A stretch of 64,000 nt of DNA from Myxococcota bacterium (GTDB lineage: Bacteria; Myxococcota_A; Polyangia; Nannocystales; Nannocystaceae): assembly GCA_039028615.1 (NCBI GenBank), contig JBCCHT010000005.1, positions 160,001-224,000 on the forward strand, in the 5' to 3' direction. The notes beneath the pieces were generated by a model. It was not told the DNA's origin. It was given only the letters and a program-made list of their open reading frames with translations, and searched no databases. A program made the translations under genes and the position numbers. Below are positions 1 to 64,000 of the stretch, piece after piece (within the stretch, counting starts at the first letter, position 1; each line of letters starts with the position of its first letter).

Positions 1-185
1 CAGCAGCTCGACGAGCTGGAGCTGTCGGAAGAGCCGGAGCTACCCGAGCTGGAGCTGCTCGACGAGCTTCCGCTCACCTCGCTGCGCACGGAGTCGAGCT
101 TGCCGGCCATGCTCGTATTCGGCCAAGCACCGAGAGCCACCGCGGCCACGGCTCCCATCATCCAGCGTCGACCCCATCCAATCAT
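1..185 (-). CDS. Secreted protein, N-terminal part only (continues beyond the window edge)
   Basis: Read by hand: ATG at 185 gives MIGWGRRWMMGAVAAVALGAWPNTSMAGKLDSVRSEVSGSSSSSSSSGSS..., a signal-peptide-like start then a Ser-rich linker, open to base 1. Confidence 0.6.
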   Translation of the reverse strand, partial: MIGWGRRWMMGAVAAVALGAWPNTSMAGKLDSVRSEVSGSSSSSSSSGSSGSSDSSSSSSC

Positions 186-423
186 TGCATCATCACCTTG
201 GCACCACGTCTTGGCTCCGGGTAGCGGGGCCTCCCGAGCAAACGTACGGGGGAACGCCCGGGGTGGTGATGCGCGTCACCGGGGGGAATCCCCCTTGCCG
301 CTGGTGGGGGGCGAGCGGTCTGTGGGCGTCTGGCGGGGGCTATTCGCGGGCCGAGGCGGGGCGCTTTGACCGGCGAGATTTTCTTTTGACCGCGCTCGGC
401 CCGGGGCGACATGATTCCGGTCC

Positions 424-1953
424 GTGTCCCTTTTCTTGCCTCGTACGTCGCTTGCCCTGCTGTTGCTCGCTCCGGTTGCCTGTGGCGACGACATCCCCAG
501 TTCCGATGGGGGCAGCACAGGTGATGGAGGCTCGACGACGGGCGCTGACGGCACGAGCACGACCGATCCGGTCGCCGACGAGGGCAGCACCGCGGCCCCG
601 GCCACGAGCGACTCGGGCGGGCAGGAGAGCACCGACGAAACGGGCTTCGACCCCGCCGACCCGGTGTGCGGCAACGGCTTCGTGGAAGAGGACGAAGAGT
701 GCGACGACGGGAACGCCGACGATGCCGATGCCTGCTCCAACGCGTGTCAGATCCCCTGCGGTCTCCAGTGGGACCAGCTGGTCCTGGGGCCCACCCTCGA
801 CTCGGTGATCGAGGGCTTGGGCGTCGCTCGGGACGCGGGCGATCAGGTGATCATCAGCGGCCTGCTCCGCGAGGTGACGGTCGAGATGGACGGCACCACG
901 ACGGTCGGTGAGGACACGGTGCTGGTGCAGTCGCACATGTCCGAAGGCGCGGGCATGGTGTGGGAGCAGGTCCTGGACGACCCCGAGGGTGACGTGAACT
1001 TCGCCGGGGTGGCCGTGGACGCGGCGGGCGAGATTTACGTGGCCGCGACCGTCGATGCGGCCGACGGTGGCCGGGCGATCCGGGCGTACCGACTCGCGGC
1101 GGCCGATGGCGCAGTCACCTGGGTGCACGATTTCGACGGGGCCTTCGCGGGCGAAGACGAGCTGGCCTTCGGCATCGCGGTGGGCCCCGACGGGCAGCCG
1201 GTCGTGTCCGGGCAGGTCCGCGCGGGCGATGGCGACGACGACGTCTGGGTGCGCAAGCTCGATGCGGCCGACGGCTCCGAGGTCTGGACCGAGACCTATA
1301 GCGGCCTGGGCTCGGGGGGCTTTTCCACCGACGACGGTGGGCCCATCGCGATCGGCGACGACGGCTCGATCTACGTCCTGGCGCGCATCTACGTGGACTT
1401 TCAGACCGCTCCGGGCACGCTGTTGCGCTTTGGCCCCGACGGCGGTGCGCCCACCTGGACCTTCGCCCCGACCCCCGCGGGGGCCGACCAGACCTTCAAC
1501 CCCGAGACGGTCACCGTGGCCAGCGATGGCGGACCGGTGATGGCCGTGTCCCGCGTCGACGGGGCGGACTTCAACTTCTGGGTCTACAAGCTCGACGCCG
1601 CCGGGCAGGAGCAGTGGCTGCTCGAGCGCGAGGACTTCGAGATCGAGGGCCAGGGCAGCGACTGGATCCTCGAGGACATCTCGACCAACGACGAGGAGCT
1701 GATCGTGCTCGGGCGCTATCGCAACGACGACGGCTTCGACGGTCAGTCCTGGTCGGAGCCCTGGATCTCGCGGCTCGATGGCGATGCCAACCTGCGCTGT
1801 CAGGTCCTCCACCAGGGCGACGTCAACGGGTTGCTGCCGCCCTCGCTGTTCGGCTACGGGGTGGCGACCGGTTCGGCCGGCAACGCGCTGGTGGCCGGAG
1901 AGCTCGCGTCCGAAGACGAGTCGGGCCTGTGGTTCGGCAGCTTCCGCAACTGA
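424..1953 (+). CDS. Lipoprotein with DUF4215 Cys-rich repeat and beta-propeller (PQQ/SBBP-like) region
   Basis: Lipobox LAPVAC; acidic Gly/Ser/Thr linker; CGNGFVEEDEECDDGN...ACSNAC repeat; repeated GxAV...W blades. Confidence 0.8.
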   Translation: MSLFLPRTSLALLLLAPVACGDDIPSSDGGSTGDGGSTTGADGTSTTDPVADEGSTAAPATSDSGGQESTDETGFDPADPVCGNGFVEEDEECDDGNADDADACSNACQIPCGLQWDQLVLGPTLDSVIEGLGVARDAGDQVIISGLLREVTVEMDGTTTVGEDTVLVQSHMSEGAGMVWEQVLDDPEGDVNFAGVAVDAAGEIYVAATVDAADGGRAIRAYRLAAADGAVTWVHDFDGAFAGEDELAFGIAVGPDGQPVVSGQVRAGDGDDDVWVRKLDAADGSEVWTETYSGLGSGGFSTDDGGPIAIGDDGSIYVLARIYVDFQTAPGTLLRFGPDGGAPTWTFAPTPAGADQTFNPETVTVASDGGPVMAVSRVDGADFNFWVYKLDAAGQEQWLLEREDFEIEGQGSDWILEDISTNDEELIVLGRYRNDDGFDGQSWSEPWISRLDGDANLRCQVLHQGDVNGLLPPSLFGYGVATGSAGNALVAGELASEDESGLWFGSFRN

Positions 1954-2057
1954 GCCGACCTGGCGCCCAGGTTTGACGAGGTCCCGATCGGGTGCTAACC
2001 CGAGCGGGTCTCGACGTTCATTCGTCGAAGTGGAACCGCATGGCTCTGCCCACCTTC

Positions 2058-2135
2058 ATGACTGGCCGAATCGGCAAGGACACCGCGACGCGGGAGGTCT
2101 TGCTGTGCTTTCGGCTAGGCGTGCGCGTGCGCTGA
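2058..2135 (+). promoter_or_regulatory. Candidate leader peptide (uORF) in the 5' leader of the EF-G paralog
   Basis: ATG 2058-TGA 2135 encodes MTGRIGKDTATREVLLCFRLGVRVR; GGGAGG at about 2092 precedes in-frame TTG/CTG alternative starts; followed by a 270-nt leader with alternative pairings. Confidence 0.35.
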
Positions 2136-2402
2136 GGCCGTCGAGCGTTTCCCTCGCTCTTCAACATCCCCGGCGCGACGACGCACGCTGCGACTGAGCC
2201 TGTTTGTGGCTCGGAACGCCGTTCGTGCATTGGTTTCGTGGCCATGCGGACCCGCGTCCGAGCCCCTCACCACCCGTAGGCCATGCGGGCGGCGACGCCT
2301 CATGGGCGTCGTGTGCCTGGGTGCGTGGCCCACCACCACTGCGGCGTCGCCACGTCGGGGTCTCGGCCCCGCGCGGCCTCGTCACGGAGAGCGATTTTCG
2401 AA

Positions 2403-4472
2403 ATGAACACCATCCACAACCTTCGCAACGTCGGAATCCTGGCTCATGTCGACGCGGGCAAGACCACGCTCGCCGAGCGCTTCTTGTTCTACACGGGGCG
2501 AATCCATCGCATGACCGAGGTCCGCGACAAGGGCGGGGGCGGAGCGACCATGGACTCCCGCGCGGACGAACAGCGGCGCGGGATCACCATCAAGTCGGCG
2601 GCCACCCGCGTGTCGTGGGCGGAGCACGAGATCAACCTCATCGACACTCCGGGGCACATCGACTTCACCATCGAGGTCGAACGCTCGCTGCGAGTGCTCG
2701 ACGGGGCGGTCCTTGTGCTCTGTGCGGTGGCGGGCGTCCAAGCCCAGACCGGATCGGTCGACCGTCAGATGCAGCGTTACGGCGTGCCGTGCATCGCGTT
2801 CATCAACAAGATGGACCTGGCGGGGGCGGATGCCTTCACCGTGCTCGAGCAGCTTCGCGACAAGCTGGGTCACAACGCGGCCCTGCTCAACCTTCCCATC
2901 GGGCGCGAGCGTGCGTTCGAGGGGGTGGTCGACGTCCTCAGCGGCGAAGCCATCTACTTCGAAGGAGAGCAGGGGGAGCAGCTGAGGCGGGCGCCCATGC
3001 CCGAGTCGATGCGGGAGACCGTGGCGGCGCATCGGGGGCGCCTGGTCGAGGCGCTGGCGGAGGTCGACGAGTCGATCCTCGCCCGCTACGTCGAAGGCCT
3101 GCCCATCGACGACGACGAGCTTCGTCGGGCCGCTCGGGCGGCGACCATTGCTCGTCGCTTGACCCCCGTCGTGTGCGGGGCGGCGCGATCCAACCGGGGC
3201 GTGCAGCCCCTGCTGGACGCGGTGGTGGCCTATCTCCCCCACCCGGGGGAGGTCGAAAACCACGCCTTCGACCTCGACACCGGGGCCGAGACTCCGCTGC
3301 ACTGCGACCCCGAGCGTCCCCTGCGGGCGCTGGCCTTCAAGGCGGTCGAAGACGCCTACGGGGGCCTGACCTACCTGCGGATCTACCAGGGTCGCCTGGG
3401 CCGCGGAGACACCGTCCATGTCGAAGGGCGCAAGCTACGAGCCGGTCGCCTGGTGCGTATGCACTCCCACGCCATGACGGAAATCGACCACGCCGAAGCG
3501 GGCGACATCATCGCTCTTTTCGGTTCGGCCGTGAGCACCGGGCAGGTGCTCACCCCCCACGGGTCGCAGCGCGTCTCGATGCGCCCGATCAACGTACCCA
3601 AGCCGGTGGTGTCCTACGCCATCGTTCCCAAGGACAAGTCCATGCTCGACAAATTCTCACGTGTCGTCTCGCGCCTGTGCCGAGAGGACCCCACGCTGTC
3701 CGTGTCGCACGACGCTCAGTCGGGCGAGACGCTCTTGTCGGGCATGGGAGAGCTGCACCTCGAGGTGTATTGCGATCTCATGCTCGAAGAGCACGGCATC
3801 GAGCTTTACCGGAGTGCACCGTTGGTGAACTACCGCGAGACCCTCGCGGAGCCGGTGGGGTTCGACCACCTGCACAAGAAGCAAGACGGCGGCAACGGCC
3901 AGTTCGCCAAGGTCGTGGGTCGTCTCTGTCCCACCGAGCAGGCCTATGTCTTCGACGACCGGGTCAAGGGCGGGGCCATCGCCCGCGAGTACATCTCGGC
4001 CTGTGATCGTGGCTTCCGCGAAGCCATGCAGCAGGGCCCGCTGCTCGATGCCCCGCTCAGCGGGGTGCAGGTGGTGCTCGAGGACGGCAAGACCCACGGC
4101 ACCGATTCCAGCGACCTGGCCTTCCAGATCGCGTCTCGCGATGCGCTGACTCGGGCCCTGGCCCGGTCTCAGGGCAGCGTGGCCGTGTTGGAGCCGATGA
4201 TGACCGTCGAGGTCGATGCGCCCAGCGAGTACGTGGGTGCAGTGCAGTCGGGCTTGGTCCGGCGCCGCGGGCAGATCACCGATACCGAGATCGGTACATC
4301 TTCGGCTCGCATCCAGGCTCGGGTCCCCTTGGCCGAGATGTTCGGCTACGCGGGCGACTTGCGTGGGGTGACCCAAGGCAAGGGCGAGCACAGCATGGAG
4401 CTTGCCGACTACCAGCGGGTCCCCGCATCGGTCCAGCGTGAGCTGGTCGCTCGCCATCGCGGCGAGGCATGA
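2403..4472 (+). CDS. fusA: Elongation factor G (stand-alone paralog, not in a str operon)
   Basis: AHVDAGKTT, RGITI, DTPGHIDF, NKMD, GMGELHLE, LEPMMTVEV, VPLAEMFGY; start ATG 2403 (MNTIHNLRNVG). Confidence 0.95.
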   Translation: MNTIHNLRNVGILAHVDAGKTTLAERFLFYTGRIHRMTEVRDKGGGGATMDSRADEQRRGITIKSAATRVSWAEHEINLIDTPGHIDFTIEVERSLRVLDGAVLVLCAVAGVQAQTGSVDRQMQRYGVPCIAFINKMDLAGADAFTVLEQLRDKLGHNAALLNLPIGRERAFEGVVDVLSGEAIYFEGEQGEQLRRAPMPESMRETVAAHRGRLVEALAEVDESILARYVEGLPIDDDELRRAARAATIARRLTPVVCGAARSNRGVQPLLDAVVAYLPHPGEVENHAFDLDTGAETPLHCDPERPLRALAFKAVEDAYGGLTYLRIYQGRLGRGDTVHVEGRKLRAGRLVRMHSHAMTEIDHAEAGDIIALFGSAVSTGQVLTPHGSQRVSMRPINVPKPVVSYAIVPKDKSMLDKFSRVVSRLCREDPTLSVSHDAQSGETLLSGMGELHLEVYCDLMLEEHGIELYRSAPLVNYRETLAEPVGFDHLHKKQDGGNGQFAKVVGRLCPTEQAYVFDDRVKGGAIAREYISACDRGFREAMQQGPLLDAPLSGVQVVLEDGKTHGTDSSDLAFQIASRDALTRALARSQGSVAVLEPMMTVEVDAPSEYVGAVQSGLVRRRGQITDTEIGTSSARIQARVPLAEMFGYAGDLRGVTQGKGEHSMELADYQRVPASVQRELVARHRGEA

Positions 4473-4480
4473 ACAACGAC

Positions 4481-4521
4481 GACGCCGGGGAGGGTCTACG
4501 GGCCCTTCCCGGCGTCTTTTT
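4481..4521 (+). terminator. Rho-independent terminator after the EF-G gene
   Basis: GACGCCGGGGAGGG...CCCTTCCCGGCGTC stem followed by TTTTT. Confidence 0.85.
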
Positions 4522-4545
4522 CGTGGCGGCGCGGCCCTCCGAGCG

Positions 4546-6198
4546 CTACCGGACGACGGAGTAGATATCCGCCACGTCGGCGGGCCGCAGCTCGGTCGGC
4601 ACCGCGCGGTCGGGCAGCGCGATGTCGAGGGTCTGCACGTCGGCGAACCCGGCCGGGCGCGGGGCCATGACCTGAATGGTGTCGCTGTCCGGGCGGGTCT
4701 GCACGAAGGCGGGCAGGGTGGTCTCGCCGTCCTCACGGGTCACCACGATGGAAGCGCCCGGGGTGTGCATCGGCTCGGGCAGGCCGCCGGGGGCGGTCCA
4801 CCATTCCTCGGTGCCGTCGGAGTAGATGGCACCCATCAGCAGGCCATCGCCGGGGGTCTCGGTCATGTCGGCGCGGCTCCAGCTGGTGAGGATCTCGATG
4901 ACCCCCATGGTCAGCTCCCACGCGTAGTCGGAGACCCACTCGTTGCTGCAGTAGGTCATGTAGTCGCGGCCACCCGTGGGCGATCGCAGGGCGAAGTCGT
5001 GGATGCCGAAGCCCCACACGCCGATGCGACCGTTGGGGTGCGGGTAGGCGAGGTCGGGCCCGCCTTCGCCTCCGCTGCACAGCACGTGGTAGCGGCCCTG
5101 GGTGTGGCCGACCTCGTGGGTGAAGGTCTCGGCCGCCGCTGCGCCGCTGCCGTTCCAGCGCCCGGTGGAGATCCGCTGCTGGGCCATCTCGGGCGTGGGC
5201 GGAATGGGCGGGATGCCGATGGCCTGGCCGAGCAGGCCGGGCGGGTAGCCATCGCAGGGATCGACCAGCCCGTAGTAGTAGACGTGCGGCGGCGGGTTAT
5301 CCATGGCGCGCCGCTGGGCCAGGGCGGAGAGCACGGGGCTGAAGCTCGTGCCCGAGGTGCCGATGGGATCGGTGTAGGGCATGGGCTCGCCGATGCTCAT
5401 CACCGCTCGCTGCACCGGGTTGTTCTGCTCGAGGTCCTGCCCCATCGCGGTGGCGTCTTCCTCGGTGATGTTGGGCATGCACTCCTCGCCCTCGAACTCG
5501 TGGCGGACGGGGATGAGCACGACCTCGAGCTCCAGGGGCACGTCGTACACGCCCAGGGTGCCGCGGCTGGCCAGCGGCAGGATGGGCGGGGGATCGGAGA
5601 TTTCGCCCGTAGCGAGGGTGGGGTCGGACTCGAGCAGGCGCACGCGATACAGCGCCCCGTCGACGACGTCCTCGGGCTCGAGCAACCACTGGAACGAGGC
5701 GCCGCCGTCGTTGCTGTCGCCATCGACCATCAGCGGGAAGTCCTGCACCAGCTGGTTGCCATCGGGGTAGTCGATGACCAAGCGTCCGATGATCTCGCGC
5801 GGGGTGAAGTCGGCGTGCAGGGTCCAGAACGCGCGCAGCAGCGTGCGGCGACCACTGATGAGCCGGGTGTTGTAGTCGGCGACGTCGACCTCGACACCAT
5901 CGTTGACCAGCTCGACCTGGGTGGCTTGGTTGGCCGTCATCCTCGACAGGCGCATGCCGTGGGCAAAGACCGGGGGCGTGTCGGCGGGGGCGTCGTCCGA
6001 GCCCTCTTGGCCGACCCCCGTGGTGGTGGCCTCTTCCCCCGTCTCGTCGGCGGCGACGGTCGTACCCTCGGCTTCGCCGTCGCTGGTGCTCGCGCCCGTT
6101 CCCGTGCCGTCTCCGGCGGCCGTAGGCTGATCGTCACCGCAACCGGCGACCATGAACAAACACAACCCCCATTGGAGTCCACGACGCATGGGAGGCAC
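4546..6198 (-). CDS. Lipoprotein zinc metallopeptidase (metzincin, M66-like)
   Basis: Lipobox MVAGC; HEVGHTQGRYH (HExxHxxGxxH); GRIGVWGF and DYMTYC Met-turn. Confidence 0.8.
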   Translation of the reverse strand: MPPMRRGLQWGLCLFMVAGCGDDQPTAAGDGTGTGASTSDGEAEGTTVAADETGEEATTTGVGQEGSDDAPADTPPVFAHGMRLSRMTANQATQVELVNDGVEVDVADYNTRLISGRRTLLRAFWTLHADFTPREIIGRLVIDYPDGNQLVQDFPLMVDGDSNDGGASFQWLLEPEDVVDGALYRVRLLESDPTLATGEISDPPPILPLASRGTLGVYDVPLELEVVLIPVRHEFEGEECMPNITEEDATAMGQDLEQNNPVQRAVMSIGEPMPYTDPIGTSGTSFSPVLSALAQRRAMDNPPPHVYYYGLVDPCDGYPPGLLGQAIGIPPIPPTPEMAQQRISTGRWNGSGAAAAETFTHEVGHTQGRYHVLCSGGEGGPDLAYPHPNGRIGVWGFGIHDFALRSPTGGRDYMTYCSNEWVSDYAWELTMGVIEILTSWSRADMTETPGDGLLMGAIYSDGTEEWWTAPGGLPEPMHTPGASIVVTREDGETTLPAFVQTRPDSDTIQVMAPRPAGFADVQTLDIALPDRAVPTELRPADVADIYSVVR

Positions 6199-6272
6199 CG
6201 TATCACGGCCGCGGCCCGACCGAGCGGCGGGTGATCACGGCGGCGGCAGCGGCAGCTTCGGTCCGACGAGGC

Positions 6273-6749
6273 TCAGTCGACGAGGGTGGGGGTGCCGCCC
6301 GGATCGACGTCTTCCACCGTCCGCGACCACACCTGGAGTTCGTCGGTGGGGGCGTAGCCCAGGGCCTCGAAGAACGCGTGGGCTTCTTCTCGGTGCTCTT
6401 GGGGGCTGACCTGTACGTGGTCGAGGCCGCGGCTGTCGGCCCACGCCTCGGCGTGACGCATCAGCGCGCGGCCCACCCCCCGACGCCGGGTGCGAGTGCG
6501 AACCACCATGCCCATGATCTGGACGAAGGGATCACCCCAGAGGGTCTTGCGAACCTCGGCGTGCAGCCAGCCCACGATGTCGCCCGACTCGGTCGCGGCC
6601 ACGAACACGCCGTGCTCGGGGTCGTCGCGAAGTCGCACGAGCCGCTGACGCATGAGGAACTCGGTGCAGTCGTAGCCGAGCTCGAGGCACAGCCGCGCGA
6701 GCATGGACGCGTCCGAGGGCAAGGCCCGGCGAGGTTCGAGCGTAGCCAT
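6273..6749 (-). CDS. GNAT family acetyltransferase
   Basis: RRRGVGRALM acetyl-CoA motif; AHAFFEALGY. Confidence 0.9.
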   Translation of the reverse strand: MATLEPRRALPSDASMLARLCLELGYDCTEFLMRQRLVRLRDDPEHGVFVAATESGDIVGWLHAEVRKTLWGDPFVQIMGMVVRTRTRRRGVGRALMRHAEAWADSRGLDHVQVSPQEHREEAHAFFEALGYAPTDELQVWSRTVEDVDPGGTPTLVD

Positions 6750-6861
6750 GACTCACTGAGGCTACCGGTTCGAGGGGGCCGAGCAAGAGTTTTCGGGGCG
6801 TGGTGGCGTGTGCCGGACCTCGGCCCCCGAACCGCGCGAAGCCGCGCTATGCTGCGGTGGC

Positions 6862-7862
6862 ATGGACCCCCGCATGTGGCTGCGTGCCGTGGCCGTCATC
6901 CCGCGCATCGACAAGCGAGGCTGGGAACGACTCGATCCCGTGGCGCGATGGCTCATTGCGGTGCGGGCCGCGGTGCTGGTGATGACGGTGGTGTCCGCGG
7001 GCCTGGCCGGGCTGCTGGCGCTGCGTGACGGGCACTTCCACGGCCTTCGTTTTGCGCTGGTGCTGGTGGGGTTGGTCTTCGCCCACGCGACCAACAACCT
7101 CGTCAACGACCTGACCGATCACATCAAGGGCATCGATCGCGGCGACTCGTTTCGTGCTCGCTATGGCCCGCAGCCGCTCGAGCACGGCCTGATGACGCCG
7201 CCGCAGATGATGCGGATGATGATGTTCACGGGCGGGGTCGCGCTGGCCTGCGGGGTGGCGCTGGTGGTGCTCACGGGCAGCGCCACGCTGTGGCTGCTGC
7301 TGGCCGGCATCTTCTTCGTGCTCGCCTATACCTGGCCGCTGAAGTACCTCGGCATGGGCGAACCCTCGGTGCTGCTGGTCTGGGGTCCGCTCATGGTCGG
7401 GGGCGGCTACTACGTCATCACCGACACGGTGACCCCCGAGGTGTTGCTCGCCAGCGTGCCCTTTGCCCTGAGCGCGACCGGGGTGCTGTTCGGCAAGCAC
7501 ATCGACAAGCTCGACCAGGACCGCCGCAAGGGCGTGCGCACGCTGCCCGTGTTGCTGGGCGAGGCGAGGGCACGGGCGGTGGCGCGGGCGCTCATCGTCT
7601 CGCCCTACCTGCTCGTCGGGCTCGCGTTCGCCAAGGGGGCGCTGGGGTGGCCCGTGCTGATCGTGCTCGGGGCGGTGCCGGTGGCGATGAAGGTCTTGCC
7701 CGCGTTCCGGTCGCCTCGGCCCACCGCGCCGCCGCCCGAGCTACCGCGCGGCATCTGGCCGCTGTACTTCGTGGCGCTGGCCTTCCACCACATGCGGTGG
7801 TTCGGGGGGCTGTTCGTGCTCGGGGTCGTCATCGACGTCATTCAGCTGCGTTTTTGGGGGGC

Positions 7863-7866
<4 letters not shown>
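6862..7866 (+). CDS. menA: UbiA-family prenyltransferase, MenA-like (DHNA polyprenyltransferase)
   Basis: NNLVNDLTDHIKGID and HIDKLDQDRRKGVRTLPVLLG Asp-rich motifs; LKYLGMGE; multiple TM helices. Confidence 0.75.
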
Positions 7867-10559
<2,693 letters not shown>

Positions 10560-10575
10560 GCGGGCCCGACGAAGG

Positions 10576-13023
10576 TCAGGCCGTCGCTTGCGCGGGCGCG
10601 TCGTCGGCGGGGGCTGGCGTCCAGTCACCCCAGCTCGAGTCACCGCGCAGCATGTGCACCCGACACCGAGCGCCACCGACCACGCGCTGCTCCTCTTCGA
10701 GCAGGCGCCGGAGCACGACGACGTCGCGCTCCTCGATGACGGTGACCACCACGCGCGCGCTCTGCCGGAAGCGGAGCACGCCGCGGAGAGTCGCGAACAT
10801 CTCGCCGTCGTCGTTGGACGCGACGTGAGCCCGACCGAAGGCCTCCTCGATGAGGCGGGCCAGCGGCTCGGTGCGCGCAGCGTCTTCGCTCTCCACCACC
10901 GCCATCAGGCGGTTGTCCAGGCGCAGGCCGGTGTCGGTATCGAAGCCCTCGCCGGCCGCGCGCAGCTTCGCGGCGGCATCTTCGGAGCTCTTCGCGTCGC
11001 GAAGGCCCCGCAACAACACCTCGTCGTGGCAAAGCCGCCCCACGTGGGCGAGGGCCTGCAGGTGCAGCCGCGGATCGTTGGCGGGCGCGAGCAGCACGAA
11101 GAACAAGTCGGCCGTCTCGCCGGCGACCTCGACCGGCTCCTTGGTGGTGACCAAGGCCGCCACGCTGCGCTCCAGCCCGTCGATGGGGGCATGCGGAACG
11201 CTGATGCCGCTGCCGAGCGCCACGTGCCCTTCGATGCGGGTCCGCAGGGCTTCGGCGAGCTCGTCTGCGGGCCGACCCGCGGCCGGTGCCAAGGCCTCGG
11301 CCGCCGCCACGACGACGTCGTCCAGCGACTTGGCATCGACACCGATCCGCGCGCGGGAGGCATCGACGAAGTCCTCCCACGGGGAGTCGGGCGGATCGGC
11401 ATTGATGTCGCGAGGCGCGTAGATGCGCTTCCACTCCTCCCACACCATGCCCATCATCGAGTAGCGGGGCGGGGGCGTGGCCTCGGGACCGCTCGCCTTG
11501 CCCACGAGGGCCTTGCGGTAGCGCTCGGTCAGCTCGTCCCACTCGACGATCATGCCGGGCAGGCCTTCGCTCTCACGGCGTCGGCTCCAGCTGGACAGCA
11601 GCTGCAAGCACGCGTGGTCGATGTGGTCGAGCTGGTCGATGTGCACGTGCAGCTCGCGGTCGGAGGGGACCTCGTCGAGCGCCGCGGCCAGCCGCGGGAG
11701 CTGGAGGAACGTGGCCGAACCGGTCAGGTGCAGGTCTTGGGTCTTGCCCGACTTGCTCGGCTCGCTCCGCACCTGCAGCCGCGCGAAGGTCCAGACGATC
11801 TTGAGGATCGCCGCCGCGAGGCCGGAGATGATGCCGATGAACAGGTCGATGAACACCACGCCGAACAGCGTGATGAGGCAGATCGCCAGCTCGACCTGAC
11901 CCTGCTGGTAAAGCTCCTTGAGCGCCTGGCGGTCGATGAGGCGATAGCCGGTGTAGACCAGGATCGCGCCGAGGCTCGCCTGCGGGATGAGCTCGAGCAG
12001 CTCGGGGGCGGCGGAGACGAACAGCAGCAGCCAGATGCCGTGCATGATCGTGGACTTGCGCGTCATGGCGCCCGCATCCACGTTGACGGAGCTTCGCACG
12101 ATGACGCCGGTCATCGGCAGGCCACCCACCGCGCCCGTGAGGAAGTTGCCCACGCCCTGCGCGAACATCTCGCGGTCGTACTGCGCCTTCGAGCGAGTCT
12201 GCCGCTGGTCGATGGCGTTGGCGGTGAGCAGGGTCGCCGCGCTCGCGATGAACGCGAACATCAGCGACAAGCCGATCATCTCGGCGCTGAGCAGCAGCTC
12301 GTAGTCGGCGAGCTTCGCGGGCTCCAGCCCGTCGAAGAAGTTCGGCGAGATGTCGAGGAACAGCAGGTCCGAGTCGAGGACCGAGGCCGCGATGGTGACC
12401 ACCAGCAACGCGATGAGCTGGCCGGGGACCAGCGCCAGGCGTTTGGGGCGGTACTTCCCCCACAGCACGATCAGCGCGATCGTGACGGTGGAGATGATGA
12501 GCGGGGCCAGGCTCGCCTCGCCGGTCAGCGACGGGGTGAGGCTCTCCGGGAGCGCGACCACGTTGTCGATGAAGCCACCCTTGGGTTCGACATCGACGCA
12601 CACGTGCAGCTCGGCGGTGAGGATCAGGACACCGATCCCGATGAGCATGCCGATGATCACCGCGGGGGCGACCGCCCGGAACCAACGCCCGAGCTTGAAG
12701 ATGCCGGCCAGCGCCTGCCAGACGCCGGCCATGGCGACCACGGGCGCGAGCGCGACCAAGCCGTGGTTCTGGATCAGATCCACGACGGGCACGATGAGGC
12801 TCGCCGCCGGACCGCTGACGAGCAGCGGCGCTCCAGAGAACACGCCGACGATGATGCCGCCGATGATGCCGGTGACCAGGCCTCGCTCGGCCGGAACTCC
12901 ACAGGCGACCGCGATGCCGATGCACAGCGGCAGGGCCACGAGGAACACCACCGTGGACGCCAGGAAGTCGGGCAGCCAGGTGCCCTTTGCTTTCGAGTTG
13001 GAATTGGAGTCTTTTTCGCTCAC
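10576..13023 (-). CDS. SulP/SLC26 anion (bicarbonate-type) transporter with STAS-like, PTS IIA and possible PII-like C-terminal domains
   Basis: VFLVALPLCIGIAVACG, VSGPAA, GGLPMTGVIVRSSVN; STAS-like LTGSATFL..IDHAC; PTS IIA motif ALGSGISVPHA and HLQALA. Confidence 0.9.
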   Translation of the reverse strand: MSEKDSNSNSKAKGTWLPDFLASTVVFLVALPLCIGIAVACGVPAERGLVTGIIGGIIVGVFSGAPLLVSGPAASLIVPVVDLIQNHGLVALAPVVAMAGVWQALAGIFKLGRWFRAVAPAVIIGMLIGIGVLILTAELHVCVDVEPKGGFIDNVVALPESLTPSLTGEASLAPLIISTVTIALIVLWGKYRPKRLALVPGQLIALLVVTIAASVLDSDLLFLDISPNFFDGLEPAKLADYELLLSAEMIGLSLMFAFIASAATLLTANAIDQRQTRSKAQYDREMFAQGVGNFLTGAVGGLPMTGVIVRSSVNVDAGAMTRKSTIMHGIWLLLFVSAAPELLELIPQASLGAILVYTGYRLIDRQALKELYQQGQVELAICLITLFGVVFIDLFIGIISGLAAAILKIVWTFARLQVRSEPSKSGKTQDLHLTGSATFLQLPRLAAALDEVPSDRELHVHIDQLDHIDHACLQLLSSWSRRRESEGLPGMIVEWDELTERYRKALVGKASGPEATPPPRYSMMGMVWEEWKRIYAPRDINADPPDSPWEDFVDASRARIGVDAKSLDDVVVAAAEALAPAAGRPADELAEALRTRIEGHVALGSGISVPHAPIDGLERSVAALVTTKEPVEVAGETADLFFVLLAPANDPRLHLQALAHVGRLCHDEVLLRGLRDAKSSEDAAAKLRAAGEGFDTDTGLRLDNRLMAVVESEDAARTEPLARLIEEAFGRAHVASNDDGEMFATLRGVLRFRQSARVVVTVIEERDVVVLRRLLEEEQRVVGGARCRVHMLRGDSSWGDWTPAPADDAPAQATA

Positions 13024-13455
13024 CGCCGCCGTCGCTTGCTCTCGGTAGAGGGCCCGATCACTCGGGATTCCTGAACGTGGAGCGGGTCCGATGCGTCGGT
13101 TCGTCGGCCCTCGTGCGAGGCGAGGACGAGCGCACTTCGATCGCCATCACGGCCCGCGGGCGGGGCAGTGAGGGCAACGCGAGCGTACGGGGGGCGTACG
13201 TCGTGCAGCGCGGTCGAGGACGGAGGACGAGGCATCGGGCCGCTGGCCGTCCATGCTACCCGAACTTCCTTCGCGCTGTGAACGAGGCAAAACCCCCGTG
13301 GGACGACTCCGCGGCGGTTTTTCGAACGGCGGGGGGGGTCGTTTACCCGGGCGGGCCCGGGCTGGTTCGGAGCCCGTGTCGCGGCCCTTTTCGGAGGCCT
13401 CGGGCTCACATCTCGATGTGCGAGATCCCACTCGAACGGGGGCCTGGCGGGCTAT

Positions 13456-14466
13456 TCAGCACTGGTCGGCGAAGTCGGAGCAGCAGCTGCCGTCCTCGAC
13501 GCACAGGGCGTCGCATCGGCAGCCGGTTGGGGCTCGCAAGCCGCATCGGGCCGCGCAGGAGTCGGGCGCGGAGGCGGTGTCCTCGTCGAGCACCTCGTGA
13601 ATCCAGCTCACCACGGCGGAGGGCTGGGCGTAGACCCGGGGCGGCCGCGTCTCGCCCGGGAGCCCACAACCCACGTCCATGCTGTCCACGCCCACCAGAC
13701 GCCAGCCATTGGCCGTCTCTACCGCCAGCGAGCCGCCTTCGTGCCCGGTACAGGTGTTCACCTCGTCTCCGCTCGGCCTCGCCCCGAGCTGATCGGGCTT
13801 GAGCGGGATGTCGTACTCGTTGCGAATCTCGAGGCTCGACACGAGCTCGACCCGCGTGCTCAGCAGTGCCGGGCCGTAGATCTCGTCCGGGGGTTCCGCC
13901 TCGCCGCCGGTCGGCGCGGTCGGCTCGGCCGCACTCGGGGTCGGCATCGCCTGCGGCGGCGACCATCCCAGCGCGACGGCGGCGTTCCCCGGCCCCACCG
14001 CGTCGAGATCGACCTTGGTGATCAGCTCGATCGCGGCGGCCCGTGCCTCGGAGAGATCGAGATCCGATTCCAGGTGCAGCAGGGCCACGTCGCCCCCGTT
14101 TCGCGGATTGTCGTAGTTCGGGTAGACGACCACCCGGTCCACCACGCGAGCCTGACCCAGCGTCTCGGTTTGGCCGAGGTTGGTGGTGCCGGCCACGATG
14201 CGCAGGTCCCCGTCGTCGCTGCCGTAGACGCAGTTCGCGGCGGTCACGACCCATGCTTCGCCGATGATGGCGCCGGCGCAGTGGTGGCTAGTCGACTCGG
14301 TGTCTTGCACCGAGACATGCCAAGGAAACTGCTCGACCGTGACCGTGTCGGCCTCGAGACGCTGTTCGTTGAGCTGTTCTCGTTCTACGGGGTCGCAGGC
14401 CATGCCGAGCACGAGGACGAGTGAGCAACACGAAAGGTGGGTCAGTCGATGGTGCATGGTGTTCAT
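13456..14466 (-). CDS. Trypsin-fold lipoprotein, catalytically substituted, with C-terminal somatomedin B domain
   Basis: FPWHVS, HHCAGAII, TAANC (normally TAAHC), DVALL, CTGHEGGSL (normally GDSGGP); SCAARCG..CRCDALCVEDGSCCSDFADQC. Confidence 0.85.
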   Translation of the reverse strand: MNTMHHRLTHLSCCSLVLVLGMACDPVEREQLNEQRLEADTVTVEQFPWHVSVQDTESTSHHCAGAIIGEAWVVTAANCVYGSDDGDLRIVAGTTNLGQTETLGQARVVDRVVVYPNYDNPRNGGDVALLHLESDLDLSEARAAAIELITKVDLDAVGPGNAAVALGWSPPQAMPTPSAAEPTAPTGGEAEPPDEIYGPALLSTRVELVSSLEIRNEYDIPLKPDQLGARPSGDEVNTCTGHEGGSLAVETANGWRLVGVDSMDVGCGLPGETRPPRVYAQPSAVVSWIHEVLDEDTASAPDSCAARCGLRAPTGCRCDALCVEDGSCCSDFADQC

Positions 14467-14629
14467 CAGCCGGGGCTCCGTACGGTTCAGTCACCTGCCG
14501 TGGCGTCGCCCATTCACCCTGCGGTCGATGAGCGGCAGGAGGCTACTGGCGGCTTCGGACGGGGTTTGGCGGGGCGGTGAATAGTCGCGGGGGCGCGGGG
14601 TGACCTACGAAGGCCGAGACCAAGCCCCC

Positions 14630-15847
14630 ATGAACTCGACCCTTCATCGGATCTTCAACGCGCTCTCTCCGTCCCTCGCCGCCTCGCTCGGAATCGTGGT
14701 GGTGGCTGGGGGGTGCTCGACCGGAGAGGCGCTCACCGACCAGGTCGACACGCTCGCACCTGGGCTGGCGGATGGAGGCGCGTCGGGAGGCGGCGATGCC
14801 GGTCCGGCCGATCCCGGCGGAGAACCCGACTGCGAGATCGGGACCCTCGGGTGCTGGTGCATGTTGGACGCCGATTGCGACGCCGGCTTGGTCTGCGATC
14901 AAGGCATCTGCCTGCCGGTCGAGGGCATCTGCGGCGACGGGGTCGTCGACGAGGCCGAAGAGTGCGACGCGGGCCCGGACAACGCCGAGGATGGAGCATG
15001 TCGGCCCGACTGCACGGCGCAGCTGTGCGGAGACGGGGTCGTGGGACCGGGCGAGGCCTGCGACGACGGCAACGACGTCGACGACGACGAGTGCAACAAC
15101 CTGTGCGGCGGCAGCAGCTGCGGCAACGGGGTGCTGGACGAGGGCGAGGAGTGCGACGACTCCAACCTCGACGATTCCGACGAGTGCCTCAGCTCGTGCC
15201 TCGCGGCCACGTGCGGCGACGGCTTCGTGCAGGCGGGGGTCGAGGAGTGCGACGACGCCGATGAAGACGAAGCGGACGGGTGCGCCGCAGATTGCGTCTG
15301 CTGGCTCGATTTCGAGGACGACGCCCAGGTGGTCGATTGGCAGCTCGAGGGCGGCTGGGAGCTCCACGACGCGGCCCCGGCCAGCCAGGTGCTCGCGGCC
15401 GTGCCCTTCGAGACGCAGGGCCGGGTCTTCGGCACCGACGGCAACCGCTCGTTGCCGTACCCCGGCGGCGAGAGTGAGAGCTCGAGCGCGACCACCTCGG
15501 ACTTCGTCTTCCCCACGTCGCTGCGCTTTCGCTCGTGGCACGTGGACGAAGGCACGGTGACCGCGGTCGGTGTGGCCGACCACAAGCGCATTCTCGTCTC
15601 GGTCGATGTGGGCGCCACGTGGGAGCCCCTGGTCGACTGCCAGCTCGGTCCCAACGAGCAGCTGCCCTTCTGCCTGGAGTGGCTGGCCTCGCGCGAAGCC
15701 GACGACTGGGACGACGTCGAGATCGATACGTCGGCCTACGCGGGCATGATGGGGCGGCTGCGCTTCGAGTACGACACCGTCGACTCGTGCTGCACGGTCG
15801 AGCAGGGCTGGTTCCTCGACGATTTCGAGGCCTTCGGGTGTTCCTGA
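14630..15847 (+). CDS. Lipoprotein with four DUF4215 Cys-rich repeats and a beta-sandwich C-terminus
   Basis: Lipobox VAGGC; four CG(D/N)GxV/L..E.CD repeats; C-terminal LRFEYDT..GWFLDD. Confidence 0.8.
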   Translation: MNSTLHRIFNALSPSLAASLGIVVVAGGCSTGEALTDQVDTLAPGLADGGASGGGDAGPADPGGEPDCEIGTLGCWCMLDADCDAGLVCDQGICLPVEGICGDGVVDEAEECDAGPDNAEDGACRPDCTAQLCGDGVVGPGEACDDGNDVDDDECNNLCGGSSCGNGVLDEGEECDDSNLDDSDECLSSCLAATCGDGFVQAGVEECDDADEDEADGCAADCVCWLDFEDDAQVVDWQLEGGWELHDAAPASQVLAAVPFETQGRVFGTDGNRSLPYPGGESESSSATTSDFVFPTSLRFRSWHVDEGTVTAVGVADHKRILVSVDVGATWEPLVDCQLGPNEQLPFCLEWLASREADDWDDVEIDTSAYAGMMGRLRFEYDTVDSCCTVEQGWFLDDFEAFGCS

Positions 15848-15905
15848 CCGACGGCGGTCCGGGGCCTCGACGCGGCGTGGCACAAAGCTGGTAGCCTCGT
15901 CTGCG

Positions 15906-17807
15906 GTGAACCAACCCCGCGAGGCCGCGATCCTCCCGGCTGCCCTCGAGGCCACGCTGGCCCCGTTGGCGGCCACCATCGGCCGCGCGCCGGGTTCGAC
16001 GATCCAGCCCCCGCAGCGCGCCCCAGACACGGCGGAGCGCGAGGCCCTGGCGGTCCTGGGCGGGCACGACGAGAACCTCGCGGGGCTGGAGCTCGAGGAC
16101 ACGCTGGGCACGGGCGGCATGGGCATCGTGCAACTGGCGTTGCAGCGTCGGCTCTACCGCAAGGTCGCGGTCAAGACGCTGCGAGAGGATCGCTTCGGCG
16201 AGGCGGCCGTGCTGGCGCTGATGCAGGAGGCGTGGATTACGGGCGCGCTCGAGCACCCGAACGTGATGCCGGTCTACGACATCGAGATCGACGCGCGCGG
16301 CCGGCCGATGGTCGTGCTCAAGCGCATCGAAGGCGAGCCGTGGACCGCGTTCATCGACGACCCCGCCCGTATCGAGCGCGAGCACCAGCAGGCCCCGCTG
16401 GCGTGGCACCTCGAGGTGTTCATGCAGGTCTGCAACGCGCTGCGCCTGGCGCACGAGCGCGGCATCCTGCATCGCGACATCAAGCCCGAGAACGTGATGA
16501 TCGGGGCCTACGGCGAGGTCTACCTGCTCGACTGGGGCATCGCGGTGAGCATGCGACCCGACGAGCACGAGCGGCTGCCGCAGGCCCGAGACGCCGACGC
16601 GGTGGCGGGCACGCCCTCGTATATGGCCCCGGAGATGATGGTCGGTGACGGCTCCCAGCTGGGGACGCATACCGACATCTACTTGCTGGGGGCGACGCTC
16701 TATCACGTGCTGGTGGGGCGGCCACCGCATCACGCGGAGACCCTCGGGGAGCTGGTCGCGAGCGCGACCCAGGTGCCCGAGCTGCCGGAGTCCGCCCCGG
16801 CCGAGCTCGTGGAGCTGTGCCGTCGCGCGATGGATCCCGAGCCTACGCGTCGCCCGGCCGACGTGGACGCGATCCTCGACGCCATCCGCATCTTCCTGCG
16901 GCATCGCAGCTCCACCGACCTGGCCGCCCGCGCCGAAGGGTCTCGGCTGGAGCTGGTGGAGATGCTCGACCACCCCGGCTCCGACCCGGTCGCGCATCGG
17001 CTCGAGGCGTACCAGCTGTTCACCGAGTGTCGCTTCGGTTTTCGCGAGGCGCTCGCCAGCTGGCCCGACAACGAGGCGGCGCGCCGAGGCCATCACGACG
17101 CGGTGCAGGCGATGATCGACTACGAACTCGCCAACGGCGACGCCTCGGCCGCGGCGGCGCTGTTGTCCGAGCTGCCCGACGCCGCCGACGACGTCCGTAC
17201 GCGGGTCCACGAGGCCTTGGCGGCGGCCGAGGCCGAAGCGGCCGAGCTCGAGCGGCTGCGCGCCCAGGCCCGCGACAGCGACCTGCGGGTCGGCGCCCGC
17301 ACCCGCACCTTCATCGTTTCGCTGCTAGGGATCCTGTTCGTGGGCATCCCGCTGTTCGGGCACATGGACGGCAACGAGGAGGACACCCGCCGCGCCCTCA
17401 CCTGGTTCCCGGTGGCGCTCCTGGCAATGCTGGTCGCGCTGCGCTGGTGGGCGCGCGAGTCGCTGGGCAAGACGGCGATCAACCGCCGGGTCATGTCCAC
17501 CGCCATGCTCATGGCCTTCGTGGAGATGGTGTTCGGCTTCGTCTTCGATGCCCTGAATGCGTCCAACGAGATCATCGAGCTCACCCACATGGTGGTGGGC
17601 ATGCTGATCACCGGGGTCTTGGCGATCCACATCGACCGGAGAATCGCGCTCACCCCGGTGGGCTATGCCCTCGCGCTGCTGGCCTGCGTGCCCTGGCTCG
17701 AGCTACGCCACGTGTGGTTCGCCATGGCCAACGCGGTCGTGACGGTGACCCTCATCGTGATCTGGCTGCCGCGCAACGACGAGCAGCGCCGCGCCTCGGC
17801 TTCGTGA
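15906..17807 (+). CDS. Ser/Thr protein kinase with C-terminal multi-pass membrane domain
   Basis: LGTGGMGIV, VAVK, HRDIKPEN, DWG, GTPSYMAPE; about 6 hydrophobic helices at the C-terminus. Confidence 0.92.
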   Translation: MNQPREAAILPAALEATLAPLAATIGRAPGSTIQPPQRAPDTAEREALAVLGGHDENLAGLELEDTLGTGGMGIVQLALQRRLYRKVAVKTLREDRFGEAAVLALMQEAWITGALEHPNVMPVYDIEIDARGRPMVVLKRIEGEPWTAFIDDPARIEREHQQAPLAWHLEVFMQVCNALRLAHERGILHRDIKPENVMIGAYGEVYLLDWGIAVSMRPDEHERLPQARDADAVAGTPSYMAPEMMVGDGSQLGTHTDIYLLGATLYHVLVGRPPHHAETLGELVASATQVPELPESAPAELVELCRRAMDPEPTRRPADVDAILDAIRIFLRHRSSTDLAARAEGSRLELVEMLDHPGSDPVAHRLEAYQLFTECRFGFREALASWPDNEAARRGHHDAVQAMIDYELANGDASAAAALLSELPDAADDVRTRVHEALAAAEAEAAELERLRAQARDSDLRVGARTRTFIVSLLGILFVGIPLFGHMDGNEEDTRRALTWFPVALLAMLVALRWWARESLGKTAINRRVMSTAMLMAFVEMVFGFVFDALNASNEIIELTHMVVGMLITGVLAIHIDRRIALTPVGYALALLACVPWLELRHVWFAMANAVVTVTLIVIWLPRNDEQRRASAS

Positions 17808-17815
17808 TCGCCCGG

Positions 17816-20197
17816 TCAGGGGTCGATGGTCAGGAGCTGATCGCGCGGCACGTTGTTGAGCACCACCGTGTGATCGGTGGCGGGCCAGTACACCTCGACG
17901 CTGTGCACGGGAGCCAGGCCGTAGCCGAGCCCGAAGTGAGCGATGTTCTCGGCCTGCGCGAGGTAGTGGCTGGCCACCCCGATGTGCCGCATCATGATCG
18001 GCGCGCCGGGCTCGGTCTGTACGCGGACCACTGCGCCCACGCCCTGCGAGTTACCGCCCTGGCCACCCGCCCGGATGCCCAGCCACGATGCCACCTCGGC
18101 GTCGTTGCGATAAAAGCCCTGGATCTCGTGGTGCGAGTGCACCAGCACGTCGAGGTCGCCGTCGCGGTCGTAGTCGAAGGTGACCAGGCCGCGGCCCTCC
18201 CGGGTGAAGTCGATGCCGGCCGCGACCGCCATCTCGGTCCACGGACCCGGGCCGTCGTTGTGCCATAGCCGCAGCGGGTTGTCGGAGAAGCCGAAGCTCG
18301 GGTAGCCAGAGCCCAGGATGAGGTCGAGCGAGCCGTCGAGGTCCGCGTCGAACAGAGAGGTGCCCCAGCCCCAGTCGCCGAAGCGCACGCCGACGTCGTC
18401 GGTCGCGTCGTAGAAGTTCAGCCCGCCCTCGTTGCGATACATGCGGTTGCCGAAGAAGAACTGGCCCGGCCACCAGATCGACGACACGAACCAGTCGAGG
18501 TCGCCGTCGTTGTCGTAGTCGCCGAAGGTCGAGCCCATGCCCGCTTCGTCGGTGCCCACGCCGGCCACGTCGGTCATGTCGACAAAGCCGCCCGCGCCGT
18601 CGTTCCACCACAGGCGGCTGGTGCCGTAGTCCGCGGCGACGGCCAGCTCGGGATATCGATCGCCGTCGAGGTCGACGAACGCGGGCGAGAAGGGCCACGC
18701 GCCCTCCGGGGCCCCGACCGAAGCCGACACCGCCTGCATGTCGAGCCCGACCGCGAGCGTGACGTCTTCGAAGAAGCCGGGGCTGGCCGCGCCGAGGTTG
18801 TGCAGCAGCCGGAAGTGGTCTTCGCCTGGACCCAGCTCGATGTTCGAGTGCCACTCGCCCAGCAGCAGGTCCATGTAGCCGTCGAGGTCGTAGTCTCCGA
18901 CGGCCACGCTCATGCCCACGTGCGGGCGCAGCGTGGTGATGTCGGCCCCGCGAATGAGCGCCTCGTCGGTGAAGTGCCCCGTGCCGTCGTTGACGTAGAG
19001 GTAGTAGCGCATCTCGGCGACGACGGAGACCATGAGGTCGAGGTCGCCATCGCCTTCGATGTCGACCCAGGCCACGCCGCCCGTGGAGTAGGAATCGGTG
19101 AGGCCGGCCGAGGCCGCGACGTCGACGAAGGTCCCGTCGCCCTGGTTGTGGAGCAGCCAGTCGGGCCCGTTCATGCGGGTCATGTAGACGTCGGGCCACC
19201 CGTCGTTGTCGTAGTCGGCCACTGCGACCGCGCCCACGATGTAGTCCGGGGTGCAGTAGTTGCCCATCTCCCACGGCTCGGTGACGTCGTCGAGCGAGCA
19301 GAAGGGGGGCGGCAGCAGGTCACCCGCATCGAGGTCGAGGCCGGCTTCGATGGTCACGTCGGTGAACATCGGCAGCGGGATGTCGGGTGGCGGCGCGCCC
19401 AGGTCGAACAGCGGCGTGCCCACGTCCAACAAGGGATCGCCGCCCGAGCCCACGCCGCTGGTGCCTCCGGGATCCGTCGTTCCGACCCCGTCCGTGTCCG
19501 TGCCGCCCGTACCCCCGGATTCGCTGGTGAAGACGGTGTCGCTGGAGAAGTCGGTGTCGGTGAAGAAGGTATCGCCGCCCGTGGTGCCTCCCGAAAAATC
19601 GGTGGTGCCTCCAGAGAAGTCGGTGGTGCCTCCAGAGAAGTCGGTGGTGCCTCCAGAGAAGTCGGTGGTGCCACCCGAGAAGTCGGTGGTGCCTCCCGAA
19701 AAATCGGTCGTGCCGCCGCCCCCGAAGGTGCTGCCGCCGGAGAAGTCGGTCGTGCCACCGCCGCCGTCGGAACTCCCCCCGGGAAGCGTGGTCGCCGAGA
19801 CGGTGTCGCTGCCCGAGGCATCGGTGGTGCCACCGGGGAGATCGGTGGTGCCGGAGGACTCGGTCTGTGGCCCGCTTTCGCCCGAGTCCTCGGGGGGCGG
19901 CATGCCGTCGCCGCTGGACGAGTCGGTGCCAATCGAGTCGGCGCTGTCGATCCCCGCGGTGGTGTCGGTGGCCGCATCGGCGTTGCCGTGGTCGGTGCTC
20001 CCAGGGGAGCCGGTGGCGTTGCCCGTGGCCTGGCCGCTGGAACCATCGGCGTTCGGAGTCGCGGCCGAGGTGTTCGCGCTGGGGGTCGACGCGTCGTCGC
20101 CACTGGCCGTGGTCATCACCGGGACCGGGTCCGAGTCGACACAACCACCGGCGAGCACGATGGCAACGGAAACATGGAACCGACGAAGACCCAGCAT
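17816..20197 (-). CDS. CRTAC1/ASPIC-UnbV family FG-GAP repeat lipoprotein with long low-complexity stalk
   Basis: Lipobox LAGGC; repeated DYDNDGxxD loops; GNSQGVGAVVRV..HFGLG..VEVYWP UnbV domain. Confidence 0.88.
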   Translation of the reverse strand: MLGLRRFHVSVAIVLAGGCVDSDPVPVMTTASGDDASTPSANTSAATPNADGSSGQATGNATGSPGSTDHGNADAATDTTAGIDSADSIGTDSSSGDGMPPPEDSGESGPQTESSGTTDLPGGTTDASGSDTVSATTLPGGSSDGGGGTTDFSGGSTFGGGGTTDFSGGTTDFSGGTTDFSGGTTDFSGGTTDFSGGTTDFSGGTTGGDTFFTDTDFSSDTVFTSESGGTGGTDTDGVGTTDPGGTSGVGSGGDPLLDVGTPLFDLGAPPPDIPLPMFTDVTIEAGLDLDAGDLLPPPFCSLDDVTEPWEMGNYCTPDYIVGAVAVADYDNDGWPDVYMTRMNGPDWLLHNQGDGTFVDVAASAGLTDSYSTGGVAWVDIEGDGDLDLMVSVVAEMRYYLYVNDGTGHFTDEALIRGADITTLRPHVGMSVAVGDYDLDGYMDLLLGEWHSNIELGPGEDHFRLLHNLGAASPGFFEDVTLAVGLDMQAVSASVGAPEGAWPFSPAFVDLDGDRYPELAVAADYGTSRLWWNDGAGGFVDMTDVAGVGTDEAGMGSTFGDYDNDGDLDWFVSSIWWPGQFFFGNRMYRNEGGLNFYDATDDVGVRFGDWGWGTSLFDADLDGSLDLILGSGYPSFGFSDNPLRLWHNDGPGPWTEMAVAAGIDFTREGRGLVTFDYDRDGDLDVLVHSHHEIQGFYRNDAEVASWLGIRAGGQGGNSQGVGAVVRVQTEPGAPIMMRHIGVASHYLAQAENIAHFGLGYGLAPVHSVEVYWPATDHTVVLNNVPRDQLLTIDP
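19580..19762 (-). repeat. 21-bp coding tandem repeat (GGTTDFS), about 6 contiguous copies plus degenerate ones
   Basis: Unit GGTGGTGCCTCCAGAGAAGTC repeated head-to-tail with synonymous variation and no spacers. Confidence 0.9.
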
Positions 20198-20303
20198 GAG
20201 CGCGACCCCGATAGTGTAGGGCGACGCCCGCAGGCGATGCGAGAACGAAACTTCTCGGATTCGTGTCGAGGCGAAATGCCCCTTCGGAATCGCGCCCGGC
20301 CGG

Positions 20304-22376
20304 CTAAAACCGCAGCCCCATGACGAAGCCGGGCCAGACCCGCACCCGCACTTCATCGACGGTGCTGCGGTAGACCTGCGGACCCCATTGGTAGAAGCCC
20401 GGCCGGGAGAGCAGCTCGGTCGTGCCGCGGTCGACCAAGACGTTCACCGTCGGGCCACCGAACACCGTTAGTCGCGAGTACGGACTCCAGCCGACCATGA
20501 AGCGCAGCTTGCCCAGCGGATCGGGCGTGGTGGGCGTGGAGAGGCCGCGGAACACCGCATGCCACCCCAGATCGATGTCGACGAACATCTTGTGCTGCAG
20601 CGGCACGTGCCCGCCGAAGCCGGCGCCGACGCGCCAGCTCTGTCCCGTTCCCGCGGGATGGATGGCCCCTTCGATGAACGAGTAGGTGTAGGTCGCAGGG
20701 AGTCGTAGTGCGACCCCGATGGCCGCGTCGTCGCTCAGCGTGATCTCGGGATGGACATTGCCCTCTCGGGTCACCGAGACGAGGCCGACGCCGGCATCGG
20801 TGCGACCGGCGAAGTTGAGCAGACCGACCTGGGCGCCTTTGACGTCCTTGCCCACGTTGACCAGGCCGAGCTGGAGGCCACGCATGGTGCCCACGATGTC
20901 GACCAGGCCCATCTGCACGCCGGGCTCTACGGTCTCGGCGTAGTTGACCATCGAGCTTTGGAATCCGGCGACGGAGCTGGCGTGGTTGAAGAACATCGAC
21001 AGCTGGGCCCCGTCGACTTGCCCCGCGAGGTTGCCCACCGTCGACAGCTGGGCTCCGTTCATGGCGCCTCGCACCACGCTCGCGCCTCCGGCCAGGGCGG
21101 CGCCGTCGAGCTGATCGACGCGGCTCCACCCGAGGGCGAAGCTGACTTTGTTGCGCAGCTTCTTGCCCGACTGGTCTTGGCCGTTGAGGCTGAGCGGCGG
21201 GAACACCCCCACGTTGACGGGAATGGTGGTGAACTCCGCTTCGGGGTCGGTCGGCGGGGCCGTGTCCCCGCGCTGCACGGTGGACTCGCGATCGACCTTG
21301 GTCAGGGCGTCGGGTTCGAGCGCCGCCACGCCGTCGGGACGCAGGGTGAGCTCGCCTCGCCACAGGTCTTGGCCATCGTCGACCCGCACCTGGTAGTGCC
21401 CGGGCTCGAGCGCCAGCGCGACCGTGCCGGAGCCCGGAGGCTTGTACAGCTCGGCGGCCAGCTTGCCCGCATCGTTGCGCACCGAGATGCGCCCACCGAT
21501 CGCCGACGAAAGCTCGATGCGCGCGGTGGTCTCGCGCAGGTCGGTCATGACCAGGTCGCCGGAGCCCGCCAGCTGGATGTCGTACGCGGCATGCTGAGCG
21601 CCGCCGCGGGTGGTCTCGGTGCGCGCGAGGGTCTCGTCGAACGCGAACTGGTAGGCCTCCGAAAGCGTGATGAGACGGTCGCCGTCGACATCCGCCGCCC
21701 CGCGCAGTCCGGTGGTGAAGTAGTGGGTGAAGAACGAGCCGCCGATGCGATCGGATTCCTGTGCCGCCTCGTCGATGGAGCTGCTGGTGAGGAACGCGTG
21801 GCCTTTGACGTCGGTGGTGTTGCTGACCAAAAAGGGCGCCCGCTTCTTGCCGCCCTTGGCTCGGGTGAAGGCCCCCGAGGCGCACGAGTCGAGCACCGCG
21901 ATGCGAACGTCGGCCGGGACCTTCTGCACGCGCTGGCGGAGCTGCTTGTACGAGACCCGGTCGCCGCCGAGCAAAAGGCCCTGCTCGTCGGAGTGCCCCG
22001 AGTAGTAGAAGATGAACTGGACGTGCTGGCCGTCGGCGCGAGCGGCCTCGATGCGCTCGCTGAGGGTGGCGAAGGCCTCCTCGAGGGCGGCGGGATCGGG
22101 GTCGGTGAGGGTGGTGCGGTCGTGGCCCGAGACGCCGCCGAAGCGCTCGAGCACGGCCCCCAGCGCCGCCGCATCGCTGCCCGCGTAGCGCAGCACCACC
22201 CGGTCGTGCCCGCCGTCGTTGGCGCCCACGACCAGGGCGAAGCGGCGCAGCGCCGGGGTGGGCACGGTGGTCTCGGCCGTGGCGTCGGTGGGCTGAGCCT
22301 CGGCGATCGTCACCGCGCCCAGGGCCACGAAGGCCCCGGCGAGCAGCGAGGGAAGGGCGGACCACAGGCGAGTCAT
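20304..22376 (-). CDS. Exported caspase-family (peptidase C14) protein with beta-helix repeats and putative outer-membrane C-terminus
   Basis: Signal peptide; RFALVVGAN, YYSGHSD (His), LDSCASG (Cys), SFFTHY; GxQxGxxN repeats; ends ...VWPGFVMGLRF. Confidence 0.9.
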   Translation of the reverse strand: MTRLWSALPSLLAGAFVALGAVTIAEAQPTDATAETTVPTPALRRFALVVGANDGGHDRVVLRYAGSDAAALGAVLERFGGVSGHDRTTLTDPDPAALEEAFATLSERIEAARADGQHVQFIFYYSGHSDEQGLLLGGDRVSYKQLRQRVQKVPADVRIAVLDSCASGAFTRAKGGKKRAPFLVSNTTDVKGHAFLTSSSIDEAAQESDRIGGSFFTHYFTTGLRGAADVDGDRLITLSEAYQFAFDETLARTETTRGGAQHAAYDIQLAGSGDLVMTDLRETTARIELSSAIGGRISVRNDAGKLAAELYKPPGSGTVALALEPGHYQVRVDDGQDLWRGELTLRPDGVAALEPDALTKVDRESTVQRGDTAPPTDPEAEFTTIPVNVGVFPPLSLNGQDQSGKKLRNKVSFALGWSRVDQLDGAALAGGASVVRGAMNGAQLSTVGNLAGQVDGAQLSMFFNHASSVAGFQSSMVNYAETVEPGVQMGLVDIVGTMRGLQLGLVNVGKDVKGAQVGLLNFAGRTDAGVGLVSVTREGNVHPEITLSDDAAIGVALRLPATYTYSFIEGAIHPAGTGQSWRVGAGFGGHVPLQHKMFVDIDLGWHAVFRGLSTPTTPDPLGKLRFMVGWSPYSRLTVFGGPTVNVLVDRGTTELLSRPGFYQWGPQVYRSTVDEVRVRVWPGFVMGLRF

Positions 22377-22936
22377 GGGCGCTTTTCGAGCGTGACGGAG
22401 CGTTGTTGCCAGCGACGGGGCAAGGGCAGGGGAGAGTGTCGCGCGTCGGGGCCTCGGGTCGTCACCCGCTGCGCGGCATCGAGGGCCGCGGGCACGTCGA
22501 TGGGATCGTGACCCGAAGTGATGAAGACGAACCGTTCATAGGATTGTGCATCGTCGAGCTCGTAGGCGTGATCCAGCGCATGGAGGCCGGTGCGAACGAG
22601 GCGAGTCGATGCCTGGGGACCCGAAGGATGGTGCAAGGTCACTTCTCCTCGACCATCGATCGACAGCACGACCCCGTGTTGGTTGCCTGCCGCCACATAG
22701 CTTATCTGCACCAGATCTCCGGCATGCGCCACGGCACCCTCGGACAGCTCTTCGATAGTCCCGTCACGCTGCCGATGGATCACCAGATGTGGCGCCAAAC
22801 CTTTGATTCGGACCGGATCCGTCCGGTCCTCGTCGCGCGGGTCCGCAGGCGCCGGGCGCTCGCGGTCGGGCTCGATGGGGGTGCAGGCGACCGCGAGCGC
22901 AAGCACCGCAAACCACATGGGGATGAGCTTCGGCAT
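22373..22936 (-). CDS. Stand-alone DUF4384/ActD-like domain lipoprotein
   Basis: Lipobox LAVAC; GDLVQISY..SIDGRGEVTLHHP..YELDDA..YERF aligns by eye with the C-terminus of 23552-24412; stop overlaps the caspase ATG. Confidence 0.8.
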   Translation of the reverse strand: MPKLIPMWFAVLALAVACTPIEPDRERPAPADPRDEDRTDPVRIKGLAPHLVIHRQRDGTIEELSEGAVAHAGDLVQISYVAAGNQHGVVLSIDGRGEVTLHHPSGPQASTRLVRTGLHALDHAYELDDAQSYERFVFITSGHDPIDVPAALDAAQRVTTRGPDARHSPLPLPRRWQQRSVTLEKRP

Positions 22937-22952
22937 CCTCGTCGCCCCCTTC

Positions 22953-22979
22953 AACACCGACGCGGCCCGTCCCTGTCCC
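22953..22979 (-). promoter_or_regulatory. ECF promoter motif A, copy 1 (before the lipoprotein-caspase operon)
   Basis: GGGACA-N13-TCGGTGTT on the minus strand; same spacing as copies at 23005 and 24455. Confidence 0.65.
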
Positions 22980-23004
22980 CGGGTTGAGATTTTTGAGGGC
23001 AAGT

Positions 23005-23031
23005 GTGACGCTTCGGCCCGCCTTCGGTGTT
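23005..23031 (+). promoter_or_regulatory. ECF promoter motif A, copy 2 (before the sigma/anti-sigma operon)
   Basis: GTGACG-N13-TCGGTGTT. Confidence 0.7.
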
Positions 23032-23057
23032 GCACGGACCGGACGCGGGGCACCCCT

Positions 23058-23555
23058 TTGGCCGTCGACGTCGATTTGATGTACCGCCGCTACGGACCGA
23101 TGGTCCTACGGCGCTGTCGGCAGATCCTCGGGGATCCGCAGCAGGCTCATGACGCCATGCAGGATGTCTTCGTACAGCTCGTGCGCAGCCAGGAGCGCCT
23201 CGACGATCGGGGCAGCTCCAGCCTGCTTTACCGCATGGCCACCAACCATTGTCTCAACCGACTGCGCTCGGCCCGGCGCAAGCCCTCCGATCCCGATACC
23301 GACGCCATCGCCCGCCTGGCCGCGGCGGGGGCCGAGGTCGATCGCGGCGAGGCCCGGGCGGTGCTCCGTCGGCTCTTCGGGGGCGAGCCCGAGTCGACCG
23401 CCACCATCGCGATGCTGCACCTGCACGACGGCCTGACCCTCGAGCAGACGGCGGAGCAGGTGGGCATGTCCGTCTCCGGGGTGCGCAAGCGCCTCCGCAA
23501 GCTCCGGGCCGCGCTCACCGATCTGTCGGCCGACGCCGCCGAGGTACGACCATGA
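23058..23555 (+). CDS. ECF sigma-70 factor
   Basis: YRRYGPMVLRRC..AHDAMQDVFV, LYRMATNHCLN, region-4 HTH GLTLEQTAEQVGMSVSGVRKRL; start TTG 23058 or ATG 23079. Confidence 0.92.
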   Translation: MAVDVDLMYRRYGPMVLRRCRQILGDPQQAHDAMQDVFVQLVRSQERLDDRGSSSLLYRMATNHCLNRLRSARRKPSDPDTDAIARLAAAGAEVDRGEARAVLRRLFGGEPESTATIAMLHLHDGLTLEQTAEQVGMSVSGVRKRLRKLRAALTDLSADAAEVRP

Positions 23556-24412
23556 ACGAACCGTCGCCCAAGCCCGTGCCCGATCTATGGGTAGAGAAGC
23601 TCGCGCTCGGTGAGCTTCCCGAGGCGGAGGCCGAGGCCCTGCGCGCGCGGCTCGAGGCCGATGGAGACGAGCGACTCGTGGCGATCGAGCACTCGAACGA
23701 GGCCATCTTGCGCGAGCATCCACCGGCCGAGGTCGCCGCCGAGATCGAGCGACGCCTGCGAAGGCTGGAGACCGAGGCCGAAGCGCCGAGACGCCCGATG
23801 TTCTGGGTCTGGGCGCCCGTGGCCGCCGTCGCCTGTGTCGGCGTGATCTGGTTGGTGAGAGGGGCCGGCTCGTCCGACGAGGGCCTCGCTTCGAAGCCGG
23901 ATTCCGAGCTCATCGCCCGCGGCGATCCGAGACCGACGGTGGACTCCGCGGGGGCAGCCGCCGATGCTGGTCCGGAGACCATCTATCTCAAGGGCGACCC
24001 CCAGCTCATCGTCGATCGCATCGAGGCGGGACGTCTCGTTCGCATGGATGCCGAGCACGCGGTGGCCTCGGGGGACCGGCTCCAGCTGGCGTACTTGGCC
24101 AACGGTGCGGCGACGGGGGTCATCGTCTCCATCGACGGGGCCGGGGTGGCCACGCTTCATTTCCCCGAGACGGAAACCGCGGCTGCGACGCTTCGCCACG
24201 GAGGGTCGATACCTCTGCGCACGAGCTACGAGCTCGACGACGCCCCCGACTACGAGCGCTTCTTCTTCGTGACGGCCGACGAGTCCGCGAAGCTGAGCGC
24301 GGCGCGGGTCATGGACGCCGCACGGGCGCTGGCCGGGAGCCCCACGGCGCAGCAGGGCTCGCTCGAGCTGCCCGCGGCGTGGCGTCAGCAATCGTTGACG
24401 CTGCGCAAGTAG
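23552..24412 (+). CDS. Membrane anti-sigma factor with periplasmic DUF4384/ActD-like domain
   Basis: ATGA overlap with the sigma gene; anti-sigma-like N-terminus PDLWVEKLALGELP; one TM helix; GDRLQLAY..SIDGAG..YELDDAPDYERF. Confidence 0.8.
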   Translation: MNEPSPKPVPDLWVEKLALGELPEAEAEALRARLEADGDERLVAIEHSNEAILREHPPAEVAAEIERRLRRLETEAEAPRRPMFWVWAPVAAVACVGVIWLVRGAGSSDEGLASKPDSELIARGDPRPTVDSAGAAADAGPETIYLKGDPQLIVDRIEAGRLVRMDAEHAVASGDRLQLAYLANGAATGVIVSIDGAGVATLHFPETETAAATLRHGGSIPLRTSYELDDAPDYERFFFVTADESAKLSAARVMDAARALAGSPTAQQGSLELPAAWRQQSLTLRK

Positions 24413-24454
24413 CCGCCGCGAGTGTGACCTCGATCGCACCTGGGTCGGATCGAG

Positions 24455-24481
24455 GTGACGCGAACTCGGAGCGTCGGTGTT
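24455..24481 (+). promoter_or_regulatory. ECF promoter motif A, copy 3 (before the Cys-repeat lipoprotein)
   Basis: GTGACG-N13-TCGGTGTT. Confidence 0.7.
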
Positions 24482-24491
24482 CGAGGGAGTG

Positions 24492-25346
24492 ATGACAAAC
24501 CCGCTCTTGAACCTACGCTTGGACTTCATCCGCCGTCGCTGGGCCCTGGGAGGCCTGTTGGGTCTGGGACTCGGACTCGGCTGCACCTATACCGAGATCG
24601 GCGACTACCACGGCGTCGAGGCGTGCCACGACGAGTTCTTCGACTGTCTGGACGACGCCGACGACGAAAAGGACATCGAGGCCTGCGAGGTCGCCAAAGA
24701 CTCCTGTCTCGAGGCGTGCGTCGATGATGACGATTGGCGCGGCGACGAGGACGACGACGACAATGTCGACGATGCAGGCGACGACGCGGGGGCGGGCGAT
24801 GACGGAGACGAGCCCCCGGGAGACGACGGGCGGGTGCCGGATGATGACGGCGGAGCCGATGACGGCGGGGCCGATGACGGCGGGGCCGATGACGGCGGGG
24901 CCGATGATGGCGGAGCCGACGACGGGGGAGCCGACGGCGGTGGCGAGCCGCATCCCGCCTGCTTCGAGCTGCACGCGACCTGCGTGAGCCAGGCGACCAC
25001 CATCGCCGAGGTCGAGGCCTGCGAGGCGCTCTTCGACCAGTGCCTGGAAGCCGAGGAATGCGACGACACCTGCAAGGATCCGGCGTGCCCCGATCCCGAG
25101 GTCAGCGCGTGCCTCGAGATCCACGCCGCCTGCTCGGCGTCGGCGAGCTCGCCCGATGTGGTCGCGGCCTGCGGGGCGGCCTTCGATGCCTGCGTGCAGG
25201 GCATCGACGACTCGGCCTGTGTGCCGCACGACCCGTCCATCGTCGACGCGTGTCTCGAGCAGCATGAGCTGTGCACGACGTGCATCGAGGGCCCCGAAGA
25301 CCTCTGGGTTTGCCAGGACGTCTTCGATGCATGCCTGGCGGGGTAG
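24492..25346 (+). CDS. Acidic Cys-repeat lipoprotein (four CX6C-X12-CX6C units)
   Basis: SD GAGGGAG; lipobox LGLGC; exact Cys spacing repeated four times. Confidence 0.75.
   Translation: MTNPLLNLRLDFIRRRWALGGLLGLGLGLGCTYTEIGDYHGVEACHDEFFDCLDDADDEKDIEACEVAKDSCLEACVDDDDWRGDEDDDDNVDDAGDDAGAGDDGDEPPGDDGRVPDDDGGADDGGADDGGADDGGADDGGADDGGADGGGEPHPACFELHATCVSQATTIAEVEACEALFDQCLEAEECDDTCKDPACPDPEVSACLEIHAACSASASSPDVVAACGAAFDACVQGIDDSACVPHDPSIVDACLEQHELCTTCIEGPEDLWVCQDVFDACLAG
24844..24939 (+). repeat. 15-bp coding tandem repeat (ADDGG), about 6 copies
   Basis: GCCGATGACGGCGGG units. Confidence 0.85.
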
Positions 25347-25351
25347 GCCCG

Positions 25352-25389
25352 GGCCGGCCCGTAGCGTCGCTGCGGGCCGGCCACTTTTT
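25352..25389 (+). terminator. Rho-independent terminator between convergent genes
   Basis: GGCCGGCCCGTAGC-gtc-GCTGCGGGCCGGCC followed by ACTTTTT. Confidence 0.75.
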
Positions 25390-25400
25390 GAGCGGCCGCC

Positions 25401-26603
25401 TCAGCGCACGAACAGGTTGAGCGCGTAGTTGGGGTTGAGCGCGGTGTTCTCGGTGTTCTCGGCGAAGTCGCGCTCTTCGAGAAAGGTGGAGCCGGAGTCG
25501 AACGAAGCTTGGTTGACCGCGGTGGTGCCGATGCCATGGTCGGCTCGGGAGCACAGTTCGCCTCCTCCCCCGATCATGATCACCGCCCCGTCGCCGGACC
25601 CCCACGCCGCCCAGAACGAGACCGAGTAGGGCCCGCCGATGTCGGCCAGATCGCAGGTAGCTTGGCCGAAGCCTTCCGTCGCGGCGTAGTTGTTGCCGAG
25701 GTCGACGTCGCAGCTTCCGGCCACGGAGTTCTGGCCCCAGACCGCGCCGTTTTGGAAGTCGCCGAAGCTGGTGATGTGCTCGCGGAAGGTCCCCCCGCCG
25801 AGGCAGTCGTCGGTGGTCTGGAGCAGGAAGCCGTCGTCGGGGTTGTCGGTGCGCGAGAGCTTGAACTCGTCGGCGGGCACGGACCAGAACGCGGCCGAGA
25901 GCAGGTCCTCGTTGGCGTCGCGCGAGGTCGGCTGCCCCGATTCGACGGTGGTGACGTACCACCACTCGCCGCTGTCGAGCATCCAGCTCTCGGCGTCGGC
26001 GTTCGAGAAACGAGCGGCGAGGGTCCAGCCGCCGTCGTCGGTCTCCATGTCGCAGTACACGCTGAAGGGTGCTTCGCCGCCCGTCCCGTCGGGATCGATG
26101 ACATAGGCTCCGCTGCCGACGCTGGGCTCGACTTCGATGATGTGCTGGCAGGTCAGGGCGACGGTGCAGTCGGGCAGGCAGCCGTCGTCGAACTCGAGGT
26201 TACCGTCGTCGCACTGCTCGAGCGGCTCGAGCCGCCCGTTGCCGCAGGCCGGCTGCTGCTCGCCGGAGTCGGTGGATTCGTCTTCCTCTCCGCCCTCCGA
26301 GCCTTCCGAGGAGCCCACCGAGGCCCCGGGCAACAGGCCGCTCGTCGTGGAGTCGGCGACATCGGTGGTCGACGCATTCGAAGGCGAGTCGCCCGTGCTC
26401 GAGCCGAGCGACGGTCGTTCCGTGTCCATGGCACCTGCCGTCGTGCTGCCTCCTGAGAGAGGGTCGTTGCCGAACGCCGGGTTCGGCCTCGTGCACGAGG
26501 TCGCCGCGAGCACCATGGTGAGTGCAATGAGTCGATTCAATGGGCTGACGTCCTTCCGCGATTCAGAGCCGGGCCAACCCCCTTTGTAGTCGGGTCCCTT
26601 CAT
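25401..26603 (-). CDS. Lipoprotein with DUF4215 repeat and fibrinogen-related domain (true start probably near 26540)
   Basis: Lipobox AATSC; CGNGRLEPLEQCDDGN; VYCDMETDDGGWTL fibrinogen-domain signature. Confidence 0.8.
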   Translation of the reverse strand: MKGPDYKGGWPGSESRKDVSPLNRLIALTMVLAATSCTRPNPAFGNDPLSGGSTTAGAMDTERPSLGSSTGDSPSNASTTDVADSTTSGLLPGASVGSSEGSEGGEEDESTDSGEQQPACGNGRLEPLEQCDDGNLEFDDGCLPDCTVALTCQHIIEVEPSVGSGAYVIDPDGTGGEAPFSVYCDMETDDGGWTLAARFSNADAESWMLDSGEWWYVTTVESGQPTSRDANEDLLSAAFWSVPADEFKLSRTDNPDDGFLLQTTDDCLGGGTFREHITSFGDFQNGAVWGQNSVAGSCDVDLGNNYAATEGFGQATCDLADIGGPYSVSFWAAWGSGDGAVIMIGGGGELCSRADHGIGTTAVNQASFDSGSTFLEERDFAENTENTALNPNYALNLFVR

Positions 26604-26796
26604 CTGGTTACGACCGAAACTCGATGAGTTTGGCCGAAGTCTCAGGTCGCCATGATGGGGCTGAATCCCTGCTTCAGCGGTCGATTACGGGGTTCAGCTC
26701 GAAAGTCGCCGTCCACTCGGACCACCGCATCATCTACGGTTCGTCCCATCGTCCAGACCTACGCCGACTGGCAGAGTCGGCCAAGTGTGACATCGA

Positions 26797-28350
26797 TCAG
26801 TCGACCCATCCTTGCAGGAACCAACTTCGTCGGACTCGGTCGTAGAACACCCACAAGATTTCACCGGATTGGGTCTCGACGAAGTAGTAGTCCCGCTCGA
26901 CCGTGCGCACCCACCATCCTCCGCTGATGCGATAGGGCCCCTGGATCGAGCGGACCGGGCCGCGATGACCGAGCCAGGCCTCGGGTTCATGACGAGGGGG
27001 GCTGGGCAATCGCTGGGGCCGAGGCAGCAGGCGGCGGACCAGCGGTGTCGGCTCGGGAGCGGGGGGCTGGGTGCCCGGCTCGATCGGAGTGCCCACGACC
27101 TCGGGACGCGCGAAGCCGATCTCGCCGATGGGCTCCCACGCAAAGCGAGCCTCGGGCAGGTGGGCTTCGCGGAGCTGAGCGCGGGTGACCGCCTCGGGCC
27201 CCAGCCAGGCACGGAGCCGTGCGAGGGCTCGGGCGGCGGCATCGAGATCGCGGCGGGCCTGGGTTCGGAACAACGCCAGCTGCCCCGGTGCGGCCTCGAC
27301 CCCGGCCAGCTCCAGCACGATTTCCTCCACGGGGGCGTCCAGGGTCGCGGCATCGAGGCGCAGGCGAACCAGATCGATCACCATTGGCTCGTCCAGGGTC
27401 GGGCGCGCGGGCTCGATGCGTTCTTCGTGCGGCTCGGCGTGGTCGAGGTGCAGGCGCAGGTGCAGCGCGGTCATGGCCTGGTGGCGCCCCGCGAGCTCGA
27501 CCATCAGGTCGTGCAGCATGCTCTTGATGAGGAAGAGCAGCCGCGAACGGTCGTCGTCGGGCGGCTCGATCTGCTTGGTGGTGCGAACCGGATCGACGAT
27601 GGCGCGGGGCTGAAGCGGAGCCCAGCCATCGCTGGCGCAGGCGTGCAGCTGGGCCGCCGCCTCTCCGAAGCGCGCCCGCAGGTCGGGAGCGGGGAGGGCG
27701 AGCAGCTGCCCCAAGGTCCGAACCTCGAGTCGCCGGAGCCCCTCGCGAGCCTTGGCCGGCATCGATAGCTCGACCAGCGGCACCTGGTCGGCGGCCTTCC
27801 GCTCCGCGCCCGGATCGTCGAGTACCCACACGCCCCGCCGAACCCGAGCCAGCGCGTGACATCGAAATCGGTGGTAGCCCACGACCACCGTCGAGCGCAG
27901 CGACAGCTCGGCCATCGCGCTGACGACCGCGTGACCCCAGTGCTCGAAGCTGGTGAACAAGGGCACCATGCCCGAGGGGTCGAGCCAGAAGGTCCCGGGT
28001 GCGCCCTCGACCTGTCGCTGCGGGGTGGCGGTGCGTTGGGCGGCCTCGATGCGCGGCGAAAAATCCTGCAGGCGTCGGACCACCTGCTCGATCGTCTCGT
28101 CGATCTGCTCGGGTCCCACCACACCCGCCCGGACCCCCGCGTCCAGGCTCTGCGCGGCGGCGTAGCTCATGCCGGGACGAATGCGGGATCGTTGCGCGTG
28201 CTCGTTGACCCACTGCACCTCGGCTTGCGGGCGGTCGTCGGCGACCACCACCACCGCGCTGTTGGCCCACGTCGGCTCGCGGCGCAGCAGCAGCTGGAGA
28301 GGTAACGCCGGCACTTCGAGGCATGCGGCACGGTCGTGAAGGGCGGACAT
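26797..28350 (-). CDS. imuB: ImuB, inactive Y-family polymerase of the mutagenesis cassette
   Basis: VNEHAQRSRIRPGMSYAAAQSL, FSPRIE, LEVRTLGQLLALP..L.ARFG, QLALF clamp-like motif, GPYRISGGWW..RDYY..W.LQGWVD. Confidence 0.9.
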   Translation of the reverse strand: MSALHDRAACLEVPALPLQLLLRREPTWANSAVVVVADDRPQAEVQWVNEHAQRSRIRPGMSYAAAQSLDAGVRAGVVGPEQIDETIEQVVRRLQDFSPRIEAAQRTATPQRQVEGAPGTFWLDPSGMVPLFTSFEHWGHAVVSAMAELSLRSTVVVGYHRFRCHALARVRRGVWVLDDPGAERKAADQVPLVELSMPAKAREGLRRLEVRTLGQLLALPAPDLRARFGEAAAQLHACASDGWAPLQPRAIVDPVRTTKQIEPPDDDRSRLLFLIKSMLHDLMVELAGRHQAMTALHLRLHLDHAEPHEERIEPARPTLDEPMVIDLVRLRLDAATLDAPVEEIVLELAGVEAAPGQLALFRTQARRDLDAAARALARLRAWLGPEAVTRAQLREAHLPEARFAWEPIGEIGFARPEVVGTPIEPGTQPPAPEPTPLVRRLLPRPQRLPSPPRHEPEAWLGHRGPVRSIQGPYRISGGWWVRTVERDYYFVETQSGEILWVFYDRVRRSWFLQGWVD

Positions 28351-28356
28351 AGTGAG

Positions 28357-28376
28357 CTGAACGCTTGCGCAGTGTA
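28357..28376 (-). promoter_or_regulatory. LexA/SOS-box-like site overlapping a -10 element upstream of imuB
   Basis: Minus strand TACACTGCGCAAGCGTTCAG: TACACT (-10) overlapping CTGCGC-N4-GTTCAG; same 16-bp CTG...CAG architecture as the imuA site. Confidence 0.65.
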
Positions 28377-28509
28377 GCCTCGGAGCGAGGGATCTGAGAA
28401 CTGCGCACTAGACGCAATGGGCCGCTCAGAGTGCGCTGAGAAGGGCTTTGAACTGTGTTCGGAAAAAAGTCCGCGCATCGGTTTCGATCGCATCACACTT
28501 GGTCCCAAG

Positions 28510-29969
28510 TGACGTCGCCGTCTCCCGACGCTCCGCCACCTTCGGACGCGCCTACCGGGCGTCGTCGCCGGGTCCCCAAACCTCTATGGCTCGTGGCGGT
28601 CGAGGAGCGACTGGCGGAGCGGCTCGCTCGTCGGCCCCATCTCGCCCCCGCCATCAAGCTCGGCGTCGTGGTGCCGCTGTTGTTCTTGGCGATGCGCCAG
28701 ATCGACGTGCTGACCGGCAACCCGGCCTTCGTCGGCGTGCTGCTCGCGGCCTTCTTCGTGCTCGACTACCTGCACGGCCTGGTCGCCCGGCCGCGCTCGG
28801 GGGAGACCGGTTGGCTGCGAGTGCTCGATGGCCTGACCGATCTTCCGCTGCTGCTGGTGGTCGCCGTGTTCGTGCACCCGCTGCTGCCCGTGCCCTTGCT
28901 CGCGGCCAAGATCGCCATCGAGGTGTTGCTGCTCGCGCTCTATGTCGCGGGTCGGGACTCCGCCGGAAGTCGGCTCGGGGGCGCGGTGAGCTACGCGGCC
29001 GTGGTCGCGATGTTCCTGCTGACCCAGGGCTGGGCGCCGCGGGTGGTCAACCCTCGCACGGCCGAGGCGGCGCTATGGGCCAGCACCGCGCTGTCGGGCA
29101 TCGTCGCCCTGTACAGCCTGCGGGTGCTGCAAAAGCGCTTCATCGCCGATGCGCTCTCGGCTGCGAACCTGCTGTGTGGCGCCTTCGCGATCTTCTTTTC
29201 CACCAAGCAGCGCTTCGAGCTCAGCCTGCTGTTCGTGATCATCGGCGCCGCCTTCGATGGCTTCGACGGGGCCGCGGCGCGGCGCTGGGGGGGCACCAGC
29301 ATCGGCGTGTACTCCGACGACGTCGCCGATGGGGTCAACTACGGCATCGCGCCCGCGGTGGCGCTGTACTACCTGCTCGGGGGCATCTCGGGGGCGCTGC
29401 TGGGCACCTTCTACGGCGTATTCGTCGTCAGTCGCCTGGTGTTCTTCACCCTGATGAAGTCGGCCAGCGACCCCAACTTCTTCCGCGGGGTGCCCAGTCC
29501 GGTCGGTGGCCTGACCACCATGTCCTCGATCGTCGTGTTCCAGAACGAGCCCGCGATCGTGGGCTTGATGGTCGGCATCGCGTGCGCCCAGATGGTCGCG
29601 TTCTCCACCGACTACCGCCACCTCGGGCGGGCCCTCGGGGGTTGGGTGTCGCGGCGTCGTCGTCGACGGGGCGGCCGGGCGCGGCGACGGGCGCTGTTCG
29701 GCGCGACCGCCTATATCGTGATCCTCCTGCTCGGCATCCGCCTGTTCGAGCTCAAGGCGGCCGTCGGCATCATCCTGGTGATCAACCTGGTGTACGGCTT
29801 CTTCCCCAGCGTGCTCGCGTTTCAGCGGGCGCTGGAGCTGCGGCGCGAGGTGGCGCGCAGCCGCGGGGCCAAGGGCGTGCTGGACGAGCCCCTGACCCCC
29901 GTGCCCAGCGACGCGCTCTCGGCCGAGAGCAGCGCGGAACTCGAGAGCGAAACCGCGGACCGCGAGTAG
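28510..29969 (+). CDS. CDP-alcohol phosphatidyltransferase (PssA/Pcs-like) with a second, degenerate N-terminal copy of the domain
   Basis: DGFDGAAARRWG..GVYSDDVADGVNYGIAP and FRGVPSP; upstream DYLHGLVAR..GWLRVLDGLTD; start uncertain (28455-28510). Confidence 0.8.
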
Positions 29970-29990
29970 AAGGGGTCCGTCGCGCGTCCT

Positions 29991-30902
29991 CTATCCGTTC
30001 GGGAACAGCTTGTCCTCGATCGCAGCAAGTACCACTAACTCGTCCTCCTTCACCCCGGCACTTGCCTGAGCGATGGTGACCGCCCCCGTCGTGGTCGCGA
30101 GTCTGACCTCCTCGGTCGCATGGCTCAGTGTGTCGAGCGCATTGCCGAAGTCGGCCAGGCTGACGTGGACGCGGCTCAGGTCCACTAGCGCGGATGGGAC
30201 TCCTCCGAGGCCTGCGGACCATGCTGAAAGGAGTGGCAAGACTGCGGCTTTCTCCTTCGCAACGAATCGCCCATCCGCACGTGCGACGTAGACGAGTACG
30301 AAAACCATTGCGGTGAGTTGGTCGAGGTCGGTGGCTTCGACATCTACGGACCCAACGGACACCTCAATAGTGCTCTTGGCACCAGCGGATACGTTCGCAG
30401 GCCTACGAACAAATGACGGTGAACGGTGGCAGAGATGTTCCGCGAAACCGCGTGCATCGAGGGGGTGGCTCATTCCGTCGATGCTGGCTCCTACTACGCG
30501 ATCTGCCCGGAATGTTCGCCAGCCTGCCCGGAGTCTGCACCATCCTCGGAAATAGACGAACCCGTTCTTCTCCCAAACTGATCTGACTTCCACGATCCGC
30601 CGCGTCTCGTTGCCCATGTAGTCGCGGTAGGCGAGGTCGACCGCGAGAACCTGATCCGCGGGCAGCGAGCGGTTCGATGGCTGAGCGACAAGGGAGCGAG
30701 TGGGTCCTGGTGTGCTTGGCGTCGCCTCGGTGGGGCTCGGTTGTTCGTTCTCTCGTGCGCGTCCAAGACTCAGAGACTCCCACGGATCCGGCCGTTCCGG
30801 CTCGTCAGACCAGGGAGAGCGTCGAAACGTCACCCAACCGAGTAACCCCACGACGGCGGCCACTCCCAGGCACACCAACAGAACGATGAGGTTGTGATCC
30901 AT
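29991..30902 (-). CDS. TM-anchored WYL-domain protein with TerB-like C-terminal domain
   Basis: N-terminal TM; YRDYMGNETRRIVEV..YFRGWCRLRAGWRTFRADRV (WYL); VLVYVARADGRFVAKE (TerB-like). Confidence 0.8.
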   Translation of the reverse strand: MDHNLIVLLVCLGVAAVVGLLGWVTFRRSPWSDEPERPDPWESLSLGRARENEQPSPTEATPSTPGPTRSLVAQPSNRSLPADQVLAVDLAYRDYMGNETRRIVEVRSVWEKNGFVYFRGWCRLRAGWRTFRADRVVGASIDGMSHPLDARGFAEHLCHRSPSFVRRPANVSAGAKSTIEVSVGSVDVEATDLDQLTAMVFVLVYVARADGRFVAKEKAAVLPLLSAWSAGLGGVPSALVDLSRVHVSLADFGNALDTLSHATEEVRLATTTGAVTIAQASAGVKEDELVVLAAIEDKLFPNG

Positions 30903-30983
30903 GGGCCGGGCACCCGACTGTCCCGTGGTTTTTCTCCACGGTGCAAACTGCCCGTTCGGGACGGCGCGATTATCTGGGCTGCG

Positions 30984-32231
30984 CTAGCGCAGTCGCCCTT
31001 TGTGGCCTTCGCTGCGCAGCTGCTCGTCGATGTCTCGTCGAACCTCTCGCCCTTGCTTCTTCAGGGCTCGCATCCGTCGACGCTGTCGCGATGCGTTCGG
31101 AATGGCACCGTCCAGGCACGCCCGAATCTGCTTGCGCATGTTGTGGAAGTCGCGGCTCATGTTGCGCGCGGGGGCGGTCACGCCGAAGTCGAACGCGCTG
31201 ACGATCTTCCCTCGTGCGTACTCCAGCATGTACGTGTTCGGCTCGGCCGTATAGATCTTGGTGTCGCCGGCCATCAGCTTGGCCCAGCTGCCCGGGGCCA
31301 TGACCCGGGGCTCCAGGTCGCCCACGTGGTGGGTTCGCATCTCGCCGATCATGGTCCAGTCGTGGACGTCGACGGTGTAGCGACCGGAGTAGCCGTTGAC
31401 CCCCATGGGGGTGCCAAAGATGATCAGGTACTCGCGGCGCGAGCAGTAGAGCATGCGGTAGTGCCCCAGGGCTCCGCCCGCGAAGTTCCACACCATGCTC
31501 TGCTCGGTGGGCTCGAGCTGCACGGTGGGGAAGGATTCGGTGACGCCCCGGCGGGTGCGATCGAACAGCGCCTGCATCTGCACTTGGTTGTGCAGGTGCA
31601 CGCGGTCGCGCGCGGCGTCGAGGTCGGGGTCGGGGACCGGCGTCTTCTGAGGCGGGTAGGGGATGGGCTCCAGGCTCGGCGGGTGCAGGGCGGAGTCGAT
31701 GGCGATCTGGTGGAGCATCTCCAGGTCGAACACGTGGTCCCGCGCCTTGCGGAGGCACCGGAGCTCGGCACCGGTTCGCTTCTTGGTGCGGCACTCCTGG
31801 ATCTGTGCGGTCGACAGCCGCCGGTCGGCCATGACCTCGAGGCAGTCGATGCGGTCGGAGCCTTCGTAGCCGCGGCAGGTCTCGAGCGAGCGCGGGGTGT
31901 AGCTCCGCTCGGCGATCATTCGGGCGCACTGCAGAGCCTGCGGCGGCGCGTCGGGGGCCGACTCGGCACACAGCGCGAGGGCTTGGGCGTCGAAGTGCCG
32001 GGTCGAGGCGATGGCCTGGCAGGCGTCGCGATCCGCGGTCTCGGTGAACGCGTCGCACAGCGCCTGCGCTTGGGGAGCGGTGCCCTCGACCCACGCGTGC
32101 TTCGTTTTTTCGGCGGCGGGGGCCAGCGGCGGAGGATCGTGTCGGGCGGCGCAACCGAGGCTCAGCAGCACGCTGGCCAGCGAGGCTCGGGTGATGAATC
32201 GACGAAGGGCGGGGGTCCGGGAGCTACGCAT
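30984..32231 (-). CDS. Lipoprotein with Cys-rich repeats fused to an ERG2/sigma-1 receptor-like domain
   Basis: Lipobox LSLGC; VWNFAGGALG, EYLIIFGT..GYSGRY, VHDWT, YMLEYARGKI match recalled ERG2/SIGMAR1 motifs. Confidence 0.85.
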   Translation of the reverse strand: MRSSRTPALRRFITRASLASVLLSLGCAARHDPPPLAPAAEKTKHAWVEGTAPQAQALCDAFTETADRDACQAIASTRHFDAQALALCAESAPDAPPQALQCARMIAERSYTPRSLETCRGYEGSDRIDCLEVMADRRLSTAQIQECRTKKRTGAELRCLRKARDHVFDLEMLHQIAIDSALHPPSLEPIPYPPQKTPVPDPDLDAARDRVHLHNQVQMQALFDRTRRGVTESFPTVQLEPTEQSMVWNFAGGALGHYRMLYCSRREYLIIFGTPMGVNGYSGRYTVDVHDWTMIGEMRTHHVGDLEPRVMAPGSWAKLMAGDTKIYTAEPNTYMLEYARGKIVSAFDFGVTAPARNMSRDFHNMRKQIRACLDGAIPNASRQRRRMRALKKQGREVRRDIDEQLRSEGHKGRLR

Positions 32232-32325
32232 GCGGAGGCTTCGTTGAGGCGGGCGTGATGCACCGAGGGGTCGGCCGCGCGCCGCGCCGAACCGTATCAC
32301 GTCCCTCGTGGGCCTCCACGGACCG

Positions 32326-33675
32326 TCACGCGGGCAGCTCGCGTCGCCACTTGTCGAGAAGGGAGTCGATTCGCTGCTCCAGGGTCCGTCCCTCGGGTTT
32401 GGGGCGTCGCTTTTCGAAGAGTCCGTACCCGGGCAGCAGTGTGGCCCGGCCGAGGGTGCCGTAGCCGAAGTCCTCCCCCGCGAACGCAGACTTCGACCAG
32501 TAGGCGAGTCGATCTCCGCCGCCCGTGACCAGCGCGGTCAAGAAGTCGTGCCAGTCGAACCCCGCGAGCTGGGGCCGGAATTTGCCCGCCGTTCGGTCGC
32601 GCATCGCCTTGATGGGGTCCTCGTCGAGTCTGTCTTTGATCCCGGCCGCCTTCGCCACGCCCTGGACCCACGCTTCGATCTCCCCCGCGTCGGTGAGGTG
32701 GGGAAAGTCGATCATCGCGTGCAAGGGGCTCTTGGGAAGATCGGCGAACGCCTCCTTCGGGTTGTTGCTACCGCGATGGCTGTCGGCGAAGGTGCTGATC
32801 GTCGACTTGAGCTGGGCGAGCTCGACACCCGTCAGACCGTGCGCTGCCTCGGGCACACGCGAGTGCAGCGCGGTCAGGGGAATCTGGCGCGTCATCTGGA
32901 ACTGGAACTCCAGCCTGGGGTGCACGATGACCCACGCGTCGGGCTCGTGAAGGTCGACATCCAGTCCTTCCACGATCTCGCGCAGCGGGATCAGCTCGCC
33001 GCGCGCTGCGTTGCCGACCGCGGTGGCGAGCTGGTCGAGCACACGAAGATCCTCCCTGACATGCTCTTGTCCCCACTGCTCGCGAGTGAGGGGCAAGGTC
33101 ACGATCTCCAGGCGACTGTCGAAGTCACCCACGGTGTCGGTGGTCGCGTTCCACGTGCCGTTGCGGGCACGGAGGCACACGTCTCGCTTGGTGTAGGCGA
33201 TGTGGTCGGCCGGGTTGCGGAGTTCTTTGCCGAGGATGTCGAACGCGGCCTTGCGGCGCCTGCGGAGGTTGTTTTCGGCCTGCAGCGTCCGGGCCCACGC
33301 CGGGCGCAGCGCGGCCCGACTGTTGGAGTCGTTGAGCCGCTTCAGCAGGTTTCCGGTCGGTCCCGTCGGGGTGCCATCGAGGCGTACGATCTGGGCGTCC
33401 GCAAACTCGATCTCGAAACCGGCGGACGGGGGCTCGGCCTCGGCCGCCCTGTCTTCGACCTCTTTGCGGATCCTCTGGCGGCGCTGCTCCGGCGTCTCGT
33501 CCCCGTCTCGTGGGCCAGGCGCGAGTGGTTCATGCAGCTCGAGATCGTCGACGAAGGGGCCGTCGGTCGGACCGGGGTTTCGGCATGCGGCACCGCGACC
33601 GGGTCGTCGTCGGCTGGCCGCCATCCCCGTGCCTCGTGCCCGTCGCAGCCCCGAGCTTCCCCCGCAGGCACCCAT
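32326..33675 (-). CDS. Hypothetical protein, possible amidoligase/glutamine-synthetase-fold domain
   Basis: ATG 1 nt after the upstream stop; GFEIEF, WNATTD..LEIVTLPL, FQMT, LFEKR motifs. Confidence 0.6.
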   Translation of the reverse strand: MGACGGSSGLRRARGTGMAASRRRPGRGAACRNPGPTDGPFVDDLELHEPLAPGPRDGDETPEQRRQRIRKEVEDRAAEAEPPSAGFEIEFADAQIVRLDGTPTGPTGNLLKRLNDSNSRAALRPAWARTLQAENNLRRRRKAAFDILGKELRNPADHIAYTKRDVCLRARNGTWNATTDTVGDFDSRLEIVTLPLTREQWGQEHVREDLRVLDQLATAVGNAARGELIPLREIVEGLDVDLHEPDAWVIVHPRLEFQFQMTRQIPLTALHSRVPEAAHGLTGVELAQLKSTISTFADSHRGSNNPKEAFADLPKSPLHAMIDFPHLTDAGEIEAWVQGVAKAAGIKDRLDEDPIKAMRDRTAGKFRPQLAGFDWHDFLTALVTGGGDRLAYWSKSAFAGEDFGYGTLGRATLLPGYGLFEKRRPKPEGRTLEQRIDSLLDKWRRELPA

Positions 33676-33676
33676 C

Positions 33677-34432
33677 TCAGGCCGCCTCCTGGCCGCGGAG
33701 CAACGAGAACGCCCGCTCGAGGTGCCGCTGCGCTCGCGACAACAACCCGCCGAGGCGATACGACGGCGTCCCGGTCGACTCCAGGCCACGCGCGGCGAAG
33801 GGCCACCGCGGGTCTTCGGCGAAGCCGCTGCCGAGCAGGAACATCAGCGCCGCGAAGCACGGACGGGCCCCGGGGACCTCGTGGAAACCGAAGGCCTCGA
33901 CCTGGTGATCCACATGCTCGACGAATCGACCAAAGGAACGATCGAGCTGGGCCTCCCGGTACTTCGCGGGATAGAGCGTGGACAACAGCACCTCCAGATC
34001 GTCGATGCCTTCGAGATGGTCGAGCCGAAGCCGACGTGCCCGCAGCAGCGCCCGCGTGTAGTGCTCGCCGTGTTCACCCGCGACGTCGGTCAGGTATGCC
34101 AGGGCCACGGCGTCGAGGTCGTCGAGCTTGGGTCCGGCGGCGCCCGGTCGCGCGAGGATCTCGGTCGCCCACGGCAACAGCGGATCGACATCGAAGTCGC
34201 TGCCCAACACCAGGGCCAGGTCGACGTATCGGCAGACCTCGCCCACGGTCTCGAACCCCCGCGCTCGCGCCCGCGTGACCCCGTAGTGCACCGTCCGCTG
34301 CAAGTCGTCCGGCCCGAGCAGTGCGGCGTCGACGGGAAACACCGCGACGATGCGCGCCGCCAGCTCGAGTTCGGTCGCGGCCCAGGCCGCGTCCGCGAGC
34401 GCAAGGGTCTGATCGGAGCGAAGGCTCAGCAC
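33677..34432 (-). CDS. Hypothetical protein with duplicated GF...LGxxF..DP..P(W/F)A repeat, resembling T6SS effector-chaperone-associated proteins
   Basis: GTG with GGAG SD; RGFETVGEVCRYVDLALVLGSDFDVDPLLPWA and FGFHEVPGARPCFAALMFLLGSGFAEDPRWPFA. Confidence 0.7.
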   Translation of the reverse strand: MLSLRSDQTLALADAAWAATELELAARIVAVFPVDAALLGPDDLQRTVHYGVTRARARGFETVGEVCRYVDLALVLGSDFDVDPLLPWATEILARPGAAGPKLDDLDAVALAYLTDVAGEHGEHYTRALLRARRLRLDHLEGIDDLEVLLSTLYPAKYREAQLDRSFGRFVEHVDHQVEAFGFHEVPGARPCFAALMFLLGSGFAEDPRWPFAARGLESTGTPSYRLGGLLSRAQRHLERAFSLLRGQEAA

Positions 34433-34440
34433 AGCGCTCC

Positions 34441-34471
34441 CGGTAGTCCGGGGCGCCGCCGAGTCGATTGC
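34441..34471 (-). promoter_or_regulatory. ECF promoter motif B, copy 1 (before the divergent operon)
   Basis: GCAATCGACTCGGC-N6-CCGGACTACCG. Confidence 0.75.
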
Positions 34472-34564
34472 GAGCGATCCGAAGTTTTTCGCCCGCGCCT
34501 CAGCCGGGCACGTGACCGCCGCCATGGACTCGCGCGGTGGCCCGTGGCAGCCTCGAGGGGCCCC

Positions 34565-35194
34565 GTGGTGGACGATTTCGAGCTTCTGACGGCCTGGCGA
34601 GACGGTGACACCGAGGCCGGGCAGCGGTTGTTCGCGCGCCACTTCGATGCGCTGTTCCGGTTCTTTCGCAACAAGATCGGGGACAACGACGCGGCCGATT
34701 TGGTGCAGACCACGTTCTTGGCCTGCGTCGAGCGGCGGGACGGTTTTCGGGGCGAGAGCAGCGTGAGGACATTCCTGTTCGCGGTGGCGCGGAGGCGGCT
34801 TTATTCGCATCTGGAGTCCATCCATCGGGCGGATCGACGCTTCGACGCGGGGGTGACCTCGGTGGTCGACATCGGGGCGACACCCAGTCAGCTCGTGGAT
34901 CGCAAGCGGTCGTACTCGGTCTTGCTCGCGGCGCTACGCATGCTGCCGGTCGAGACCCAGACGCTGCTCGAGCTGCACTACTGGGAGAAGCTGTCGGGAT
35001 CTCAGCTGGCCGAGGTTTTCGCGGTGGCGGAGGGCACGATTCGTACGCGGCTGCGGCGCGCGAAGCAGCTGTTGGCCGAGGCCATCGATCGCCTGCGCGA
35101 GGGTCCGCCCATGGCGACGGCCGAGGAGAACCTCGAGGCGTGGGCGAGCGAGGTGCGCGAGGAGTTTGCGCGCTCCAAGGGCCCCGAGCAGTGA
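34565..35194 (+). CDS. ECF sigma-70 factor (kinase-associated type)
   Basis: DFELLTAWRDGD, AADLVQTTFL, FRGESSVRTFLFAVARR, EGTIRTRLRRAK. Confidence 0.92.
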   Translation: MVDDFELLTAWRDGDTEAGQRLFARHFDALFRFFRNKIGDNDAADLVQTTFLACVERRDGFRGESSVRTFLFAVARRRLYSHLESIHRADRRFDAGVTSVVDIGATPSQLVDRKRSYSVLLAALRMLPVETQTLLELHYWEKLSGSQLAEVFAVAEGTIRTRLRRAKQLLAEAIDRLREGPPMATAEENLEAWASEVREEFARSKGPEQ

Positions 35195-35220
35195 GCTAGG
35201 CTGGGGGTTCACAAAAGGGG

Positions 35221-35251
35221 GCAATCGACTCGGCCTCTCGCCGGACTACCG
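35221..35251 (+). promoter_or_regulatory. ECF promoter motif B, copy 2 (before the kinase)
   Basis: GCAATCGACTCGGC-N6-CCGGACTACCG; all 25 flanking bases identical to the copy at 34441. Confidence 0.75.
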
Positions 35252-35264
35252 CCCACGCCTGCCC

Positions 35265-38174
35265 ATGACCGACGTCAACCGAACGATGGAGGGGGACTCC
35301 GCCGCCTTGGCCGAACTCGCTCCGCAGGACGAGCACGCGCTCGAGGAACTTCGTTCGGCGACCCTCGATGGTGATCCGCGCAAGGAGCACCAGCGCGCGC
35401 GAGTCCAGGCCGCGTTGTTCGGCGGCCCCACGCCGCCGCCCGAGACGATCGCGCGGTACCGAATTCTCGGTGAGATCGGCAGCGGTGCGATGGGCGAGGT
35501 CCTCGAGGCGTACGACGACGTCCTCACCCGCAAGGTGGCCATCAAGCTCGTGCATCGGCAGCGACGCTCGCCGCGGGCCAGCACGCGGATGCTGCAGGAG
35601 GCGCGCTCGCTGGCGCAGCTGAGCCACCCCAACGTGGTGCAGGTCTACGAGGCGGGCATGCACGGGGACCGGGCTTGGATCGCGATGGAGCACATCGACG
35701 GGCAGAGCCTCACCGAGTGGCTCGGGGCGAAGCCTCGCGACGCCTCGGTGATCCTCGACGTGTTCATCGCCGCGGGCCGTGGGTTGGCGGCCGCCCACGA
35801 GGCGGGCTTCGTGCACCGCGACTTCAAGCCGGACAACGTGCTCATCGACACGCGCGGGCGGGTCAAGGTGGTCGACTTCGGCCTGGTGCGAGCCATCCCC
35901 GACTCGCACCTGCTCGAGACGCTCGAGGGCGACTCCACGTTCAACGGCGCGAACTCGTCGTCGACCCTGCACCCGCACCCGCTGACGCAAGACGGCACGG
36001 TGCTCGGGACGCCGGGCTACATGTCCCCTGAGCAGATTCGAGGGGCCGCGCTGGATGCTCGCAGCGACCAGTTCTCGTTCTGCGCGGCGGCGTGGTTTGC
36101 TCTGTTCGGCGAGCGGCCCTTCAAGGGGGCGACGCTGCGTCATCTCCACTACGCGATGCACCAAGGGACGGTGGAAGCCGGCACTCAGCAGCCGCGTGGA
36201 GTGGGGGCGGCTCGCCGGGTGCTGCGACGAGGCTTGTCGTTCAAGCCCGACGAGCGTTTCGCGTCGATGGACGAGCTGCTCGAGCAGCTGTCGGTGCGGT
36301 CCCGTCGAGGGTGGGTGCTGGGGGCAGGCGCGGTGGCGCTGGCGGGAACGCTGGCGGTCGCGAGCGTGGGCGAGGAACCGCCCTGTGGCGAGGGACTGGA
36401 TCCGGACGCGGCGTGGTCGAGCGAGCACGCCGCGTCGATCACCGATACCTTCGCCCGGACGCCCGCGCCCTATGCTGCCGTCACCGCTCAGCGGGTGACC
36501 GAGGGGATGAAGCGCTACGCGGCCGAGATCGGTCGCGCCCGAGACACGGTGTGTGCCGATCGCTCGCGGTCGGACACGGCCACGGTCGACGCTCGCCTGG
36601 CGTGCCTCGAGGGGCGCAGCTCGGCCCTCGGTGCGCTGGCCAGTCGCTTCGATGCCGCCGATGCCACCACCGTCGAGCATGCAGTCGACGCGGTGACCCA
36701 CCTGCCGCCGATTCGACGCTGCATCACCCGAGGCTCGGGCGACGAGCCGCTCGTGCCCGCCGACCCCGATCTACGCGCCGCACTGGCGAGCGCTCATGCG
36801 GCCCGGGGCACGGGGCACGGCGCGCTGGCGGTGGAGCTGTCCAGTGCGCTGCTGCAGTCGGCGACGGAGGCCGGCGACGAAGCGACGGCGGTCGATGCTC
36901 GCGTGCTCCGAGCGACCGCTCGCTTCGAGCAGGGGGAGCACGACGCGGCGGTGACCGACATGACCGCTGCCATCGCTCGGGCCACTGCGGCGGGTCTCGA
37001 GGAGCGAGCCACCGAGGCGTGGGTCGATCTGGCGACCCATGGCGCTCGCGATCTGCGACGACCCACCGAGACGGCGCGGTGGCTCGTGCACGCGGAGGGC
37101 TGGGTCGAGCGCACCGGGCTCGAAGACCAACGGTGGGCGCTGGAGCTGGCACGTGGCCATCACCAGTTTCTGGGGGCGCCCGCCGACGCCTACGCCACGT
37201 TCGACGCGCTGGCCGAGGATCTGGAGGGCAGGGCGGAGCTCGAACAGCTCGCGGCTCGAGCCCGCCATGGTCGCTCGATGGCCGCGATGCAGCTGCGCGA
37301 CACCGAGGCGGCCGCACGCGACAGCCGTTGGCTGCTCGACTACACCCGGCACAAATACGGAGAGCAGCACCCGTTCACCGCCAGCAGTCACTACGGCCTC
37401 GGCCTCGCGCTGTTTCACGGGGGCAACGAGGAGGGCGTCGAGCACTACCGGGCCGCGCTGGAGACGTGGCAGGCGGTGTATCCGTCGGGGCACCCCGAGA
37501 CCATCAAGGCCTTGGTGGCGCTGGCCGACGCCGAGCTGTCCGCGGGTCGGCTGCCGCAGGCGCGCCAGTACGCCGAAGATGCCCTGCAGATGCAGCAGGA
37601 GGTCGGCCCGGAGGAACTCGGAGTGGCCGAGGTCTCGACCGTGCTGGGGGTGGTCCAGCATGCCGAAGGACACTTCGACCTCGCCGCACGGTCTCATCGC
37701 ACGGCGCTCGCTCGCTACGAAAAGCGGCTCGGTCCGGACGACTACAACACCGCCGTCGCGCGATCGAACCTGGGCGAAGCGTTGGTGATGGACGGTCGCT
37801 ACGAAGAGGCGCGACCGCTGTTCGAGTCGGCCCTGGCGTCGTTGCCCCCGGTGGTGGGGGACGAGCACCCCGTGCTGGCGTTTCCCCTCAAGGGGGCCGG
37901 CATCGCGGCCGTGCTCGCGGGAGAACCCGAAGAGGCGATCTTGCAGCTGGCGCGGGCGCGTGCGCTGGCCAAAGATGCCGACCCCGCCGAGCGAGCCGAG
38001 ATCGACCTCGCGTACGCGCACGCCCTGGCCGCGTCGGGTGATGCGGTCCAGAGCGCAGCGCGTCGCGCCGAGGTGCAGGCGTGGCGGACGTCGGCGACCG
38101 AGCTGGGCCTTACTCGGCTCGATCGGCTGCAGCGGCGTCTGTCCGCGTCGGCGCCGGCCGAATCGGACGGGTGA
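35265..38174 (+). CDS. Ser/Thr protein kinase with TM segment and TPR repeats
   Basis: IGSGAMGEV, VAIK, HRDFKPDN, DFG, GTPGYMSPE; TPRs. Confidence 0.92.
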   Translation: MTDVNRTMEGDSAALAELAPQDEHALEELRSATLDGDPRKEHQRARVQAALFGGPTPPPETIARYRILGEIGSGAMGEVLEAYDDVLTRKVAIKLVHRQRRSPRASTRMLQEARSLAQLSHPNVVQVYEAGMHGDRAWIAMEHIDGQSLTEWLGAKPRDASVILDVFIAAGRGLAAAHEAGFVHRDFKPDNVLIDTRGRVKVVDFGLVRAIPDSHLLETLEGDSTFNGANSSSTLHPHPLTQDGTVLGTPGYMSPEQIRGAALDARSDQFSFCAAAWFALFGERPFKGATLRHLHYAMHQGTVEAGTQQPRGVGAARRVLRRGLSFKPDERFASMDELLEQLSVRSRRGWVLGAGAVALAGTLAVASVGEEPPCGEGLDPDAAWSSEHAASITDTFARTPAPYAAVTAQRVTEGMKRYAAEIGRARDTVCADRSRSDTATVDARLACLEGRSSALGALASRFDAADATTVEHAVDAVTHLPPIRRCITRGSGDEPLVPADPDLRAALASAHAARGTGHGALAVELSSALLQSATEAGDEATAVDARVLRATARFEQGEHDAAVTDMTAAIARATAAGLEERATEAWVDLATHGARDLRRPTETARWLVHAEGWVERTGLEDQRWALELARGHHQFLGAPADAYATFDALAEDLEGRAELEQLAARARHGRSMAAMQLRDTEAAARDSRWLLDYTRHKYGEQHPFTASSHYGLGLALFHGGNEEGVEHYRAALETWQAVYPSGHPETIKALVALADAELSAGRLPQARQYAEDALQMQQEVGPEELGVAEVSTVLGVVQHAEGHFDLAARSHRTALARYEKRLGPDDYNTAVARSNLGEALVMDGRYEEARPLFESALASLPPVVGDEHPVLAFPLKGAGIAAVLAGEPEEAILQLARARALAKDADPAERAEIDLAYAHALAASGDAVQSAARRAEVQAWRTSATELGLTRLDRLQRRLSASAPAESDG

Positions 38175-38228
38175 CGGAGGCCCGGGGTATTCCCACGCCC
38201 GAGCACTCCGCCACCCGACGGTCTGCCG

Positions 38229-39269
38229 TCATTGCCCTCGTCGACGCCGAAGCCCCAGCGCCAACAAAGGGAGTCCCCACAATACTGCGCCCCGCGGTGT
38301 GGCGTCGGTGGTACACCCGCACCCTTCGGGCTCGCCATCGTTCATGGCTTCATCGCCCCCGGTCGCGCCGACGTCTCCCGTGCCGTCCGTGGCGGACGGC
38401 GCGGTGGTGCTGCTGTCGGGCATGTCGGTCGTGGTCTCGCCGACGCTACCCCCGTCGTCGCTCCCCATGCCCGTCTCGTCGCCGCCCTCGCTGCCCGTGC
38501 CCGAGTCGTCGCCGCCTTCGGTGCCGCCCATCGGTGGCTCGGCGGGGCCGAGGAACTCGAGCAGGTGGGCGATGTCGTTCTGATAGCCCGGCTCGCAGCC
38601 GGGATGCTGGGCGCAGTACTCGGGGTGCTCGGGGTCGGTGATGGCCCCGGTAATCGCCTCGCAGGTCTCGGAGAAGAAGTGCCCCGTCTGGTTGGACGTG
38701 CTCGGGTACATGATGAACTGCGAGTTGTCGCCCAGGTGCTCCAGGCCGACCGTGTGTGCGACTTCCTGAGAGATGACCTGCGCGAGCGTGTCGGCCACGT
38801 GGTTGCCGTCGAAGTCGCGCAGGGCCTCCGAGAACACGAACGCGATCGAGGTCTTGTTGTCGTCGTAGCAGTCGAGCGTGCCCCAGCCGCCCGCGCCCGG
38901 CAGGCCCAGCACGCCACCCCAGCCGCCCATGGTGACCATGCGGTAGTCGCCCTCGGTGGGGCGCTCGGTAACGAACTGGACGTCGATGCCTTCCCACTGC
39001 GCGTCGAGGAGCTGGAGCACCGCGGCGATCAGCAGCTCGGGGTCTTCGGTGCCCTCGGGGTCGAACGCGGGGATGGTGGCGGATTGTTCATCGAACCACT
39101 GTAGCGTCCACGAGGTGCCGCTGGGAGCGTGGTCCTCGTCTCCGGCGACCAGCTGCTGCTCGTCGAACTGCAAGAAGATGGTGTTGTCTGCCCGGGCCGA
39201 GGGCTCGGCGACGAGGCAGAGGGCAGCAGCGACGACCGGCAACCCGGCGCGAGGCATGCGGTGATTCAT
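38229..39269 (-). CDS. Secreted metzincin-like protein (QExxH variant) with MYXO-CTERM-like tail
   Basis: Signal peptide; SQEVAHTVGLEH..IMYP; GCGC-TM-RRRR tail. Confidence 0.75.
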   Translation of the reverse strand: MNHRMPRAGLPVVAAALCLVAEPSARADNTIFLQFDEQQLVAGDEDHAPSGTSWTLQWFDEQSATIPAFDPEGTEDPELLIAAVLQLLDAQWEGIDVQFVTERPTEGDYRMVTMGGWGGVLGLPGAGGWGTLDCYDDNKTSIAFVFSEALRDFDGNHVADTLAQVISQEVAHTVGLEHLGDNSQFIMYPSTSNQTGHFFSETCEAITGAITDPEHPEYCAQHPGCEPGYQNDIAHLLEFLGPAEPPMGGTEGGDDSGTGSEGGDETGMGSDDGGSVGETTTDMPDSSTTAPSATDGTGDVGATGGDEAMNDGEPEGCGCTTDATPRGAVLWGLPLLALGLRRRRGQ

Positions 39270-39344
39270 GGTGTCTCTTTTCTGGTGCGAGAGGACAAAC
39301 GGCGAGGTCGAGCCGTAGGGCGGCGCGACGACGAACGACGAAAC

Positions 39345-40379
39345 TCAGCCGACCGGGCCGATGGGAACGCAGGTCGAAGACCCGGCGCCCACCACGATCA
39401 CGGGGGCGTCCTCGACGACGACGGTGACGGCTTGGCCCTGGCCGTCGCTCTCGTCCCAGTCGAGCTTGGAGACGGAGGTGCCGAAGGCGTCACCGCTGAA
39501 GAAGTAGAAGTCTCCGCCCCAGAAGGCGAACGCGAAGCTGCCCCCGGTCGGCACGCCTTGCAGCTCGAGGGTCTCGAGCTCGGCTCCCGTCTCGCGGTCG
39601 AGCCGAATCAGCAGCGGCGCTTCGAGCACGTCGTTGTTGATGAACTCGAACAGCTGCCCGTCGCCCGTCCCCGCCAGCTCGACCCACTCGTGCTCGGTGA
39701 CCGCGATCCCGGTGAAGAGCAGGCTCTCGGGGTCCAGTACGGCCAGCATGCGGTTGGTGAAGATATTGGCCGAGCGCCCGTAGATTCGGTCGCAGGGGTC
39801 CGTCTCGTCGTTGGAGACGAAGCTCATGCCAAACGTGCCGATGTCGAGCTGGCCGGGCTCGAAGCCGGGGTCGACGCAGGTCTGGGGATCGTTGACGTCG
39901 ACGGTGTACAGGTCGCCATCGTTGTATTGGATCCACGCGCGACCATCTCGGCCCACGCCCATCGAGAAGGTGCTCGCGTCGAAGCCGTGCTGCTGTTCGC
40001 AGGGAATCGGCCCGACCAGCGCGAACTCCAGCGTCGTCGGGTCGAAGGTCCACAGCTCTTTGCTGGTGCTGAGCACGTAGATGAGATCGACGTGCGGCGC
40101 ACAGGCGCACTCGCCCTCGAGGCCGCCGTCGGAGCCGAGGTCGAAGTAGACCGAGTCGTCGTCGCCGGCTGCGGTCGCGGTGGAGTCGCCCTCGGAGTCG
40201 TCGGCCTCGGCCGCGGATCCGGTGTCGCCCGAAGGGAGGGCGGTGGTCGAGGCTCCGCCGCCCGATAGCTCGAGGATGCCGACCTCGTCTCGTTGGATCA
40301 CGCAACCCGCGAGGGCGGCCGCGAGCCACGAGCTCGCCGCGGCCCCGAGCGCGGCGGCAGTTGTTGGCGTGCTTCGCAT
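39345..40379 (-). CDS. Myxobacterial lipoprotein, probable beta-propeller
   Basis: Lipobox ALAGC; ELAGTGDGQLF, FAFAFWGGDFYFF, VGAGSSTCVP. Confidence 0.75.
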   Translation of the reverse strand: MRSTPTTAAALGAAASSWLAAALAGCVIQRDEVGILELSGGGASTTALPSGDTGSAAEADDSEGDSTATAAGDDDSVYFDLGSDGGLEGECACAPHVDLIYVLSTSKELWTFDPTTLEFALVGPIPCEQQHGFDASTFSMGVGRDGRAWIQYNDGDLYTVDVNDPQTCVDPGFEPGQLDIGTFGMSFVSNDETDPCDRIYGRSANIFTNRMLAVLDPESLLFTGIAVTEHEWVELAGTGDGQLFEFINNDVLEAPLLIRLDRETGAELETLELQGVPTGGSFAFAFWGGDFYFFSGDAFGTSVSKLDWDESDGQGQAVTVVVEDAPVIVVGAGSSTCVPIGPVG

Positions 40380-40390
40380 TTCGCAGAACC

Positions 40391-40419
40391 CAGTGATCCT
40401 GGGCCGGAAAAACGGGTTG
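40391..40419 (-). promoter_or_regulatory. ECF promoter motif C, copy 1 (before the divergent lipoprotein)
   Basis: CAACCCGTTT-N14-CACTG. Confidence 0.65.
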
Positions 40420-40501
40420 CGCCAAGTGAAAAACTCCCGCGCAGGGTGGTGTGGGCGATGACCCGATGCCGACGCTCGGCGACGCGCGTCTGCTAGGATG
40501 C

Positions 40502-41665
40502 ATGGCTGTGAGGTCGGGTCCGGGGGGGAGGGCTCTGCGTTGGTGCGCATGGCTGGGTGGGGCGGCCTTGATGTCGCTTCTGTCCACGGTGGCCTTTGCC
40601 GCGGCACAGCCGGTCGCACCCTCGTCGGACACGGCTCCGTCGGAGGCGTCGACGTATCGCGTGGTGGTCTCGACTGATGTCGCGCCCGGTGACGAGTCGG
40701 AGCTGTCGCTGGCGCTGCAGAGCCAGCTGGTGGATCTACCGGTACAGCTCGAGATCGTAGCCGTACCCGCCGGGGACCCCAGCTTTACCGCCCGGAGCCG
40801 TCACGCTCGCCAGCTGGCCGCCGAGCGCGAGGTCGACTTGGTGGTGTGGTTTTCCTACGAGCCCGACCAGCGGATGTTCGTGTTCTTGTCAGAGCCGGGG
40901 CGCGGACGCACGCTGGTCCGCGAGCTGGGGGACGACGCCGTGCCGTCTCCGCACACGGTGGCGTTGTTGGTGCGCTCGGTGGTGGAGGCCTTGGTTCAAG
41001 GGGGGCGCATCGGGGTGGAGGTGCCCGAGCCCGAGCTCGAGCCGGAACCCGAACCCGAGCCCGAACCGGAAGCGAAGCCCGAGCCCATCGCGGTCGCGCC
41101 CCGCCGACCGTCCGTGCCGTTGTTGGCGTTGATCGGAGTCGGCTATCGCCCCACCGTCTTCTCCGCGTCCTACCCCGTGATGCACACGTTGACCCTAGGC
41201 GCCGAGCTACTGGTGGGTCGGCACGCAGCGGTCTTCGGGCGCGGCGGCGTGGGGATCCCGATCGAGCTGGGCACGGAGCTCGTCGACGTTCGGGTCCAGC
41301 CCTTCACCGCGCAGCTCGGAGGGCGGGGCCACGCTCGGCTCGGCCGATGGGAGCTGGGCGGTCGTTTCGGCGGCTTGGTCGAGATCCTGCGCCGCGAGGT
41401 GGTCGCCATCGATCCCGCCGTGCTCGTCGACGACGCGAGCACGCGGACTTTGGTCGCGCTCTCCCCGGGCATGGCGCTCGGCTGGTGGGCCCACCCACGG
41501 GTTCGGCTCGGACTCGAGGTGGGCGTCGACGCCCACATTCGTCCGCTCCAGCTCGTGGTGGCGGGGCCCTCCGGGGACGTGGTGGTGGCCGAAACCCTCG
41601 CGTGGCGGCCATGGGCGACGTTTCGTGTCGATGTTCAACCCGTTTCGAGCCGCGGCTCCCACTGA
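40502..41665 (+). CDS. Exported protein with PE-repeat linker and probable C-terminal beta-barrel
   Basis: Signal-like helix; (EP)n linker; alternating amphipathic strands; lies directly before an ECF/FecR pair; start uncertain. Confidence 0.65.
   Translation: MAVRSGPGGRALRWCAWLGGAALMSLLSTVAFAAAQPVAPSSDTAPSEASTYRVVVSTDVAPGDESELSLALQSQLVDLPVQLEIVAVPAGDPSFTARSRHARQLAAEREVDLVVWFSYEPDQRMFVFLSEPGRGRTLVRELGDDAVPSPHTVALLVRSVVEALVQGGRIGVEVPEPELEPEPEPEPEPEAKPEPIAVAPRRPSVPLLALIGVGYRPTVFSASYPVMHTLTLGAELLVGRHAAVFGRGGVGIPIELGTELVDVRVQPFTAQLGGRGHARLGRWELGGRFGGLVEILRREVVAIDPAVLVDDASTRTLVALSPGMALGWWAHPRVRLGLEVGVDAHIRPLQLVVAGPSGDVVVAETLAWRPWATFRVDVQPVSSRGSH
41636..41664 (+). promoter_or_regulatory. ECF promoter motif C, copy 2 (before the sigma gene, within the upstream gene's 3' end)
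   Basis: CAACCCGTTT-N14-CACTG. Confidence 0.65.
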
Positions 41666-41671
41666 GCGACT

Positions 41672-42286
41672 GTGGTGGACCCTTGCCCCGCGTCCGAGCC
41701 GAAGCTGTTCGGCTTTTCGTCCGAGCGGGCGCTGGCTGAAGCTGCGGCCGGGGGAGACCGGGCGGCGCGACGGGCCTTGGTCATGTGGCTGATGCCCACC
41801 GTGCGCAACTTGGCCCACTACGTGGCGCGGCAGGGCGGTGACCCCGAAGATCTGGCGCAGAGCGCTCTGGCCGAGGTCCTGCGGAACTTGCCCAACTTCC
41901 GTGCGGAGGGCAGCCTCGAGGGCTGGGCGCGGCGGGCCAGCGTGCGATGCATGTGGGCGAGCGTGCGAAAGGGGCGGGCGCGTCGAAAACGCGATGCCCG
42001 GTTCGGAGCCGATGCCCCCACCGTCGTGGCGCTCGATCCGGATCGAGAGGTCGATCGAGTGGCCGCGCGGCGACGCCTGGCCGAGCACCTGCAGGCCATC
42101 GAGCCCCGCAAGCGCATGGTGCTCGTGCTGCGGCTCGCCGAAGGCCTCTCCATCAAGGAGATCGCCGCCCGTGTCGACGCGCCGGTCGAGACGGTTCGGA
42201 CGCGGCTTCGCGTCGGCAAGAAGGAACTCACCGCCCGACTGGGCACCGACCCGGCCCTGGCCGGTTTCTACGAGGAGCGGAGCTGA
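41672..42286 (+). CDS. ECF sigma-70 factor
   Basis: EDLAQSAL, FRAEGSLEGW, GLSIKEIA..VETVRTRLRVGK. Confidence 0.9.
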   Translation: MVDPCPASEPKLFGFSSERALAEAAAGGDRAARRALVMWLMPTVRNLAHYVARQGGDPEDLAQSALAEVLRNLPNFRAEGSLEGWARRASVRCMWASVRKGRARRKRDARFGADAPTVVALDPDREVDRVAARRRLAEHLQAIEPRKRMVLVLRLAEGLSIKEIAARVDAPVETVRTRLRVGKKELTARLGTDPALAGFYEERS

Positions 42287-43626
42287 TGTCCGGGGCTGTG
42301 TCCGATCCCGATGCGCCGCCGATGGCGGACGAGGCGTGGCTGCGCGATCTCCTGGCGTCGGGGGAGGACGGCCCGGCTCCGGTCCTCGATGATCTGGCGA
42401 CGCGACGCTGGGTCGATGCGGTGCTCGAGCGGGCCGAGGCGGCGCCGGACGACGAGGAGGACGACGCAGAGACCGAAGCCGAGGATGCGCCCGTGCGGCG
42501 ACGCGGGGCGGTGTGGATCGGTGCTGCGGTGGCGGTGGCCATGGTCGCAGCGCTCCTGCTGGTCGTCCGCGGGGGCCTGTTGGGCGAGCCGACCTCGGCG
42601 CCGAGCGACGTGGCCCGCAGCGACACCGCGCCGCGATCCGAACCGATGACCCGGGTGCACGTCCCCCCGGGCGAGCCGCTGACGATGGAGCTTTCGCCCG
42701 ATGTCCAGCTCGAGCTGGGCGGGGGCTCGGTGGCCTCGGTGCAATCGCAGGCCAGCGAGGGGCTCGCGGTACAGCTGGACGAAGGCTGGGTCCGCGCCGA
42801 GGTGGTGCCGGGTTCGCAGCGGATCCCCTTCCGGGTGTCCACGCGACACGGCGAGGTCGAAGTGCTCGGGACCATCTTCGAGGTCGAGACCACGAGTGAG
42901 ACCACGGACGTTCGCGTCCGACGGGGGCGGGTACGGGTCACCGAGCGCAGCGGTGAGACGCATTTCGTCGAGGCGGGGCAGGGGATCAGCCTGGGAGCTC
43001 GGGTGCGTCGGCTGGCGGACGAAGTCCCCGCGGCGGTCGAGCCCGAGACCGACCCGGTGCCCGCGCCCACGACGGCCGAGCCCGAGCCGACGCCGAGTGC
43101 ACGCACCGCGGCCGCGGCCCTGGATGCCGGTCAGCTCATGGCCCGAGCCGCCCGCGCTCGAGCGGCCAAGCGATGGCGGGCCGCAGCCGACGACTTGAGC
43201 CGAGTGCGGCGTCGGTTTCCCGACGATCCTTCCGCCTGTCCTGCGCGGCTCGCCGAGGCCGAGATCCGACTCGATCACCTGCACCAGGGCGCCAAGGCGC
43301 TCTCGCTGTTCGATGCCTACCTCGCCCGATGCGGTAGCGCGCTGCGGCCCGAAGCTCGCTACGGTCGCGCCCGGGCGCTGCGGCGCATGGGGAAGCAAGG
43401 CCGAGAGCGCGCGGCGCTGCTCGAGTTCACCAAGGCCCACCCGAGCAGCGTGCACATGGCGGCGGCGCGGCTGAGGCTGGCCGACCTTCATCGCGCCGAC
43501 GGTCAGTGTGCGCGAGCGATGCCGATCTATCGCAAGCTGATCGCGCAACGGCCGGGCTCGCGCATCATGGATGCGGCCAAGGCTGGGCTCGGGGCCTGCG
43601 AAGGCAGCGGGGCGCCCTCGAACTAG
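42286..43626 (+). CDS. FecR-domain anti-sigma factor with C-terminal TPRs
   Basis: TGATG overlap; TM helix; FRVSTRHGEVEVLGTIFEV..VRVRRGRVRV FecR motif; TPR-like helices. Confidence 0.85.
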   Translation: MSGAVSDPDAPPMADEAWLRDLLASGEDGPAPVLDDLATRRWVDAVLERAEAAPDDEEDDAETEAEDAPVRRRGAVWIGAAVAVAMVAALLLVVRGGLLGEPTSAPSDVARSDTAPRSEPMTRVHVPPGEPLTMELSPDVQLELGGGSVASVQSQASEGLAVQLDEGWVRAEVVPGSQRIPFRVSTRHGEVEVLGTIFEVETTSETTDVRVRRGRVRVTERSGETHFVEAGQGISLGARVRRLADEVPAAVEPETDPVPAPTTAEPEPTPSARTAAAALDAGQLMARAARARAAKRWRAAADDLSRVRRRFPDDPSACPARLAEAEIRLDHLHQGAKALSLFDAYLARCGSALRPEARYGRARALRRMGKQGRERAALLEFTKAHPSSVHMAAARLRLADLHRADGQCARAMPIYRKLIAQRPGSRIMDAAKAGLGACEGSGAPSN

Positions 43627-43718
43627 CGGGCCCGCGTCGGGGATGCCGCCACGTCGATCGGCGCGCGATGTTGCTGGTGCCCCGCAGGCGGCTCGGATAC
43701 CGTGGAGTCCGCTCGCCC

Positions 43719-45167
43719 ATGCGTTCGTCCTCGCTTCGCTCGTCGTGTCTCGTGACGCTGGCCGCGACCGCCTTCGTGGCGCCCGCGGTGGCGATGGCCA
43801 ACGGGAACGTGTCGCATCAGTGGGTCTCCCGGACCGCCATCGAAAGCACCCCGAGCGAGGGCTCGCTCGCCGATCTCGTCGGTGATCCCGACCTTCAGCC
43901 GCTCATCGACGGGGGCACGATGTTCCCCGACTGGGGCTACACCCCGGGGGCGACCTCCGAGGAGCGCGATGCGGGCGAGGCCTCCCACTGGGAGCCGGTC
44001 CAGGACGCCTATCGCCAGTGGATCCTCGCCAACTATGCGCCGCCTTGGTCGGACGAGGCTCGCCAACACCTGGCGTTCTACTTCGGCATGACCTCGCACG
44101 GCATGGCCGACCAGAGCTACGACGCGATGTTCTTCGAGCGCTCGCGGTTCTATCAGGGCGGCGATCACGGCGAGTTCGACCAGGACAGCGACGTGCTGTG
44201 GGCGGCCACCACCGGTCCCGCGGCGGTGCCCGAGACCTGGACGCCCGCGTCGCCGTTGCTCGAGCTGTTTCAGGCCCTGGTCGGGGTGACGATCGACGAG
44301 CGCAGCATGACCCAGCAGCTGGGGTTCGTGGCGGTGGCCATCGGGGCGGTCAACGTGTTGGCCGAAGACCCGGCGCAGGTCGCCTCGGCGGAGGCCGACT
44401 TCCCGTGGGCGGCCGAGCACGACGATGACCCGCTGACCCCCGGCAACCCGCCGCACGAGGCGGAAATCGTGCGCCGCTACTGGCGGAGCAACTGGGCGCT
44501 CTTCCACGGGGACGAGGTGCCGCGCCCCGTGCTGTGGACTCATCCCGCCGACGGCGGATCCGGGCACGGCACCGATCCGGCGTCGATCGAGTCGTGGATC
44601 TCGATCGTGTTCGCGCGCGGGTTGTTCAGCCCCGAGCTGGACGCAAGTCGGTTCCACGTGGTCGACAGCTCGGGAGCAGAGGTCCCGATCACCATCGACC
44701 TATTCTACGGCAACGAGTCCCATGTGCTGCACGTGCGGCCCGAGGAGGCGCTGCTGGCCGACGAGGTCTACGTGGTCACCGTGGACGCCGGGATCGAGAC
44801 GATCCACGGCGAGCTTCTCGAGGGCTGGGACTTCGCGTTCTCCACCGGAGATCGGGCCCCGGATCCGCTCCACGACGACGGCTTCTGGGACGAGCCCGAT
44901 CCCTACGGGGACGAGGACCCGGGCACGGGCGGATCGGATGATGCCGGGGTTACGGGCACGGATACGGGAGAGGGGCTCGACGACTCCGCGACCGGCAACG
45001 GTGGGGGCACGACCGTCGACCCGACCACGGCCACGGAGGGCGTACGGGCCCGTGGAGCGACGTCTTCGTGCGCCTGTACGCACGGCGAGGGCTTCGGTCG
45101 CCGCGACGTCGGAGGCCTCGCCCTGTTCGGCTTGATGTTGTTGGGGTGGGCCCGCCGACGTCCGTGA
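43719..45167 (+). CDS. Zn-dependent phospholipase (GPI-PLD-like N-terminal domain) with Ig-like domain and MYXO-CTERM-like tail
   Basis: NGNVSH, GTMFPDWGY, EASHW, FGMTSHGMAD; HPADG..YVVTV..FAFSTG Ig-like (Big_5) domain; CAC-TM-RRR tail. Confidence 0.75.
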   Translation: MRSSSLRSSCLVTLAATAFVAPAVAMANGNVSHQWVSRTAIESTPSEGSLADLVGDPDLQPLIDGGTMFPDWGYTPGATSEERDAGEASHWEPVQDAYRQWILANYAPPWSDEARQHLAFYFGMTSHGMADQSYDAMFFERSRFYQGGDHGEFDQDSDVLWAATTGPAAVPETWTPASPLLELFQALVGVTIDERSMTQQLGFVAVAIGAVNVLAEDPAQVASAEADFPWAAEHDDDPLTPGNPPHEAEIVRRYWRSNWALFHGDEVPRPVLWTHPADGGSGHGTDPASIESWISIVFARGLFSPELDASRFHVVDSSGAEVPITIDLFYGNESHVLHVRPEEALLADEVYVVTVDAGIETIHGELLEGWDFAFSTGDRAPDPLHDDGFWDEPDPYGDEDPGTGGSDDAGVTGTDTGEGLDDSATGNGGGTTVDPTTATEGVRARGATSSCACTHGEGFGRRDVGGLALFGLMLLGWARRRP

Positions 45168-45274
45168 CGAGCCCGGGCCGGGCGCGGCTTTTGCTCGTCG
45201 TGTGACTCCCGATACCGGCTCGACCCTTCATCTTTCGCAACACACCGCGCGGGCGTCGTCGCTAGCGTTGTCGC

Positions 45275-46453
45275 GTGCGCATCTCGATCCGAACGCCTCT
45301 GTCCGTATCCCTCGTTGCTGCCGCGGCATCGATGATGCTGTCGGCCTCGCCGGCTCACGCGGCAGACCCCGACGATCACCATGGCGTGGTCGGGGGATCG
45401 ACCACCGAGACCTGCGGCTGGCCCACCACGCTGTCCACGGGGGGCTGTACCGCGACGCTGATCCACCCGCGAGCCATCTCCACCGCGCAGCACTGCGGCC
45501 AGCCCAACAGCGCGACCTTCACCTCGGGCAGCGGCGGGGGTCAGACGGTGGGCGTGCTCGGGTGCGTCAACACCAACAGCGAGGACGCGATGATCTGCGA
45601 GCTCGCCGAAGAGGTGACCCAGGTGCCGATCACCCCGGTGACCTACGGCTGCGAGCTCGAAGAGCTGGTCCAGGTGGGCGCGGATGTGATCGTCGCCGGC
45701 TTCGGCGAGACCGGCTTCGGCAACGGCGACTTCGGGACCAAGCGCTGGATCGCCCAGACGATCACGTCGGTCGAGGCCGGCCGGGTCATCATCGGCAACC
45801 CGGGCGATCCCACGTCGCGGTGTGCGGGGGACTCGGGCGGTCCCGTCTACGTGCAAGGCCCGGAAGGCGGCTGGCGCGTCATCGGGACCCTGCTCGGCGG
45901 AACCACGGGGATCCCGTGCAACTCGGCTGCGCAATACCATCGGCTCGACCCGGTGGTACCGCACTTCGAGCAGGCGACCGGCATCGACATCACGCCGTGC
46001 TTCGACGGGCAGACCGGCGAGTGGGATCCGACCCCGGAGTGCGGCGGCTTCTTCTCGGGGGATCACACGGGCTCGGGAAGCTGGGCCGACTGGTGCCCGG
46101 ACGCCCCCGCGGCGGGCTACAGCAACGCGTGCGGTGAGGCCTACGGCGGGGGTGGAGACACGGGGGGCGACGAGACCGGGGGCGACGAGACCGGGGGCGA
46201 CGACGACGGCCTGACCACGGGCGGCCCGAACGGCGACGACGGCGGGGCGACCGGCGTCGACGATGATGGCCCGGTGGGCTCCGACGAGGGCGCAACGGAC
46301 GCTCCGGGCGGTACGGGGGAGACCGACGGAGCGATGGCCGAAGGCGATACTGGCGACGCGGGGTGCAGCTGCTCGAGCCAGGGCACGGGCGGCAGCGCAG
46401 CCTGGGCGCTCGTGGTGCTGGGGGCCTTTGTTCGTCGTCGTCGCAGGGCGTAG
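45275..46453 (+). CDS. Trypsin-like serine protease with MYXO-CTERM-like tail
   Basis: VVGG, TAQHC, GDSGGP; GCSC-TM-RRRRR; GGDET repeats in the linker. Confidence 0.9.
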   Translation: MRISIRTPLSVSLVAAAASMMLSASPAHAADPDDHHGVVGGSTTETCGWPTTLSTGGCTATLIHPRAISTAQHCGQPNSATFTSGSGGGQTVGVLGCVNTNSEDAMICELAEEVTQVPITPVTYGCELEELVQVGADVIVAGFGETGFGNGDFGTKRWIAQTITSVEAGRVIIGNPGDPTSRCAGDSGGPVYVQGPEGGWRVIGTLLGGTTGIPCNSAAQYHRLDPVVPHFEQATGIDITPCFDGQTGEWDPTPECGGFFSGDHTGSGSWADWCPDAPAAGYSNACGEAYGGGGDTGGDETGGDETGGDDDGLTTGGPNGDDGGATGVDDDGPVGSDEGATDAPGGTGETDGAMAEGDTGDAGCSCSSQGTGGSAAWALVVLGAFVRRRRRA

Positions 46454-46459
46454 AGTCGA

Positions 46460-47185
46460 ATGACGATGGTGGGCATCTCGGTACCGGCGAAGAGTCGCGA
46501 CTCGATCAGCATCTTGTTGGTGGAGGACGACGATCGCCTGGCCAAGCTCACGGGGCGATACCTGCAGAACAACGCGTGTCGGGTCACCCTGGCGCGCACC
46601 GTGGGCGAGGCCACCGATGCCCTGCGGGCCGAGGAGTTCGACACCATCTTGCTGGACCTGATGCTGCCCGACGGCGACGGCCTCGACTTGTGTCGGAAGA
46701 TCCGGCAGCAGACGGAGGCCCCGATCATCATCGTGACGGCGCGCGGCGGGCCCTGGGACCGAGTGCGCGGCTTCGACTACGGCGCAGACGACTACGTCAC
46801 CAAGCCCTTCGGTCCGCCCGAGTTGCTCGCGCGCATCCGGGCCCGCGTGCGGCGTCGTCGGGGGCAGCTCGGTCCGGCGCAGGGGCGGCTGGAGCTCGGT
46901 GATCTTCGCTTGGTGAGATCGGAGCAGGCGGTCTCGGTCGGGGACACGGCGGTGGTGCTCACCGCCCACGAGTTTCACCTGCTGTGGTCGTTGGCGCTGC
47001 GGTCGGGCACGGCGTTGCGTCGCGAGCAGCTGGTGCACGGCACCGAGCTGTCCGAGCGCACCGTCGACGTTCACATCTCGCGCATCCGAGCCAAGCTCGC
47101 CAAGGCGGGGGAGGGGGCCGACGTGCCTCCGATCCGCACCGTACGGGGCATCGGCTACATGCTCGCCCACAACCCACCCGCGTGA
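46460..47185 (+). CDS. OmpR-family response regulator
   Basis: LLVEDD, LDLMLPDGDG, GADDYVTKPF, RTVDVHISRIR, IRTVRGIGY. Confidence 0.95.
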   Translation: MTMVGISVPAKSRDSISILLVEDDDRLAKLTGRYLQNNACRVTLARTVGEATDALRAEEFDTILLDLMLPDGDGLDLCRKIRQQTEAPIIIVTARGGPWDRVRGFDYGADDYVTKPFGPPELLARIRARVRRRRGQLGPAQGRLELGDLRLVRSEQAVSVGDTAVVLTAHEFHLLWSLALRSGTALRREQLVHGTELSERTVDVHISRIRAKLAKAGEGADVPPIRTVRGIGYMLAHNPPA

Positions 47186-48579
47186 CCGTGGCCGGCCTGC
47201 CTCAGCACGGAATTCGGCTCCGGTGGCGGATCTTCGGGTTCGCGATCCTGCTCTTTGGTGGGCTGACGCTCTCGCTGGCGCTGCTGCTGTCGAGCCTGAG
47301 CCCGGGCCCGGAGGCGCACGAGGCACTCGCCCGCTACGTGGGGCACGGGCTGGTTCGCGGGTACGCGCAACGAGGGGACGCCGGCGTGGACGAAGAGGTG
47401 CAGCGCTTGCCCTCGATCTTCGCGAGCGGCGTCGCGCTGCACGACCCCGAGGGCACCCATCTCGGGGGGACGCCGATTCAGCCGCCCTTGCCCGCGGACC
47501 TGCAGGCCCTGCGTCGCGACGGTGTCGCGGTCTACGGCGACGAGCAGGTCACCTTGGCGGTGATGATCGAGGAGGCGGGACAAAGCGTTGGCATCGCCAC
47601 CTTTCATCCCGTGCACGAGCCGCGGCCGTGGTGGCATCACATCGTGTACTGGTCGTTTGCCGCCTTGGTGACGGCGGCGGCCTCGTTCCTCTTTGCCCGG
47701 CACCTGGCCCGCCCGCTCGAAGCGCTGAGCGAGGTCGCGACGCGACTGGGGCGCGGAGAGCTCGATGCCCGCATGGGCTCGGCCCGCCTGCGCCCCAGCC
47801 AGGAGACCGCGCAGCTGGTCGCGTCTTTCGACGAGATGGCCGAGCGCATCGGGGCGCTGGTCGACGAACAACAGCAGCTGCTGGCCAACATCTCGCACGA
47901 GCTCCGCACGCCGCTGGCCCGCCTGCGCGTAGCCGCCGAGCTGGCCCGGCAGGGTGATACCAGCGCGCTGGAGAACCTCGACGAGGATGTCTCCGAGCTC
48001 GATCACCTGGTGGCGCAGGTGCTGACCTTGACTCGCCTCGACCTGGGCGACAAACCGCAGGACAAGGTCGCCGAGCGCATGCGACCCGAGCGCTTGGCCG
48101 TGGATCAGCTACTGAAGGGCGTCGTAGACCGCTTTCGGCGGGCGCACCCACGGCGAACCGTGCACGGCACACAGAAGCTGCCCGTGCTCGAGGCTCGAGT
48201 CGATCGAGAGCTGGTGAGCCAGGCGGTGAGCAACTTGCTGGAGAACGCGGACAAGTACAGCCCTCCCTCGCAGCCGATCCGCCTGGGCCTGCGGCGCCAC
48301 GGCGCGATGATCGAGATCGAAGTCGAGGACGAAGGCGAGGGCATCGACCGCGAAGAACTCCCGCACGTGCTGGTGCCGTTTTATCGGGGGGCGGCGGCGC
48401 GCCGATCCGGTCGGCCCGGTCACGGCTTGGGCCTGTGCCTGGTCGACCGAGTCGCACGGGCTCACGGAGGTTCGGTGAAGCTGCAGTCCAGCGAGCGTGG
48501 CGGCACGGTAGCGACGGTGAGCTTGGCTACCGACAATGAAGCGGCGACTCAAGCTTTCGCAACCAAGGTTCGATCGTGA
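47182..48579 (+). CDS. HAMP sensor histidine kinase
   Basis: Two TMs, HAMP, ISHELRTPLARL, NLLENADKYS, DEGEG, GLGL; GTGA overlap with the regulator. Confidence 0.95.
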   Translation: MTVAGLPQHGIRLRWRIFGFAILLFGGLTLSLALLLSSLSPGPEAHEALARYVGHGLVRGYAQRGDAGVDEEVQRLPSIFASGVALHDPEGTHLGGTPIQPPLPADLQALRRDGVAVYGDEQVTLAVMIEEAGQSVGIATFHPVHEPRPWWHHIVYWSFAALVTAAASFLFARHLARPLEALSEVATRLGRGELDARMGSARLRPSQETAQLVASFDEMAERIGALVDEQQQLLANISHELRTPLARLRVAAELARQGDTSALENLDEDVSELDHLVAQVLTLTRLDLGDKPQDKVAERMRPERLAVDQLLKGVVDRFRRAHPRRTVHGTQKLPVLEARVDRELVSQAVSNLLENADKYSPPSQPIRLGLRRHGAMIEIEVEDEGEGIDREELPHVLVPFYRGAAARRSGRPGHGLGLCLVDRVARAHGGSVKLQSSERGGTVATVSLATDNEAATQAFATKVRS

Positions 48580-48597
48580 CTTGCTAACCCCACCAGG

Positions 48598-50121
48598 GTG
48601 ACACGTCGACTTCCTCTTTCGTTTCTCGGTGCGGCGTTGCTCGTCTCGACGGCGGGCGCGCCTGCGAGTGCGTCGCCCACCGTCGGGTCTCCTCCGAGGG
48701 TCGACTACTCGGGGCATGCCTCGGTGCTGGTCACGGTCTCCGATTCGGCGCAGCGTGCCTGGCTCGAGACCCACGCGCGGCTCGTGGACGACCACGGGGG
48801 CACGGCGGTGCTCGCCGTGATCGAGCGGGGTCGCCTGCTGTCGCTCTTGGAGCAGGGCCTGAGCTTCGAGGTGCGGGAACACGACATCCAGCGGGCCATC
48901 GATCGTGTGTATGGCGACGCGCCCGTACCTGCCCGCTGGGGGCCGTTCTTCACCGATTTCGCCACCAACGAGCAGATGAGGGCGTTCGTCGACGGCCTGG
49001 GCGAGCACGAAGGAGCGAGCGTCACCGACTACGGCAGCTCGGTCGAGGGGCGTCCGCTCCAGGCGCTGCTCGTCGGGGATGGCTCGCAACCCACCGTGGC
49101 CGTGCTGGGGACGCAGCACGCACGCGAGTGGATTTCTCCGATGGTGACCGGCTGCCTCGCCCAGGCGTTCGCGAGCGCCGAGGACCCGGCTGTGGCCGAG
49201 CTCGTCGAGCGCCTGGATTTCGTGTTCGTGCCCATCGTCAACCCCGATGGCTACGCGTACTCGCACCAGGTCGATCGGCTGTGGCGAAAGAACCGACGCA
49301 ACGGTCACGGGGTCGACCTCAACCGCAATTGGGACGTGCACTGGGGGCTGGGCACGGCGGGGGCCGGCGTCGGCAGTGAGGCCTACCCGGGCACGGCAGC
49401 CTTCTCGGAGCCGGAGACGGCCGCCATCGCGGAGCTGCTGTCCGATCGCGAGCTCGTCGGGTTCTTCGACTATCACTCGCCCATCGCGGTCGTGCTCTAT
49501 CCCTTCGCGTTCACGTCGACGCCGAGTCCCGAGGAGGAGCGCGAGCTCTCATGGGGGCAGGCGATGGCCGACGCCATCGGAGCGGTGCACGGGGTGACCC
49601 ACGGCGTGACCAAGCCGGGGCAGGGCAACCCTTCGGGGGGCTTGGCGCAGGACTGGGCGCTCGATGATCGCGGCGCTCTGGCGTGGACGATGGAGCTGCG
49701 CGGGGGTAACGGCGGGGGCGGGTTCATCATCGATGCCAGCGAGATCGGGCCCGCATGCGACGAGAACCTGGCCGGCTTCATCGAAGGCGTGTCGCGCATC
49801 GCCGACGAGTTCGGTGAGGACCCCGCACCACCGCCGACCGGCACCTCGGGAGCAGCGGACTCGGGAGGCGACGACGGGACCGACCCGGACGAGTCGGGCG
49901 ATGGATCACCCGGGGCTACGGACGGCAGCGAGCCGGGCACGGGCGGCACGGCATCGGAGGAGGACGACGACGGCGCCGATCTGCCCACGTCGACCGCGGA
50001 TGCAGGTGCGATGGGTGGGGGCGTCGACGGTTGTGCTTGCCGCACCCGCGGCGCCACGGGTTACGCGGGCGCCTGGGTGCTGCTCGGCCTGCTGTTCGCC
50101 CGACGTCGCCGGACGCTCTGA
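48598..50121 (+). CDS. M14 zinc carboxypeptidase with MYXO-CTERM-like tail
   Basis: HAREW, NPDGY, WRKNR, GVDLNRNW, DYHS, ELRG; GCAC-TM-RRRR. Confidence 0.92.
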   Translation: MTRRLPLSFLGAALLVSTAGAPASASPTVGSPPRVDYSGHASVLVTVSDSAQRAWLETHARLVDDHGGTAVLAVIERGRLLSLLEQGLSFEVREHDIQRAIDRVYGDAPVPARWGPFFTDFATNEQMRAFVDGLGEHEGASVTDYGSSVEGRPLQALLVGDGSQPTVAVLGTQHAREWISPMVTGCLAQAFASAEDPAVAELVERLDFVFVPIVNPDGYAYSHQVDRLWRKNRRNGHGVDLNRNWDVHWGLGTAGAGVGSEAYPGTAAFSEPETAAIAELLSDRELVGFFDYHSPIAVVLYPFAFTSTPSPEEERELSWGQAMADAIGAVHGVTHGVTKPGQGNPSGGLAQDWALDDRGALAWTMELRGGNGGGGFIIDASEIGPACDENLAGFIEGVSRIADEFGEDPAPPPTGTSGAADSGGDDGTDPDESGDGSPGATDGSEPGTGGTASEEDDDGADLPTSTADAGAMGGGVDGCACRTRGATGYAGAWVLLGLLFARRRRTL

Positions 50122-50133
50122 CGGGACCTGGCC

Positions 50134-51489
50134 CTACTCGGTCTGCGGATCGGACACGCGCCCGAAGAACAACAGCAGTCCGCTGGACTTGTCGCGGATG
50201 AAGTACAAAAAGGGCCGATCGACCTTGATCGTCCGGGGCTCACCCATGGGCGGGGCGCCGCCGAAGCGGGCCACCACCGCGGTGGCGGCTGCGGCCTCGG
50301 TGCCGTTTTCGTCGACCTCGATGAAGCCCTTGTGGAAGACCTCGGAGATCTGGATCTGTTCGGCGGCGGGAGCGATGCCCGTGAAATCCGCGTCGTCACC
50401 AAAGGCGCTCGTCATCCCCAGCGCCTTCAGGTGCGCGGCGAGCCGGAGGCTCTCGGAGGCGATGCGGAACTTGGGCATCGACAGCTCGACCTGCTCGTAC
50501 TTGGTCGCGCCCGTCCACTGACCGAGCAGCTCGGGCCCGAGGCTGGCCTCGATGGCGCCCAGGCCATCGCGCTCGTTTGGGACCACCAGCGTCATCGAGT
50601 AGCCCGGGTGCTGGTAGTCGAGGTGCACCACCGTGGCCCCGGGGGCGTCGTGCACCGCGAGCGACTGGTTGAGGTGCATGGTGGGCACGTTGCGCGAGCC
50701 GCTGGGCGCATGGAAGGTCGCGGGCGCGGTGCGGCTCTTGGTGAAGCCGTGCATCCACTGCGCCTTGAAATAGATGGCGTTGACCAGCGCGAGGCGAGTG
50801 TCCGAGGTGATGCCGCCCGGCGGCACGAGGTCCTTGATGCGGTCATGGGTCTTGCCCGCGACCCAGTCGTTGATGTGCACCCGCGAAGGATCGGCGGCGC
50901 CCTTGAAGTCGAGCGGCTCGAGGGGGGCCTGGAAGAAGCGCTGGGTCAGCGACAGGAACGGCTTTTCGAAGGGGACGGTCTTCTCACCGAAGAGCCGATT
51001 GGCCACCGACAGCTCGATGTCCGCCTCGCGGTCCTTGGTCCACGTGGCGAGCATGGTGGCCACGGCGGTCTGGACCACCGGAGCCGCGCGCGGGTAGTGC
51101 AGGGTGGTCTGCATCTGCTTGGAGGTCTGCGCCCGGGCCCCAGCCTGCGTCATGGTGAGGGCCAGGGCCACGCTCGCGGGGGAGATGACGACATCGCCGT
51201 CGCCGGTCGCGACCTTGCGATAAAGGTCGAGGCCGAAGTTGTTGAAGCCGGACGCGACCTCGGTGACGACCTCGGGCTCGGCGGTGGGCACCGGGCGCGG
51301 CTCGTCGGGCGCGTCATCGGCTCGCTCGGGCGGGGAGGCCTGAGACTCGGCCGACTCGTTGCCGGCGGCCGGGGGCTTCTCGGCGGTCTTGGTCGGGGTT
51401 TTTTGGGCAGGAGCCGTCTCGGCGCTGCCCCCGGAGGGGTTGCAGGCGGCGAGCAACACGGGGAGGATCGAGGGGCCAAGGCGTCGCAT
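50134..51489 (-). CDS. Serpin family lipoprotein
   Basis: Lipobox LLAAC; ISPAS, LVNAIYFKAQW, EVDENGTEAAAAT hinge, DRPFLYFI..FFGRV. Confidence 0.93.
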   Translation of the reverse strand: MRRLGPSILPVLLAACNPSGGSAETAPAQKTPTKTAEKPPAAGNESAESQASPPERADDAPDEPRPVPTAEPEVVTEVASGFNNFGLDLYRKVATGDGDVVISPASVALALTMTQAGARAQTSKQMQTTLHYPRAAPVVQTAVATMLATWTKDREADIELSVANRLFGEKTVPFEKPFLSLTQRFFQAPLEPLDFKGAADPSRVHINDWVAGKTHDRIKDLVPPGGITSDTRLALVNAIYFKAQWMHGFTKSRTAPATFHAPSGSRNVPTMHLNQSLAVHDAPGATVVHLDYQHPGYSMTLVVPNERDGLGAIEASLGPELLGQWTGATKYEQVELSMPKFRIASESLRLAAHLKALGMTSAFGDDADFTGIAPAAEQIQISEVFHKGFIEVDENGTEAAAATAVVARFGGAPPMGEPRTIKVDRPFLYFIRDKSSGLLLFFGRVSDPQTE

Positions 51490-51560
51490 GGGGGCGTCAG
51501 CACCAACGTACGGGTTGTGGTCGCGATCTGCCAGGACCCTGTTGTTAGACTCCCGCGGCT

Positions 51561-52448
51561 GTGCCCGACGCTTCCCCACCCACCAAGCCGCTGCGCGGCG
51601 GTGCCCAGGCCCTCGAGGTCGCGCGAGAGATCGTGGCAGTGCTCGAAGGCAGCAAGGGCCGAGCCGCCCTCGCCACGGTGATCGGGCGGACCGGATCGGC
51701 ACCACAGATCCTCGGCGCGCGCATGATGCTGCACCAAGACGGCGAGATCGTGGGCACGGTGGGGGGCGGGGCCATCGAAGCCGAGGTCCTGGCGAACTGC
51801 CGGATGACGCTTCGCGACGGTCGCCCGCGCCGGGTGGATGCCCAGCTCGTTCGCGATCTCGGGATGTGCTGCGGCGGCAGCATGGAGGTCTTCGTGGAAG
51901 TACTACAGCCTCAGGTCAGGTTGGTGATCATCGGTGCGGGCCATGTCGCGCAGGCGCTGGCGCCCATCGCCGAGGCGGCGGGCTTCCAGGTCGCGGTCTT
52001 CGACGATCGCGAGGAGCTGCTCGACAACCCGGCGTACTCGCAGGCCACCACCGGGGCCTATGACGTCGACGAACTCGCAGCCGCCCTGCCCACGCTGAGC
52101 CAGGACGACTATGTGGTCATTACCACCCGCGACCACGCCCGCGACGAGAAGGCGCTGGCGTCTCTGCTGCGACGACCGCATCGCTACCTCGGCATGATCG
52201 GCAGTCGTCGCAAGGTGCACGCGGTGCTGGGACGCATCTTGCGGCGGGAGCGACAGCTCGGACGTCCGCAGCCCGACCTCAGCCGGGTGCGGGCGCCGAT
52301 CGGGCTGTCGCTGGGGGGTCGAACCCCGGGCGAGATCGCGGTGAGCGTGGTGGCCGAGCTCATCGCCGAGCGCCACGGCGGCGCCGGGTCGCCCATGAGC
52401 GTCATCGAAGAAGCGGCGCAGCGCGTCGAGGCCGAGCTCGAGCAGTAG
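51561..52448 (+). CDS. XdhC/CoxI family molybdoenzyme accessory protein
   Basis: GSAPQ, GTVGGGAIE, CGGSMEVFVE, GAGHVAQ, YLGMIGSRRK, APIGL..TPGEIA. Confidence 0.9.
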   Translation: MPDASPPTKPLRGGAQALEVAREIVAVLEGSKGRAALATVIGRTGSAPQILGARMMLHQDGEIVGTVGGGAIEAEVLANCRMTLRDGRPRRVDAQLVRDLGMCCGGSMEVFVEVLQPQVRLVIIGAGHVAQALAPIAEAAGFQVAVFDDREELLDNPAYSQATTGAYDVDELAAALPTLSQDDYVVITTRDHARDEKALASLLRRPHRYLGMIGSRRKVHAVLGRILRRERQLGRPQPDLSRVRAPIGLSLGGRTPGEIAVSVVAELIAERHGGAGSPMSVIEEAAQRVEAELEQ

Positions 52449-52450
52449 CC

Positions 52451-53746
52451 ATGGCAGACCCACGACCGCACAAACGACGGGCGCTGAAGCATCAAGGGGG
52501 CCCGGCCCAGTCGCGCGGCGACGAGCAGGCGGCGCGGGTCTTGGCTCGGGCGCTCCAGTCCGTCGACGACGCGCCTCGTGATCCGCTGACCCATGGTCTG
52601 CACAGCTACCCCGCCCGCATGCACCACGCGATTGCCCGCGAGGTGCTCGAGTCGTGGACCGAGTCCCGGACCCGGCTGCTCGACCCCTTCTGCGGTAGCG
52701 GCACGGTGTTGGTCGAGGCGCGGCGCATGGGGCTGCGCGCGTGCGGGGTCGACCTCAACCCCCTGGGGCCGCGCATCGCCGAGGTCGCGACCGCCTGGCG
52801 AACCCCGGCCGAGCTGCGGCACTTCGAAGACCTCATCGAGCACGTCGTCGAGGCTTCGTTCGCCCGGGTGCAGGGGCGGGTCTCCGTGCGAGCGCCGCTG
52901 TCCGGCCCCGAGCGCGGCTGGTACCAGTCGCACGTCCTGCTCGAGCTGGCGGGGCTGCACGCCGAGATCGGGGCGCTGCCCCCCGGCCTCGATCGTCGCG
53001 CTCTGATGGTGGTCTTCTCGTCGATGGTGGTGAAGTTCTCCCGTCAGCGGGCCGACACCGCGCAGCGCGAGGTTCAAAAGCGCATCGGCAAGAAGGTGGC
53101 TACCGGGTTCTTCGGGCGCAAAGCGGAGGAGCTGGTGCGACGGTGGCGAGACTTCGCCCGCCAGGCGCCCCGCGACGGCGCCAAGCCGCGGCTGGTGACG
53201 GGCAACACCCGCCGGCTCCGCGACGCGGTCACGGGCTGGCAGTTCGATCTCATCCTCACCTCGCCGCCCTACGGGGGAACCTACAACTACGTCGATCACC
53301 ATGCGCGCCGCTATCCGTGGCTCGGCATCTCCCCCAAGGCGCTCCAAGACGGCGAGCTCGGCTCGCGTCGCCGCCTGTCGCAGGGGCGCAAGGCCATCCG
53401 CGAGTGGGAGCGCGAGGTCGTGGTGATGCTCGAGTCGATTGCATCCGTGCTCGCGCCGCGCGGGCGAGCGGTGTTGTTGGTCGGGGACGGCGAGGTCGGC
53501 GGCCGGCGGATCTCGGCCGACCGCCAGCTCCAGGCACTGGCCGGTCGCGCCGGACTGAAGTTCGAGGCATGCGTCTCACAATCTCGGCCGGACTGGCGTG
53601 GCGGCAAAAACCGCATGGAGCACCTCGTTTCTCTCGTGCCTCGCCCCAAGACCAAGGGGGCCAACGACGGATCGTCGTCCCCCGACGCGGCGAGCGAATC
53701 CGACGAGTCCTCGGGTACGCCTGCCCCCGACAGCGACGCCGAGTAG
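52451..53746 (+). CDS. Amino (N4-C/N6-A) DNA methyltransferase-like protein, no cognate nuclease visible
   Basis: HGLHSYPA, DPFCGSGT (motif I), TSPPY (motif IV). Confidence 0.8.
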   Translation: MADPRPHKRRALKHQGGPAQSRGDEQAARVLARALQSVDDAPRDPLTHGLHSYPARMHHAIAREVLESWTESRTRLLDPFCGSGTVLVEARRMGLRACGVDLNPLGPRIAEVATAWRTPAELRHFEDLIEHVVEASFARVQGRVSVRAPLSGPERGWYQSHVLLELAGLHAEIGALPPGLDRRALMVVFSSMVVKFSRQRADTAQREVQKRIGKKVATGFFGRKAEELVRRWRDFARQAPRDGAKPRLVTGNTRRLRDAVTGWQFDLILTSPPYGGTYNYVDHHARRYPWLGISPKALQDGELGSRRRLSQGRKAIREWEREVVVMLESIASVLAPRGRAVLLVGDGEVGGRRISADRQLQALAGRAGLKFEACVSQSRPDWRGGKNRMEHLVSLVPRPKTKGANDGSSSPDAASESDESSGTPAPDSDAE

Positions 53747-53830
53747 GCGACGCCAGCGCCGAGCCATCGTCGTCGGTGTCCCGAGTTATCGCTTGAGTCC
53801 CGACCCCGAGGTCCTTAGTGTGGATCTCGG

Positions 53831-54445
53831 ATGTTGGGGTCGAGCGTAGTTCTTTCGATGGCCATGATGATGGGTCCGCCGACCCCGGCGGCGACTCGTG
53901 ACGGCGCTCGGCCGCTGGACTTCGAGCTCAGCGGCATGGCGGCCATGCCCACGGTGAGCGGCCCGACCTACGGCCCCGACATGGCCGTCGCCTTCGGCCT
54001 CTATCACCTGCACCTGCGCGTGGGCATGGTGGTGCTGGGCGGCCCCGATCGAACGGCGTCGCTGGCCGGCCATCGCATCGGCGAGGTCTTGGACGCCGGC
54101 ACCATGCACCTGTGCGCTGCCCGTGGCCGACCCGGCGTTCGCATTCGCCTGTGCGGCGGCGGCCAGTTCGGCGTCACCCACCTGCGCTACCGCGGCTTCG
54201 AAAACCCGGGCCGTCGCGCCATGCCCTGGGGCGCGGTCACGGCCTTCAGCGATCTATCCATTTCGCTCGGCCGTCACTGGGGCCTCGAGCCGGATCGCCT
54301 CGGCGTGATGATCAACGGCGGCGCCATGCTGCCCGTGCTGGGCCCCGCCGTCGTCATGCGAGCCGACGGATTCGAGACCACGGTGCGACGCCCGAACTCC
54401 TTCGGCGCGACCTTCGGCGCGGGGCTCCGCGTCGGCCTCCGCTGA
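53831..54445 (+). CDS. Hypothetical exported, beta-barrel-like protein
   Basis: Signal-like N-terminus, amphipathic strands, ends GAGLRVGLR. Confidence 0.5.
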   Translation: MLGSSVVLSMAMMMGPPTPAATRDGARPLDFELSGMAAMPTVSGPTYGPDMAVAFGLYHLHLRVGMVVLGGPDRTASLAGHRIGEVLDAGTMHLCAARGRPGVRIRLCGGGQFGVTHLRYRGFENPGRRAMPWGAVTAFSDLSISLGRHWGLEPDRLGVMINGGAMLPVLGPAVVMRADGFETTVRRPNSFGATFGAGLRVGLR

Positions 54446-54630
54446 AGTTTTCGCGTGATGCGATCGGGGCATCCGCGGACGGAGCCCGAGGCGTTCTCCA
54501 GGCGCACGATCCATCCCCCGACGCGTCGGCTATGAATGCCGTCTCGTCGTGCACCGAGGGGTGATCGTCGGAGGAGCGCACCTCGGGATCCGCCACGCGA
54601 ATGCCCGAGAAGGAACTCGTAAAAATGTCG

Positions 54631-55272
54631 TCAGTGCAGGCCGGGGGGCGCCGTGAAGCGGTCGGTGGCGACGGCGATGGGTGCCCCGGACTTGTTCTTG
54701 AGGACGTCGTGCTCGACGGTGAACGCCCCTTGGGCGTGGCGATGACGTCGGGGCTCGACTCGTAGGCCGACCAAGGGCCCGAGCGAGTCGGCCTGAGAAG
54801 GTTTCTCGGTGAGCAGCAGGATGCGGCTCTCGTGCTGGCGGGCGAGCCCCAAAAGCCGCCCCTGCCATGCGGTGCGGGCCCGAGGCTCGGTGGCCCCGAG
54901 GTCGACGACGACCAGCCCGAATGCGCCCGAGCGCAGCAGCAGCTCGGCGGCCTTGCCCAGCCCGGCCGAGCCTTCGGCGGGGGGCACGTGCACCACGACC
55001 AACGCGTCGAGATCGATCCCGCCTTCGTGGAGATCGGGGGGATAGAGCGGAGCGCCCGTGGGCTGAACCCACGCGGTCGTCTCGCCCTCGCGTTGCACCC
55101 GACGCAGCAGCGCAACGGCGGTGCTGGTGCGAGCCGTGGCCCCGCGAGGAGACGCGGACAGCTCGACCAGACGCCCCGGTTCGACGAGCTCGGCCACCTG
55201 CGTGGTGGCCTCGTCCTCGGTCGTGGCCGGGGTCGAGGGGGTCTCGAGCAGTCGGAGTGCCGCGTCAGCCAA
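54631..55272 (-). CDS. imuA: ImuA (RecA-like accessory protein)
   Basis: PGRLVELS, AWV..LYPPDL..GIDLDALVVV, AAELLLRSGAFGLVVVDL; degenerate Walker A. Confidence 0.85.
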   Translation of the reverse strand: MADAALRLLETPSTPATTEDEATTQVAELVEPGRLVELSASPRGATARTSTAVALLRRVQREGETTAWVQPTGAPLYPPDLHEGGIDLDALVVVHVPPAEGSAGLGKAAELLLRSGAFGLVVVDLGATEPRARTAWQGRLLGLARQHESRILLLTEKPSQADSLGPLVGLRVEPRRHRHAQGAFTVEHDVLKNKSGAPIAVATDRFTAPPGLH

Positions 55273-55281
55273 GGTCCACCG

Positions 55282-55309
55282 ATGATACTGATCGCCGGTT
55301 CAGTGTCAA
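55282..55309 (-). promoter_or_regulatory. Sigma70 promoter with a LexA-type box filling the spacer
   Basis: Minus strand TTGACA-CTGAACCGGCGATCAG-TATCAT; near-palindromic CTGAAC-N4-G(A)TCAG. Confidence 0.8.
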
Positions 55310-55391
55310 GCCTGAAGCGAGGAAGCAGCCGTGAGGAGCGCGACGGCTCGGGACCGCGCGAAAACCCCTCTAGGGGCGCTTTAGAGCGCTT

Positions 55392-55649
55392 CTAGACGAT
55401 CCCGAGCTGACGCTTGGCCCGGGTCGCATCGTCGATGTCCCGCTCCGCCAGCACCGCGACCAGCACGGCATGCACGGCCGTTTGGTCCAGCCCCCGCAGG
55501 TGGGAGAGCAGGGGGCCCGAGGTGTCTTGCAGTCCCATCGCGGCCAGGCTCGCGACGGTCAGCGGACACTCGATTTGTTTCTTGAACACGGCTCGCAGCA
55601 ACGTACGAAGGTGCTCGGTCGAGACGGTGGTCAGGGCGAGATCCGGCAT
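55392..55649 (-). CDS. Small hypothetical protein (85 aa)
   Basis: GAGGA SD; MPDLALTTVSTEHLRTLLRA..LRGLD..VLVAVLAER; natural-looking helical composition. Confidence 0.7.
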   Translation of the reverse strand: MPDLALTTVSTEHLRTLLRAVFKKQIECPLTVASLAAMGLQDTSGPLLSHLRGLDQTAVHAVLVAVLAERDIDDATRAKRQLGIV

Positions 55650-55756
55650 CGGCGCTTCCTCGAGTGCCGAACTCGTAGCACGCCCGTCGACCAATTCGGA
55701 CCCGGACCGGCCAGACGCTTGCGAGGCGTGCGACCGAGCGCTAGAACCCAACCACC

Positions 55757-56881
55757 GTGGAAGGGGTGGCCTCCTTGCTCAAACGCTGTTTGACGGTGGG
55801 CGTCCTCGTCTTGCCGTTGCCGTCGACCGGGTGTGACAAGCCCGAGTCCACGCGCCTCGAGGAAAAACCTCTGCCGCACGTGCGGGTCGAGTCGGTCGTG
55901 GAGGTCAGCCCGCGGCCGAAGTCGCGCCACTTGGTGCTGCTCGAGCCGGCCCGTCGTGCTCGCCTGTCGCCGCGCATGGGCGGGCAGGTGATCGATCTGT
56001 TGGTCGACGAGCAGCAAAAGGTCGAGGTCGGCGAGGTGCTGGTGAAGCTGGCCGCCCAGGACTCCAAGGGCGGCCTCATGACGGCCAAGGCCTCGATCTC
56101 CCGCATCAACGAGCAGCTCCGCGACACCAAGCGTGAGCTGGTCACCGCCCGCGATCTCGTCGCGCGCGGGGTCGAGACCACGCGCGCGGTGGAGCGACTC
56201 GAGACCCAGCAAGCGACCTTCGAGGCTCAGCTGCGCGAGGCCAAGGGCACGCTGGTGCGGGCCAAGGATGCCCTGGGCGCGAGCACGGTCGATGCCCCGT
56301 TCACGGGCACGGTGACGCGCATCGACACCGAGCTCGGCGAGTACATCGGCCCGGGGGCGGTGGCCATGGTGCTGGCGCAGCTCGATCCGCTGGCGGCCGA
56401 GGTTCCGCTGTCGGAGGCCGAGCTTTCGATGCACGACCAAGGCGGCCTCGGTTTTGGCCTGGTCATTCGCGGCCAGAAGACCGAGGCCGAGCTGGAGTGG
56501 ATCGCCAACGAGGCCGACCCCGGCACCTCCACCTTCACGGCCCGCCTGAAGGTCCCCAACGCGGCGGGCACCTTGCGGGCGGGTGAGTCGGCCGAGGTCG
56601 AGGTCTTCGGGCCGCAGCGTGCTCCCGTCATCGCGGTGCCGATGACCGCGGTGCGCTGGGCGGCCAACCAGGCCTATGTGCTTCGCCTGAAGGACAAAGG
56701 CTCCACCGTCGAGCGAGTCGACGTCGCCGTCCTCGACGACAGCGACGCACTGGTGACCGTGTCCGGTCCCATCACCACCAAGGACCGCGTGGTCGCAGCC
56801 GGCCCCTTGAGCCTGGTGTCGGGCGACGAGGTCGAGGTCGTCGAAGCGCCCGAAGAAAAACTCGCGGACGCGTCGGGATAG
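55757..56881 (+). CDS. RND efflux periplasmic adaptor (membrane fusion protein)
   Basis: GGQVIDLLVDE..VEVGEVL lipoyl half, coiled coil, APFTGTV, LRAGES, VPMTAV. Confidence 0.9.
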   Translation: MEGVASLLKRCLTVGVLVLPLPSTGCDKPESTRLEEKPLPHVRVESVVEVSPRPKSRHLVLLEPARRARLSPRMGGQVIDLLVDEQQKVEVGEVLVKLAAQDSKGGLMTAKASISRINEQLRDTKRELVTARDLVARGVETTRAVERLETQQATFEAQLREAKGTLVRAKDALGASTVDAPFTGTVTRIDTELGEYIGPGAVAMVLAQLDPLAAEVPLSEAELSMHDQGGLGFGLVIRGQKTEAELEWIANEADPGTSTFTARLKVPNAAGTLRAGESAEVEVFGPQRAPVIAVPMTAVRWAANQAYVLRLKDKGSTVERVDVAVLDDSDALVTVSGPITTKDRVVAAGPLSLVSGDEVEVVEAPEEKLADASG

Positions 56882-56893
56882 CAGGGGGCCTCG

Positions 56894-59800
56894 ATGTTCA
56901 ATCGCATCATTCGGGTCAGCGTCGCCAATCCGGTCTTCGTCAACCTGCTCTTCTTCCTGGTGCTGATGGCGGGGATTCGCTCGGCATCGTCGTTGCCGCG
57001 CGAGGAATTCCCCGAGATTTCCCTCGACCGCGTGCTGGTGGTCGTGCCCTATCCGGGCGCCACCGCGACCACCGTCGAGGAACTCATCATTCGGCCCATC
57101 GAGGACGAGCTCCAGAGCGTCAACAACGTCAAGGAGTACACCTCGTTTGCGAACGAGGGCCGCGCGTCCATGACGGTGACCTTCAACGAGGGCACCGACC
57201 TGCAGGCGGCGCGATCCGAGGTCGAAAAAGCGGTGTCGTCGGTGCAGAACCTGCCCGAGGACGCGCAGACGCCCATGGTGCGGGAGCTGACCCTCGAGCT
57301 GCCCGTGGTCACCGTGGCCCTGGTCGGCGACATCGGGGCGACGCTGGTCGTCGATCGCATGGCCGACGAGCTACGCGACCTCTCGGGCGTCGCCACCGTG
57401 AACATCAGCGGCGGGGCCGAGCGCAAGATCTTCGTCGACCTCGACGAGAAGAAGCTCCGCACGCTGGGCATTCGCCCCGGTCAGATCCGCCAGGCCATTC
57501 GCTCCGCCGAGGCCAACTTGCCCGCGGGTACCGTGCAGCAGCAGGGGCAGGACATCTTCGTCAAGACGGAGAAGCGCCTGCAGTCGCCCGCCGACGTGGC
57601 GCGCATTCCCATCCAGCCCGGCTCACCGCTGCGGATCGGCGATGTGGCCGAGGTTCGCGAAGAGCCCGACATCGACGACACCCGCTTTTGGGTCGATGGC
57701 GAAGCCGCGGTCAAGCTGACGGTGGGGCGGGAGGAGACGGCCGATCCCATCGAGATCCGCGACGCGGTGCTCGAGGCCCTGCCGGGGCTCAATGCCGAGC
57801 TCCCCGCGGGCATGGAGCTGCGCTTCGCCGAGGACTTCACCTCGACCATTCGCGACCGACTCGACACGGTGTGGGTCAACGCGACCACCGGGGCGGTGCT
57901 GGTGCTGCTGGTGCTGCTGGTGATGTCCGGGTTCCGGCAGGCCATGCTCGCCATCATCGGCATGCCGGTCTCGTACCTGATGGCCACCTTCCTGATGGAT
58001 CAGGCGGGGCTGACCATCAACGTCGTCTCGACCTTCGGCCTGCTCATCGCGACCGGCATCATCGTCGACGACGCGATCGTGGTGATCGAGAACGTCCAGC
58101 GGCACCTCGAGATGGGCAAGTCGCGGGTCAAGGCCACCATCGAGGGCACCCAAGAGGTGCTGCTGCCGGTCACGGTGGCCGTGTTCACCACGATCTTGGC
58201 CTTCGTGCCGTTGACGATGGTCAGCGGCACGATGGGGCGCATCATGAAGATCCTGCCCTTGGTGGTGATCTTCTGCCTCATCGGCTCGATGTTCGAGGCC
58301 ATCTTCATCCTGCCCGGACACACCGCCGACCACGCCAGCGTCGACGCCAAGAACAGCCACACCGCCAAGCTCGTCAAGGTGCTCAAGGCGATGTACCGGC
58401 CCTTCCTGCGCCTGAGCATCCGCTTCCGCTACCTCACCGTGCTGGCCGTGATCCTCGGCTTCTTCGGGGTGGGGGCGCTGGCGACCACGATGCCGATGCA
58501 GATCGGCGCGCCGGGCAAGCCCTTCCAGCTCGGGGTGCACTTCGAGGTCTCTCCCGGCCTGTCGCGCGAGTTCACGATGGCCCAGGGCGAGGCCATCGAT
58601 GCCCTGGTGCGCGAAGAACTGGGCGAGGAGCACGTGCGGGTCACCAGCCTGCGCGTGGGCAGCATCCTCGACGACGACACCGGGGCGCTGTCGTTCGGCG
58701 CCAACATGGGGCAGCTGCGCTGGCAGTTCAACATGAGCCCCGAGCACGCCGCGCGCTACCCGGCCATGGTCCGCGCGCTGCGAAAGTCGTTGCTGACCAA
58801 CCCCGAGCTCGCCCGCAGCGTGGTCAAGGAGGTCCAGGCGGGTCCGCCCACCGGGGCCGCGGTCACGGCCAACCTCCGGGGTCGCGACATCGATCAGCTC
58901 AACGCGGCCATGCAGGACCTCAAGGTCTACCTGTATGGCACCGAGGGCGTCACCGACGTCCGCGACAACTACGGCACGGGCAAGGAGACCTTCCGCGTGC
59001 AGGTCGACCAGGATCGCGCTGCGCTGTACGGGCTGACCGAGCTCGACGTCGCCCAAGCGGTGCGGACCGCCGTCGACGGGCTGGTGGCGGCCGAGGTCTC
59101 CATCGACGAGGAGCCGGTCGAGATCGTCGTCCGCTACGCCGAAGGCCGCAGCCGGGACCGCCGTGGCATTCGCAACCTCGTGATCACCAACGCCAGCGGC
59201 CGGGCGGTGCGACTGGACCAGGTCGCATCCGTCGAGCGCACCCGCGAGGTCGGCTTCATTCGCCGCGAGGACGGCCTGCGCTTGGTCTCCGTGCTCGCGG
59301 ACACCGACCGCGAGGTCCTGCCCCCCGTCGAGGCGGCCGAGAACCTCGAGAAGCACTGGAACGACGAACTCGCCAGCCGCTATCCCGGGATGGACCTCAG
59401 CTTCGGGGGTGAGGCCGACGAACTCGCCGAGAGCCTCGAGGACCTCCCCGGCGCCTTCGGTCTCGCCGTGTTGATGATCTACCTGGTGCTCGCGCTCCAG
59501 TTCCGCTCGTATATCCAGCCGATCATCATCCTCTCCGCCGTGCCCTTCGGGCTCATGGGGGCCGTGCTCGGCCTGTTCACCATGAACTACGACCTGTCGC
59601 TGATGGCCTTGTTCGGCATCGTCGCGCTCGTGGGCATCGTGGTGAACGACTCGTTGGTGATGGTCGACTTCATCAACAAAAAGCGCACCGTCGATGGCAT
59701 GGACACGACCAAGGCCACCGAGGTCGGGGCGCTGGAGCGGCTGCGGCCGATCTTGTCGACCACCCTGACGACCTGCCTCGGGCTACTACCGCTGGCGATC

Positions 59801-60037
59801 GGGCTCGGCGGGCGCGATGACGTGCTCGCCCCCATGGCGGTCTCGATCAGCGCGGGCCTGGGCTTTGCCACCGGGCTGGTGCTGCTGGTGGTGCCGTCGA
59901 TCTACCTGGTCGTCGAGGACATCCGCGCGTTCGGTCGCAAGCTGTTTGGGCGTGCGCCGGAGCCGGTCGTGCCGCCCGCTTCGACCGACGTGACCGTGCC
60001 GGCCGAGCCGAGCGACACCCCCGACGTCGACGCGTGA
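56894..60037 (+). CDS. RND efflux permease (AcrB family)
   Basis: 1047 aa; GIIVDDAIVVIEN, GIVVNDSLV, RLRPILSTTLTT. Confidence 0.95.
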   Translation: MFNRIIRVSVANPVFVNLLFFLVLMAGIRSASSLPREEFPEISLDRVLVVVPYPGATATTVEELIIRPIEDELQSVNNVKEYTSFANEGRASMTVTFNEGTDLQAARSEVEKAVSSVQNLPEDAQTPMVRELTLELPVVTVALVGDIGATLVVDRMADELRDLSGVATVNISGGAERKIFVDLDEKKLRTLGIRPGQIRQAIRSAEANLPAGTVQQQGQDIFVKTEKRLQSPADVARIPIQPGSPLRIGDVAEVREEPDIDDTRFWVDGEAAVKLTVGREETADPIEIRDAVLEALPGLNAELPAGMELRFAEDFTSTIRDRLDTVWVNATTGAVLVLLVLLVMSGFRQAMLAIIGMPVSYLMATFLMDQAGLTINVVSTFGLLIATGIIVDDAIVVIENVQRHLEMGKSRVKATIEGTQEVLLPVTVAVFTTILAFVPLTMVSGTMGRIMKILPLVVIFCLIGSMFEAIFILPGHTADHASVDAKNSHTAKLVKVLKAMYRPFLRLSIRFRYLTVLAVILGFFGVGALATTMPMQIGAPGKPFQLGVHFEVSPGLSREFTMAQGEAIDALVREELGEEHVRVTSLRVGSILDDDTGALSFGANMGQLRWQFNMSPEHAARYPAMVRALRKSLLTNPELARSVVKEVQAGPPTGAAVTANLRGRDIDQLNAAMQDLKVYLYGTEGVTDVRDNYGTGKETFRVQVDQDRAALYGLTELDVAQAVRTAVDGLVAAEVSIDEEPVEIVVRYAEGRSRDRRGIRNLVITNASGRAVRLDQVASVERTREVGFIRREDGLRLVSVLADTDREVLPPVEAAENLEKHWNDELASRYPGMDLSFGGEADELAESLEDLPGAFGLAVLMIYLVLALQFRSYIQPIIILSAVPFGLMGAVLGLFTMNYDLSLMALFGIVALVGIVVNDSLVMVDFINKKRTVDGMDTTKATEVGALERLRPILSTTLTTCLGLLPLAIGLGGRDDVLAPMAVSISAGLGFATGLVLLVVPSIYLVVEDIRAFGRKLFGRAPEPVVPPASTDVTVPAEPSDTPDVDA

Positions 60038-60055
60038 GCCCGTCGGGCGAGCCGC

Positions 60056-61033
60056 TCACTCGCAGGTCGCGTTGTTGCCCGCGGAGACGTTGGAGCACTC
60101 GGCGTCCGCCGAGCAGCTGCCCTCGGCCTCGCAGTTGTCGCAGGCCTTCACCGTCGGGTTGAGGCAGTCGGGATCGACCGAGCCGCAGCCGCAGTCGCAG
60201 CCGTCGTGGCCGTGCCAGGCCTCGGCCGGACACGTCCACCCCGGCGGCAGGGTCGGGGGTCGATCGTCTTCCGCCGTGATCGAGACCGGAATCTCGACGA
60301 TGTTGTCGTCGTAGGTCGATTCTTCGAAGACCTGCTCGGGGTTGATCTCGATCTCCAGCACGTAGTTCCCCGGCTCGACATCGGTGACGTCGACCCACTG
60401 GCAATCGAGATAGGCGTCGTAGACGTCGGCCCAGCCGCGCGTGATGCCTTGCGTGCCATCGGGGAGGGGATAGCGAGGGGGCGGAGAGTCGAGGCCCAGC
60501 GCCTCGAAGTCGATGAGGGCGAAGGCCTGCTTGTGGCCGTTGCGAACCACCTTGCCGTTGGTGTCGAGCAGGCGGTAGACGGCGAAGTCCTTGAAGTGGA
60601 AGTGCTCGTGACACTCGCCGTACTCGAAGGCGTCGGGGTTGTCCTCGGGTCGGCCGACCACCAGATCGGCGTCGCCATCGTTGGGCGTGACCGTCTGAAA
60701 GCGCAGGACTCGACGGAGGCCCGGGGCGTCGACGCAGCCCTCGGCGACGGCACACCCATCCGCCTCGTATGCGGCGGTGCCCACCAGCGTGCTGCTGGCG
60801 ATGCGGTCGGCGACCGAGAGCATGTTGATGTTGGGCAGCCCATCGCCGTCGCCGTCGGTCACGTCGGCCGTGGTGTCCGCCGTCGGATCGGCCCGGGTGG
60901 CGTCGCCGCTCGTGCCCGTCGACGGGCCCGTGCTCACGCCCTCCGTCTCGGCGGGTGGTGCCGGATTACCCTCCGAAAGGCACGAAAACGCTCCTATCGA
61001 ACAAAGCAGACTGGTCGCTATCGCGCGGTTCAT
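60056..61033 (-). CDS. Lysyl oxidase family lipoprotein
   Basis: RRVLRF, CHEHFHF Cu-binding motif, GHKQAF (LTQ Lys), GWADVY..LDCQWVDVTDV.PGNY (LTQ Tyr), E..YDDN. Confidence 0.9.
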   Translation of the reverse strand: MNRAIATSLLCSIGAFSCLSEGNPAPPAETEGVSTGPSTGTSGDATRADPTADTTADVTDGDGDGLPNINMLSVADRIASSTLVGTAAYEADGCAVAEGCVDAPGLRRVLRFQTVTPNDGDADLVVGRPEDNPDAFEYGECHEHFHFKDFAVYRLLDTNGKVVRNGHKQAFALIDFEALGLDSPPPRYPLPDGTQGITRGWADVYDAYLDCQWVDVTDVEPGNYVLEIEINPEQVFEESTYDDNIVEIPVSITAEDDRPPTLPPGWTCPAEAWHGHDGCDCGCGSVDPDCLNPTVKACDNCEAEGSCSADAECSNVSAGNNATCE

Positions 61034-61207
61034 CGTGATCCACCGTCGATCGAAGAAAAAATCAATAATTCCCTTACGTCGCTGCTGGCGCCACTAATTG
61101 TCTGTGGAACATGGGTTTTTGTGGAGAGAACGATGTGATTCTCTCTTGGCGCTTGAAGTGTAATGCAGATTCCAATTGAGTCTGTGTGTGGACTACGTTG
61201 GGACGCC

Positions 61208-62974
61208 ATGCCTCGCCGCCTCTTGCCGCTCCTCGCTCTCACCTCGGTCGCCCTCCCAGCGTCCACCGCCCTTGCCGATCTACCACTCCAGCCCAACGAA
61301 GCGGTGACGACCTTTCGGTCGGGCTTCAATGGGGTGACCAACCAGCCCTTCGTGGTCGGGGTCGTGGACATCCGAGATCCTGCGTGCAACGCGCCGGGTT
61401 TGAACACCAACTGGGAGGCGGACATCTACGGCAACGCCATGGCGGACAGCCCGACCGGTCAGCTCTCCGACGAGTGGACCTCCGCGAACCTGGGCGAGGT
61501 CTTCGGGGTGGCGCTGGACGACGCGGACAACCCCAACATCTACGTGACCGCGACCTCCAGCTACGGCAACGGAGCGACGACGGGCAACGTCTACCGCCTC
61601 GACGGCACCGATGGCTCGGTCACCACCCTGGCCACGCTGCCGAACACGGGGCCGGGCCTCGGCAACATCGCGTTCGACCGCGCCAACCAGCAGCTGTTCG
61701 TCACCAACTTCGAGGACGGCAGCATCTATCGCCTCGGCATGGACGGCACCATCCTGCAGGTCTACGACCCCTTCGGTGCCGACGACGGCGCGCCCGGGTT
61801 CGCGCCGCGCACCGAACGAATCTGGGGCGTGCAGGTCTTCGATTGCCACCTGTACTTCGGCACCTGGTCGGAGGACTCGGGCAACGACGGCGACACGAAC
61901 ACGGTGTGGTCGCTGTCGATCGCGGCCGACGGCAGCCTGGCCGGACCCGAGGAGCTCCAGCTCACGCAGCCGCTGAACAACTCCGGTCGGAGCATGCCGA
62001 TCTCCGACATCGCGTTCTCCACCGAGGGCCTGATGATGGTGGCCGAGCGGGGCATGTCGAGTGACTTCGGCCAGGCCCCGCACCAAAACCGGATCCTCGA
62101 GTATGCGGGCGGGCACTCGTCGTGGGTCCCCAGCGGTCAGACCTTCTCGCTGGGCAACATCGCGGGGGGCACCAACTCGTCGGGCGGCGTCGACTACGAC
62201 TGCGTCGAGGACGTGGACGAGTGCAATACCTGGGGCGCCAACGTGCTGGCCATGGCCGACGCGCTGCGCTGTTGCAGCCCTCCCAACATCTACGGCCTGC
62301 AGGTCATGCCGGCCACGGGCGGTGCGGTGACCGACTCGTACATCATCGACCTCGACAACGAGACGACCTACCAGGACAAGACCGCGATCGGTGACGTGGA
62401 CTCGGTACGTCCCTGCTTCGCCGTCTCGGCCGCGTGTGACCACGACCCGGGCTGTACCAACGACAAGTACTACTGGATCGAAAACCACGCGGGCGCCGAA
62501 GACCCCGAAAACCAGATCCCCTGGCCCGTCTCCGAGGACACCGCGCTGTGCGGGTCGACGTGGGTCGAGGTGATTCACAACCCGTTCATGGGCGATGCGT
62601 GGCAGGCCCTGGCCTATCGCTGGATCGCGGCGTCGCTCAACGTGGCGACCGGGGCCGACACCACGCCCGAGGTGGACCAGGCGCTGGTCGACGGTGAGGC
62701 CCTGCTCGCGATGTGCTCGGTGGGCCCCGCCGACCAGGATGCCGCGTTGGCGGCTGCCGACGTCTTGGCCAGCTACAACGCGGGGCTCATCGGTCCCGGC
62801 GTCTGTGTGCACGACGGGGGCGACGCGCCGCCGCCCGAGCCCGTCGATCCGCCCGACCGGGAAGACACCGCCGCCGCGGTGGGAGCTGCGTGCTCGGTGG
62901 GGCAGGACCCGGGCTGGGCGGGCTTCGGCGCGCTGCTCTTCGGCCTGATCGCTCTTCGCCGCCGTCGCGACTAA
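61208..62974 (+). CDS. Secreted beta-propeller protein with MYXO-CTERM-like tail
   Basis: Signal peptide; GEVFGVALD..NIYV, GLGNIAFD..LFVTNFEDG blades; C-TM-RRRR tail. Confidence 0.75.
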   Translation: MPRRLLPLLALTSVALPASTALADLPLQPNEAVTTFRSGFNGVTNQPFVVGVVDIRDPACNAPGLNTNWEADIYGNAMADSPTGQLSDEWTSANLGEVFGVALDDADNPNIYVTATSSYGNGATTGNVYRLDGTDGSVTTLATLPNTGPGLGNIAFDRANQQLFVTNFEDGSIYRLGMDGTILQVYDPFGADDGAPGFAPRTERIWGVQVFDCHLYFGTWSEDSGNDGDTNTVWSLSIAADGSLAGPEELQLTQPLNNSGRSMPISDIAFSTEGLMMVAERGMSSDFGQAPHQNRILEYAGGHSSWVPSGQTFSLGNIAGGTNSSGGVDYDCVEDVDECNTWGANVLAMADALRCCSPPNIYGLQVMPATGGAVTDSYIIDLDNETTYQDKTAIGDVDSVRPCFAVSAACDHDPGCTNDKYYWIENHAGAEDPENQIPWPVSEDTALCGSTWVEVIHNPFMGDAWQALAYRWIAASLNVATGADTTPEVDQALVDGEALLAMCSVGPADQDAALAAADVLASYNAGLIGPGVCVHDGGDAPPPEPVDPPDREDTAAAVGAACSVGQDPGWAGFGALLFGLIALRRRRD

Positions 62975-63131
62975 CCGAGATCCCAGCACCTTCGACCGAC
63001 CACCATCGACACGCTCCGCGGGTGACTCGACGCCGACGTCGAGGGCTCGCGGGGCGCTTCGTCGTTGGTTCGACGCGCCGTCGCAGCGACTCGACTTCGC
63101 AAAAATCATCGACGCTCCACGCCGCCGACTC

Positions 63132-63920
63132 GTGTACGTTGAGTTCGTGGCCAACCTGTATCGCTCGAGCTATGTCGCGGGTCTGTTTGCGTTGGGGGCC
63201 TCGCTGCTCGTCCACGGGAACTCGCACGCGCACTTCGTGCTCTTGTCTCCGCCGTCGGCCACCGTACAGGACGACAACGGCGACCCACAGATCCCGGGCC
63301 CCTGTGGAGACGACGGCAGTGCGATGGCCACCGAGGTCATCACCACGTTCGCGCCGGGCACCACCATCGTCATCACCGTCGACGAGCGGACCTTTAGCCC
63401 CGGCCACTACCGCGTCGCGTTGTCGCTGAACGGCGAGGGCGGACTCCCCGAGCCCCCCATGGTCACGCCCGACGGCATGGAGTGTGGCAGCGCGGCCATC
63501 GAGGAGACCCCCACCTTTCCCATCCTGGCCGACGGGATCTTGGAGCACACCCAGCCGCTCCAGGGGCCGCAGTCGTTCGAGGTCACGTTGCCCGCCGACA
63601 TGACCTGTGACGACTGCACCTTGCAGGTCCTCCAGTTCGTGGGGGATGCCCAGGCCGACGGGGCCGAGGGCTGCTTCCACTATCACTGTGCTGCGCTCGA
63701 GGTGGACGTGCCGGGCCCCGACGAGGCCGGCGAGTCGACGGGCGACGAGTCAGGCACGGGCGACGAGTCGGGCACGGGCGACACCGAAGCGGCAGGCGCT
63801 TCAGGGGGCGACGAGGGCTGCGGCTGCACGCAAGACCCCGACGACGCGCCGTGGGGGGCGACCGCGTTTGGCCTGTTCGTGCTGCTGAGGCTGCGGTCAC
63901 GCCCGCGGGGGCGCGGCTGA
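63132..63920 (+). CDS. Polysaccharide monooxygenase-like (SCE4755-type) surface protein with MYXO-CTERM-like tail
   Basis: Signal ending SHA|H gives mature His1 (HFVLLSPP); GPCG, PGHYRVAL, VTLP..CDDCTLQVLQ, HYHCA. Confidence 0.75.
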   Translation: MYVEFVANLYRSSYVAGLFALGASLLVHGNSHAHFVLLSPPSATVQDDNGDPQIPGPCGDDGSAMATEVITTFAPGTTIVITVDERTFSPGHYRVALSLNGEGGLPEPPMVTPDGMECGSAAIEETPTFPILADGILEHTQPLQGPQSFEVTLPADMTCDDCTLQVLQFVGDAQADGAEGCFHYHCAALEVDVPGPDEAGESTGDESGTGDESGTGDTEAAGASGGDEGCGCTQDPDDAPWGATAFGLFVLLRLRSRPRGRG

Positions 63921-64000
63921 CCGAAGAGTCCCGTTGAGGGACTTCGTGACGCAGGCCTCGTCTCGCCCGATTCTCGCGCTACGCTTGGCACCGTAGTGGC

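Follow-up and report, generated by a model that had tools for sequence, protein, structure and literature searches.

A conserved sigma factor, anti-sigma factor and exported caspase form a candidate proteolytic switch across the bacterial envelope

Genes for an ECF sigma factor, a single-pass membrane anti-sigma factor and an exported C14 caspase recur together as a conserved core, and motifs shared among the proteins suggest that the caspase would switch the sigma factor on by cutting its inhibitor. We consider it fairly probable that the anti-sigma factor is cut at site 1 by the caspase. The locus was studied in a window of 64,000 nucleotides from a Myxococcota bacterium of the Nannocystaceae (GCA_039028615.1, contig JBCCHT010000005.1, positions 160,001 to 224,000). 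That sigma/metacaspase operons exist was already known, having been noted in 2012 (accessible part of PMC3501461).

Five genes occupy positions 20304..25346, all called as in a preliminary description of this DNA. On the minus strand, a lipoprotein gene (22936-22373, 187 aa) precedes the caspase gene (22376-20304, 690 aa). On the plus strand lie the genes for the sigma factor (23058-23555, 165 aa), an ActD-family anti-sigma factor (23552-24412, 286 aa) and a Cys-repeat lipoprotein (24492-25346). The two ATGA couplings and three promoter motifs claimed previously were present, the overlaps being at 22376-22373 (lipoprotein/caspase) and 23552-23555 (sigma/anti-sigma). The sigma gene begins with TTG, and the resulting M-A-V/I-D-V N-terminus is kept in orthologs. 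Its product, described as an ECF sigma factor, indeed matched PF04542 and TIGR02937 over cut-off; it consists of regions 2 and 4 only, with a single-pass membrane protein gene at +1. Two further sigma/anti-sigma/caspase operons are found elsewhere in the same genome. The system had also been described as CRISPR-independent, in line with which PADLOC gave zero matches for seven proteins at the locus, Rfam gave zero matches within the window, and Cas and SAVED families were absent among the window proteins scanned.

A neighbourhood survey of 80 related loci found the sigma factor, anti-sigma factor and caspase side by side in 59, spread over Myxococcota, spirochaetes and other phyla; counting just the 69 loci with enough flanking DNA, the figure is again 59. 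Five loci that had room for the sigma/anti-sigma pair contained the caspase without it nearby. Where the sigma gene has relocated, as in Myxococcus xanthus, the caspase gene still adjoins that of the anti-sigma factor (actD-caspase). The five-gene cassette of the preliminary description was thus conserved in its three-gene core, but the complete layout was seen in only 4 of 80 loci, at the level of a family. The window locus is a rearranged, family-restricted form of the widespread core. Several genes belong to the regulon, among them that for the Cys-repeat protein. The Cys-repeat lipoprotein is acidic (79 Asp/Glu and 23 Cys among 284 residues), with four C-x6-C-x12-C-x6-C repeats; profile searches gave no significant family for it, and there was no specific fold match. 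Our literature search, which was thin on subscription journals, turned up no study on how the trio functions.

The caspase (20304..22376, minus strand) matched PF00656 above cut-off (2e-10). Its AF2 model (pLDDT 87.6) predicts, in order, a signal peptide (residues about 1-27), a caspase domain, an Ig-like domain, a beta-helix and a C-terminal outer-membrane barrel. In VIA the caspase domain aligned with metacaspase 4 (Z 20.3, rmsd 2.9, 208 aligned). The His/Cys dyad (H128 and C165, 21882..21995, minus strand), previously described as intact, falls in invariant columns (82/82 and 83/83 relatives, respectively). D68, D163, E203 and E207 are invariant as well, and from knowledge of metacaspases and MALT1 we take these acidic residues to be the likely basic-P1 pocket. 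They are consistent with a predicted cleavage after Arg or Lys; orthocaspases favour basic residues, according to the accessible text of PMC8283722.

Export, as proposed in the preliminary description, is supported by a hydrophobic N-terminal stretch in 77 of 79 relatives and by the predicted barrel. The repeats described earlier correspond to a beta-helix stalk of LA_2272 type (20787..21161, minus strand), identified by a match to NF047436 over cut-off, by model strands and by VIA matches to beta-helices. The NCBIfam name of this repeat family contains the word 'surface'. The terminal Phe that had been read as an outer-membrane signature is present, but it ends a complete predicted barrel of 8 strands, of OmpA/NspA type (20307..20771, minus strand). 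VIA aligned model residues 488/502-656 with NspA (Z 14.3, rmsd 2.3, 132 aligned) and with the OprF barrel (Z 14.2). Because the modelled barrel has an even number of strands, the caspase domain probably faces the periplasm; in 8-stranded barrels both chain ends lie on the periplasmic side, and there is no pore for translocation.

According to its AF2 model, the anti-sigma factor comprises a helical cytoplasmic domain, one TM helix, a disordered linker and a DUF4384-like Ig domain. The description of a membrane anti-sigma factor with such a domain held for the TM helix and the Ig-like sandwich, both of which were modelled, but the DUF4384 profile (PF14326) matched neither window protein that had been so described; 17 of 58 orthologs matched it weakly at E<=0.05 (best 4.7e-6). 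Foldseek gave no match for the Ig domain at E<=0.001, and the best VIA match (Z 9.1) was to nothing specific. The protein weakly matched a putative anti-sigmaE model (E 0.003). The ZAS motif HxxxCxxC is absent from the window protein and from all 68 close anti-sigma factors, and is carried by 36 of 54 distant paralogs. From the anatomy and the ZAS-bearing paralogs we infer that the protein binds the sigma factor.

A dipeptide of a basic residue and Gly recurs at the end of the anti-sigma linker, in two flexible loops of the caspase and also in the lipoprotein; these positions are therefore candidate cleavage sites. In the anti-sigma factor, K147-G148 (23990..23995, plus strand) is invariant in 58/58 proteins and terminates the disordered periplasmic linker (pLDDT<50, residues 103-144), making it the candidate site-1 cleavage dipeptide; the window protein is without the P3 Arg present in most orthologs. 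A candidate autoprocessing site in the caspase, R172-A-K174-G175 (21852..21863, minus strand), lies in a low-pLDDT loop past the catalytic Cys and is conserved among relatives (R 80/83, K 82/83, G 83/83). A candidate release site, R369-G370 (21267..21272, minus strand), lies in the low-pLDDT linker from the Ig domain to the beta-helix (R/K 79/79, G 79/79), and KG or RG is found in most distant paralogs too. The dipeptide is also conserved inside folded parts (R225-G in 70/75, K191-G in 43/75).

Of 117 scorable pairs, 113 had the same residue, Lys or Arg, in the caspase loop and at the anti-sigma site; for this comparison 4 rows had been dropped and one was re-registered by hand. Two discordant loci, L152 and L168, remained; two others, L121 and L125, are probably misaligned. 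We rejected this co-variation as statistical proof: Fisher's test gave p 1e-12, but there were only 3 tree-independent pairs (sign test p=0.5), and the agreement reflects no more than about two independent switches. A complex prediction for the caspase and its Ig domain with the periplasmic part of the anti-sigma factor, made without control folds, scored 0.14 against a mark of 0.32 and was counted neither way.

The preliminary description had held that the three transcription units share a promoter. The motif GKGACR-N13-TCGGTGTT was found at all three sites, compared with a mean of 0.07 in shuffled sequence (0/100 shuffles reached 3). The sites lie upstream of the lipoprotein-caspase unit (22953-22979, minus strand, with a degenerate -35), the sigma-anti-sigma unit (23005-23031, plus strand) and the Cys-repeat lipoprotein (24455-24481, plus strand). 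With a matrix trained without window sequence, the first was the weakest, at 13.6 bits versus 25.5 and 20.8 for the other two, and orthologous loci have a canonical one in the corresponding position. Of 59 orthologous sigma genes, 49 have the consensus GTRACA-N14-CGGTGTT in their upstream region, against none in 30 shuffles. This bipartite motif before the sigma genes supports the positive feedback proposed earlier, in so far as a promoter sequence can. In rearranged loci each separated unit keeps its own copy, and the same motif precedes orthologs of the Cys-repeat gene in four loci (L005, L007, L080 and L189). It is rare upstream of distant paralog sigma genes (3/55) and absent from the paralog cassettes at C24 and C29. 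In L059 and L182 it leads ExbB genes.

Genome-wide, exact motif sites numbered 5 at the true spacing versus 0-1 at each of 13 other spacings, and the fourth of them sits upstream of a caspase-less beta-helix/barrel paralog. The motif may thus define a small envelope regulon that includes this paralog. A large dispersed regulon was rejected, since sites below about 20 bits do not stand out. Sites above 22 bits numbered 5 at the true spacing versus 0-1 at shifted spacings, whereas weak sites (>16 bits) were not enriched (14 versus 2-21); a gene start followed a >16-bit site under a strict filter in 4/14 cases at the true spacing versus 5/69 at shifted ones. The best-scoring genomic site (C38:101574) has no gene downstream.

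The lipoprotein coupled to the caspase (22373..22936, minus strand) has its lipobox-like Cys at position 18, followed by a lone DUF4384-like Ig domain bearing R43-I-K-G. As had been suggested, it is a paralog of the anti-sigma factor, with 35% identity to the C-domain over 173 aa. The lipobox-like Cys and the RxKG are kept in the lipoproteins of seven genomes, the latter in 7/7 readable cases, making the protein a candidate decoy substrate or inhibitor. A quick tree of 148 columns led us to reject a recent origin by duplication of the adjacent anti-sigma gene: in it the lipoproteins cluster (SH-aLRT 89) with a full anti-sigma factor encoded ahead of the caspase in L006, and not with the clade of the window anti-sigma factor. 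The P3 Arg is missing from the coupled anti-sigma factor in 6 of 9 genomes with the lipoprotein, all of one lineage. Presence of the lipoprotein is at most a tentative explanation of this loss; genome G176 lost the P3 Arg without having the lipoprotein.

These lipoproteins bear on the possibility, which we regard as unlikely, that the caspase is an output and not the trigger. The Ig domain of the anti-sigma factor would then sense the cue and a housekeeping site-1 protease would cut, while the induced caspase would process envelope proteins and be bound by the KG-Ig domain of the anti-sigma factor and lipoprotein as an inhibitor or pseudo-substrate. The retained RxKG of a KG-Ig-only protein coupled to the caspase, together with the P3 Arg lost from the coupled anti-sigma factor, would fit such a role, as would the caspase unit's own sigma-type promoter in rearranged loci and the frequent fusion of DUF4384 to proteases (bioRxiv 2022.08.17.504292, accessible part). 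However, the KG of the anti-sigma factor is invariant with or without the lipoprotein in the genome, the P3 Arg was lost in what is essentially a single lineage, and the caspase stays beside the anti-sigma factor after the sigma gene has moved.

The invariance of K147-G148 could also have a structural cause, since the dipeptide abuts the Ig domain. In cell-surface signalling of the FecA/FecR/FecI type, an outer-membrane barrel with an N-terminal periplasmic domain is paired with an adjacent anti-sigma factor, and the present proteins have a parallel arrangement. The barrel might accordingly be a receptor whose periplasmic part touches the anti-sigma Ig domain without proteolysis, the protease serving only for self-maturation; the motif-led ExbB genes would suit this scheme. 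We judge it improbable, however, because the dyad and acidic pocket are invariant and the caspase has the same dipeptide in two loops, with a tendency to switch together with that of the anti-sigma factor. Least probable by our estimate is an autotransporter-like display or shedding of the caspase domain, with external substrates or a role in defence or cell death and the sigma pair only controlling expression: the beta-helix and C-terminal barrel resemble type V passengers (VIA matches to HxuA, EtpA and Ag43, Z 11-12) and the repeat name says 'surface', but the modelled 8-stranded barrel resembles NspA and OprF, a type without a translocation pore, and PADLOC found no match.

We therefore favor cleavage of the anti-sigma factor by the caspase, as part of a putative trans-envelope switch of the regulated intramembrane proteolysis type with the caspase at site 1. 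The anti-sigma factor would hold the ECF sigma factor at the inner membrane. The exported caspase, its predicted barrel in the outer membrane, would extend into the periplasm as a zymogen on the beta-helix stalk. An envelope cue would cluster or unlock it, whereupon a self-cut after K174 would mature the active site and another after R369 would free the protease from its stalk. The caspase would then cut the anti-sigma factor after K147, removing the Ig domain, and RseP, for which the genome has two genes, would cut within the membrane and set the sigma factor free. Transcription from GTRACA-N14-CGGTGTT promoters would cover the system's own genes and a handful of envelope lipoproteins. Two induced, non-signalling copies may damp the loop: the RxKG lipoprotein as decoy substrate or inhibitor, and the caspase-less beta-helix/barrel paralog as decoy anchor. 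More tentatively, the whole might be a gene-regulatory analogue of a death-receptor circuit. The barrel would act as a 'receptor' bearing a caspase zymogen on its periplasmic side; clustering would trigger self-activation, after which the protease would release itself from the stalk, travel across the periplasm and cut a dedicated anti-sigma factor at the same motif, with the induced caspase-less decoy receptor and decoy-substrate lipoprotein setting the threshold. In M. xanthus, such a circuit made up of ActD, the product of the next gene and an unlinked sigma factor would account for the effect of actD on developmental timing, which has long lacked an explanation.

We know of few natural substrates or jobs of bacterial orthocaspases. 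For this family we can name a candidate substrate, the residues at which it (K147-G148) and the caspase itself (K174 and R369) are predicted to be cut, a consensus promoter and a small set of regulon genes. To our knowledge, the site-1 proteases of ECF signalling belong to classes other than caspases. If the proposal is correct, a caspase class would be added to them, signals would pass from the outer membrane to the cytoplasm without a TonB receptor, and the old developmental gene actD would gain a molecular function. Because actD is the M. xanthus ortholog, a tractable model organism is available for testing each step.

The window anti-sigma factor is 38% identical over 281 aa to a cluster named ActD, and the caspase 40% identical to the product of the gene after actD. 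The order in L035 is actA-actB-actC-actD-caspase, rearranged in the window, and actD is itself immediately preceded by the same promoter motif. The M. xanthus sigma factor (56% identical, with its own motif) is unlinked, unlike that in the window, and L035 showed no copy of the lipoprotein. In the original act paper actD reportedly affects developmental timing; no paper in our literature search assigned ActD an anti-sigma role.

Asplund-Samuelsson et al. described in 2012 four metacaspase operons of M. xanthus that have sigma-70 factors in common, and similar operons in Anaeromyxobacter, Haliangium, Sorangium, Ralstonia and Fibrobacter (PMC3501461). These very probably belong to the same family as the window trio, although the accessible part of that account gives co-occurrence alone, with no anti-sigma factor, barrel anchor, cleavage motif, promoter or mechanism. 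The preliminary description had instead taken as its model a Haliangium type III-B module (SAVED-CHAT/PCaspase/PCc-sigma/PCi), in which the genes of a C14 caspase, a sigma factor and an inhibitor likewise occur together and the caspase is activated by cleavage (bioRxiv 2023.06.23.546230). It fits poorly. In the accessible text, that module is CRISPR-linked and triggered by cA3 via SAVED-CHAT, which activates the caspase; PCaspase cuts the sigma factor itself and an inhibitor; its dyad residues H79/C146 are 67 apart, versus 37 for H128/C165; and no TM anti-sigma factor or outer-membrane anchor is described.

RseA/DegS/RseP is a case of regulated intramembrane proteolysis of an anti-sigma factor, and both the RseA type and group ECF25 resemble the window in having a single-pass anti-sigma factor at +1. 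The taxa and anti-sigma description of ECF25 fit, but the quoted promoter does not: the accessible text gives GGAAC/GTC for two subgroups, versus GTRACA/CGGTGTT here, and names no caspase neighbour (PMC7826278). The DdvS/DdvA pair of M. xanthus is similar in combining an ECF sigma factor with a single-pass anti-sigma factor and RseP as the second step. In the accessible part of PMC11506125, a periplasmic caspase-fold His-Cys CHAT domain is proposed as the site-1 protease that cuts the juxtamembrane linker, and the RseP step is demonstrated. There, a TPR-CHAT protease is fused to the anti-sigma factor and controls a CBASS/CRISPR island; the window has a separate C14 protease on a barrel, a 286-aa anti-sigma factor with a small Ig domain, and a predicted regulon of envelope lipoproteins. 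DdvA/DdvS and regulated intramembrane proteolysis of the RseA type are closer models for the window system than the Haliangium module.

All five genes that the preliminary description had placed at this locus were present, and both of its ATGA couplings are real. On the minus strand, a lipoprotein gene (22936-22373) shares an ATGA overlap with the caspase gene (22376-20304), whose product matched Peptidase_C14 and LA_2272 repeats in Pfam/NCBIfam. On the plus strand, the sigma gene (sigma-70 ECF in the same databases) is joined in the same way to the anti-sigma gene (23552-24412), and the fifth gene encodes a Cys-repeat lipoprotein. Because an M-A-V/I-D-V start is common to the orthologs, sigma translation most likely begins at TTG 23058. 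The lipoprotein, the anti-sigma and the Cys-repeat lipoprotein had no significant family in Pfam or NCBIfam. The DUF4384-like domain assigned earlier found weak matches in 17 of 58 anti-sigma orthologs and none in the window proteins. Directly downstream of the caspase gene, on the same strand, lies a gene (17816-20356) for an exported FG-GAP/UnbV protein that contains tandem repeats of the GGTTDFS type; the gene has no promoter motif and is possibly co-transcribed with the caspase gene. A nearby ImuB-like protein (26797-28350, weak IMS match) appears unrelated to the cassette. The window also contains M14 zinc carboxypeptidase and serpin genes arranged tail to tail (48598-51705) and the eukaryote-like families ERG2/sigma-1 receptor (30987-32300) and lysyl oxidase (60059-61033).

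Of the 177 relatives confirmed in a GTDB scan, the best 80 were used to count gene layouts. Sigma, anti-sigma and caspase genes were colinear in that order in 48 loci and rearranged in 11, four of which had the layout of the window with a lone Ig-domain protein. Among the remainder of the best 80, five loci had anti-sigma and caspase genes with no sigma gene nearby, five had the caspase gene alone and 11 were too short to classify. Locus titles included Myxococcota, spirochaetes, Aminicenantes, Latescibacterota and Eiseniibacteriota, and 63 of 151 genomes in a phylum sample contained a match. The genome of the window has two more sigma-anti-caspase operons with different C-termini, on contigs C24 (26547-23743, minus strand) and C29 (126049-122271, minus strand); the GTRACA/CGGTGTT promoter was absent from both. 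The C24 operon encodes a ZAS anti-sigma and KG motifs, and the C29 operon has RG motifs in both proteins. In one retrieved locus (L070:173-4781), where the sigma pair is missing, the caspase ortholog comes after genes whose translations read as TonB-like, TonB-receptor-like and lipoprotein. Another record, titled Comamonas (L027), has the anti-sigma/caspase layout and promoter position of the Myxococcus loci, and its label may be wrong.

The motif said to be common to the three transcription units was recovered, with three occurrences in the window versus a shuffle mean of 0.07, and five in the 12.3-Mb genome versus 0-1 at 13 other spacings. With a matrix trained without the window, from a seed pattern chosen after viewing these upstream regions, GTRACA-N14-CGGTGTT was found to precede 49 of the 59 sigma orthologs, AT-rich spirochaetes included, compared with 0 of 30 shuffles. 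Every unit of the broken-up cassettes has its own copy. The motif is specific to this family, as the upstream regions of distant sigma paralogs had it in only 3 of 55 cases.

Strong sites elsewhere in the genome are followed by a beta-lactamase-like lipoprotein (C5:257728), a YHS lipoprotein (C2), a lipoprotein whose ortholog is also motif-led in another locus, L180 (C47), and a protein paralogous to the beta-helix and barrel of the caspase (C3:317588-316275, minus strand; L198). The last of these is 42% identical, has a signal peptide, lacks the protease domain and stands alone behind an exact promoter copy, and we regard it as a candidate decoy anchor. A weaker site on C50 (16.3 bits) precedes a lipoprotein and then a copper type II monooxygenase (G000:C50:12917-14948). 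No protein gene was found downstream of the best-scoring site (C38:101574, minus strand; L199), which possibly serves a small RNA or a gene that has decayed, and weak motif sites showed no genome-wide enrichment. Motif-led targets recurred in other genomes: the copper type II monooxygenase lipoprotein in seven loci (L013, L014, L015, L022, L043, L186 and L190), the Cys-repeat protein in four, the small lipoprotein in three, ExbB in two, and the barrel paralog in six cassette loci and L188. The monooxygenase either stands alone or follows a small partner lipoprotein, and its L190 copy has a cytochrome c-like N-terminal part. Speculatively, the presence of copper monooxygenase, YHS and Cys/His-rich proteins in the regulon suggests that the cue may be related to metals or redox state.

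The C-terminal domain of the anti-sigma is 35% identical to the lipoprotein encoded before the caspase. It was matched in 20 of 41 related genomes, some of which overlap the retrieved loci, and five of the 20 matches had no returned locus. Nine of the 20 genomes have a lone Ig-domain protein, which in seven of them carries both a lipobox-like Cys and RxKG; the exceptions are G170, with a sequence gap, and G173, with neither feature. In a tree, the lipoproteins formed their own clade beside a full anti-sigma encoded ahead of the caspase in one locus (L006), which suggests that they descend from an ancestral anti-sigma that was encoded next to the caspase and lost its cytoplasmic domain.

Candidate cleavage sites recur in both proteins. 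K147-G148 of the anti-sigma was invariant (58/58 aligned), and an automated window found KG in 66 of 68 anti-sigmas, the other two having TRLKG further upstream. R-x-K-G directly follows the caspase catalytic Cys (R in 80, K in 82 and G in all of 83 sequences), and the linker preceding the beta-helix contains R/K-G in 79 of 79; both sites fall in low-confidence loops of the AlphaFold2 model. Because basic-Gly pairs are also conserved inside folded regions, the argument for cleavage is one of location and recurrence, not of conservation alone. K/R pairing between caspase and anti-sigma was KK in 101, RR in 12, RK in 2 and KR in 2 of the 117 scorable pairs (121 in total). On a 56-row tree, about two of the co-switches, those of the C29 clade and of L162, count as independent, and the association is not significant. 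The genome encodes two RseP proteins. We consider it most likely that the caspase serves the anti-sigma as site-1 protease: it would process itself at its two homologous basic-Gly sites and cut the anti-sigma, RseP would act next, and the sigma would drive a positive loop that the induced lipoprotein and the caspase-less paralog would damp. That the caspase is instead the output, with an inhibitory Ig domain, is unlikely, and non-proteolytic FecAR-like signalling is less likely still.

In the AlphaFold2 model of the caspase (51-row alignment; mean pLDDT 87.6, pTM 0.54), the caspase domain is followed by an Ig-like domain, then by a flexible linker and a beta-helix, and the chain ends in eight closing strands. 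In VIA searches with this model, the first domain matched metacaspase 4 (Z 20.3) and the final domain NspA/OprF barrels (Z ~14). An N-terminal hydrophobic stretch was found in 77 of 79 caspase relatives. Both termini of an eight-stranded barrel lie in the periplasm; therefore, the modelled protease most likely hangs inward from the outer membrane, and a surface-exposed protease is very improbable. The anti-sigma model consists of a helical N-terminal domain, which would bind the sigma, one TM helix, a linker (103-144) with pLDDT<50 and an Ig sandwich. ZAS was present in 36 of 54 distant anti-sigma paralogs and in 0 of 68 members of the close family.

In the M. xanthus act locus (L035), actA, actB and actC are followed by orthologs of the anti-sigma and caspase genes (4004-7169). 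The anti-sigma ortholog is named ActD in the databases (38% identity), and the next gene encodes the caspase ortholog (40% identity). An ECF-type motif lies where actC ends, at the actC/actD junction. M. xanthus has one close homolog of the sigma (56%), on another contig (L173) with its own motif, and its genome has four exact motif sites versus none for a control pattern. actD reportedly affects timing.

The locus is real, conserved and apparently uncharacterised, and is probably a form of ECF regulated proteolysis. Literature searches, in which subscription journals were poorly covered, returned no study of how the trio functions. The window contributes a lineage-specific candidate decoy lipoprotein, and our analysis adds the promoter with its regulon and the connection to ActD. 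Asplund-Samuelsson 2012 (PMC3501461) notes that sigma-70 and metacaspase genes share operons in M. xanthus and its relatives, and its section on these operons gives no mechanism; further background is in PMC8195603, PMC8283722, PMC2129111, PMC8556138 and bioRxiv 2022.08.17.504292. The passages on ECF25 (PMC7826278) describe DUF4384/ZAS anti-sigmas in the same phyla and mention no caspase. The Haliangium cascade (bioRxiv 2023.06.23.546230) is triggered by CRISPR, and its caspase cuts the sigma itself. DdvA/DdvS (PMC11506125) has a proposed caspase-fold site-1 step, but the CHAT domain of DdvA is fused.

Follow-up and report, generated by a model that had tools for sequence, protein, structure and literature searches.

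The locus studied here raises the question of what a relative of the human sigma-1 receptor and of the fungal sterol isomerase ERG2 might do in a bacterium when it is built as a putative lipoprotein. The receptor is a ligand-regulated partner of membrane proteins and is not known to have isomerase activity. The gene lies in a stretch of 64,000 nucleotides of a myxobacterial contig (the window), the whole of which is matched without difference by one contig of a public run on a marine metagenome, a match that may stem from the same source and is not independent. A sequence-only reading had described a bacterial ERG2/sigma-1 homologue, which is real, yet unsurprising: the family (Pfam PF04622) occurs in 87 of the 401 genomes of the class, and ERG2 was noted in Plesiocystis and mycobacteria in 2009 (Desmond and Gribaldo, PMC2817430). 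Bacterial homologues were treated again in 2021 (Hoshino and Gaucher, PMC8237579); the supplement of that work records none of them as characterised up to then and places characterised ERG2 in one of three eukaryotic clades, the one that clusters with myxobacteria. A C-8 isomerase homologue was furthermore listed for Plesiocystis and Enhygromyxa and not for Nannocystis exedens (Lee et al. 2023, PMC10202945). New here is a conserved clade of ERG2/sigma-1 proteins remodelled at both ends, referred to below as the long form (leader, Cys repeats and basic tail; 19 full-length rows, 13 of them from one genus-level group). No exported or Cys-repeat bacterial ERG2/sigma-1 protein was found in the literature searched, in which subscription papers are thinly covered.

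Gene layout, fold and pocket

Codon usage marks the minus-strand frame from 32231 to 30984 as coding (GC at the three codon positions 0.67/0.50/0.88), and an overlapping plus-strand ORF (30894-32258; 0.86/0.51/0.67) was dismissed as a shadow of this gene, the features of which are collected in Table 1. In the host genome (12.3 Mb), the 415-residue ORF is the sole PF04622 gene. The 8-mer that holds the upstream TAnnnT is also found in the upstream DNA of the homologue in genome G286; in the largest genus with long forms, a TAnnnT motif stands 7 nt before the GTG in 11 of 11 loci, which suggests a leaderless transcript.

Table 1. Features of the long-form gene and its product (window coordinates).
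Feature	Position	Strand	Remark
Whole gene, 415 aa	30984..32231	-	lipoprotein signal, four paired-Cys repeats, ERG2/sigma-1 domain, basic C-terminal helix
Signal peptide and lipobox, residues 1-27	32151..32231	-	Cys27 predicted to be lipidated
Four C-x(10-13)-C helical-hairpin repeats, residues 53-165	31737..32075	-	C59/71, C88/102, C119/130, C147/159
ERG2/sigma-1 domain, residues 165-384	31080..31739	-	cupin-like barrel; clade-specific C263 and C372
Insertion of ~30 residues between helices α2 and α3	31587..31688	-	Pro-rich loop and longer helix
Basic extension of helix α5, residues 383-408	31008..31085	-	predicted to be gripped by the Cys repeats
Possible -10 hexamer TAnnnT	32291..32296	-	60 nt before the start; weak, promoter role inferred

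The product matches PF04622 over residues 210-370 (E 4.6e-32; 111.5 bits against a cut-off of 21) and human sigma-1 (5HK1) with E 1.1e-14, the values for the human and Xenopus receptors ranging from 1e-14 to 1e-12. In an AlphaFold2 model of the 415-residue protein (45 sequences; pLDDT 87, pTM 0.82), residues 165-384 superpose on residues 31-215 of Xenopus sigma-1 (8W4B), that is, on everything after the membrane helix of the receptor, with Z 25.2 and an rmsd of 1.9 Å over 184 residues (next-best fold Z 10.0), and Foldseek returned E 9e-13. The protein is a true relative of human sigma-1 and fungal ERG2, a PF04622 member whose cupin-like barrel is, according to the model, closed by helices α4/α5. 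The sequence-only reading was borne out here by the HMM search and the model alike, including the five motifs it had quoted (residues 249-256, 264-274, 280-285, 289-293, and 332-343) and the equivalents it had named for Y103, D126, and E172. A search of NCBIfam with the 415-residue protein returned no family, and scores in the ESM Atlas stayed below 0.8 and served as leads only. A metal-binding cupin was considered and set aside, the conserved H257 and H290 alternating with pocket-lining strand positions and thus presumably facing outward.

Y268, S282, Y285, V289, D291, and E337 align with Y103, S117, Y120, I124, D126, and E172 of sigma-1 (chain numbering offset by 4, anchored on E172/E169 as in PMC11224282). 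The D126-type pocket of the receptor (hydrophobic residue at 124, Asp126, Tyr120) is present, and the equivalents of E172, D126, Y103, Y120, and S117 are invariant in 20 of 20 long forms despite a barrel identity of only about 50 % between long-form genera. Among the 11 residues of Xenopus sigma-1 reported to contact progesterone (PMC11224282), five recur unchanged here (Y268, F272, Y285, I343, F349), a further five are replaced by other uncharged residues, and C372 stands in the place of the gate residue Y203. In a pocket alignment of 108 rows (sigma-1 numbering), 37 ERG2-type rows, which include all fungal homologues, share a residue set that was defined in the present work and not taken from a paper, namely D124 (37/37), F126 (37/37), Q133 (36), and H/N152 (37/37); yeast Erg2 is absent from the alignment and is represented by the fungal homologues P0005, P0006, P0015, and P0130. 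The remaining 71 rows combine a hydrophobic residue at 124 with D126, like sigma-1, and 20 of 20 long forms carry V124/D126/M133/A152 (V289, D291, M298, and A317 in the window protein) and none D124 or F126. Judged by these pocket residues, the 415-residue protein is not an ERG2-type isomerase; by architecture, it is not an animal sigma-1 receptor. The further argument that a D126 pocket proves the lack of catalysis was rejected, as D126-type short genes sit in sterol clusters.

With sigma-1 (5HK1; 7W2B, 7W2H, 8W4B), the long form shares the α2-α5 fold, the five pocket residues named above, the hydrophobic position 124 and presumably the location on the non-cytoplasmic side. Unlike the animal receptor, which has a single N-terminal transmembrane helix and hydrophobic, membrane-adjacent α4/α5 (as described in PMC8913746), it lacks the transmembrane helix and has a lipobox and Cys repeats instead, its α4/α5 are polar and basic with α5 about 25 residues longer, the positions of the gate Y206 and of A98 are taken by cysteines, and W89 and H154 are replaced by Ala and Leu. 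Fungal ERG2 and ERG2-type myxobacterial proteins, for example, Plesiocystis pacifica ERG2 (PMC2817430) and the Enhygromyxa salina 'C-8 isomerase' (PMC10202945), have in common with it PF04622, N84, A89, Y103, Y162, E172, the EYARG motif, and hosts with a sterol cyclase. They differ in the four pocket positions given above, and the bacterial ones moreover in being leaderless, of about 185 residues, and equipped with hydrophobic α4/α5.

Leader, Cys repeats and C-terminal helices

The lipobox and the paired-Cys helical repeats noticed in the sequence-only reading are both present. The lipobox pattern, after PROSITE with one position widened to admit Pro, matches 17 of the 19 full-length long forms, including the window protein; the remaining pair have, respectively, a near-lipobox and a signal-like leader that lacks the Cys. 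Together with a basic n-region, an uncharged h-region, and the conserved Cys, features typical of bacterial lipoproteins, this points to Sec export and lipidation at Cys27, whereas Tat export was discarded, as a twin-Arg is not conserved among the long forms. The earlier idea that the repeats replace an N-terminal membrane helix was rejected: the ordinary bacterial relatives are leaderless proteins of about 185 residues without such a helix, and both leader and repeats are additions. The short lipoprotein P0014 (204 residues) shares with the long form the lipobox, the D126-type pocket, a Pro in α4, and an aromatic residue at 85; it differs by the absence of Cys repeats, C263/C372, and basic tail and by an α4/α5 hydropathy of +0.59.

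Each of the four repeat units comprises about 29 residues with two helices and one cysteine pair (pLDDT 89.5). They belong to a wide, unnamed repeat family of secreted proteins, of which 405 representatives were collected at E≤0.001. A crude signal peptide was seen in 130 of 149 repeat relatives examined, as compared to 1 of 107 controls (short PF04622 database proteins), which independently points to export of the long form. The sigma-1 domain occurs in only 4 of the best 150 repeat relatives, and the notion that the repeat domain is unique to sigma-1 proteins was overturned by these representatives and by two signal-bearing repeat proteins in genome G339. Listed members of this secreted C-x(10-13)-C helical-repeat family are P0164-P0312 as well as L128 1066-2526 and L129 1489-2118, both on the minus strand. 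Within the bacterial family of the host, the repeats had at first been seen in 11 of 73 genomes, always with a sigma-1 domain, and in nothing else in the window's genome. The best fold match is a designed repeat protein (Z 6.5, rmsd 4.5 Å), and a Pfam scan of 44 repeat relatives left 37 without a family at E≤1e-4, the rest giving weak and mixed matches; residues 53-165 have no clear match in the PDB or Pfam, by which a new fold is not yet shown.

While the remodelled N-terminus had been described before, that of the C-terminus had been missed. In sigma-1, α4/α5 are described as a membrane-adjacent lid and ligand entry route with Tyr203 as gate (PMC8913746). Averaged over these helices, hydropathy lies below zero in all 19 long forms (-0.13 to -0.83; -0.22 in the window protein) and above zero in all 26 others. 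Counted from residue 342 onwards, the C-terminus bears a net charge of +8 to +20 in long forms versus -2 to +5 in others; the membrane-facing helices are polar and basic in 19/19 versus 0/26. The α2-α3 insertion is found in seven long forms and is missing from the largest genus. C372, which aligns with the engineered Cys203 of 7W2H, is invariant in long forms and occurs in no short form; C263 is likewise invariant and also present in 6 of 50 D126-type short forms. After the lipid-Cys column, each of the 19 long forms has exactly ten cysteines, a number that agrees with complete pairing. With eight of them assigned to the repeats, C263 and C372 would by elimination form a disulfide that ties the gate helix α5 to the barrel.

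In the model, α5 is one helix spanning residues 362-407, the tip of which is predicted to be gripped by the repeats. Folding residues 44-165 and 166-415 as two chains gave a score of 0.77 (best of three controls 0.03), a level attained by 116 of 157 complexes with a solved structure and by 2 of 215 mismatched pairs, although this mark is a rough guide here, where an own alignment was used. The runs agree in at least 68 % of contacts, with a partner pLDDT of at least 87. The predicted contact places A70-I74 and R104-E108 of the repeats against I401, L405, R398, and V397 of the tail (gripped stretch 383-415), the closest named contacts being those of I401 and L405 with A73, I74, R104, and A107; all 19 long forms keep A107 and L405. 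Both pieces come from a single chain, and the searches returned no similar solved structure.

Distribution, phylogeny and genomic setting

Nearly all PF04622 proteins of the class are leaderless, comprise about 185 residues, and start at an FDP motif. A strong oxidosqualene cyclase match is present in 81 of the 87 PF04622 genomes as compared to 169 of 401 overall, in a count in which kin are not independent. The long form occurs in 11 of 73 genomes of the bacterial family and in three genera (8/8 in one, 2/6 in the window's genus), with further examples among database and metagenome proteins; the distant member P0178 keeps the repeats, C263, C372, and D291. All 11 long-form genomes have an oxidosqualene cyclase and none has a second PF04622 gene, while a short gene is found in 32 of the 61 other genomes of the bacterial family. 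This exclusivity is only suggestive, as it rests on three to four lineages (naive p 0.05-0.11).

In trees computed without the pocket-trait columns and α4/α5 (138 columns; 83 of the 108 rows, three partial rows and 22 near-duplicates picked by eye being left out; no animal or yeast row), the long forms fall on one side of a branch (100/98), the ERG2-type rows on one side of another (98/97), and P0014 is sister to the long forms (98/82), with a bootstrap that was not fully settled (0.978). The best tree thus places the long forms outside the clade with fungal ERG2, but joining them was not rejected (AU p 0.246).

The host is likely a sterol-making myxobacterium. A cyclase-like gene with a DCTAE motif lies on the window's contig about 148 kb away (689 bits against TIGR03463, below the cut-off of 851), and the genome furthermore has one ERG24-family gene beside a P450-like ORF (CYP51 by eye), an SdmA-like Rieske gene (342 bits), one EXPERA gene, and two TatT/BstC-family lipoprotein genes. 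As had been noted before, no sterol genes adjoin the locus: no sterol-pathway Pfam family was found among the 10 neighbours scanned, which carries little weight since the sterol genes of the host are scattered over at least three contigs. No anti-correlation of the long form with TatT/BstC or EXPERA genes was detected.

Downstream of the gene, window positions 29991-30902 (-) hold a gene whose product has a WYL domain and, more weakly, a TerB-like one (GC 61.6 % versus 69.2 % for the window), and 26797-28350 (-) gives a weak Y-family polymerase (ImuB-like) match; the upstream ORFs 32326-33789 (-) and 33677-34825 (-), of 487 and 382 residues, have no Pfam or NCBIfam match. A conserved operon across genera was ruled out, the neighbours being kept only inside the large genus, where CobW, a His-rich lipoprotein, a membrane Ser/Thr kinase, and TerC are encoded in the same block as the gene (L034-L041, L061-L064) and the long-form gene often comes in frame after the stop codon of the kinase. 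The kinase gene, with multiple membrane helices, is directly upstream in 10 of 15 loci, all from one genus-level group; TerC is nearby in 10 of 15, and a KshA-like Rieske gene, a further hint at a sterol link, is downstream in 3 of 15. In G000 and G286, the long-form gene stands at different places.

Other loci of the survey also deserve mention. A degenerate squalene-hopene-cyclase-like gene (L003 1270-3255, minus strand, G000:C10) is directly upstream of an ORF that by eye resembles an FAD-dependent squalene monooxygenase. In the P0126 cluster (371 residues, 25 members), a D126-type ERG2/sigma-1 domain is preceded by a fused oxidoreductase domain that depends on F420/deazaflavin (TIGR00026 with 90 bits, cut-off 46), giving a possible two-step sterol-ring enzyme. 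In genus g13, with PF04622 in 0 of 11 genomes, no more than 3 kb separate an EXPERA/EBP-family gene from an ERG24-family gene (G302:C1:3715749-3718888, G346:C716:9-2872), and the former is a candidate for a bacterial C-8 isomerase of the EBP type. In two genomes of the window's genus, an ERG2-type short gene shares a cassette with genes for an SdmB-like SDR and for an FAD-dependent oxidoreductase from the ketosteroid-dehydrogenase superfamily (L047 2773-6094, L048 1423-5511); these cassettes are at different places and have no close match in G000.

Candidate functions of the long form

We give about even chances to the long form binding sterols in the cell envelope as an exported protein on a lipid tether, be it as carrier, scavenger, or sensor, in line with the periplasmic or surface sterol-binding protein of the sequence-only reading. 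A D126-type bacterial protein would have gained a lipoprotein signal and then a repeat of secreted proteins, after which its hydrophobic lid would have been lost and α5 fixed by disulfide and clamp. Following Sec export, lipidation at Cys27, and formation of five disulfides, one of them C263-C372, the domain would hang from its lipid anchor and no longer rest on the bilayer through α4/α5. A sterol or steroid could enter past α4 and pack in the hydrophobic zone with its polar end held by E337/D291/Y285. Since the domain lacks the D124/H152 pair of ERG2-type proteins, it would bind the ligand and let it go again without isomerising it. BstC of Methylococcus capsulatus, a sterol-binding protein of a periplasmic-lipoprotein family (TatT; PMC10942540), would be comparable in the way it works only, as its all-helical fold is unrelated and the bst genes cluster with sterol genes, whereas the long-form gene does not. 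Several observations speak against sterol binding. A D126-type short form adjoins the cyclase in G159, and others stand beside an ERG24-family gene in G262 and G390; with such neighbours, the D126 pocket may be catalytic. Moreover, there is a single PF04622 gene per long-form genome, as expected if the long form did the job of the short one, and the host already has two lipoprotein genes of the TatT family, which includes a known bacterial sterol carrier (BstC; PMC10942540). Co-occurrence with the cyclase is uninformative inside the bacterial family (68 of 72 genomes have it), and the polar lid fits a more soluble ligand than free sterol.

Some of these points would suit an envelope sterol double-bond isomerase (Δ8 to Δ7, or 8(14)) that replaces the cytoplasmic short ERG2 and uses E337/D291 for acid-base chemistry, a reading which appears doubtful and in which the 'sterol-modifying' part of the sequence-only reading, weakened by the missing D124/F126/Q133/H152, survives. 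It would account for the lone PF04622 gene in each of the 11 long-form genomes (an exclusivity limited by the few lineages behind it), for the invariance of the five pocket residues in spite of barrel divergence, and for the D126-type short forms in sterol gene clusters. The host's cyclase, single ERG24-family gene, and SdmA-like gene would make a Δ8 substrate, an EXPERA/EBP match is missing in 5 of the 11 genomes, and a union with the ERG2-type clade is tolerated by the AU test. On the other hand, the best tree separates the two groups even with trait columns removed, characterised ERG2 falls into one eukaryotic clade only (PMC8237579 supplement), the lid that should take the substrate from the membrane is polar, and 9 of the 11 long-form genomes have a single ERG24-family gene and hence no clear downstream Δ7 reductase. 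By analogy with the amine ligands of the receptor, a surface decoy or scavenger of a non-sterol cationic or amphiphilic molecule (an amine lipid, sphingoid base, alkaloid, or a competitor's sterol-pathway inhibitor) can also be envisaged, improbable as it seems: the glutamate that anchors amine ligands in sigma-1 and that progesterone binding does without (PMC11224282) is invariant here, the polar lid and the soluble, disulfide-rich build would agree, and the gene, which occupies different places in G000 and G286, keeps no partner from genus to genus. Yet the family tracks sterol synthesis across the class (81/87), the pocket stays hydrophobic, and no candidate ligand was named by any analysis. 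Very improbable, finally, is a ligand-binding subunit in a signalling pair, its partner being the membrane-anchored Ser/Thr kinase whose gene lies immediately upstream in the largest genus. Such a pairing would recall sigma-1, itself a ligand-regulated partner of membrane proteins, and draws on the 10 of 15 loci in which the kinase directly precedes the gene. It is missing in G000, G286, and G111, however, the best G000 matches of the kinase span the kinase domain only (~44 %), in those loci a separate -10 motif seems to precede the gene, and synteny within one genus reflects kinship.

Returning to the sterol-binding protein, a bolder version, to which we hold only tentatively, is that of a water-soluble sigma-1 receptor, in which a polar lid, a disulfide-stapled gate helix, and a clamp of secreted repeats would have yielded an exported sterol receptor or carrier. 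The natural ligand of sigma-1 and its ancestral job are open questions, and the long-form clade represents a natural experiment in taking the sigma-1 fold off the membrane. If this version is true, the protein would serve as a model of the sigma-1 pocket that needs no detergent, and the split between D124/H152 and D126 would explain an isomerising branch as opposed to the binding-only sigma-1 branch; the long form should, presumably, also purify more easily than the animal receptor. ERG2-type leaderless, D126-type leaderless, short lipoprotein, and long lipoprotein members together form a panel for the residues of isomerisation. Should the protein be a plain isomerase or an amine binder, its significance would be more modest. 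For bacterial sterol biology, the long form is a candidate for extracytoplasmic sterol handling by a non-Bst fold.
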